Source of the DNA: Hamiltosporidium tvaerminnensis FI-OER-3-3
Lineage: Eukaryota; Fungi; Microsporidia
Length of the DNA: 64,000 nt
NCBI GenBank assembly: GCA_022605425.2
Contig: JAKIMF020000005.1
Location: 744,001-808,000 of the forward strand
Direction: 5' to 3'
The position numbers and the translations under genes are program-made. This document shows positions 1-64,000 of the stretch, piece after piece. Within the stretch, counting starts at the first letter, position 1, and each line of letters opens with the position of its first letter. The notes under the pieces were generated by a model that was given only the letters and a program-made list of their open reading frames with translations, was not told where the DNA came from and made no database searches.

Positions 1-580
1 TAAACATTTAAGATACAAATCTAGAAGTACAGAAAATTTATGATCAGAATATCTTAGAAACTTTGTTAAAATTTTCGAATGATTCCATAAAACGTTTTTT
101 TAATGCAAAAAAAATTAATTCGTTTGCATTTATCAATTAAAAGGTAATAAAGCATTTCTGACGGTTTTTAAACTTTAAAAGTAAAATTCTTTTTATGAAT
201 TTATTGTTATATTTGAAGGTTTATATGCCTGAGTATATTGCGAAAAACTATGATTTTATATTTCTAAACTATTGTGTTGGGTCGATGATCGGGAATTCTT
301 GTGTCTAAATATCATATAAATTAAGATGAACTTTACTCTTTTTTAAAAATATGTGTATTTTGAGTAACTTTTGCATTTCTTAACTTCGACCCAATTTTTG
401 TTTAGGTGATCGTTGTTTTCAGATTTTTATATTTTTTTGATTCTTTCGTTCAGAAATAGAAATAAAATAATTGCTTTTATCTTTAAAAAAAACATATTTT
501 CTAAAATATTTTTATAAATTTGTCACTTGGTTTCTCAAAATTTTTACCTTCTTAATTTTTTTGAATACTCCATCCAATTT

Positions 581-1477
581 ATGGAAACCGTTTTTGTAAA
601 TTTAAAAGATATAAACGGAGATATTAACATAAAATACACTGGGATTTATGATGAAAAAATATCAAAAATAATGTTTTTGTTTTGGCAAATACAAGAACAG
701 AATGAAATATTCGTTGCTGGTATTGTTTTTGAAATGAAAGAAAAAAACATTGTATATATTTCTATATTAGATAGTATAGGAGAATTTGAACCAAGAAATA
801 TGCAAAAAGGATTTATCAATGGTACTATCCTGGCTCTTTTAAAATATTTGTCACCTACTTTTTTAGAAGTGTTTAGTCAACCAAAAAAGGAAATAATTTT
901 CGGTAAAAGTTCAAAAAATACTAAAAAAGGATTTTTAAATTCTCACAAGCTTTTTAAGTATTGGAAAAATATTTTTAGTAAATATATTTGTTGTGAAAAT
1001 AAGAAAGAATATAAACTTTATATTCATAACAATACCGATGAATCCAATGGTATTCCATACCATAGAAATACTAAATTAAATGATATCTATTTGTTTGATG
1101 ATGATCCAAAACAAAAATTGATAAATAATTTAGTAGAAAATGTAGGTATTTACAATTTTTTTAGTATTTTGCTTTTTAGATCTGATTTCTCTAATGGTTC
1201 ACTTCTTTTTAATGTATGTCCGTGTAAAAAACACAATTCAAATATAAATTTAGAAGAATTTAATTTATTTGATATAAAAGAAATATTAGAAACGCTAAGA
1301 GGTTTGGATTTCTCTGATTATCAAAATTCGTTAAAATCCACAATTTTTTTCTTAAAAAAGTACCAATTAAAATCTTTTCTATTTAAAACTTCTAAATCTA
1401 AACTATCAGAAAATATAATTGAAACACCAATAGAAGAACAAAGTTTTGTCAAAATAAAAACAAAATCAAAAAAATAA
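581..1477 (+). CDS. RTT109: Histone H3K56 acetyltransferase Rtt109-like, copy 1
   Basis: Motifs YISILDSxG, FSQPKKEIIFGKSSKNTKKGFLNSHKLFKYW (cf. Rtt109 FxRxxxQYLFPxSxxNxxKHxLxxxxLxxWW) and FDDDPK (cf. FPDDPK). First ATG is at 581; the track start at 527 is TTG. Confidence 0.8.
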   Translation: METVFVNLKDINGDINIKYTGIYDEKISKIMFLFWQIQEQNEIFVAGIVFEMKEKNIVYISILDSIGEFEPRNMQKGFINGTILALLKYLSPTFLEVFSQPKKEIIFGKSSKNTKKGFLNSHKLFKYWKNIFSKYICCENKKEYKLYIHNNTDESNGIPYHRNTKLNDIYLFDDDPKQKLINNLVENVGIYNFFSILLFRSDFSNGSLLFNVCPCKKHNSNINLEEFNLFDIKEILETLRGLDFSDYQNSLKSTIFFLKKYQLKSFLFKTSKSKLSENIIETPIEEQSFVKIKTKSKK

Positions 1478-1794
1478 AATTATTATTTCTAAAATGCGTT
1501 TAAAGCTTTGTATTTGTTTGTAGAAAATCCTTTTTTTAGAATTCTAAATAAACTTTTTTATTTTTTAGATTAACTCGTATAAAGAGTGTATTTGTTGAAG
1601 AAAAACTTTTGCATTTCGGAAAATAAATTTATACTTTGAGAGGTACAGAAGGGAGGGAATAAGTAGTAAATATTCAATGATAATGGATAGGTTGTTAAAA
1701 AGGAGGTAAAATTAAAGAAAATTACTATAACCCGAATCAATCAATATTAAATCAAATTTAGAAAATAAATATTTTGAAAATTTTTATTGTTTTT

Positions 1795-4263
1795 ATGGGT
1801 GTAAAAAATTTATGGAAAATTTTAAAAAATTGTGCAGAAGAAGAAATAAATTTTGATGATAAAAAACTAGCAATAGATATAAGCATATGGATGTATCAGT
1901 ATTCTTCATTGCCACACAATCAATCTCTATATTTTATTACAAAACGAATATTAAAATTAATTTATTATAAAATTAAACCGGTATTTGTATTTGATGGAAA
2001 TATTCCAGATTTGAAACGGAAAGTATGTGAAGAACGTAGGAATTTACGTAATTATGTTGATTTATCAGACTTGGCACGTAAATTTATTGAAAAAAAGATT
2101 TGTAAAATTTGTTGTAAAAAATATAACGAATGTGTCCATGCAAGTGTTGAAAAGGATAATTTATTTAGTAAAATTTATAAAAATTGTATTGATAGATTAG
2201 AAAATCATGAATATGATTGGGGAGATGATATATCTAGTATGAGTGAATATGAATATAATATATTCTTTGATAATAATGAACATAATACCTATGATTGTGT
2301 TACAGATAATCAGTTTACAGATACTGAAAAGTCTAATATAAATGCAAAGAATGTTTCAAAAAATAATTTAAACTTTAGAGAAGAAAAGAAAAAGATTTTT
2401 AGAAAGGAAAAATGTAAAGTAAATAAATACAATGATGAAGGTAAAAATATATCTTGTTTAAATATTTCTGAAGAAGAACATTTGAAAAATATTAGAGGCA
2501 AAGAAATATTTTTTGGAAATTTAACAGATTATTTGGATACAAAAGAATATGAGAATTTATCAAAGAAGAAAAAATTAAAATATTTGGTATATTTACGAGA
2601 AATGCGAGGAATGTCTTCTTACCAGGACAATTCTGATATGGAAAAATTTAGTATTTCACAGATGGAAAATGTAAAGAAAAGAAACAAAGTGACAACACAT
2701 ATTTCTAATTTGGGTTGTGCAGCAAAAAAAAGAGTTTTAAGTGATTGTAAAACTTATTTTGAATTTGAAAAAAATAGTAAAAATATTTTTATTGATGAAA
2801 TTTTTGAAGAAAATAAAAAAGAAATTAAAAGTATAAATTTAGTAGAAACTGATGAAAAAGAAGAAAGTTTGGATGAATGGCTCAAAGAAGTACAACATAA
2901 TTCTTTTGATTCCCAAGAAGTTAATCTAGCAATAGATGTCAGTAACGAGGATAGCTTCAATAACTTAAAAATCATCGAATCCGAAAATAATAAATCTGAA
3001 TATTTTAAACAGAAAAAAGAATGTAACGAATCGTCATTAAAAGATATTTCAGGTAAGATTTCTATTTTATCCGAAAACGAGAAGATGGTAGGAAATTTAG
3101 GTTCTGATATTTCAGTAAATGAGAATTTAAAAACGAGCAAAAATATTTACTCTTTTGATTTGAATTTGGAAAGCAATATTCAGACCGAAAAAAGACCTGA
3201 ACTCATAAAAATTAATGATTCAAATAACAATATAACATTTGAATGCAAAGAATCAAATATTTCGAACGAAAAATTCATAAATCTAAAATCTGAGGACAAA
3301 GGAGTCAAATATATTGATGATTTGGGTGGTAAATCAACAGATTCTAAATTTGAAGATAATAAAGTAAAATATATTGATGATTTGGGTGATAAATCAACAG
3401 ATTCTAAATTTGAAGAAGAAAATACAGAAACTATTGATCTTGCGACGAAATACTCAGAAGAAGCCAAGAGCGAATCATCAGATCTAAAATCATATTCAGA
3501 GTCTTGCACACCTCACATTCCACCAATGAGACATATAGAAGATATAACATATGAACCAAAAGATGGAAACGATCCGAATAATCTCATTTCTAAAACAAGC
3601 ATAACCATCGATTCATTACAGAACACTGAAATATTAAATCAAACACAAGTCATTCCAGAAAATGGCATTACTGATATAAAAATCTCGAATAATCTTATTC
3701 CGCAGGAACTTAATTTTGCTATTGCAGTACAAAGCCTTTTAAAAGCATTTAATCTTCCCTACATTATTTCTCCCATGGAAGCAGATTCTCAGTGTGCATA
3801 TCTCAACATAAATAACATTGTAGATGGTGTTATTACAGAAGATAACGATGTACTTATTTACGGTGCCAATAAAGTTTATAGAAACTTTTTTAAGAAGAAC
3901 AAAGTACCGACATGTTATTCATTACAAAATATTCAATCAAAATTAAATTTAAATCAATTAGATTTAATAAAACTATGTTACTTATTAGGAAGTGATTATA
4001 ATATTGGGCAAAAAGGATTTGGTATTGTCAAATCACTACAAGCTATTAAAAATAATGAAGTGGCAGATTCTTCAATTGAATTTCTTAAAAATATTTATTT
4101 AAATTCTAATGTCACAGAAATAAAAGAATATGAAATATTTCCAACTAATAAAATTTCTAGAAAAAATGATATTATTATGAAAGTCAAGAAGGTTTTAAAT
4201 GAAAATTATGTTGATGAGCAGAATATCAATGAAATAATAAAACTTATAGTTAAAATACTATAA
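1795..4263 (+). CDS. RAD2: XPG/Rad2 structure-specific endonuclease, copy 1
   Basis: N-domain MGVKNLW..LAIDISIWMYQ..KPVFVFDG..LKR; XPG-type FSxxQ spacer motif (EKFSISQ); long acidic spacer; I-domain PYIISPMEADSQCA, GVITEDNDVLIYGA, LLGSDY..GFGIV. First ATG is at 1795. Confidence 0.93.
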   Translation: MGVKNLWKILKNCAEEEINFDDKKLAIDISIWMYQYSSLPHNQSLYFITKRILKLIYYKIKPVFVFDGNIPDLKRKVCEERRNLRNYVDLSDLARKFIEKKICKICCKKYNECVHASVEKDNLFSKIYKNCIDRLENHEYDWGDDISSMSEYEYNIFFDNNEHNTYDCVTDNQFTDTEKSNINAKNVSKNNLNFREEKKKIFRKEKCKVNKYNDEGKNISCLNISEEEHLKNIRGKEIFFGNLTDYLDTKEYENLSKKKKLKYLVYLREMRGMSSYQDNSDMEKFSISQMENVKKRNKVTTHISNLGCAAKKRVLSDCKTYFEFEKNSKNIFIDEIFEENKKEIKSINLVETDEKEESLDEWLKEVQHNSFDSQEVNLAIDVSNEDSFNNLKIIESENNKSEYFKQKKECNESSLKDISGKISILSENEKMVGNLGSDISVNENLKTSKNIYSFDLNLESNIQTEKRPELIKINDSNNNITFECKESNISNEKFINLKSEDKGVKYIDDLGGKSTDSKFEDNKVKYIDDLGDKSTDSKFEEENTETIDLATKYSEEAKSESSDLKSYSESCTPHIPPMRHIEDITYEPKDGNDPNNLISKTSITIDSLQNTEILNQTQVIPENGITDIKISNNLIPQELNFAIAVQSLLKAFNLPYIISPMEADSQCAYLNINNIVDGVITEDNDVLIYGANKVYRNFFKKNKVPTCYSLQNIQSKLNLNQLDLIKLCYLLGSDYNIGQKGFGIVKSLQAIKNNEVADSSIEFLKNIYLNSNVTEIKEYEIFPTNKISRKNDIIMKVKKVLNENYVDEQNINEIIKLIVKIL
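3301..3420 (+). repeat. 60-bp in-frame tandem duplication in the RAD2 spacer (mirrored at ~41288-41407)
   Basis: GVKYIDDLGGKSTDSKFEDN / KVKYIDDLGDKSTDSKFEEE; lines 3301 and 3361 are near-identical. Confidence 0.95.
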
Positions 4264-4530
4264 ATATGTAAATAAGTATTTTTATGATATAATATTGTTA
4301 TAATCATTCTAAAATTATGTATTGATTTCCTTGTACAAGTGCAATATCAGCGAGGAAAAAAATGTGTTGATTAAAAACTAAATCACCCAAGTCTTAAATT
4401 TTATAAGAAACATCGATCTAAAATTTAAAGTCTAATCTCATAAAAAAATTGACTTGAAGTATTTATAATAAAACAATCTGCAATTATTTACCCCGAAATA
4501 TGATGTCATTTATTTAGAATATTATTTTAT

Positions 4531-5468
4531 CATTTATATAATTCAGTAATCTCTCGACGACGACTCACCTCGAAATGTTTAATTAGTTAAAAGAATATAA
4601 GACACCAATAAGAGTGCTCCAATTAAGATATGTTTCTTTATATTTGTTCATAGATCTTACAGAACCAATAATAGTGAGCATAAGTGAACATAAAACAATG
4701 AAAAAATTTTTATTTGTTGAAAAGAAATATTTGAAATAAAATTCGTAAATTTTCTTCTAAATTGTATTATTTATAAGAATAACATAATAAATTTGTTCTT
4801 TGAATTTTTCTAAAGTTTTCATTTTTAGAAAGATTTAAACCAATTTGTTCTGATTTCTTTTCTATGAATTTACAGTTAGTTAAAAAATTGTATGATAAGA
4901 TTGCTGCTTTCCATCATTCTTCTGTGCAATTTATGTATATTCTCAAAAATAATTGCATAAAACAAATATTAATTGAATATTAGCTCCGTGGAACTTTATA
5001 CTTCATTAAATTAAAGGAATATTAGTAAAATTATTAAGAATTTATACAATAAATAAATAAACAAATAGCATATAGTTAAAGAACACAGTTTTTTCAGACA
5101 AGTAAAACACTTTACAAGAATACATGTCCTCACAGAAAAAGGTCAGAATTAATAAAAATAGGGGGAATGTGAACAGACTAAATATTTAAGCCGAGCTCAA
5201 GTTCTAAAAAATCTAAAGAAATATAAAATAGTAAGAGAAATATTATGGTTAAAAAAGCCCAAATTTTATTTAGAATTTGCTCAAAAGCAGGTAATAATTT
5301 TGTAATAAAAGATAAAAAAATATGCGAGAAACAGGCTAGGTGAGAGTATAAAATTTTTATTTAAATTATTGAGGAATTATATCTCAGATAAGTAAGGTAA
5401 GATTATTTTCAGCATTTTTTTCTTATGAATGTTAAATAAAGTTCGTTTTTATGTGCTTAATGTCTAGT
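4531..5468 (+). repeat. ~0.9-kb non-coding repeat; other copies at ~39240-40180 (-) and ~45648-46597 (+)
   Basis: Shared blocks include acgactcacctcgaaatgtttaatt, ctccgtggaactttatactt, acaggctaggtgagagtataa and aaataaagttcgttt. Confidence 0.9.
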
Positions 5469-6671
5469 TATAAATAATTCATGAAATCATTGACTCATAG
5501 TATAAAATGATGACCAAATAAATTCGTTAAAGAGGTAAAATAAACCAAATAAAGGCAAGAGAGAAGGATAACTTGGTATTCAATGACTATGAGCATGAAT
5601 AAATTTAGTATTTATAAGAAAAAACATTATTTTCTAATTATAAATGCTTGAGGGAAAATAATTAGAATTAAAACCTTCTGTGTGAAATGATCAAGTGAAA
5701 TTTATGAGAAAATTTTTGTTTAATTTTTTATAAGCTGAAAAGCTCACTAAAATTTCAGTTTCTTCATTGAGTTTTTTACAAGAAAGGGAGCTATAAAATG
5801 ATTAAAATTTCTAATAATTTAGTTTGTATTCTTATTAAACTAAATTGTAAACTAAGGTCAGACTTTTAGGTGATTCCCATAAAAAGAATTGGAATTAAAC
5901 CTTGCTCGCTCGAAAAAGGCTATACCTTCGAAGAGAAAAAAAATATGTTTTTTAAAAAGCCGGAATATTAAGTAGAAGGTTATAAGTATTGATATGAGAG
6001 GGCAACATATAGATGGACACCATTTAGGTTGCTGTGATATATTTTTCAGGATGTTATTTCGCTTGAAAATTGCAGACTAAGTGAGATTGCCTTTGGTGTG
6101 TTTAATGAAGGTTTTTAGTTGCGATTAATCTCTTGGCAAGATATATAACACTATGTAGCTACCCCATTCATTAAATGAGCTCCGTATACTTTTTAGGGGA
6201 AATACTTCCGGATGTAAGTATCTAAAAGATTCTTATATAGTGTTTTAGATGAAATATATATACGATTTCGAATTGCGTTACCACCATATAAAAGCTGTGA
6301 AATATGCTATTTTATATTGAAGATGCGAAATTTTTTCATTTCATCTCAAAACGGACCGAATTAGAATATAAAAAAAGGTGACAATGCTGACCTCAAATAT
6401 TTTTGATCTAGGATAAAATATAAGTCGAGAATGACATTAAATCTTACGATGAATCAAATATTTTTTCTCTTAATATTCTTTTTATATGTGTTTTTACGTT
6501 TATTGATTGCTATTTTTTTACTTATTTAATTTGTCATTAACTGTATAACTAATCATTAAATTCTAAAAGAAAAATATATTGTTAATAATAAATACAAGTC
6601 TTATCTCTCGGAGGCAGATTTTTATTAAAAATATCGTATTATAAGATTTTCCTTCGATACTGTTAATAATA

Positions 6672-8391
6672 CTCCCTCTGTCCGGAAATATGGTATACAT
6701 TTGCGAAAAAAATAAAATAAAATAAAAAATGTACAGGATAAGTTTATTATATTACCTTTATTTCGAAAATATAATAAATATTAATGTAAATATTAAATAA
6801 AATTTAAAAAAATATATAATAAAATTAATAAGTTCACTCGAAATTTGATTTAGCTTTAACGTATGCTTCTTTGGAACATACATATTTTTCTAGCAGTCGA
6901 CCTTCGCGACGAAGTTTTCCTTTACTTAAATGAGGTATTTTATAGCAATTTCCACCATCTGTTAGCATAATTGACTCCATACATGCTTGCAATGTTGTAA
7001 AAACGTTATCGAGAGTATTCGCTTTTAATTTATGAAATGCATCTTGAACACAATTTATTAATTCGTCAATTGTGTGTGGCGAAGCTTGATGTTGCAGCGA
7101 TTGTATGGAGTTGAAAAAACCTAAATCAAGAACATTTAAATCGAGGCTATTTGCCGGTTGCACCTTAAATTTAATATTCCGGTCATCAGCAGAACCAAGA
7201 GCGACAATATCTGTATCATTATCAGAAAAATGGGGTTTTGCATTGTTTTGTTGTACGTAAATTGTTTTCTTTTTGTATGCGGGCGGAAATTTAGATTTAA
7301 TTGCGGGAATTACATTATCAATGATCATGTTTTTGCAATGTACTGCTGTAACAGATTCCACATTTTTTTTATCATTGTTCCTTTAGCTTATTCTTAGAAT
7401 TTTTTTGAGCTGGTTCTTGATAAACAAATGGCCATATTCCAATTTTCCCATCAAAATAAAGCTTTCGATGTGCATCATAGCGTAGTCGAGATACTGCAGC
7501 CATGAACATTATTTTCGTAATAGATCGCTTACTTTTGCAGTTTCTCTCCTGTTTTTCTTCGTTTAACATTTAGTAATAAGAGCGCTTAACTTTAGTTAGA
7601 TAAAACCACTTTTCATCAATGTGAACGTAGTCGTACAAATCATCAAAAAGCAAATCTCAATTATTAACAAGATATACTTTAGACAAGCAAAATTTCAATC
7701 TGTCCATTTTATTTTTATCTGTTAAAGTTGGTTTAACTTTAGAAGATATTCTCTTCATATACTTTCCCGACTTGAATATATCAAACAAAGTTTATTTTGG
7801 AATATCAATTGCAAAGTAAAGACTTGTGAGCGTTCCTCGACGATTTAATGGTGTTTTCTTATTTGCGCTAAATTGTTCGAATATTCTTTAGGTTTTTTTC
7901 CGCATCTTTTTTTCTTTTTTAAAGAAACATCGGCACATATCTTGCCCTTTCTGTATTGAGTTTGTGCTGCATGCCAAATTCTGTTTACAGTTAGCCGGAA
8001 AACTTGAAAGGCAGAAGAAATTTCGTTGTTGGCACCGTATTTTAACTTATTCTCCTTCATCTGCTGTAATAATTTTTCTAAAATACCTTGACGTTGTTCT
8101 TTAGTTAATTGTTTATATTTTGAATCTCTTTTTTCTGAATTTAACAAATTTCCTTTCACATTTTCCATATTCGTCTTGCAGCGGTATTAATTTTTTTTAC
8201 CTTAAGAAACACTGATGTTTGAGCGGTAACTTTTTAACTAAGAATGATATTACTAAAGTTAAATATTTTAGGTTATATTGTCATGAATATTTACTATGAC
8301 AATTTCATGACGGTTGCCTATTTATTTTTTATATTCACGATAATCTATGGTTTTTTTTTGAAATGTATAACATATTTCCGGACATAGGGAG
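6672..8391 (-). mobile_element. Tc1/mariner DD39D (plant mariner/Stowaway-type TIR) element, defective, copy 1
   Basis: TIRs CTCCCT(C/A)TGTCCGGAAATATG with TA TSD at both ends. Transposase fragments VHIDEKWFYL, KIMFMAAV, DGKIGIWPF, QQ(N)NAKPH, QPANS(L)DLNVLDLGFF; 39 residues lie between the 2nd and 3rd catalytic positions. Carries stops and frameshifts. Confidence 0.95.
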
Positions 8392-9247
8392 TATAATTTA
8401 TTGGAAATTATTTCTTTATCTTAGAAGACCGAGGTTAGTAAATATTAAGATTTGATACTCTAAATTATATGGTGTCTAAATATTGAATAATTCAAAGGTG
8501 ATAATTGTATTAAAGAACGATGGTGATAGATAGTTACAAAATAAACATCCAGATAAAAATGATATAAAAGCATATGTCAAAAATAAAAGATAAAATATAA
8601 AATATTAACCATAAGCTAGAAAAATTGTATAAAGAGGTTTTTAAACACTAACAGAAGGAAAATCAAGAAATAGTTTTTTTTGGTTCGAATAAAATTTAAA
8701 TTTCTATTGAGTCAAGGATATAGATAATTGTGCCACTATTTTAAGAAATCAGATTAAATTAATAAATTTGCTTTTAATTTAGAATTATTATTGTTTTTTT
8801 AAGATTATATTTACTTGAAAGCTTACTAATGATGTTTTTTGCCATGAATTTGATTAAGATCTATAAAATGCCGATTCAAATAATTAAATTACGTTTTTAC
8901 ATATTACTAGATTTCTTTTTGATAAAAAGACTATTCTCGATTTTACACGTTTTTTAAAAAAAGAATTTTAGACAATATTCATCAATTGGAATTTTTTTTA
9001 TATTCTGTTTTTAAATAATTAACTTTGTTTGAACCAAAAATTTTGTTTTTACAGAAATAAAAGAACATAAAAAAATATTCGATTTTTCGAGGTGATCTAG
9101 AGCGATCTTCATTTATAATTATATAATCTTAGATAGATTGATTTCCAGAAACGTATAATTATATAATTATAAAAGAAAATAATATTCGATATCTTAAAGA
9201 TCTTAAAAATGTATAAAGATTCGATTTTTGTTTTAAATTTATATTTG

Positions 9248-11577
9248 ATGTTTATGAAATTTGATATATTAATTCTGTTTATTTTACTCAGATGTAGAAC
9301 TATAGATGTGGTTTTTAGATTTAATATCTCCGGTTCTGATGATCAGAGAACTCCTTTTCAATATGAAAATAAATTTGAGAAAAGAAAATACAATATTTCA
9401 GGAAATAATATTAAATCAAAGAGAAAAAAAGAATTCAAAGACATGAGAAACTTAAAAAGAATGCGACATTCAGACGAAATCGTTTTTGGAAATATAGAAA
9501 ATTATAAATTGAAATTTAATATATTATCAAGTTATTGTTCCGATTCCGAGAATAAGATATTAATAGATGTTTACAAATTCGGTTTTACAGATTTCATTAT
9601 TTTTAAAAATTTAATGGATTCTTTATATCGTCCTTTTAAAAAAATTACACTCCATGATTTTTTTCTAATATTAAAGATCAGCGAATATTTTGGAGTTGAA
9701 GATATTAATCAGTGTGAAGAAATTATATATTGTTTGATTTATAATTTGTTACCCGCTCTTGAATGTCATAAAACAATATTAGAAGAGCAAATTTTGAAAA
9801 TTAAAAAGCGATTAATTCTGCCAATAAAATTCACTGAGATAATCTTGAATCAAATTAACAAAATATTTTTTTTCCAAAATCTAGATGATGAATATTTTAT
9901 AGAAGCTAAAAAATTAAGATTATTTACGAAAGAATTTAATATTGCATATTTAGATAATAATACATTATTTCTAACACACCCTGATATAAATTCATCTTTG
10001 TACGAAGAATATTGCATAAATTCAATAGTTTTCTCAAATATTCATTATATTTTATTAAAAATGTTAAATGTAGAAAAATACGGGTTTTTCACAAAAAATG
10101 TAAATTACCAATTGATAAATTCTTCCGTCAAATCATTTATAGATAATATTTATGAGCTATTATTTTATTACTTTCATATTACTGGTGAGAAATTTAAATT
10201 ACTAAATGAAAATTCAGTATTTAAAGCACTTAAACATATATATTTAATAAACTCAACCATAGAAACAGAAAATAGATCTTTTTTCAAAAAAATATATATT
10301 TAGAAAAAATAAACTTTATATTTGATTATGAAGAAGAAGAAGAATTAGAAACTGAATTTATAGAAAATAAAGATATATGCGCTATTTTAGAGATCAAAAA
10401 CGTTATTTTATATTCAAATTTCGAAGAGAAACTAATGAAACTAATATATTTAGACGGCTTAAAGTCTGATTTGAATAGTAAATATTTCATTCTAAAGGAA
10501 AACACTGTTTATGATGATGAAGAATATTTCATTTTTAAAGACGATATATCCTACATTCATATATATTTTAATGAAAAAATTACGGTTCAAATATTAGTGC
10601 TTATTGCATCTATGAGAAATCTTCAAACAATAAAAATTGATTGTCACTCATTTACGAATCATCAAGAGTTATCAACGGATTTGTTCTATTGTAAAGAAAT
10701 AAACGAATTAAAAATAATCAGATATGACATCAATATTGATTTGATTTGCAAAATACTATGTTTACCAACTCTTAGAGTATTAACTATAAATTTTTGTAAA
10801 CTTAAACCGATTGATACGGATAATTTACTTCCAGAAAATTATACGATTTTAGATTTTTTATTTATGGAAACGATTTTGCCGATTTAAATATACTTTCTCG
10901 AATTTTATATTCTTTGAAAAAAGTTGAAAGTTTATTTTTACATGGAGATGGTTTTATAGGATTTTGTATTTAAAGAATATAAATAATTTTTTTTCGACTA
11001 GATTGTTTAAAAAACTTTCAATTATTTCTGAATACCCCGAAGAGCCTTTTAAAGAATTTGAGTTTCTCGTAAATAATACTGAACAATTGTATTTTGGTCG
11101 TAATTATCCAGAAGGTAGTCTCAAAAATATTTTTTTAAAGGCAAACCTGAAAAAGCTGAAAATTCTTAGTATTCATGATTTTCATATTGGAAGAAGAGAT
11201 ACAAATGCATTTAAAGACCTTGAAGTTCTTATATCACTAAATATTTTAGGTTGTAATTTTCTGGGTAGACGTTAGCTGGTCTGTTCTCCGATGAAAAAGA
11301 ATATATGATAGAAAACTTGATATTAAGAGGAGCTTATTTAGTAAAAAAGGATATATATTTCCTTTCCAAATTAAGAATGCTAAAGAGTTTAACTTTGTCA
11401 GCTTGCGAATATGAAAATGAAGCACATACATATTTAAAAATAATATACTTCAAAAGATTGAATGTTATTTTTATAGATTGCTTTCTATCAGATACTCCAC
11501 AGGATACAATGGATTATTTTATAGAAGAATTTTCACCAAATATATTGTCTCTTAAAGTTGAAACATCTCTGGAATAA
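9248..11577 (+). pseudogene. Frameshifted signal-peptide/BTB-like/LRR-like gene (~775 aa if joined), copy 1
   Basis: Four collinear ORFs (9209-10303, 10435-10887, 10964-11275, 11305-11577) joined by 1-nt deletions. Hydrophobic N-terminus and LxxLxL repeats. Some breaks may be homopolymer sequencing errors. Confidence 0.75.
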
Positions 11578-11880
11578 ATGTATAAAACAATGATGTTTAT
11601 ATACGCTTATTAAATTCGAAGATTTTCTATACGACAACAAAATTTTGCTATTGAAAATCGTTTCTTCAAAGACTTTTTTAAAAACTTATATGTAAAGTTT
11701 ATATTTCTACAAGAAAAAATCTAAAAATTTAGAATTTAGACCAAAAATCATTTTACTTCGTTTTATGATATTAATCGATTATTATTTTCTTGACCCTTGT
11801 AAGTTTTATTGTTTATTAATACAGTCTATGTGGGATTCATAGCTTCACCATTTAAATTGGTGTAACGCTTTGTATGTAGT

Positions 11881-12025
11881 TGTGAAGGGAGGATAACCAC
11901 ATTAGAATTTTCTGCTTGGCAAAATGTGTAGAATTGTTTCAAAATAATAGTTTTCATTTTAGTGGAGTATAAACCACACTGGATCTATAGGCAAATCTTA
12001 TTTAATTTCGAGTTATAACAGATTA
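11881..12025 (+). repeat. Partial copy (core) of dispersed repeat family R1
   Basis: gataaccacatt..ttctgcttggca..tgtgt..attttagtgg..taaaccacact is also seen at ~17005, ~25255-25360(-), ~32650-32795(-), ~45241-45385(-) and ~55545-55600(-). Confidence 0.75.
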
Positions 12026-13301
12026 AAAGAAACAAATGCAAAACTCTTTTTGTTCATCATAGACACTAGAGGTAAAAGTGAATGTAATATATAATTAACT
12101 ACGTAAGTTTTTTATGTGGGTTTTTTCTATTTCGATTTATTTTAAATGGTTATGTTTTTAGTTCGTTAGAAAAAAAACTTTTTTTTACCGAAAGCCTTAT
12201 GTCGACTATTAAACCTAGACCTGCGAAATCAAAAGTTTCTACAGAAAAACTAAATTATTGATTTTTAACCTATTTATATAATTAATTGTAATTTACTAAA
12301 GAATGAAATAAAGAACACAGATTCATCATCCGAAATCATTTATAAAATAAAGATATATTTGATTAGTAAACTGTATATTAACAATGTATTTTTTTAAACT
12401 ATACTTGTAAGTCATAGATTGAAAAAAGTAAAATCATTTGAGAATAAATTCTGAAGGGAATATATTAAAACAATTTTGGCAAGAAATTAAGATTTTTTAG
12501 GAGAGATATAGGAAATAGAACAGATTCAACTCAATATTAAAAGATCTAAAATTATAGAATAAAGCATAGGGTTTATTCAATAAGCACAAATTTTAATATT
12601 TACATGGAAATCTAAGTTAAAACCAGTAAAAATGCTATTATATAACCAGTTGAAACTGTCAATTAAATATTTAGTTTTGCAAAAAAAAGATTCAAATGAT
12701 ATAAAATCTTAAAATTTTAAATCATCTGCTATACTCTAAATAATAGTTCTGAAATTTTTGTTTCGAATACATATAAATCCTGGCATTATCATTTTATAAA
12801 TAAACTAGGCTTTTTGGGTTAAAAAAATCTATTGAATCCACGTATCTATGAAGTAAATGAAGAGCTACCAACCAATGAAATAATCAAAAATTTAAATTTA
12901 ATTTTAAATAATAAAATCCAACAAGGAATAAATTTCATTTGGATGTCTTTTTTTTAAGTGAAATCACATTTCAAATTTTTCTAGCAAAGGAGAAAAGGAG
13001 TTAAATTAAATAAATTAAAGAGAAAAGACTCGTCATTAAAAAAATAATCATGAAATTTACGTAAGTATTATTTTGAGATTAAATTTAATATTTATTTATA
13101 CAATGTTTCTTTAAAATTTAAGCTTTAATTGTCTGTACAAACTATTTAAAACAATAATAACAAAATTAAAGAATAAATCAATTTTCTGATTACTGGTTAA
13201 TAATTTAATAAATGTAAAATTTGAAGATAATTTTTTTTGTAATGGAAAAATAAACAACAATTTTAAACATTTTGCAGATTTCAATAAATACAAATGGCAC
13301 A

Positions 13302-14342
13302 CTATTCTGATTTCTTGTAAAATAAAATATCGGGTATATTTCTATATCCAAGATTCTCAATTGACTCTATATTCAGTTCTTTTACTAAAACGTCATTTAA
13401 CTCATAATAACGGTTCCCAAATATTGCAACAGTGTAATAATGCAAATTTTTTATATGAAATATACATGCATTAAATGTATATTCTTGATTTTGAACAAAT
13501 ATTTTTTCATTTATTAGAACATCACTATTAGAACAAGGCCAATGTGAATTTTTAATTATTAGATTTTTTGGTAAGCTTGTGATCTCGGTAGTTATTTTTG
13601 CAGATCCAAAAATATTGCTTGACATACTGCAAATACAATCTATATTCTTAACATTTAAACAATTATCTATAGATTTCTGTATAGAAAATTCTAAGTAAAG
13701 TAAAAAGGTGTACTCATTTATGGTATTAATTGTTTTTTCGTGGCAAAAAGAGCAGCGAATAGTATTTTTACGTTTGAAAAAATATAGATCACCCAAGAAA
13801 AACTCTTGTTGAAATTGTTTAAAATCTATGATTTTTTTGATATTAAATCTTCTATTATCATTAATTTCATTTAAAATCTGAGTAAAAATTATAGACAAAC
13901 ACGCGTAGGCGTCTTCGAAAAAACCAAACTTAAAACTTTTGTAATCAACATTTAAATCTAAAATCTGTTTCAAATAATTGGATGTACTAATAATTTGGCC
14001 TTTTAACATATGCTAAAATATTTCTTTTAAAAGGATAATACATTTTTGGTTTTGATTGTGTTTATAAGAAAATATTTTATTCATAAAATCTGTTTGAACG
14101 TATAATGCTTGTATTATAGAATTAAAATAACAAACATATTTGTCGTTTTCTAGTCCGACAATATTTCTCTCAGAAAGCAATAAAGTATTTTCTGAAACTT
14201 TTGTTCTATTTTTTTCCGCACTCACTTTCTCAATATCTTTTCTTTTAGATGAAATAATAAAAATTATCCATATAACCAAAACAAATATTATAGCAATTAA
14301 ACTGATTAAAAGTTTTTTTACTTTCATGTGTAGTTGATTCAT
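13302..14342 (-). pseudogene. USP (peptidase C19) deubiquitinase with N-terminal TM, interrupted by in-frame TAG at 14013-14015
   Basis: Same length and frame as the intact copy at 30299-31339. Codons TAG CAT replace TCA CTC between the Cys box and the His box. Confidence 0.88.
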
Positions 14343-14959
14343 TTTTCTTATAAATTCCAAGATAACAGATAATATTTTATTTACTTAAAATAGAAAACTT
14401 ATTAAAATAAACTTTTTACAATCATTTTCTGATAGATAATGAATCTAAAATGGTATAAAGTGAAAGTTGTTGTCAAATATATGCACGAGTCCGAGCTTTT
14501 TCCGTTCGCGGTTTTGCTTAAATTTTAATCCTTTGATACATTTTACAAAATTTTTTTAACTCTCAACCGAATTTATGTTATAATTAAGAATTAATATATC
14601 TAGTTTTAAAAAAAGATATAGAAAACGTTTTTCGATAAATTCGCGGTTAGATCATTTCAGGGAAACTGTAATGTATGGGATTGAAACCATTTTTTTTATG
14701 ATTTAATTACAATTTTTATAATTTATGTATATTCTTGGTTTTATACTCGTTATACCATGAATTTTTTTTAATATGTTTAGTGGAATAGCCAATACGTATT
14801 TTACATCTCTAGATTTCAATTGATTTGGACAATTTATAAATCAGCAACCTATCAAACATGTTTTAACAGACGATTAACAGATGTTACTACATGCTCAATG
14901 GTATATGGCTCAACAAAACCATTGGCTTTATTTACAATCATATTCCACCCATCACGATT

Positions 14960-15500
14960 AAGTGCGTCTCTTCTCCCTTAATTTAAATCAAAGTTATTTT
15001 GTTTTATTTGCCAACATCTAGATATCTAGTTTTTCTGTGATAAGAATCTTCGACCTACTGGATTGAACATGATACCCTTTTTAACAAGTCTATTTTTTAA
15101 AATCTGCCCTATATGACTACATATCGAATTCTGCTTCTTTTAAATTCGTTTTTGAAACCCGGATTTAAATATAAATTTTGGAGCTCGATGTTATTGCGAA
15201 TTCGCTTTATCCTTACTGTTATTTTTTTGGCAATTATATTCTTCGTAAGATCTTTTGTTCCCATAAGTTTAGTATCAGTTTATTACATTTTTTCGATACA
15301 CATCTCCGAATATCGTATATCATCATGGTTCTTAGAATAGTTTTTTCATTATTTTTCTTGCTTCTTCAGCTTAGAAGTTATTTTTCTCATTCTAAAGTAT
15401 ATATAGATTAAAATTATAAAAAGTAATAATACTGTTAGCTTTTCTGAAAATATCTTCCGATTACGAACTTTAAAAAAACAAAAGATTTTTTCATCACTCT
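14960..15500 (-). mobile_element. Decayed 3' fragment of an RTE-like LINE
   Basis: 15041 taagaatcttcgacctactggattgaacat aligns with 21961 agagagtcttcgacctttgggattaaacat. The match continues collinearly (cccataagttt..ggttcttagaatagtt vs 22180-22290). Confidence 0.7.
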
Positions 15501-16999
15501 AAAAATTTGATCAGGTTCTAAAATCAAAGCAAGAATCATTAAACTCAAATAATTCTGAAAATAAATATTTTAAGCACAAAGGAACACTAGTTTTTCAATT
15601 ATGTCGAAATACCTATTAGAAACTGGAAATTAATTACTGATGAGGAATCGAAAGAAAAATACGCTTTTAGTATTAAGTTTGGTATTCATAATTCAATTTT
15701 TCCATTACTTACTAAAAAATAAGGTAAAATGAGCCATGCAATTTCAAAAGAATTGGAAAAAAATAGAAAACCTCAAATATTTGTTTTGGATTTATGAATT
15801 GGTGGAAAAACATATTTATCAGGCAGAAAATCATTAATAAATATTTTGCTCTAATAGAAGCAGCCTTGCAGTACTTGAAAGCATTAGATTAAACCAGAAT
15901 TAAATGTAAGTTTAATAGAGTCATAGAGTAGAATAGAACTAATTATATTTCTAAAATTAAAACAGATACTGATGTTTATTAGAACCAAATCGTGTTTTTT
16001 TTCTAAATTTCTATTCTTTCTTTGAAGAGATTTGATCAAACAAAAATACAAAGAAGCTGAAATTGGAAGTTTTTTAAGTTTGTATTCGGCTTTCTTTGAT
16101 GTCGTTGGTTGTTATTATTTCGCTTCAAACTGAAAAACAAAGAGTTTATCTTGAAAAAAATATCTTACAGAAGCATCAATTTATAATCAATTATCATTAA
16201 AAGCATTTATTTTTTTAAATGTAAATTATTTTGCATATATTTGAGCAAGTTTGATTAAAAATAATTCCATATACTTCTTATTGGTTTCTTCATTCTTTTA
16301 GTAGTTTACCTGCCACAGATTGCTGGGATACCTAAAGAAAGGAAATTTAAGGATAATGAAATTGAAACAACCGATTAAATTTATTAATTTGAATCAATTT
16401 GTTTATTTTTTTATCGGTTTTGAATTACAGGATTTTTTGTAGTTTCGTTTGGTGTGCATATAATTAGGTCAGAAAATTTCTCATGCTTGAAGTGATCACA
16501 TTGAAATATCCACGAGAAAATTATGCCGAAACCAAATCTATTCTACACACATGTAGCATTTACTCTTGTAGTTTGTTTATTGTCCTTGCAAATACGAGTT
16601 AGAAAGAAAATGTAAAGTTAAAATAGCATATATGTTGGAACTGTTTAAATTTGTGCCTAGTTAAATGTCAGAATTCCACCTGTCTTCTTATTTAAAGGGA
16701 TTTTTTTTACAAATAAATGATGAAGCAAATCCTAAAAAAATTTCTCGTATATTACAAACACATATTATAAGGTGGCTTTTTTCTACTTTCTGCTCATCTT
16801 TATTTTCTAATCTTCATTTCACCTCTTTTTATTTATATTTTTTTACTTGATTTATATAATTTTACAAAGATTTTTTTTGCGAAACGAAAGAAAAAAAGCC
16901 ATTGCCGACAACTATAAAAAGATATTTTGAATCTATAGTAATCATTTGGGCAAATATCTTTCACTTTCATAATATATTTATATGTATTATTTATTTCTC

Positions 17000-17640
17000 T
17001 TTGGGGGAAAGGAGATAACGACAAAAAAACTTTCTAATTGGCAATGAATAGGGGAAGTTATAGTTATAATTATCTTTGGAATTTTAAGTGGATATAAGTA
17101 ACACAATATTTTTGGTTCTTGCATGGGTGTTTGTATGAGAAGGAGAACGTCTACGAAATAGCAAAATCTTTTCTAAAAATTTATTCGAAGTTTTATATGT
17201 GACTAGATTGCAGAATGCAGCTGATCATATAGGTAATTGCCATGTAAAAGTATGTTAAACAACCCATACATACCGTAATTAGAAAACACGGGGTTGGAAT
17301 ATATAAAAATAAAACTATTAATCCGGGCAAGCTAAGTAGCAAGTTATACTGTTGGTATGACATTGACTGTCTAAGTAGATCCATGTAAGTATCAAGATAT
17401 GCCATAATTATAACTTTTTGGGTTTGTTGGTGGGGTTAGGTGTGTACGTTGCATAGTCTTGGATGAGCTAAGTATGGGATTTACATACTATCACACTTCC
17501 TGCAACGAAGAAAAACGAACACAAGGCAACTGCTTCGACTATTAATTAACATCTACAGACTTGGTAGGTGAAAGACTTTGGGAAGTAGCTATTGCAAGGT
17601 ATACTGATGGAGTTTTGGAGAGCAGGTAGATGTAGACATA
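17000..17640 (+). repeat. Full-length copy A of dispersed repeat family R1 (~650 bp)
   Basis: 17000-17400 matches the reverse complement of 24950-25360. 17400-17640 matches the reverse complement of 21600-21790 (ctccaa.actccatcag, gcagttgcc, caagactatgca). Confidence 0.85.
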
Positions 17641-17849
17641 AAACCGTTTTATGTCATAAAAATATGAATAACGCATGCCACCTTTTTTAAAAACATGGGA
17701 TATTTTACAATAAAAATTTCAAATGATTGCTTCAACTGAAATTTTATAAGATAATTTTCTTTAAATTTAATGTTTTAATTCAATAAAATTTTGGGTATAT
17801 ACATTTTATCTCTTAAATATTATTTTTTCCAATTTTTAACATCTTTAGT

Positions 17850-20800
17850 GGCCTCTTCAAAAAAGTATCCGAAACATAATTTTTTCGGTTCCCTCACCGT
17901 GGTTTCAGCCTAAAGAATAAAAGATAAGATATTTTTTGTATTTTCTGTGGTAAAGCCATCTTTTTTGTTTTTTACTTGCTTTTAAGGGGCTGTTGGTCGT
18001 TTATACTTTACATCTTTTCGATAACACGTAATTACCCTTTAATTAGCTCTATTCTGCATTCGGTTAGGACTTAAGTCTTTCCGCTGATCAAAGAAAATCG
18101 TTTTGAACATCTTTCAAATACTTGCAATTGTATATATGCCTCTAAATCCGTGGTATTTGTATTCTTTTAACATATTTCTTATAATTTTTTTTTACCAATA
18201 CCGTTTCAAGTCACCACATAAGAGATTATCTCAACGCATCACCTATAAATAAGAGAAAACTCTTTGACTAATAGAGAACAAGCCTAAAATTGTGAGTTTA
18301 AACCATTTGAATGGAATATTGGGAAGTTATTCCTACATTAATGAGTGTTGTATAGATTTTTATTCTTAATTAAAATAAAAATGTCAGGTATATTACACGA
18401 ATCTTGACATAAGTTTTAATCCTTGGTTTCACTCCTACTCTGCATACCGATTTATGAATTTCTTCGGCTGAGTGGCTACCAATTCATTTAAAGACTTACA
18501 ATGATATCTAATTACTAAGAATAAATGTATACGTTTTTTAACGTCATTTCTGCGTATAGTTGGTCTTAAAAAAGTTTTTTTTTAGAAATTGTTCCTAAAT
18601 GGTTTACTGTTTTGTTCTAAGAGTTGCAGTTGGACGAACACCTTCATTTCCACAAAATAAATGTATATCCTGGGTATAGCAGAACACTGTTTTATAAAGT
18701 GGTCTTACACTTTTTTTGCTTAATCATTTTGAAGAGTCATTTAAACTCACCAGCTCGTTATTCCCTGCATTATATAACTTTGTGTGTAGTTTTCGATTTT
18801 TATTTCGTTATATAAGTAAGCTAATTCTGCTTCTTATAATTTCTTGTTCTGAATTCTTCTTCCGACTCGTATGTTATTTTCAAATAGGTTTTTGTTTCTG
18901 CAAAGTGGTTGTTGTTTTCGTTCTCAACTTTTAGGATTGTTGCTCATCTGATTGAGTTATCGTTAGATTAGTCAGACAATCCACCAGTTGCAAAAGAATA
19001 TGTTCGCTTTTGAACATAACACTATAAAAATCTCTTCCAAGCTTTTTACTAGGAATGTGTAGACGCTTTTTACACCCTTGTCTCAGGCAAATTTTGGTAT
19101 TTAGCAAAACCAACGCAGTGCATGCGCAAACCCAGAATGTCGGATGATTCGAGTCAAATAACTCATGGAATACTTTAGTTATGATAGCATAGTGATTGGT
19201 ATCTTGAAACAAATTTTCGCATAAACCCTCATGCGGAAAACTATTTCTACTTTTTCTATTAATTAGTCTGTATTCCTTTAATGACCTCAGGTTAGGATTT
19301 ATCTGCTATTTTCTATTTTATCAAGGTATTTGTAAAGACTTATTGCTGCAAGAAAAGTAGCAGTATCCTACAGCACGAATCATTCGAACCCGAATTTTCT
19401 TTTTTGCTCTCAAATCTTATGTTGTTTATAAACCTATTCGCATACCCGGCCATCTGTTCTTATATTTGTTCGTCTTTAGAAAGAAGATGAAAATCATAAA
19501 TAAACATGAGATAATTGGTAGAGAAGGACTTCAGCATCCGTTTGTATTCTCTTTTTGTGTATTTCTCATCAAGATAGCCGCATTATGGATCTATACACAA
19601 CACAAACAATGAATGTGACACGATCTGCTCCGAAAATTAATCCAACAATCTACTTGTTCATGATTTTTTAAGGGCACAATTGTAATATAAATATTTCATT
19701 TTTATATAGTTGCCTGTAAAATTTAGTATCTGATCATAGGAATAGAGTTTTTTATAAATTAGTCACCTAGCATGATCTATTGAATCATAAACTATATTGA
19801 CAGCAAAAAACGGGTCCTTACAATTGTTTCCATACTCTTTATTGATAACAACATTTAAAAGAGCCGTCTCTTTGGGTCTTTACACCTCTCTAATTGCTCT
19901 TCACAGATTATTTGAAAGCGATTCTAGTTTTTCCAAGTCAAGCTGTAAAACTTTCGTAACACATTTTGTTGTAAGCTATCAGATTTGGCATAGAGGATAT
20001 TGGCCTGTAACCATAACCACTTTTTCGTGTAACTTTATGGCATCAAATATGTAAGTCTACAATAATACCAGTCGGATTGAAGCGTTCTAATTCAAAAATA
20101 TTACTTTTAAAATATCCTAAAGATATTTATCAAGACTCGTAAGTTTCTTTATGTAAAAGATGAAAATAACATAAATTCTACTGGCTTTGCAGTTTTGCAT
20201 TAAATTTATAATACCTAAAGCTTCCAATACGAAGTAAAGTGGTCATATGCATGATTGACACAAAATGTATCTAATAGTCTCCATACGTAACTACATTATC
20301 ACTTTTATTCCAAATGAGAAAAAATTCTGAAGTTTGTCTCGATTGACCACATTCTCAGATTCAACAGGCTTAGACAACCCACGACTGAATAAACCTTGGA
20401 AAAATTTAAAAGTACGATTCTCCTTCCAAAATTCTTTAATAGTCGTATACATCGTATTTTTTTTGTAGACATTTAACGACTCCTTCCTCCCAACAAAAGC
20501 CTCAGAATTTACTTACACTGCTCAAGTTAATTTACACTTTCGCATGATTTTCTTAAAATTTTCGCATCTTAAGTGCAGAGCTTTTTCTATCTACGAGCCT
20601 TCTCGAGAAGATCCTTAAAAAGTAATGGCTTAGAAATTTATCTTTCTACTGTTTTCTTTCAAGCGGACTTGGGTTTAGCCTTGCGTGTCACCTCTTCAAG
20701 CCTACCCGGATCGCCTAGATTATTCGAGCAGCCTCAGTAACAGTCTTAGGTTATGAGATTTTACATTACGCTCCTGATAAAATTAATTTGGTTCAAAACT

Positions 20801-21200
20801 TTTCCATCAACCAATTTACATGAAAGCTTTCTAGAGTCTGATCATTACATTTTCTTTTTTCTTCTCTGTGAGTTTCGGGATTGTACAAACAACATCTCTC
20901 TGATGTTTTATAGAGTTTATTGTCAGTTAATAAGCATGGCTCAGTGAGACAGGTGACAATTCTACGCCCCTCTGCATTTCTTTTTGCCTCTTTTTATTTT
21001 CTACCTCATGTGTGCTATTTTTTTTACACATTGCTATCAAAGAATGGCATAATTTTTCATTATACAACCTAAAAATAACATACCAGCTATTTCTTGACAT
21101 TCTATCAACCTTTTTTGCACGCCAGAATAGCAAATCTAGATCATTACTGCTCTACGGCCGTGACAGTGTCAAGTATTGAATGTAATGGTATCAGTCGGTT
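17850..21200 (-). mobile_element. Possible highly decayed Ty3/gypsy-like gag-pol relic
   Basis: Weak motifs only, but in plausible order: gag-like PKTVTEAARII (~20730), RT-like (P)FGLxNA remnant (~19130) and an integrase Zn-region-like stretch (~18150). Confidence 0.3.
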
Positions 21201-21599
21201 TTTTTCTGGGATATCAGCTGTATTGAGGTCTTCCATGATGTTGTCTGGTCTACACACAGATGAATCGGAATAAGAAAACGAAGGTAAGGTGTCTTACGGG
21301 CAGACTGAGGTACATATAAGTATTAATCGTTTGTAAAAGTACTGATATGAATGATATGTTGATCCGGAAGCCCTCGGATATTGAAAATACATTCAAATAC
21401 CCTACTTATATCTTTTCTAAACTAGTCGTCAAGTTTAATAGCCTTTTTTTCTGTTTTTATATTTTGCTGTCAAGTTTTTTCTTTCTACCTATTTTAAATT
21501 AAATATACGCCAATTTAAAATATCACATATTTTTATAAAACCGTGGCAATCGTTCAATTTGTTACTATCAAATTAACTCGGTTCTAGGGGGAACATAAA

Positions 21600-21790
21600 T
21601 AGCTGATACTCCAACACTCCATCAGAATCCCCTACTATAAGTATATCCCAAAACCTTTAATCTAAAAAATCATCAGAACCTAAAAAAGAGGCGAGGCAGT
21701 TGCCCAAAGTTCGTTAATGCTCTTTGCATAAAGTGTAATCTCAGAACGAAACACATCTGGGTTCAGGCAAGACTATGCAGCATCCCCTCT
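21600..21790 (-). repeat. R1 copy B, distal part (split by RTE insertion)
   Basis: Collinear with rc(17450-17640) and with 54785-54970. Confidence 0.8.
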
Positions 21791-24700
21791 TACTCTTATT
21801 ACTTAGTTACTAAATAGCATTATGGCTCATTAAGAGCCCTAGCTTCATGCACTATTGAATTCCATCTGTCGTAATCAACTGCCTCCCATTTTTATTCGTC
21901 TATATCAAAGCCACTGAGATCTTTTTGTATATTATGTAGCTATCTAGCCTTTGGGCGACTAGAGAGTCTTCGACCTTTGGGATTAAACATATATACTTTT
22001 GCAACTGTTCTGCCTTCTGGCATTCGTTCAAGATAGCCTAGAAAATGCAGTATGGTTTTGTTAACTTCGTATATTGTCCCTATATTTCGATTAAAGTCTT
22101 GGAGATCGATGTTGTTATGAATTTGCTACTCTCCTTGCTGATTTCATATTGGTCTTTATATTTTGCTTAGAAGCTTTCGGTCCCATGTGCTTAATTTTGC
22201 TTCATCACACTCTGCAGCATCTAAGTTTCGCAACCATGCATCACTATAGGTCTAAGAATTGTTTTATGTATTACTATCTTACTTCTCAAGCTTAAAAGTC
22301 GAAGTTTTAGAATTCCTATAAGCAAAAATATACATTGTTTCATGCTCTAATTCCCTTTTTTATTTCTACACTGTTGTCATTATCTTTTGTTAGAAGCATT
22401 CGTAGATTTTTAAATGAGGCTATACTCTCGAAGGGATATATTTGTCTACCTGAAAGAAAGGCTGAATATTTTCCTGCTTCCTCCTAGTCATCATGCATTT
22501 TTTTTAATTATATTAATACGAAGACCTGCTTTTCGTGTTTCATATTCGATCTTCGTGACATAGTCTCGAAGTTCATCCCCCTTTTTTTGCTATGATGTCA
22601 ATGTCATTAGCATAACCCAAAAAGTGATTTCTCTGTTGTTCAATATTCTTTCGAAGCATTTTCAACTTTTCTAATAGCTTTATGATCGTGATATCAAAAA
22701 GCATCTTCTTTGTCTTAGATCACGGCTCATTAGAAAATTTCTAGAAAATTTTCCTGCTCTACAATTCTAAACTTTGTCTTTTTTAAGGTCATTCAGATAA
22801 GGCTTACGATTTTCTCTGAAATCTGCATTTCTGATAATTTTCAGAAAAAAATTTCGATTAACCCTATAATATGCCTATTTATAGTTTATAAAAAGCTGAA
22901 TAGGCGGGTTATGCTCTTAGAATTTTTTTAAAAGACATTTTACGGTAAATATTTGGTAGATTGTTGGTCTTGGTTTTCTGAATCCTGCTTGGTATTTATC
23001 CAGTTTCTTTCTACATATAGTTCAAGAAGCTTTGCTATATCTTTGTACAGTATTTTATAAGTGACATTTAGGAAGATATTTCCCTGTAGTTAGAGCATAT
23101 GAATTTAGAGCACTTTTGTGAATTGGTACTATAAGTGTCTTATTCCAATTTTCTGGCATTTTTTCGTGTTTCCAAACTCTTAAGATTAGAGAGAATTTCT
23201 TTCAAATGCGCCTTCCCTCCATACTTTAATATCTCGGCGTTTATACGATCCCCACTTAATGGTTTTACACTTTTAAGGGATTAATAGCCGCTTTAATTTC
23301 AAAAAAATTAGGCTCTGGTATGTTAATATTGTTTGTATATTTTATGGGTAGTATTTGTTTTGTAAAATCTTGCTCCTTTTCATGTTGCAGCGTCTCATTT
23401 AAGCGTTTCTTGGAATAGCCTGCCGATTTTAAGACTTTTTTCAGATTTTTCATTAGCGTCTCAATTCATGTCTCTATTGCAACGTTTCTAGCCAGAAATA
23501 TCTTTCTTGCCCCTTGAATCTCTGCATAAATTTCTCGCGATAGTTTATTTAGAGATTTTTCATCCATTTGCCGTATCTTCTTTGTATGAATCTTATTTTT
23601 CCTTTCCTACATACGAGTAATGCTTTGGTCTTAGCACTTATAAAGATAAATCTGTTCTGGTGCATTGGTCTCTGTGACAATGTATTTCGTGCCTGGTTTC
23701 GCGTGTAATGCTATTTTGTATTCTTCATCAAACCAACTCTGTCTACCTTTGTGTTCTTTACTGCCGATTATTTCCTACGCCTCTATTCGTATTATATTCT
23801 TTAGTCTCTCCCATGTCTTTTCAATTCCTTCGTTATTCTTACTTCTGCCTGACTCTTCATATGAATTCATATTCTTTTGAATATTTTTACCAAATAGTTC
23901 TCTTACCTTTGGTCTTTTGGTTTTTTGCAGTTAAACTTCTTAGATTTAAGGTTTATTTACGAAGCCTATTCTTGATATTCTTTGCGGAATTTCATGATTA
24001 CAAGGGAATGATCTGTGCAGACATCTGCTCCTCTATATGCCTTACATATTGTACACTCTATGCATGTCTTCATATACCATTGGATAATCTATTTGATTGA
24101 CCGTATGATCATCCGGAAATTTTCACTTTGCCCCATGTATGTCTTTATGAGGAAAGCATGTACTAGAGATAATCATATTTTTACTAGTTGCAAAGTCAAT
24201 TGATCAAAACCCATTTTCGCTTCTGTCTCTATGTAAGCTATCTTTTCCAATAATTGAAGTATAGGCTCTTTCTTTTCCTATTTTTGAATTCAAGTCACCG
24301 AGTACTATCTAGATGTCATTATTTGAAGATTTATAATATGATTTTTCTAACAAGTCGTAAAAGCCGTCTTCCTCCATATAATTTGCCTCTTCAGTTATAG
24401 CATGCACATATAGTATGGCAAGTTAAAGGATTCTTCTTTCAGCCGTTTCGACAAATTCTTTCATTTATTCCTTTAAAATCCTTTCGGTATGGTCCAAATT
24501 GTTGTTTATAGCAAAAGCTGTGCCTAGGTATAGGTTGTCTCGTTTCCACTATATAATATTGTTTAGTCTTCAGTTGTGAGCGTATCTGTCCCTTTTCAGC
24601 GAATCTCTTGCAGTGCAAAAATGTCTATTTTATATTTCTTAACTTTTAGTGCCTATTTTTTTAAAGTCTCTGGTTTATTAAGTGTCCGTACATTACATGT

Positions 24701-24906
24701 CCCCAACTTTAATTCATTTTTTAAATTTTCCCTGTTTGTTTTTGTTTTTGTTTTTGTTGGTAATTTTTCTATTTTGTTTTGTCTTGTTATCGTCAAGTTT
24801 TGTAAATGTTTCATAACATGTGGTTTTTTTCCAAAGGTGGGTTGTTACCCCGACGCTCAAGCCTCCTACTTTCTCATCGGGGCTCAAGACCGGCCATGGC
24901 GGAGTT
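21791..24906 (-). mobile_element. Full-length decayed RTE-clade non-LTR retrotransposon (APE + RT)
   Basis: APE motifs LKLGTCNVRTL..KYKIDIFALQEIR, LGTAFA, VLGDLNSKIG. RT motifs PENWNKTLIVPIHK, YQAGFR, LGYANDIDI (YADD). C-terminal ILRPIVMHGCET, ERMPEGR..PKGRR. RTE-type 5'UTR motif TTGAGCGTCGGGGTAACAACCC, a degenerate (TAAG)n tail and a degenerate ~10-bp TSD. Confidence 0.93.
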
Positions 24907-24910
24907 AATT
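24857..24910 (-). ncRNA. Degenerate twister ribozyme (type P1) at the RTE 5' end
   Basis: Minus strand AAUU^AACUCCGCCAUGGCCGGUCUUGAGCCCCGAUGAGAAAGUAGGAGGCUU follows the twister pattern UAACUCCGCC..GCCGGUCCCAAGCCCGGAUAAA.GGAGGAGGG, with a few mismatches in P2/P4/T1. Confidence 0.8.
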
Positions 24911-25365
24911 CCACTTAGTTTACCTTTCCGAACCTCATATACCTTCAACTAAGATATATTTCAGCGACTTTGTGGGGTTCATCTTGGATTGCACTGCCAC
25001 ATCAATATTTTACCCATGCCAAATAGCTTTCGTGACTTTAGAAGAGTTTTATTTTTATATTTCCCTGGCGCTAAGTCTTCTAAACCGTGTGAGCATCATT
25101 AGGTTTCCATGCTTTTACATGGTAATTACCTACAATTTCAACTGGGTCTGCCATCTAGTTACGTAAAAAACCACAAATGAATTTGTAGAAAAAGTTTCGC
25201 TATTTCGATGACGTTCTCTTCTTCATACAAAAACCCATGGAACAACCAAAATGTAGTGTGGTTTTATTCCCACCAAAAATCCAAACAATGACCTCACACC
25301 AGTTTTCCACACTCATATCAAAGCAGAAAGTTTTTTACGTGGTTATCACCTCTTCACATTTGAAA
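24907..25365 (-). repeat. R1 copy B, proximal part
   Basis: The reverse complement matches 17000-17400; ctaagatatatttca is shared with 55010. Confidence 0.85.
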
Positions 25366-25495
25366 TGCAATATAAAGAATATTTTTTTTTATTTTATATG
25401 TTCTAATCGATTAATGAAGTAAATTTTTTAAAATTCCAAACGGTTTAATTTAAAAAAATAAATTAAATATTCAAACCTATCAAAAGGCCATAAAA

Positions 25496-38036: not shown

Positions 38037-40444
38037 TATTATTCAACTTATCGAAGGAAAATCTTATAATACGATATTTTTAATAAAAATCTGTCTCTGA
38101 GAGCTAAGACTTGTATTTATTATTAACAATATATTTTTCTTTTAGAATTTAAAGATTATTTATACAGTTAAAAGACAAATTAAATAAGTAAAAAAATAGC
38201 AATCAATAAACGTAAAAACACATATAAAAAGAATATTAAGAGAAAAAATATTTGATTCATCGTAAGATTTAATATCATTCTCGACTAAAATTTTATCCTA
38301 GATCAAAAATATTTGAGGTCAGCATAGTCACTTTTTTTTATATTCTAATTCGGTTCATTTTGAGATGAAATGAAAAAAATTCAAATATTCAATACAAAAT
38401 AGCACATTTTATATTTTTTATATTATAGTAACGCAATTCGATATTGTATAGATATTTCATTTAAAACACAATATAAGAATCTTTTAGATACTTACATCCG
38501 GAAGTATTTCCCCTGAAAGGTATACGAAACCCATTTAATGAATGGGGTAGCTACATAGTGTTATATATCTTGCCAAGAGATTAATCGCAAGTAAAAACCT
38601 TCATTGAACACACCAAAGGCAATCTCACTTAGTCTGTAATTTTCAAGCGAAATAACATATAGAAAATACATATCGGTAACCTAAATAGAGTCCATCTATA
38701 TGTTTCCCACCCATATCAACACTTATAACCTGCTAGTTAATATTCCTAAATTTTTGAAAAAAATATTTTTTTTACTTTTCGAATGTGTAGCCTTTTTCGA
38801 GCGAGCAATCTTAATTCCAATTCTTTTTATGGAAATCACTATAAGTTCAGCCTTGGTTTACAATTTAGTTAAATAAGAATGCGAACTAAATTATTAGAAA
38901 TTTTAATCATTTTATAGCTCCCTTTCTTTTGGAAAACCAAATGAAGAAAGTGAAATTTTAGTGTGGTTTTCATCCTTTAAAAAATTATAACAAAAATATC
39001 ACAAAAATTTCACCTGATCATTTCACAAAGAAGGATTTAATTCTAGTTATCTTCCCTCAAGCATTTATAATTAGAAAATAATATTTTTTCTTATAAATAC
39101 TAAATTTATTTTTTTGATAGTTATTTAATACCAAGTTATCCTTATCTCTTGTCTTTATTTGGTTTATTTTACCTCTTTTACGAATTTATTTGGTCATCAT
39201 TTTATACTTGAGTCAATGATTTCATAAATTATTTATAACTAGACATTAAGCACATAGAAACGAACTTTCTTTTACATTCATAAGAAAAAAAGGCCGAAAA
39301 TAATCTGAACTTACTTATCTGAGCCATAATTCCACAATAATTTCAACTAAATCTTATACTCTCACCTAGTCTGTTTCTCGCATATTTTTTTTATCTTTTA
39401 TTACAAAATTATTACCTGCTTTTGAGCAATTTCTAAATAAAATTTAGGCTTTTTTAACCTGAATATTTCTCTTACTATTTTATATTTCTTTCGATTTTTC
39501 AGAGCTTGAGCTCGGCTTAAATATTTAGTCTGTTTACATTCCCTCTATTTTTATTCATCCTGTCCTTTTTTGTGCGGACATGTATTCTTGTAAAGTGTTT
39601 TACTTGTCTGAAAAAACTGTGTTTTTTAACTATATGCTATTTGTTAATTTATTTATTGTATAAATTCTTAATAATTTTACTAATATTCCTTTAATTTAAT
39701 GAAGTATGAAGTTCCATGAAGCTAATATTCAATTAATATTTGTTTTATGCAATTATTTTCGAGAATATACATAAACTGCACAGAAGAATGATGGAAAGCA
39801 TCAATCTTATCATACAATTTTTTACCTAACTGTAAATTCTTAGAAAATAAATCTCAACAAATTAATTTAAATTTTTTAAACAGAAAACTCTGAGGAAAAT
39901 GAAAAAAAAAATATATTCTTTTGTTTTTCCTTTCATATTAATACAGTCTAGAAAGGATTTTAACAATTTTTATTTCGAATATTTTTTTTCAACAAATAGA
40001 AATTTTTTAATTGTTTTATGTTCACTTCTACTCACTATTATTGGTTGCATAAGATTTATGAACAAATATAAAGAAACATATCTTAATTGGAGCACTCTTA
40101 TTGGTGCCTTATATTCTTTTACCTAATTAAACATTTCGAGGTGAGTCGTCGTCGAGAGATTACTGAATTATATAAATGATAAAATAGTATTCTAAATAAA
40201 TGACATCATATTTCGGGGTAAATAATTGCAGATTGTTTTATTATAAATACTTCAAGTCAATTGTTTTATGAGATTAGACTTTAAATTTTAGATCGATGTT
40301 TCTTATAAAATTTAAGACTTGGGTGATTTAGTTTTTAATCAACACATTTTTTTCCTCGCTGATATGCACTTGTACAAGGAAATCAATACATAATTTTAGA
40401 ATGATTATAACAATATTATATCTTAAAAATACTTATTTACATAT

Positions 40445-42913
40445 TTATAGTATTTTAACTATAAGTTTTATTATTTCATTGATATTCTGCTCATCAACAT
40501 AATTTTCATTTAAAACCTTCTTGACTTTCATAATAATATCATTTTTTCTAGAAATTTTATTAGTTGGAAATATTTCATATTCTTTTATTTCTGTGACATT
40601 AGAATTTAAATAAATATTTTTAAGAAATTCAATTGAAGAATCTGCCACTTCATTATTTTTAATAGCTTGTAGTGATTTGACAATACCAAATCCTTTTTGC
40701 CCAATATTATAATCACTTCCTAATAAGTAACATAGTTTTATTAAATCTAATTGATTTAAATTTAATTTTGATTGAATATTTTGTAATGAATAACATGTCG
40801 GTACTTTGTTCTTCTTAAAAAAGTTTCTATAAACTTTATTGGCACCGTAAATAAGTACATCGTTATCTTCTGTAATAACACCATCTACAATGTTGTTTAT
40901 GTTGAGATATGCACACTGAGAATCTGCTTCCATGGGAGAAATAATGTAGGGAAGATTAAATGCTTTTAAAATGCTTTGTACTGCAATAGCAAAATTAAGT
41001 TCGTGAGGAATCAGATTATTAGAGATTTTTATATCAGTAATGCCATTTTCTGGAATGACTTGTGTTTGATTTAATATTTCAGTGTTCTGTAATGAATCGA
41101 TGTTTATGCTTGTTTTAGAAATGAGATTATTTGGATCGTTTCCATCTTTTGGTTCATATGTTATATCTTCTATATGTCTCATTGGTGGAATGTGAGGTGT
41201 GCAAGACTCTGAATATGATTTTAGATCTGATGATTCGCTCTTAGCTTCTTCTGAGTATTTCGTCGCAAGATCAATAGTTTCTGTATTTTCTTCTTCAAAT
41301 TTAGAATCTGTTGATTTATCACCCAAATCATCAATATATTTTACTTTATTATCTTCAAATTTAGAATCTGTTGATTTACCACCCAAATCATCAATATATT
41401 TGACTCCTTTGTCCTCAGATTTTAGATTTATGAATTTTTCGTTCGAAATATTTGATTCTTTGCATTCAAATGTTATATTGTTATTTGAATCATTAATTTT
41501 TATGAGTTCAGGTCTTTTTTCGGTTTGAAGATTGCTTTCCAAATTCAAATCAAAAGAGTAAATATTTTTGCTCGTTTTTAAATTCTCATTTACTGAAATA
41601 TCAGAACCTAAATTTCCTACCATCTTCTCGTTTTCGGATAAAATAGAAATCTTACCTGAAATATCTTTTAATGACGATTCGTTACATTCTTTTTTCTGTT
41701 TAAAATATTCAGATTTATTATTTTCGGATTCGATGATTTTTAAGTTATTGAAGCTATCCTCGTTACTGACATCTATTGCTAGATTAACTTCTTGGGAATC
41801 AAAAGAATTATGTTGTACTTCTTTGAGCCATTCATCCAAACTTTCTTCTTTTTCATCAGTTTCTACTAAATTTATACTTTTAATTTCTTTTTTATTTTCT
41901 TCAAAAATTTCATCAATAAAAATATTTTTACCATTTTTTTCAAATTCAAAATAAGTTTTACAATCACTTAAAACTCTTTTTTTTGCTGCACAACCCAAAT
42001 TAGAAATATGTGTTGTCACTTTGTTTCTTTTCTTTACATTTTCCATCTGTGAAATACTAAATTTTTCCATATCAGAATTGTCCTGGTAAGAAGACATTCC
42101 TCGCATTTCTCGCAAATATACCAAATATTTTAATTTTTTCTTCTTTGATAAATTTTCATATTCTTTTGTATCCAAATAATCTGTTAAATTTCCAAAAAAT
42201 ATTTCTTTGTCTCTAATATTTTTCAAATGTTCTTCTTCTGAAATATTTGGACAATATATATTTTTACCTTCATCATTGTATTTATTTACTTTACATTTTT
42301 CCTTTTTAAAAATCTTTTTCTTTTCTTCTCTAAAGTCTAAATTATTTTTAGAAACATTTTTTGTATTTATAATAGACTTTTCAGTATCTGTAAAATGATT
42401 ATCTGTAACACAATCATAGGTATTATATTCATTATTATCAAAAAATATATTATCTTCATATTCACTCATACTAGATATATCATCTCCCCAATCATATTCA
42501 TGATTTTCTAATCTATCAATACAATTTTTATAAATTTTACTGAATAAATTATCCTTTTCAACACTTGCATGGACACATTCGTTATATTTTTTACAACAAA
42601 TTTTACAAATCTTTTTTTCAATAAATTTACGTGCCAAGTCTGATAAATCAACATAATTACGTAAATTTCTACGTTCTTCACATACTTTCCGTTTCAAATC
42701 TGGAATATTTCCATCAAATACAAATACCGGTTTAATTTTATAATAAATTAATTTTAATATTCGTTTTGTAATAAAATATAGAGATTGATTGTGTGGCAAT
42801 GAAGAATACTGATACATCCATATGCTTATATCTATTGCTAGTTTTTTATCATCAAAATTTATTTCTTCTTCTGCACAATTTTTTAAAATTTTCCATAAAT
42901 TTTTTACACCCAT
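40445..42913 (-). CDS. RAD2: XPG/Rad2 endonuclease, copy 2 (intact)
   Basis: Same length and motifs as copy 1. Confidence 0.93.
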   Translation of the reverse strand: MGVKNLWKILKNCAEEEINFDDKKLAIDISIWMYQYSSLPHNQSLYFITKRILKLIYYKIKPVFVFDGNIPDLKRKVCEERRNLRNYVDLSDLARKFIEKKICKICCKKYNECVHASVEKDNLFSKIYKNCIDRLENHEYDWGDDISSMSEYEDNIFFDNNEYNTYDCVTDNHFTDTEKSIINTKNVSKNNLDFREEKKKIFKKEKCKVNKYNDEGKNIYCPNISEEEHLKNIRDKEIFFGNLTDYLDTKEYENLSKKKKLKYLVYLREMRGMSSYQDNSDMEKFSISQMENVKKRNKVTTHISNLGCAAKKRVLSDCKTYFEFEKNGKNIFIDEIFEENKKEIKSINLVETDEKEESLDEWLKEVQHNSFDSQEVNLAIDVSNEDSFNNLKIIESENNKSEYFKQKKECNESSLKDISGKISILSENEKMVGNLGSDISVNENLKTSKNIYSFDLNLESNLQTEKRPELIKINDSNNNITFECKESNISNEKFINLKSEDKGVKYIDDLGGKSTDSKFEDNKVKYIDDLGDKSTDSKFEEENTETIDLATKYSEEAKSESSDLKSYSESCTPHIPPMRHIEDITYEPKDGNDPNNLISKTSINIDSLQNTEILNQTQVIPENGITDIKISNNLIPHELNFAIAVQSILKAFNLPYIISPMEADSQCAYLNINNIVDGVITEDNDVLIYGANKVYRNFFKKNKVPTCYSLQNIQSKLNLNQLDLIKLCYLLGSDYNIGQKGFGIVKSLQAIKNNEVADSSIEFLKNIYLNSNVTEIKEYEIFPTNKISRKNDIIMKVKKVLNENYVDEQNINEIIKLIVKIL

Positions 42914-43229
42914 AAAAACAATAAAAATTTTCAAAATATTTATTTTCTAAATTTGATTTAATATTGATTGATTCGTTTTATAGTAATTTTCTTTAATTTT
43001 ACCTCCTTTTTAACAACTTATCCATTATCATTGAATATTTACTACTTATTCCCTCCCTTCTGTACCTCTCAAAGTATAAATTTATTTTCCGAAATGCAAA
43101 AGTTTTCTTCAACAAATACACTCTTTACACGAGTTAATCTAAAAAATAAAAAAGTTTATTTAGAATTCTAAAAAAAGGATTTTCTACAAACAAATACAAA
43201 GCTTTAAACGCATTTTAGAAATAATAATT

Positions 43230-44126
43230 TTATTTTTTTGATTTTGTTTTTATTTTGACAAAACTTTGTTCTTCTATTGGTGTTTCAATTATATTTTCTG
43301 ATAGTTTAGATTTAGAAGTTTTAAATAGAAAAGATTTTAATTGGTACTTTTTTAAGAAAAAAATTGTGGATTTTAACGAATTTTGATAATCAGAGAAATC
43401 CAAACCTCTTAGCGTTTCTAATATTTCTTTTATATCAAATAAATTAAATTCTTCTAAATTTAGATTTGAATTGTGTTTTTTACACGGACATACATTAAAA
43501 AGAAGTGAACCATTAGAGAAATCAGATCTAAAAAGCAAAATACTAAAAAAATTATAAATATCTACATTTTCTTCTAAATTATTTATCAATTTTTGTTTTG
43601 GATCATCATCAAATAAATAGATACCATTTAATTTAGTATTTCTATGGTATGGAATACCATTGGATTCATCGGTATTGTTATGAATATAAAGTTTATATTC
43701 TTTCTTATTTTCACAACAAATATATTTACTAAAAATATTTTTCCAATACTTAAAAAGCTTGTGAGAATTTAAAAATCCTTTTTTAGTATTTTTTGAACTT
43801 TTACCGAAAATTATTTCCTTTTTTGGTTGACTAAACACTTCTAAAAAAGTAGGTGACAAATATTTTAAAAGAGCCAGGATAGTACCATTGATAAATCCTT
43901 TTTGCATATTTCTTGGTTTAAATTCTCCTGTACTATCTAATATAGAAATATATACAATGTTTTTTTCTTTCATTTCAAAAACAATACCAGCAACGAATAT
44001 TTCATTCTGTTCTTGTATTTGCCAAAACAAAAACATTATTTTTGATATTTTTTCATCATAAATCCCAGTGTATTTTATTTTAATATCTCCGTTTATATCT
44101 TTTAAATTTACAAAAACGGTTTCCAT
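43230..44126 (-). CDS. RTT109: Rtt109-like acetyltransferase, copy 2 (intact)
   Basis: Same length and motifs as copy 1. Confidence 0.8.
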   Translation of the reverse strand: METVFVNLKDINGDIKIKYTGIYDEKISKIMFLFWQIQEQNEIFVAGIVFEMKEKNIVYISILDSTGEFKPRNMQKGFINGTILALLKYLSPTFLEVFSQPKKEIIFGKSSKNTKKGFLNSHKLFKYWKNIFSKYICCENKKEYKLYIHNNTDESNGIPYHRNTKLNGIYLFDDDPKQKLINNLEENVDIYNFFSILLFRSDFSNGSLLFNVCPCKKHNSNLNLEEFNLFDIKEILETLRGLDFSDYQNSLKSTIFFLKKYQLKSFLFKTSKSKLSENIIETPIEEQSFVKIKTKSKK

Positions 44127-45240
44127 AAATTGGATGGAGTATTCAAAAAAATTAAGAAGGTAAAAATTTTGAGAAACCAAGTGACAAATTTATAAAAATA
44201 TTTTAGAAAATATGTTTTTTTTAAAGATAAAAGCAATTATTTTGTTTTTATTTCTGAACGAAAGAATCAAAAAAATATAAAAATCTGAAAACAACGATCA
44301 CCTAAACAAAAATTGGGTCGAAGTTAAGAAATGCAAAATTTACTCAAAATACACATATTTTTAAAAAAGAGTAAAGTTCATCTTAATTTATATGATATTA
44401 AGACACAAGAATTCCCGATCATCGACCCAACACAATAGTTTAGAAATATAAAATCATAGTTTTTCGCAATATACTCAGGCATATAAACCTTCAAATATAA
44501 CAATAAATTCATAAACAGAATTATACTTGTAAAGTTTAAAAACCGTCAGAAATGCTTTATTACCTTTTAATTGATAAATACAAATGAATTATTTTTTTTT
44601 TTGCAGCAAAAAAACGTTTTATGGAATCATTCGAAAATTTTAACAAAGTTCATGGGTATTCTGATCATAAATTTTTTACACGAATAGATTTGTATCTTAA
44701 ATGTTTAAAAACAGTAAAATAAACTAATAAGAACGAAATAAATGCGTTATTTCTTCAGGAAGTTAGCAAAAGTTCTATTATTCATCTTTTTGTGTTTTAC
44801 ATAATTCTGAGTGGAAATCATTAAAATGAGATCCAAATAAACCTTACCAGAAATAGGTTAAAAAATAACTGAAATATTCAAAAAAGAGTTCTTATATTAT
44901 ATTGATTGGATATTTTAAGTTGAAGAAAATACATCTAACTCTTTGAATGACAAACAGTTCCAAAGCCATGCATTTTGTAAAAAATATCTCATTGTGTGAA
45001 ACTTCTTAAAGAAAAATTTAGATACCTTTCAAAGGAAAAAAAGTAAGTAAAATTTCTTTATACATGTCTATAAAAATTTCTATGGAAAGCAGATAACAAC
45101 AAAAACTTAAATATACACTACCGAAACTTCTAGGCATGCAATTTTTTTTGGTCAAAAAGCTAAGCTTTCCTACTTTTAGCAGTCCTGTTTTACCTTTCGG
45201 TCTCGAGGAGGACAAATGAAAGTTTCCACTGGTTCATTTA

Positions 45241-45385
45241 CTCTGTTATAACTCAGAAGTATAGAGGATCGAACTATAGCTCAAGTGTGGCTTATATCTC
45301 ACTAAAATGGCAACAATGATATTCACCCCATTTATATACACTTAATGCCAATCATATGGTTTTTAATGTGTCTATCCTTCCTCCG
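45241..45385 (-). repeat. Partial R1 core copy
   Basis: tctgttataactc..ctatag.tc.agtgtgg.ttata..cactaaaatg..ttttaatgtg aligns with 32650-32790. Confidence 0.75.
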
Positions 45386-45647
45386 TCTCATGTAATTTTA
45401 TACCTGATTAAATTACAAAATTTCAATCAATATAATTAAGAAGCAATCAAATTCTTTTTTTTCACTTATACATTATCACGGTAAAACTGCTTTTTCAGAC
45501 AAAGAAAAGGCTTTACATGAATAAATGTCAACAAAAATTTAAATCAAATTGATGAAGACCGATGCTGATCTTGATTGATCAAATAAAGAAATAATAAATT
45601 CAAACAATTATAAATTTAAACACAAATAAAACAGAATAGGAAAAATA

Positions 45648-46597
45648 ATTTATATAATTTAGTAATGCCCCGAAGACGAAGACGAAGACGAACACGACTC
45701 ACCTCGAAATGTTTAATTGGTTAAGAGAATATATGACACCAATAGGCGTGCTCCAATTAAGATAAGTCGCTTTCTATTTGTTCATAAATCTTACACAACA
45801 AATAATAGCGAGTAGAAGTGAACATAAAAAAATTAAAAAGATTTTATTGGTTCAGAAAAATATTTGAAATAAATATTGTTAAAATTGTTTCTAGACGTAT
45901 TAATATGCGTGAAAAACAAATAAATCTATTTTTTTATTTTTCTAAAGTATTCTGTTAAAAAAAAAATTAAATCAAGTTGTTCTGATTTCTTTTCTATGAA
46001 TTTACAGTTAGTTAAAAAATTGTATGATAAGATTGATGTTTTTTTTCATTCTTCCGTGTAATTTATTTATATTCTCAATACAAATTGCACAAAAAAATTT
46101 GCTTGAATAGCTCCGTGGAACTTTATACTTGATTAATTTAAAAGAATATTGGTAAAATTACCAAGAATTTATACAATAAATAAATTAACAAATAGCATAT
46201 AGTTAAAAAAAACGGTTTTTTCAGATAAGTAAAACACTTTACAAGAATACGTTTCTTTACAGAAAAAGGACAGGATGAATAAAAATAGGGAACAATGTGA
46301 ACAGAAAAATATTTAAGCAGAGCTTAAGCTCTCAAAAATTAAAAGAAATATAAATGAGTAAGAGAAATATTCAGGTTAAAAAAGCCTAAATTTTTATTAC
46401 GAAATTGCCTAAAAGCAGGTAATAATTTTGAAATTTAAGACTAAAAAAATATACGAAAAACAGGCTAGGTGAGAGTATAAAATTTTTATTGAATTTTTGA
46501 AAAATTATGTCTCAGATAAGTAAGTTTAAGATGATTTTCGCGTTTTTTTCTTATGAATGTAAAATAAAGTTCGTTTCTAAGAGTTTAATTTCTAGTA
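45648..46597 (+). repeat. Third copy of the 0.9-kb non-coding repeat, with an expanded (GAAGAC)n unit
   Basis: Collinear with 4531-5468; gaagacgaagacgaagacgaacacgac replaces gacgacgac. Confidence 0.9.
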
Positions 46598-47521
46598 TGA
46601 TAAGTAAAATATAGCCTTAAATTTTATTATGAATTTGATCAAAAGCGGCTAAAAATGAAGATATGAAATTTTAACAAAATTACTAATAAACAATTTGAAA
46701 GGAGCCATAAAAGCCCGAATGAAAAAAACCAAGATATTGTAACTATATTAATCAAGTTCAAGAAAATGAATCATAAAATATGATTTTTCTGTAAAATTAA
46801 AATCTTTTCTACGATTTCAATGGCTAATATATTCAATTTCTAGCATTTATTTCATGTCCTCTGATAGTTTTTATAACAAAGAGCTAGTTTGGAATCAATT
46901 TAACGTGAATAACATTTTAATAAATCTATAATCTAGTTTTATGACTATTTAAAACTTTTCAATTTTTTCTCAAAGTAAATCTGAAAATTTGAATCAATAT
47001 CTGAGTTTGAGAAATGCTAGACAATATAAAGATAAATAAATAGAGTGAGAGAAATGCCTTTGGTATTAAATTGAAGTATAGATGATATTCAAATGACAAA
47101 AAACGGGATTACAAGAAATATTTAACACAAATGCCTTCTATGATATAGTTTTTTAAATTAGTAAATTTAAATGTTTCATTCAGTTAGAAATAATTTTTAT
47201 TGATTCGAGAGCTTGTAAAATCACAATAATACATGTAAAAAAACAGAAGTATCTAACATAAAAATGTTTTTAAATACATAAATATTATTTTAAGATTAGT
47301 TCAAGTTTAGTATTACTTTGAGATGTTTTTTACACATAATATCATATATGATAAGAGACTATTAAAGTTCGATACTTTTGTGATTTCAGTCTTAATCAAA
47401 TCTGTCAATTTTTTTTAGCTGTCAAAAAATTTTTTGCCGTCAAAATCAAAAGCCTTCAAAATGTCATTTGTACATTTTAGGTAAATTCATCAAGTATATA
47501 ACAAAAGAAAATTTCTATCCC

Positions 47522-49237
47522 ATGAATTTTTTCTATATATTCTTCATTCATGTTTTAGCAACAGATCGAAGATATTCTGGGCTCTTGCAGGATCCAACAG
47601 TTGTCGATAATTCATACATAGAGCTTTCTATAGCTGATTACGCCACACCTTCAATCAAAAATTACATTGTAGTTGGTATAAGCAAAGATATTGGTGAAAA
47701 CAGACTTAAAGAAATAAATTTGGTCATAGATTCTTATATGTATTATATTAGAGAATATATAATCGAACCATCTATACATGAATTTTTAGAAAAATTTACA
47801 ATTTTGGTTTGTATCATAATTTATGGATCTGATACAGAGACTCTTGTTAAGTTTAGGGTGGAATTATTGACAAATATAATTGCATTTGGAAGATTTATTG
47901 AACTGTATAGAAAAGAATCGGAGCTTGGTTCAATTGTTAAACCACTGATTAAGAGCTTTTTAATAAATGAGTTTGAATCTTTAGCCAATACAAGTAAAAG
48001 CTATAATAAAGATATGGAAGAGATGAGTGTGATCTTTAATAGGGTATACGAAGATATCATGAACTCTAATATTAAAGATTTTTCTGAGGAAATTATTGAA
48101 TTGGAAAATGTTGAATTATCTTTTGATCGAATTCCTGAGACAATAAGTAATGTACAAAAAAATTTTAATGATGCATCTTTTGAACGACTCTTTTCTTTTT
48201 GGTTATCAGTTAAATACGCCTATCTTGCAAAAAATATTTTTACGTTAGATGATCATCAGGAATCTAAGAATAAGAAATTTTCATTGTTTCTGGATAATAA
48301 ATTTCTAAACAAAATTTCAGAACGAGATACTAGGTGGCAAGATAGTTTTTACACTAAAATTACACCCGATCTGTTTCAAAATATGATAAAATACATTGCA
48401 AGTCCAGTAATTAAAAAAATCCTCACCGATGAAGATAAGTTTCAGGATATATTAAATTTTGAGCTAAATAAAAATTCAAGCGAAACTGTTCTTCCAGTCG
48501 ATGAAAATTTCCCAACTGAATTTACCAATCTATTTATTGAAAAAAGTAAATCTAATCAACTTATTGTCATTTACAATCTTTTGATAAGTGTATCGAAAGA
48601 AGAGTATCATAAATGTATATCGGCTGTGATTTGTCTAAAGGTTCTGTGTTTTGAAAAAGCATTATCCGATAACGAAGTTATATTAAGAATTATCATTGAA
48701 TTTTTGTTTTTCGTAGATATTTTAAATACGGAATTTGAAAAACAAAAATATACAGAACAAATGAATTTTTTGAGCGAAGAATTTAAAGGAGTTTTTGACC
48801 TGTCAAAACTTCCTTCTGATTTAGAAAATCAAGAAAATGATAATGAATTATTTCTAATTGAAACAGTAGCGCCGAAAATTTTGAATCTTATAGAGATGCT
48901 AGTATTAATCAATACATTTGGTGATGATGTTTTTTTAGATAAGTTAGATAAATGCATTATTAAAGTTTTGAACAAAACAAATAATGAACAGTTCGAGTTG
49001 AAATCAATACTGGATAAACAGAAAGAATACGTATCGTTTGTATTTGAAGAAGAATCCAAAAGATATATTTCAAGCAAATCACAGAATAAACAGCAAGAAA
49101 ATAAGAATAATAAATCTAAAGAAGAAAATACATCGAACTTCGCATCAAAAAAAAATATGTTCATTATTCTATCAATACTCTTATTACTTGCAATATGTGG
49201 TCTATGTGGATATTTACTTTTGCGTAAGAGAAGTTAA
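47522..49237 (+). CDS. Type I membrane protein (signal peptide, helical ectodomain, C-terminal TM); unknown function
   Basis: ATG at 47522 preceded by CCC. N-terminus MNFFYIFFIHVLATD; C-terminus MFIILSILLLLAICGLCGYLLLRKRS after a low-complexity K/N/Q linker. Confidence 0.88.
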   Translation: MNFFYIFFIHVLATDRRYSGLLQDPTVVDNSYIELSIADYATPSIKNYIVVGISKDIGENRLKEINLVIDSYMYYIREYIIEPSIHEFLEKFTILVCIIIYGSDTETLVKFRVELLTNIIAFGRFIELYRKESELGSIVKPLIKSFLINEFESLANTSKSYNKDMEEMSVIFNRVYEDIMNSNIKDFSEEIIELENVELSFDRIPETISNVQKNFNDASFERLFSFWLSVKYAYLAKNIFTLDDHQESKNKKFSLFLDNKFLNKISERDTRWQDSFYTKITPDLFQNMIKYIASPVIKKILTDEDKFQDILNFELNKNSSETVLPVDENFPTEFTNLFIEKSKSNQLIVIYNLLISVSKEEYHKCISAVICLKVLCFEKALSDNEVILRIIIEFLFFVDILNTEFEKQKYTEQMNFLSEEFKGVFDLSKLPSDLENQENDNELFLIETVAPKILNLIEMLVLINTFGDDVFLDKLDKCIIKVLNKTNNEQFELKSILDKQKEYVSFVFEEESKRYISSKSQNKQQENKNNKSKEENTSNFASKKNMFIILSILLLLAICGLCGYLLLRKRS

Positions 49238-49399
49238 CTATACAATAAAGTTTATATTTTGAAATTTATTTTTTATATGTTTTATAATGATTTTTATTTA
49301 ATTAAAATTAAAGTTAGTAAATTTGGTCTCTTTATGTATTATTTTCGCCCATTTAAACATTTCTTTCCTTCCTCTAAATCCGACTTTTAGTTTATTTAA

Positions 49400-50050
49400 T
49401 GTCGATTCCTCCGCTGTGATCACACTATTTAAAATAATGAGTATAATATTTTTCTCATATTCTGTTTTAACACAAATTTCCTGGTTGTCTACTTACTTTA
49501 AAGAATGGGTTAGTTGTTTTTGCATCTCAGCTCCTAAAATAAAACCTAATTACATTCTCTCCTAGATCTCTTCGGTATTCTATCTTGACTCAAGTCTTTC
49601 GATTAAAAGAAATTGTTTCGACCCTCTTCCTGAGTACGTTGGATCGTATATATTCCTCCACATTGATGGGTATTTGCAATATTTTAGGATACATCTTATG
49701 CTGTTCTTACACAATACAGTACCATGTCATCACATATGGGATTATCTTAACACAAACTTATAAATAAGACCCAGTTCATTTGCTAGTAGGTTATATATGC
49801 TAAGTTTCTCCGTTTAAACTGTTTGAAGTAGGTCTTAGGAAGTGATACCTACTTTAATGAGTGTTATCTTATTTTTTTCTCTTGTCCAAAATAAATATAT
49901 CTGGCGTATTACACCGAATATGGGCATCATTTTTGATACTGTTGTCTTTTCTTTTTACGGCATACTCATTATCAAGAATTGCTTATACTATATGGCTCTT
50001 AATTCGTTCCGAGAACTTAAACTTATATATATTTAGAAGGTGTATGTGCA
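49400..50050 (-). mobile_element. Very decayed 3' fragment of an RTE-like LINE
   Basis: taagtttc..taggtcttagga (49801) resembles 22222-22260; minus-strand remnants RKNKIT..FLRP..GET and QDRIPKR. Confidence 0.45.
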
Positions 50051-52220
50051 GAGATCAAATTCATTCATTATGGTATCAGGTTTATTAAAAGCCTAAGCAT
50101 TTTTTCACTTAGAGTATTTTTATGATATGCAGTTAGCCAGAACTTGCCGCTGATTATGCACATGCTTTTTGCTCTTCAAAACACATTTCAATCCTGGATA
50201 TAGCAAAACACTGCTTCCCACATAGCCTAATATTCCTTTTATTTAGCCTTCTAGAAGAGGCACCAACACTTAAAAACATATTTTTTCTTACATTATAAAG
50301 CCTCGAATGAAGTTTACGTTTTTCTTTTTCGTTATTATAATTTTTCATATGGAGCAATTTCTAAATTCTTCTTGGTGACTTCTTCTTCAACTTATACTTC
50401 ACATTAAAAAGCTTTAATTAATGAAAGGCTTGTTTTATTAGCATTTTTTGCCTCCAGGATGGCTACTCGCCGATTCGATACTTCTCTACTTTTCAGAAAA
50501 TTCAATTATTGCAGAAGCAGTTGTTCGCTTCGCAATTCAACACTATTTAGGCCTCATCTCATATAAGTTCTGTTCTAGGAAGGTACAGACGCTCTTTATA
50601 TTCTATAACAAAAAAATTGTTTTGTATAAATAACTTGTGCTATTCAATTTTTAGCTTCTCCCTATATTTTGTCTTTAAAACTAGAACATCGTTTAAGATA
50701 TTTATGGACTCTTTTTTATAATAAAAATTATAATCTGTAGTAGTATTCAGCATTTTTAGAAAAAAGTCTAGCACAAAAGGTTATCATTTCTTACGCGTAT
50801 TCTTATTCCAAACATCAACCAAAATAATGTTATATCGAAAAAAAGTAACATAAAAAGACCAGTATTTGATATAAACTTTCGCGATGCGTAAAGTGAATTT
50901 TTTTCTATCTTATGTGGATTTTTTCTAAGTAAGCTTATTGAGATCTAATATGATATTTGCATCATTTTTGCGATATGCATTTTTGTGTTTAATTTTGGTT
51001 TTGTTTTTCCTTTTACTGCCACCGTTTTTTTTTTGAAAATTAGATAGTGTATAATTTAATTCTCTTTAATAGTTGAAATACACCAAATTTTGCTACTTTG
51101 GTCAAAAATATTTTTTCAGAAGCGAATCTTAATCTTAATAAATCAAATAGGAATTTTTATTTTACAAATAGTAGCAATCTGCAGAATATCTTTTTATAAT
51201 TCCTAAGACAAACCTTTTATTGTATGAAATAAAAAATATCGCAAAGGATTAAATATTTTAATTTAAGTCATAACTTTTATACAAAAAAAAATATAATAGA
51301 AATGATTTTTGTAGTATTTAAATAATCCTTGAATGTTTCGAAAAGAAATTTTTACTCAAAGTGACTTTTCACATATCTGGGCCTTGTAAAAAAATCGTTT
51401 ATATGCGTTTTTTTAGAGAAATATCTGGTTGAAGACATAAATCAATTTTTGTTCAACTTATTTTAAAGGAATCTGATCGTTTTTTTTCAAACTCTTTCTT
51501 CATAGTTAAGGAAAAAAAATTTCGTGATTTTGTTCGTGTCATTTTTTAGAAGATATTTTTTTCCACAATTTAAGGCCCTGGAAAACTTTCTTTTTTTAAT
51601 TTCAACCTTAACTCACAATAGCACTGGTTTATTTAATCCCAATCAAAAGTTTTTTTTAGCTTTTCAAAAATCTTTACTTTTAACGTTAAAATATTAGAGA
51701 ACTTTATGCGACATAAAACCCAATCTCATTTAACACGTGCGTTCAGTCGATTTTTGACTTCTACTAGTAATATATACTAAACAAAAAAATACTTGGCAGA
51801 AAATATGTAAATAATATTTTATTAAAGAAAGTAATAAAGGAAACTTAAAAAACTTGATAAAAAAATTAACGTTTTATGCTGTATATTATGATAATTTCTC
51901 ATATCCAGGCTCTGGGTTTTAAAAAGCCCGGGTTTATTAAATTACGAGAATAAATAAAACTACTTTTGAGAATATATAGCCCAACAGATATAAAAATACT
52001 TAATTCATTATTTAAAAACGAAGTTTTTAATGCAAAGAAACTTTACTTATAGATCAAAAAAAAATTGTTCGATTAAATTTATTAGACTTCATATATGCTT
52101 AAAAATAAAAAATTTATAGCAGTTTTAATTTAAATGCTTTCTAGAACCATTCCTACGTGAAATTATTTTTTGTTTGATTAAATACAACTGTTTTGCTGCT
52201 AGAAACCTCATTATAATCAG

Positions 52221-54620
52221 TTAGGCAAAGTTTAATTGAAACTCCGAATCAAGATAATTATTAATTTCGACTGATCTTTCTGCTCGAGCAGGTTTTGCAA
52301 ATTCAAGTATAGTTGTTCTGAAATCATTTCTTTTGAAGCCTTTAATTGTTTCATAATCAATTATGTCGCATGATATAGACAAAAATGCCGGATTTTTAAG
52401 TCTTTTGAAAAATTCGATATCTTTTTTTCGTATTCTACCGATATTAATAATCAGCGAAACAATTGTATCTAAGGAACCGTAATTTATAAATAGTTTCTCA
52501 AAATTCAAGCTTTCTACTCTATCAAGTAATCTGATAGATAGAACTTTAAGTTCTTTCATTTCATTAAGGAAATGATACTCCGCTTCTGAAATTCTATAAA
52601 CTTCGAAGGTTATTTTTGAAAGTCGAGGAAGTTCATATGTTTCAGATATAATGTTCAATATATTTGATAAATTGTCTTTTTCTAAGATGTTTATAATTTC
52701 TAGGCATTTCAAACATATTTTATTTTCATTTCTCTTCTTAGTTCGAAAAAAAAATTCATATACTTCTTTTAGATAATAAGCCTTATTATAATTTGTTTTC
52801 AAATTTATCAGTTTTAAACCAGTTACGCATTTAAACTTATCAAGAAAATCTAAAATTGGAGAATCTATATAAGATGGCGAATTTTTCAGAAGTAGGGTTT
52901 CTAGTTTTCGATTGACTGTATCACTATTTTTGAGTAAGTCAAAATTGTACTCACAAACAAAATTAGTGATTCCAAAAAATATAATTGTATTTGATTCCAA
53001 AATATATAGAAATAATTCCTTATTGATTAAAACATTATACAAAGAAAAATATTTGACTGCTTTGAAATACCTCAACGATATAATAGCAGAATTATCAAGT
53101 TCGAAAAGAGAGGAATTGTGTTTGAAGTTTAATATGATATTTTTGAAGTTTGAACAATCGAAAAAGATAATATTGTTTGGGAGACCTGTTCCTCTTGTAT
53201 GCATATATCTGTAAGAATAATAATAGAAAAATGGCATGTAATGTATAGGAATTTGCTTTGAATCCGATTCGTGTTCAAAATAATCTATATAAAATAGAAG
53301 ATTGCTTGGAATAAGTCTTAATAAAGCAATTTCTGTGTTTAATGATTCATAAATAGAACAAAAAATCTTGCAAATTGTGGTTTTATTTTTCATACTAAAT
53401 TCTACAAGCAATTTTAATTTTTCAAAATCTATAGTTTTAGCCACAAGTGTTATTCTTTGAAGTCCACTAAAAAAATTTAAAATGTCTTTTAATTCTTCTG
53501 TTTTGAAATCATATTTCAACTTGAATTCTTTTAATTTTGGTGAGAAAAGAGCCGCTTTTATACCCATAAATAACTTGATTGGGTTTTTAAAACAAAGAAT
53601 ATAAAGTTTTTTTGTATGCAATGTTACACTTTCAAAGAGTCTTATTGCCTTTTCACATATATCCTCACTAAGTAGAATTAGATAAAGAAGCTCTAGCCTT
53701 GTTATTTGAAGAATAAACCTCCAGGTTTTCCTTAAATGCTCAATATGTATCATCTTGTGTAGTTTTGTGATGTTTAAAGTGTCTAATCTTAAGAAAACTT
53801 TATCTTCAAATTTTTGTCTATGTGGACTATCATGTGAGAAAAATACTTTTGTAAAATTAATATTTAAATGAAACATATCCGATAAAACAATGATACGTTG
53901 CGCACTTTTATCGTTAAATGTTATTTGTTCAATAAAAAATATCAACATATCCATAAGAATAGAATTTTTTATGTGTTTATAATGATAACTTTTATAATAT
54001 TTTTCAATATCAAAAATAGTATTCGCATCTTTCATAGTAAAAATCATATTTCTTAATAATTCTTTTAAAAAATCGTTTCTTTTTTTGGTTTTCTTAATAT
54101 CTAATACAGTGATGATCGTTAAAATATCTAAAAATTCCCGAACTTTTATTTGATTAACAACAATATCTGGATTATCTATTAATTTAAGAAACAGAAGCAG
54201 TGAAGAATAAGAAATATCCCTAAAAATTATCTTAATATTTGCTTTTTTTGATTCAAATAACTGTTTTAAAATCCTCGAACTAAGTAGCATGTTATTCCTA
54301 TAAGGTATCCCCATAATGTTTGGATTATAATATCTTGGTTTCTGATTGTAAGATTCGAATCGTAAGATATTGTTTTTATAAACGATAATTTTATATTCTT
54401 CGTTGATCAATTCCTCGAAATATATTTCAGAATCGGTCATTTTCATGGGCAGATCGCTAATACTCAGGCCTGTAGTGTTATTTTCATCGTTTATAACAAC
54501 AAATTCTACATTAGTTACGTACACAGAACAAAAAACGTTTAATAGAATAAAGAAGCTAAAATGACATTTTTTTATGGCGAATTGTTTTTCAATGTCTTTG
54601 ACATATAAATCTTGTAACAT
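52221..54620 (-). CDS. Secreted BTB-like + LRR-like family protein, intact (799 aa)
   Basis: CCC motif before ATG (acaacccaaATG). Hydrophobic FSFFILLNVFC; BTB-like LLSSRILKQLF..IIFRDISYSSLLLFLKLI..FLDILTIITVLDI; C-terminal LxxLxL repeats. Confidence 0.85.
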   Translation of the reverse strand: MLQDLYVKDIEKQFAIKKCHFSFFILLNVFCSVYVTNVEFVVINDENNTTGLSISDLPMKMTDSEIYFEELINEEYKIIVYKNNILRFESYNQKPRYYNPNIMGIPYRNNMLLSSRILKQLFESKKANIKIIFRDISYSSLLLFLKLIDNPDIVVNQIKVREFLDILTIITVLDIKKTKKRNDFLKELLRNMIFTMKDANTIFDIEKYYKSYHYKHIKNSILMDMLIFFIEQITFNDKSAQRIIVLSDMFHLNINFTKVFFSHDSPHRQKFEDKVFLRLDTLNITKLHKMIHIEHLRKTWRFILQITRLELLYLILLSEDICEKAIRLFESVTLHTKKLYILCFKNPIKLFMGIKAALFSPKLKEFKLKYDFKTEELKDILNFFSGLQRITLVAKTIDFEKLKLLVEFSMKNKTTICKIFCSIYESLNTEIALLRLIPSNLLFYIDYFEHESDSKQIPIHYMPFFYYYSYRYMHTRGTGLPNNIIFFDCSNFKNIILNFKHNSSLFELDNSAIISLRYFKAVKYFSLYNVLINKELFLYILESNTIIFFGITNFVCEYNFDLLKNSDTVNRKLETLLLKNSPSYIDSPILDFLDKFKCVTGLKLINLKTNYNKAYYLKEVYEFFFRTKKRNENKICLKCLEIINILEKDNLSNILNIISETYELPRLSKITFEVYRISEAEYHFLNEMKELKVLSIRLLDRVESLNFEKLFINYGSLDTIVSLIINIGRIRKKDIEFFKRLKNPAFLSISCDIIDYETIKGFKRNDFRTTILEFAKPARAERSVEINNYLDSEFQLNFA

Positions 54621-54784
54621 TTGGGTTGTTTTTTAATAATTAATTAAATATATATGAAAATTAATTAATTTCAAGTTTTGAAATTATAATATCAATGTAA
54701 CTATTTAGTTAAAAATCATGTTTTTAACAAACAACTGGCATTGTTCGCATTGTATGTATGATATTAAAGCGGTTCGGGTTTAAA

Positions 54785-55600
54785 TAGATAGCTGCTTCTT
54801 GAACACTCTATCGGTATCCTCTGTGGTACATAAACCATGAAGCTTTTCGGTCAAGGGATATATAGAGCTCTTTTAATGAAAAGTGCAATGGCTAGATTTT
54901 TGTTGAAGCCCGCTGCCTGTTACGTAATTCTGGTGAAACCACGCTTAGCCCTCTAAGACCAGCAGCATCAAAACTTGCTCTACACTAACCAAACCGAGTA
55001 GACACCAAGCTAAGATATATTTCAAGAGTTTCACCTAGACATTGAAATGTCATACTGATAGTTTTAAATTGCGTACTTGTTCTGGTGCTCTTGTATTTCT
55101 CGATATTGCGGAAAACAGATGAATCGCCAACGTATTATTTTCCTGATCAATGTTCTAGCATTGTCTAGATCTACCACTTTGATGAAAAGTATTTAAAAAG
55201 TTAAACCATGGAAATTTTGAGCTCCCTTGTGGCCGTTTGTCTTCACATGTAGGAATAACTTGCCATTAACAATAATATATTTTAAAATAAAATGTTTTTT
55301 TGTACCTTTGCGGCCCATTTCGTCTAGCCTGAATGAGAAAAACTTGATTTCAATATTTTTACCATACAAGTACGCTTAAAAATAGACCGAAGTTTACAAT
55401 CTAATTACATAAAAACTAAAGCATAATCATTGAAAAAAAACTCTTCTCTTTCAGTCCTCGCTTTTTTATAAATTCTCTATCGGAGATAGGAAAATGTGAT
55501 GTAATTTTTCTCATATTAAAAGGCTAAAGTATGTTTTTTGTGTCTTTTACAATACTCATTGCCCTTCAGATATATTTTAATGTGGTTATTCTCTCTCCAG
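54785..55600 (-). repeat. Divergent copy C of repeat family R1
   Basis: Blocks acactctatcggtatcct, aagacc.gcagcatc, ctaagatatatttca, aaccatggaa and ttttaatgtggttat are collinear with copy B. Confidence 0.65.
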
Positions 55601-58247
55601 GTTTTACAAGATGATATCAAGAAATTATTTAATTATTGAAAGCATAGAATACAACCCGTGGAAATATGATACAATCGATGATATTCAAAAAAACATACAT
55701 CATTTTTTCTTAAAGCAATAGGGTTGGTTTTTTCGTTTCCCAAAAATATTTTTTAAGTATATATCCAGATTTTATTAAATGAAATGGTTTTAAATGGCAA
55801 ATGCCGTTTTGTAGGTCAAATTGGATCATTTACCACGATAAAAAAAAATATTCAATGTTATGATCCTTTTCCGACTTTGGCCTTAAAAATAAATCAAAAT
55901 CGAATTAAGAAAGTAAATTTAAGATAAAATAAGTTGAAGAAAAAAACGGATTAAACAAACTTGGCACGAAAAAAGATTATATTAACTTGGTATTGTTAAA
56001 ATCAAATCAAGTTAGTGTTAGTTACCCTAAGATTTATTTGTCAAAAATAATGAAAAAGCTCGATAGAAATCAATCCGGGCTTATAGACATAATTTTAAGA
56101 TTTAAAAATTTTCACAATGGAATAGCACATATGCAAATTGTCAAAGGTTTTAAAGCGATAGCAGACACAAAGTCTTAAATTTATACATTTGGTTCTCACG
56201 TATTATTTTATAGTTATCTTAATCTAGCAAAATGATCATAAAATATTTAAAAATATAAATATATCGTGAAAACTTCAAAATCAAATTTTTTCATACCAAA
56301 ATATCTCATTAATGTTTTTTCTGTGAATTCTAAGTAGATATATCGTTTATAAAAAAATCATTTTATTTTTAACCAATTTCATATATTAATCTGAATAAAT
56401 ATCATAAAACCTTTTTAAAAATAAACTTTTTATTTAGAATTTACAATTTACTTGGGTTTTTCGACTAAAAAAACTCGATATGCGTTTGTTTAGCAGAAAA
56501 AACGACATATTTACCAATGAAAGTACAATAAACGCTTCCTCGTAGATTCGTTGGAACATTTTTTACGAAATTTTAATTGTATATCTTAGTATTAATCTCT
56601 TTACGATTCAAAAAAAGGATTAGATGTAATGTTTCATATAGTACTAGAATAGACCCGGAACTAAATATTTTCTTAAATGTTTAGTTTCTCAAAGACAAAA
56701 TGCTGATATTTTGAAAAAACCCATGAAAAATTTAGAAAAATTGCGAATAAACTTATCTCTATGCGTCATACAAGAAATAATTTTGTTCTATAATTATATA
56801 ATAATTCCATCTTATATAGAACGAAGAAGAAATACTGCATTAGAATTGTAAATGAAGACAATTCTATTGTCAAAAGAACATAACCTGATAGATAAATTTG
56901 TTATATAACATCACAATACATTTGCTCGGCATATATACAAACTCTATAACAATATTTTAATAAATGTAGCATTATATTCTACCTATTTCTTTTTCCTCCC
57001 ATGCTCAATGGATTATAAATTCTGGTCAAATATTAACTATACCACTTATTTTTAGTATGCTATTTCAGTATTTCGACAAAAATTATGGACTTTCTTGAAT
57101 AGAAACTTGGAATGACGTGATCTTTTGCAACTCTATGAAGTTAAGAAATAGATGATCATTTTATAACAGTGTACAAAAGTATCAAATACTATGCACTGTG
57201 TCCTTTAAATTTTCATTTAATTAAATCGAAACACTATTGGATAGATTCAGATTTATTTTAAGGATAATTTATAATGGAATTTGATATTGATATGTGGCTT
57301 ATCGATACCAAAAAGCCCAAGTTTCCGCAAGACTTCGAACTTGAGTTTTTCGAATATTATACCAGATATTTTTAGGCTCATAAGACAAATTATATCAATG
57401 TCTCTATTCTTTTATAATTATAAATATAGCAATAATCAATATATTCATTTTCTTTATAACCTGGTTAATTTAATTACAATACATTGTAAATAAAACATAG
57501 CTGAAAGTTTCGATACAATTTGAAATTTAGATTGGATTTTAAATTGTATCTTACATAGTTGAACCTTTAGAACAAAAAAATAACAAGACAAGAGGACATA
57601 ATAAAATATTAATAAATTTCTCTACTATTCACAGCAATAATCGCTCAATCACATTTATCAAAATAATTATTCCGTAAAAATTAAGATTTGCGAATACATA
57701 AAATAATAAATTAACATATGGGTTTATTTCGGGAAAGAATTCAATCTAATATAAAGATCGTGCCGGAAAAGTTTTTCTTATTCTTTGTATAAATTATATG
57801 ATCTAAACCAAACATATTTTGTTTACCAAATTCTGTTGGATTTGAAGTACATTGTTTTTGTTATATTTTTGTACCAAAATTATTCCTTCTATGAGATCCA
57901 TGATACACAAAACTATTGAATTCTACTTAGTAATATTTTATAAAGATCAAATTAACTTTCTTCATTTTAGTTTGATAATTAAAATGGTCATTATTATTCA
58001 ATAGAAAAGTATTTATACATTTCATGGAAGATTTGAAGCAACAAATTATGTACCATTTTGTTTTCGAAGTTGAAATGTTTAATTTTTAATTTGACAATTA
58101 TATCATAAAATCCTTTTAATCTTTCCTTTATTTTGATAAATATATTTTAACCGAATTCAATTTTTTCTTAGATCAATTCGAAATTTATTTTTATCGTAAA
58201 TTAATTTCTTGGTACAATTTATATTTAGTAAATATTTTTGCTGTTAG

Positions 58248-60565
58248 ATGTGTGGAAATATTTTTAAACCGATGCTCCGTCTTTTACATTTAAATTTTAT
58301 GTTATTTTTGTGTTTATTGGCACTTAAGATAATATTAACTCAAAATACTATCGCAATACATTTTTATGAAGATGAAGGAGATAATTTGGTATGGAAAGGC
58401 ATAGATAGTTGTATTTATACTGAAAAATTTAGGAATTTTTCACTAGAAAAATGTAATTCTACAAATATAAGTTCAAATATCAAAATATTGAGAACTTTTA
58501 TAATTGATTTAGATTGTTTTATTTTGAAGTTTTTGAACGATGAAGAAATTCGACAGGGACGACAAAATAATATATTTGTTGATAATAGGCTAATAGATTC
58601 TGAAGATTTTGCATATTTCAATAAAACAGTAAATAGTATTCCATTTTTTAGTGACAATATAGACGAGAGTAAGTATTACATGATGTTTAAAATTATGAAT
58701 GTGTTTAGATTCATATATAACAAACATTTGGTTGATTTTATTCGAAATATATTGGTTTCTATGATATTGAATACCAATACAATTCGGAAGAATAAACATT
58801 TATTTAAAAAAACAGTCGCAATTTCATGCCCTGACTACTTTCCAAAAATAGTTATCGTTGAATTATTTAAATTGTATAAAATTGGAGTAAAAACACTTGA
58901 GAAGATTAAAGATATTTCGTGTGCAGTAAAAATCACAAAAGAGTTTACATAGATTTTTTGAATCTCAACGAAGAATATCTATTTCTTGATGCTGATGTTA
59001 TACAAGAAGTTATTAAAACAAATATAAAAGCCAATTGTTTCTTTCAGATGTTAGATATTATGTTCAATATTCAAATATTTAAACGTTTGTTCATGTATAA
59101 TATATCCTATACAGAAAAATTCAAATATTTTTTTAATTTATCATTATTCCAAAATCTTGATGAAATATTTTTATTGGAATGCACAAATACCGATAGTTTG
59201 ATTCGAACATTGTGTAAAACATGTGATTCGATTAGTGTTAAAACTTTATCAATTGTTTATTGTAAATTTACTGTACGTGATGAAATTTCATGGTTAAAAA
59301 AATTTAATTTTCAAAATATAAATTTTGTATTCGAAATTGATTTATCAGACTCGTATTTTAGCATTTCAAAATTAGAAGCGTCTATTAGTGACGTTTTCTT
59401 GGAATTAATAGATGAAGTCAATAATAAAGAAAACAAATTAAATTTCTTTGTACTTGATAGTAAGATTTCCTGCTTTGATCAAGAAAATTCATATATTCTT
59501 CATTTTTATCAACCAAAGAGTAAACTAAAATATTTTAAGATCCCTGAAGCCGCATTTAAAACATTTCTCTATATGGAATTACTCAATTCGTTTATAACCT
59601 TTACTTTTAATATGATGAATTTTGATAAATTAAAGAACATCATGATTGAGTTTAAAAATACAAATCTTGAAAATTTTAGCTTGCAGGAAACAGAAATATA
59701 TAATAATATTGTTAGAATGCATATTGTTGAATCCACAATAAATAATGTTTTTTTGTCAAAGATATTATTGCTTAAGTCTCTGATTAACATATTATTCTAT
59801 GCATGTAAGATTGTTTTTCCTAATGAAAAGGTAGCTTTTAAAGAAAATACAAATATTGTCAATTTTCATTTTGCTTGTTCGTTCTTTGAGGATCATAATT
59901 CTGGAATCGAGTTTTTAAATAAAATGTCTGCTATGAAAATATTAAAGGTTGTTTCTTACAACGGACATACAAATCCTTTTGCAATAGAGCCTAGTAATGA
60001 AATATTAAGACTAGATAATTTGGATTCTTTAGATTATTCGGTATCTTATGTTTTAAATGAACAATCACCGAGTTTTTCATTTATTCCGAGGCTCTTATAT
60101 CTAAATTTCGGTTTTAATTATCCGGAAAATTCTCTTTATAAAATATTTGGGAATAAAAATTTAAATTTTCTAAAAACCCTGAGATTTGACACCGTTATTA
60201 TTGGAAAAAAAGATAGACAGATGCTTGTGGAATATACGAATCTTTTACATTTGCGGTTTTCAGAAGGTTCTAAAATTTCCGGTATCTTATTCTCAGAACT
60301 TTTTGATTTGACTCGTACATATTCATTTACAGAATTAATACTTCCGAAAATAGAAATTACATATTGTGAATTACAATTTTTTTCTAGTCTTAAATCTCTG
60401 ATTAAATTATACATTCATGAGTTTACACTTGAAAAAGACATTTTATATTTCTTTAAAACATTCAATTTGGTTAAAAAAATTGAGATTGGAAATACCAAAA
60501 TTTTTAAGAATGAAACTCGTGAGGAAATCGGCGGTAGGCTTAAAAACAGAGCTGATAATATATAA
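58248..60565 (+). CDS. Secreted LRR-like family gene with a single -1 frame break at ~58910-58950 (pseudogene or sequencing error)
   Basis: Overlapping ORFs 58248-58952 and 58919-60565 join to ~770 aa. Signal peptide; FGFNYPENSLYKIF..LNFLKTL matches FGRNYPEGSLKNIF..LKKLKIL of the duplicated gene. Confidence 0.78.
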
Positions 60566-61131
60566 TAAAACTGTTTTTTTCATTGTTTTTTTACTCGATC
60601 TAATAAAGAAATAGACAAATCTATAAATATTTGCCCATGGAAGTATTTTTATGTTTTTTTAGCAATATTTTCACATTCTATTTGATTTTAAAGTTTAGAT
60701 GAAATTTTTTGGGTTAGTGTATCCAAAAAAATATTTATTCCTCATATCAAACAGCCTCTTCATCCTGGGCGCGCATATATGGACAGATTAAAGAAAATTG
60801 GTGTATCTTTATACACACTGGGATATTTCTATATATCCGTTTCAAATAAGATAATTATTTTATCAGGCTTACAGTTTTTTATCATCAAAGTAAATGTATT
60901 TGTACGTATTTCTCAACATTATCGAATCAATATATGTCTCTATCAAAACAGAAATTGCAAAAATTTTTTGATGGTTTTTAATAGTAGATTGTTATAAAAA
61001 TATAAAACCATCACATTTATATCTTTGAATTGACTATATTCATAACCTTACTGGTTTTTAATACATTTTAATATCTTTAATTTTCGATTTAAATTCTTCT
61101 AGCGGTTTTCTTAGGGGTATTCTGACTTCGA

Positions 61132-61353
61132 GAGCCAATGTTTTAGTAGTGAGGATATCGGAATTTACTTTCATCGGTCTGGGTTCGAATCCTAGTTGGT
61201 GTACTCATTATCTTTTGCTCGAAAAGATTGCGTGAGGCTGATAACCCAATTTGTCAAAAAAAAATATCTTTGGAACGTCTATAAGTGCAAAGCTATGATT
61301 CATTGCTGGATTTTGTTCCATCCTTAGAGAAGGTGCGAGCTATTAAATAGAAA
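61132..61353 (+). mobile_element. tRNA-derived SINE with RTE-like body and 13-bp TSD
   Basis: TSD ATTCTGACTTCGA at 61119-61131 and 61354-61366. A-box-like TTTTAGTAGTGAGG and perfect B box GGTTCGAATCC. Body GCGTGAGGCTGATAACCCA..AAAAAAA resembles the RTE 5'UTR motif. Confidence 0.82.
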
Positions 61354-64000
61354 ATTCTGACTTCGAACCTAAGTAAACAATTTAATTTGTTGCTTTAAAA
61401 TCAAATGTTGGTCTAGGTATGTAAAATTTCGATCATGTAGTTCGGAAATCTAATCTTATTCCAGGATACTCACATTTAAATCGCAAAAACAAAATAACTC
61501 TATATTATTTTAAATATCTTGAGATAATTTCTATTCAAGAATAAAATACGGTTTTAACTAATCCTTTGATTATTATTATAGTAGCATTCGGATTATTTCC
61601 AACATCCCTAATTATACTATAAATTTTCTAAAAGGTTAACATTTACTCTTTTATTCGCAATATAGAAATTTTTTTGGCTCCAGATATGAAAGAACCTCTT
61701 TTAAATTGGATTTTAATATAAATTTAATTAAAACCACCAAGAGCTCACTTTTTAAACTAGTTATTTTATAGCAAATAATATATTTTCCACTTAAAATTTA
61801 TAATTTGAACTTTTATATTTCTCATTTAACGGCAAAATTGCGTTTGTGAAGACCTAAATAAATTTCATTAATTCTTCTAGAGGCTGGTAACTGTAGATAA
61901 TCTGTTTTTATCTTTCCGAGTAAATCAGGCGTACGAAAGGCGATTAGTGTTCGACACAAAAGATAACCTATTTATGCTTGACTTGGATATAAAGAGGCGC
62001 TTATTAGCTCTTCTTTCCCAAAAGATGTATCATATATGCCAAACTTATAAGAATTGGTATTTTAGCTTTAAAAAATATTCTAAAAGAAATCGAAAACCAT
62101 GTATTATAGTTAATTATGATTTTCAGATTTATTTTCTAAAAAAATATGGATTCGGCTTTTGAAAAATTTTCTTTACACTTTAGTGTCTTTTATTTACTTG
62201 AGCGAACAACATTTTATTTCAGTCCGTCTAAAATAAAAGGTTATTGATATTTCAAGAACTTTTGTTCAAGCAAGAATCTTTTTCAAAGGATTAATTTTTT
62301 TAGCTGATTTTATCAAGGTAATTTATTATGAAAATAGTTAATCGTGCATATTTATCACTTCTGTAATCAGGAAATCTGTCGATTTCTGTAAGGAATATGA
62401 GATTTTGTTAAAATTAGAAGCATTGTGAATAATTAGGTTTGGACAAACGTAACTATTGTATATTTCGTAAAATTTTTATATATTCTAGTCTATTACAAAC
62501 CATAATTAAAGAAATATTTTTTCGTGCTTTGATCCTTCTTAAATTTAAATATTCATTTATTTTTGATTTTCATTTCCCAAATGATATACTTTTTTTCTGA
62601 ATTTTAAATTTTTGGATTATTTAAATTTAAGTAATGAAGAATTATTCCAGGTTTAATCTATAATAAATGGCAAAAAAAAAATTTAGACTTTATTACCTCG
62701 ATATATAATTTCTATTTATTTTAAATATTTTTATCGCGTAGAAAAATTTCTAATGCTTATTATTCAACACATAGTTCTTTTACAGCCTCCAGTTAAGTCT
62801 AAAAGGCAAACCAAATCTTTTCACACCGATTTTATAATTTTTGAACAAAACATAACCATAGAATTATATAGATCCCTAAAAGAAAATGGATATTATAATA
62901 ACACATTTCTTTTCTTACTAGAGGCATTTATCTAAATCTGCTGCAAAACTACCATACAATATTTTCCGAAGAAATCAATAACCTTAAAAATATCAAAACG
63001 AAGTAAATAAAAAGTAGTAGAAATGAAATATACAATTTACAACGGTTTTAAATATCTACAATTTTCTATATGGTAATCAAACTAATATTTTTAATTACCT
63101 AATTATTACAAAAACCATATCGTTATATAGAAATATATATAAAGTAAATCTATTATATAAGTTATTTTTTAATTTCTACGATTTTATATTATAAACCAAC
63201 GAATTAAAGTTTCTTCTAAATAAACAGAACGCTCGTATTGATAATTTTCAAATAGAAATCAAATATTTTCTCATAAATGTCTCATATATACGATTTTTTT
63301 TCATGTTTCTTTTTTTCTTCGAGAAATCCTAATATTTCTAAAACTTACATTTTTGAACACCTTCTTTTTAAAAATTTACAAATAAATTATTCTGGTTTTT
63401 TTTAAATTAAACTCACGCATGATTTCCTTAAAACTATTAAGTCTCTTAAATTTCTTAATTAAACAAGCAAGGGCTTTTTAATTATAAGTTTTTAGTTTTA
63501 CTGTTAAAGTTAAGTTAACTTTTTATTTTGAATTTTTATTTGTAATAAATATTCCTGATGTATATTCTATAATAAATTGTTAATAGCCATTCCTTAATTA
63601 TAAGAATAAATATACGATATTTATATCTAATTCATAAATGTAGATCTCTTATACCTATGAATTTACATTTCAAATATGATTTTCAGATTTCAATTTTATA
63701 AATTCCGTTCGCAATTATAACGTATGCTTTTCAGATACATATCACGAATTTAGATAGAAACATTAATATTGATGAGAAAATGCTTCGATTTACACTAATA
63801 TTCATACTTACTTTCCCTTTTCATATAATCTTGTTTTTTAAAATTATATTATGTTCAAAGTTTTGAGTTCACCAAGAAAAAATCGTTAAAAGAGTTCTTT
63901 TATATCGCACGAAACTGTACCCAATTCATCAGTCATTTGAGAAATATATCGCCTTAAGATAAAGTATTACAACGTAATTGTGTAATACACAGGATTTATG

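Follow-up and report, generated by a model that had tools for sequence, protein, structure and literature searches.

A dead RTE-type LINE of Hamiltosporidium tvaerminnensis begins with a decayed twister ribozyme, a probable relic of ribozyme-driven 5' processing

A dead LINE inside a host repeat

The window analysed here is a 64,000-nucleotide stretch of contig JAKIMF020000005.1 from Hamiltosporidium tvaerminnensis FI-OER-3-3, a microsporidian parasite of water fleas; two proteins encoded in it fall into clusters named H. tvaerminnensis and H. magnivora. The minus strand of the window carries a 3.1-kb RTE-type LINE that is full-length and dead. The single APE-RT ORF (21820..24739, minus strand) is of full length, is interrupted by many stops and frameshifts, and ends with a stop at 21820. 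In a profile of intact relatives with 978 positions its remnants span positions 3-974 (best E-value 1.5e-92), and 22 stops fall inside one 526-residue match; the intact relatives carry PF03372 and PF00078 and lack a CCHC motif. The element closes with a degenerate short-repeat 3' tail of TAAG/AGT-like units (21797..21816, minus strand), and related copies terminate in (AGT)n or (GTAA)n. At its 5' end an RTE-type 5'UTR hairpin motif (24824..24860, minus strand), resembling one that precedes the ORF in those related RTEs that were examined, lies directly after the ribozyme sequence described below and provides, with its first four bases, the 3' strand of ribozyme helix P1. The earlier note had placed the RTE 5'UTR motif and then APE downstream of the ribozyme, and this order was confirmed, with the motif at 24860-24824 and the APE-RT remnants running from 24739 to 21820. 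The single ORF with an N-terminal APE, an RT and a short C-terminus without zinc finger, the short-repeat tail and the variable target site duplication (TSD) are all hallmarks of the RTE clade, to which we take the element to belong on this anatomy and on known RTE motifs.

At least 40 places in the genome match the subfamily of this LINE, most of them 5'-truncated; four copies besides this one extend to query positions 2-5, which is where the ribozyme cut site lies. The insertion in the window is common to several isolates and to a second organism of the same sequencing study (~98% identity), which we infer to be H. magnivora. The LINE stands in the spacer between the arms of an inverted duplication of ~14 kb (window positions 107-14401 and 30240-44600, 90-99% identity) whose arms encode an Rtt109-like acetyltransferase, an XPG-family nuclease and a ubiquitin hydrolase.

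The element interrupts a host repeat, R1, of ~730 nt, which is present at high copy number (at least 1054 candidate copies in the genome). The left part of the interrupted copy lies at 21513..21796 (plus strand, 72-77% identity to intact copies) and the right part at 24907..25355 (plus strand, ~80% identity). The earlier reading of a full-length RTE LINE interrupting the repeat stands, with the addition that the element is dead. Further R1 copies occur in the window at 17010-17707 (minus strand) and at about 54700-55060; the closest copies of the repeat are 89-96% alike and apparently have flanking duplications of their own, and no terminal inverted repeat was found in R1.

In the earlier note the second of these, called copy C, had served as the uninterrupted reference. 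The 40-nt spacing read there is correct (GCAGCATC at 54962 and CTAAG at 55010), but copy C is a poor proxy for the empty site and its use had missed the TSD: the gap sequence is much diverged, and BLAST gave no link to the right flank. Intact R1 copies from across the genome were used instead, and the empty site was taken as the consensus of 19 of them (L035-L053), ~80% identical to the window's copy. Against this consensus a 15-bp TSD was recognized, with its 3' copy at 21782..21796 (plus strand, 13/15 matches to the consensus) and its 5' copy at 24907..24921 (plus strand, starting at 24907 or 24908; 11/15 matches ungapped, 12/15 with one gap). The 5' copy supplies the U at position -1 of the ribozyme and the 5' strand of P1. 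From this duplication it follows that the first base of the element is 24906, if the U comes from the target, or 24907. The claim that the ribozyme marks the exact 5' end of the LINE thus holds in that the junction falls at the U^A step, but its precision is limited to one base by the TSD; host sequence, said to resume at ~24907-24909, restarts at 24907 or 24908 relative to the empty-site consensus.

Twister heads in the window and across the genome

The ribozyme sequence occupies 24857..24907 (minus strand) and was recognized as a decayed P1-type twister without P3 by reading its core pairs one by one and by covariance models. The minus-strand sequence quoted in the earlier note is present, with U^A at 24907/24906. 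Position -1 is U 24907, which is probably host-derived, position +1 is A 24906, and the general base is G 24865; P2 is formed by 24904-24901 and 24869-24866 and P4 by 24893-24890 and 24881-24878. Among 14 core pairs, nine are Watson-Crick, two are G-U and three are mismatched, one each in P2 (C-U), P4 (C-C) and T1 (C-C), and the previously reported mismatches in these three elements are therefore real. T1 is weakened by its C-C mismatch and two G-U pairs, while T2 is unbroken, as is the C-G pair that closes the 3-nt loop. The N^AA of L1 and the opposite-strand general base are kept (A 24906, A 24905, G 24865 and A 24864); one conserved A of L4 has changed to G at 24885, and L2 is 3 nt longer than in the consensus, as it is in the sister copy L062. 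P2 and P4 are fully paired in the family consensus and incompletely paired in the window copy. P1, for which at least two pairs are expected, has one pair in the window copy and two when the empty-site sequence is substituted, its 5' strand being host-derived.

A scan of the whole window at Rfam gathering thresholds gave no match. The twister-P1 model (RF03160) on the minus strand, the check proposed at the outset, was the best Rfam match in the 700 bases around the site, yet its 16 bits (E 2.3), where the cut-off is 67.2 bits, are insufficient alone for this copy. A covariance model trained on 31 other genomic copies, with the subfamily of the window left out, scored the window copy at 25.9 bits (E 6.7e-5 for 74 kb searched, E-values of this model being rough), the best match in the window, with the runner-up at 13.4 bits. 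The minimum-energy fold predicted for the window copy was not a twister (z -1.6), but the program used is unable to form pseudoknots, and thermodynamic folding is uninformative for a double pseudoknot. Judged by its sequence, the window copy is a decayed descendant of a P1 twister, and is filed as such rather than as a working member of the class because its P2 and P4 pairing is broken and it misses the Rfam cut-off. The three mismatches and the loss of a conserved A indicate that it is probably no longer catalytic.

Across the genome, RF03160 gave 31 matches, the best at 43.9 bits (E 1.7e-7) and none above the cut-off, so that the earlier note's proviso of no significant covariance-model match for the family did not come about. 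The model trained on other subfamilies found 57 places. These ~57 twister heads belong to three decayed RTE groups, whose members are 64-77% alike within a group, and to a 186-nt non-autonomous derivative. The majority consensus of the family is a canonical twister core, the same as in the twisters of Schistosoma mansoni (PMC8501958), and the consensus of the three LINE groups and the short element keeps all core pairs and both catalytic bases, with P3 varying between groups or missing. Over 31 copies, a Watson-Crick pair is the commonest at 17 of the 18 named positions, both pseudoknots included; the sole exception is one P4 pair, where U-G (9 copies) exceeds C-G (8 copies). In register, 76% of cells pair, compared with 40-46% when the partners are slid.

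Covariation among these 31 genomic copies was not above that in shuffles, as is expected of neutrally decayed copies. No open frame longer than 184 codons was found in the 13 LINE copies read; three further 5'-complete members of the window's subfamily lie at C2:534041, C12:909398 and C6:495497, outside this set. With neither covariation nor an intact ORF, all examined copies look neutrally decayed. Many other RT copies in the genome lie in long open frames of about 850-940 and 1250 codons (e.g., C13:59462, C4:7827 and C14:1453201); none is among the twister matches, and they probably represent other, younger retroelement families.

It might still be asked whether the window copy, or some of the others, continues to self-cleave and cuts host read-through transcripts, a reading which is compatible with the ancestral role argued below. 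The window copy retains A+1, A+2, the general-base G, T2 and the C-G pair, its insertion is common to several isolates and a second organism, and twister variants tolerate a weak P1 and any base at -1 (PMC8501958); in copies L006, L013 and L054, 12-13 of 14 core pairs survive together with every single conserved base. Set against this are the mismatches in P2, P4 and T1, the two G-U pairs of T1 and the change of an L4 A to G in the window copy, together with a neutral rate of decay, and we regard present-day activity as decidedly improbable.

Insertion junctions and a short derivative

The position of the 5' ends relative to the cut site was examined over 30 independent copies. A TSD, in which the 5' flank is repeated behind the tail, was present in 21 of them, compared with 106 of 870 mismatched pairs (12%; Fisher p 1e-12), and in those 21 copies the duplication stops within one base of the cut site. 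The register of each TSD was picked from positions -12 to -4 only. By position, the fraction matching was 0.67 at -3, 0.62 at -2, 0.76 at -1 and 0.71 at the first A, falling to 0.19 and then 0.10 over the two bases that follow (null 0.2-0.4). Pairwise identity of the independent copies rose from ~0.30 upstream of the cut site to 0.93 at the first A. Copies extending well upstream, which the earlier note had named as evidence against its reading, were thus not seen, and no sequence is shared upstream of the cut site.

The first A occurs in 29 of 30 copies, even where the target has no A, and is therefore encoded by the element. It is common to target and element in 15 of 21 copies (null 31%, p 2e-4), an excess which suggests a one-base microhomology at the 5' junction during second-strand joining. 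The base at -1 varied (T in 19 copies, A in 6, G in 3 and C in 2), consistent with the finding that cleavage is allowed by any base at -1 (PMC8501958). Selection for U at this position was considered on account of the 19 T in 30 and rejected, most copies having been found with a model that favours U; of seven short elements found by DNA search, four have T. Pairing of P1 with the flank was not above background (1.83 vs 1.91 of 4 pairs), and no selection for P1 pairing at insertion sites was found.

The short element, ~186 nt long, is built from the 5'-terminal 140 nt of one LINE group joined to a LINE 3' end and an (AGT)n tail, and is flanked by a TSD. At least 21 independent copies were found, ~17% diverged from their consensus (L005, L006, L009, L012-L018, L020, L021, L029, L068-L073, L076 and L077; e.g., C1:1291260-1291444, minus strand). 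The twister differs from the consensus at 17.7% of positions and the remainder at 16.4%, which indicates that the ribozyme has decayed neutrally with the rest of the element. Bov-A, RTESINE1/2 and WALLSI3 are known examples of bipartite non-autonomous RTEs (PMC5786205), and like them the 186-nt element is the 5' part of a LINE fused to the LINE 3' end; unlike them, its head is a twister. No description of a twister-headed bipartite non-autonomous RTE was found in the literature searched.

These junctions bear on a second reading, in which Hamiltosporidium received the twister together with an RTE acquired horizontally, the ribozyme no longer worked in this host, and an internal promoter that starts at that A fixed the 5' ends. 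Internal promoters can set LINE 5' ends, the closest named relatives are arthropod RTEs, and selection on the fold is seen in no copy. However, the insertions begin at the scissile bond, a match that a transcription start would not be expected to show, and the consensus retains every core pair and both catalytic bases despite a P3 that varies or is missing. A promoter origin of the 5' ends is therefore very unlikely. A GC-rich RTE 5'UTR that resembles a twister by chance would accommodate the window copy's Rfam score of 16 bits (E 2.3), but this reading is refuted at the family level by paralogous heads reaching E 1.7e-7 with the Rfam model, by a consensus equal to the known core and by the independent model at E 6.7e-5, and its probability is close to nil.

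Relatives, ancestral mechanism and significance

The nearest named proteins belong to arthropod elements, with ~40-45% identity in the APE domain. An intact related RTE from another organism (L084, a Logan contig) has an intact twister at its 5' end (positions 16-97, 58.6 bits, E 7e-11), which also lies under the 67.2-bit Rfam cut-off, and an intact RTE-type mite element of the Tyrophagus cluster (L093, 417-540) has a twister head with a very long P3. The GC-rich heads of aphid, psyllid, Rhodnius and termite-gut-type relatives (L087-L089, L091, L092, L094 and L097) gave no match to twister or any other Rfam ribozyme; they may resemble HDV-like ribozymes. A metagenome scan around the closest intact protein (P0178) found only termite-gut-type loci, without a twister match. 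In a quick tree with no named Repbase RTE references, the Hamiltosporidium copies were nested among arthropod and other APE-RT elements, and twister-headed elements appeared in two places, which hints at head exchange; sampling in this tree is thin, and its X-filled Hamiltosporidium rows were tiled on P0178 and are biased toward it. A more far-reaching scenario, in which twister-headed RTEs came from an animal host and spawned the twister-headed 186-nt element, some of the ~57 copies still cleave, and heads were swapped repeatedly between twisters and other ribozymes, is a conjecture that we consider unlikely as a whole.

Taken together, the data make it very probable that the window holds what is left of a twister which once supplied the 5' end of an RTE-clade LINE by the following ancestral mechanism. 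An active ancestor would have been read through from a host promoter, and its twister would have cut the transcript at N^A. The freed RNA, starting 5'-OH-AAC, would be translated to the APE-RT protein, and target-primed reverse transcription would copy the RNA into a new site. Full-length insertions would then start at the cut site, as read from the junctions, with the new TSD giving the -1 base and the 5' strand of P1. The structure of the 186-nt element is that of an internally deleted derivative that kept the head and the LINE tail, and it presumably moved in trans. The elements would afterwards have died and decayed neutrally. Target-primed reverse transcription and twister chemistry are both established biology. 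The mechanism is assigned to the ancestral elements because all examined copies are decayed. Within that limit, the proposal of a ribozyme-driven mechanism in a microsporidian host was upheld in the twister identity, the RTE-type element and the 5' junction at the cut site.

The closest known system is Perere-3 of S. mansoni, whose twister variants cleave in vitro and in reporters/in vivo and whose TSDs adjoin the cut site (PMC8501958), in line with the earlier note's statement that twisters process the 5' ends of RTE-clade elements in Schistosoma. Like Perere-3, the elements described here are of the RTE clade with a single APE-RT ORF, a P1-type twister at the 5' end and a short-repeat 3' tail, and the TSD next to the cut site supplies the P1 5' strand, with any base at -1. 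They differ from Perere-3 in their microsporidian host, in that the examined copies are all dead, in the window subfamily lacking P3 and having an L2 3 nt longer, and in the presence of a bipartite non-autonomous derivative. Truncated but competent twisters conserved at the 5' end of RTE-superfamily elements have been stated as an unpublished result (PMC7761336), with the same ribozyme class, position and proposed role; the passage concerned names no taxa and does not mention microsporidia. The topology and conserved bases are those of Rfam RF03160, although, with a cut-off of 67.2 bits, the window copy scores 16 bits and the genome maximum is 43.9. HDV-like ribozymes head RTE, R2, R1, R4, Ingi and LOA LINEs (PMC5786205, PMC6765202), and there too self-cleavage sets the 5' end of the element, by a different ribozyme fold.

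Earlier records of twisters come from yeasts, plants, insects and worms, and H. tvaerminnensis was known to have LINEs (PMC4202319). A search with most subscription journals outside its range found no paper on self-cleaving ribozymes, twisters included, in microsporidia. The mechanism is thus known already, and the microsporidian host lineage appears to be new. As the elements look dead, a present-day role in the parasite is unlikely. For the family, the finding carries twister-driven 5' processing of RTE LINEs beyond Schistosoma into a microsporidian and provides a junction-level test over several families, in which autonomous and non-autonomous insertions start within one base of the scissile bond. 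The suggested one-base microhomology bears on second-strand joining, a stage of LINE insertion that is poorly understood.
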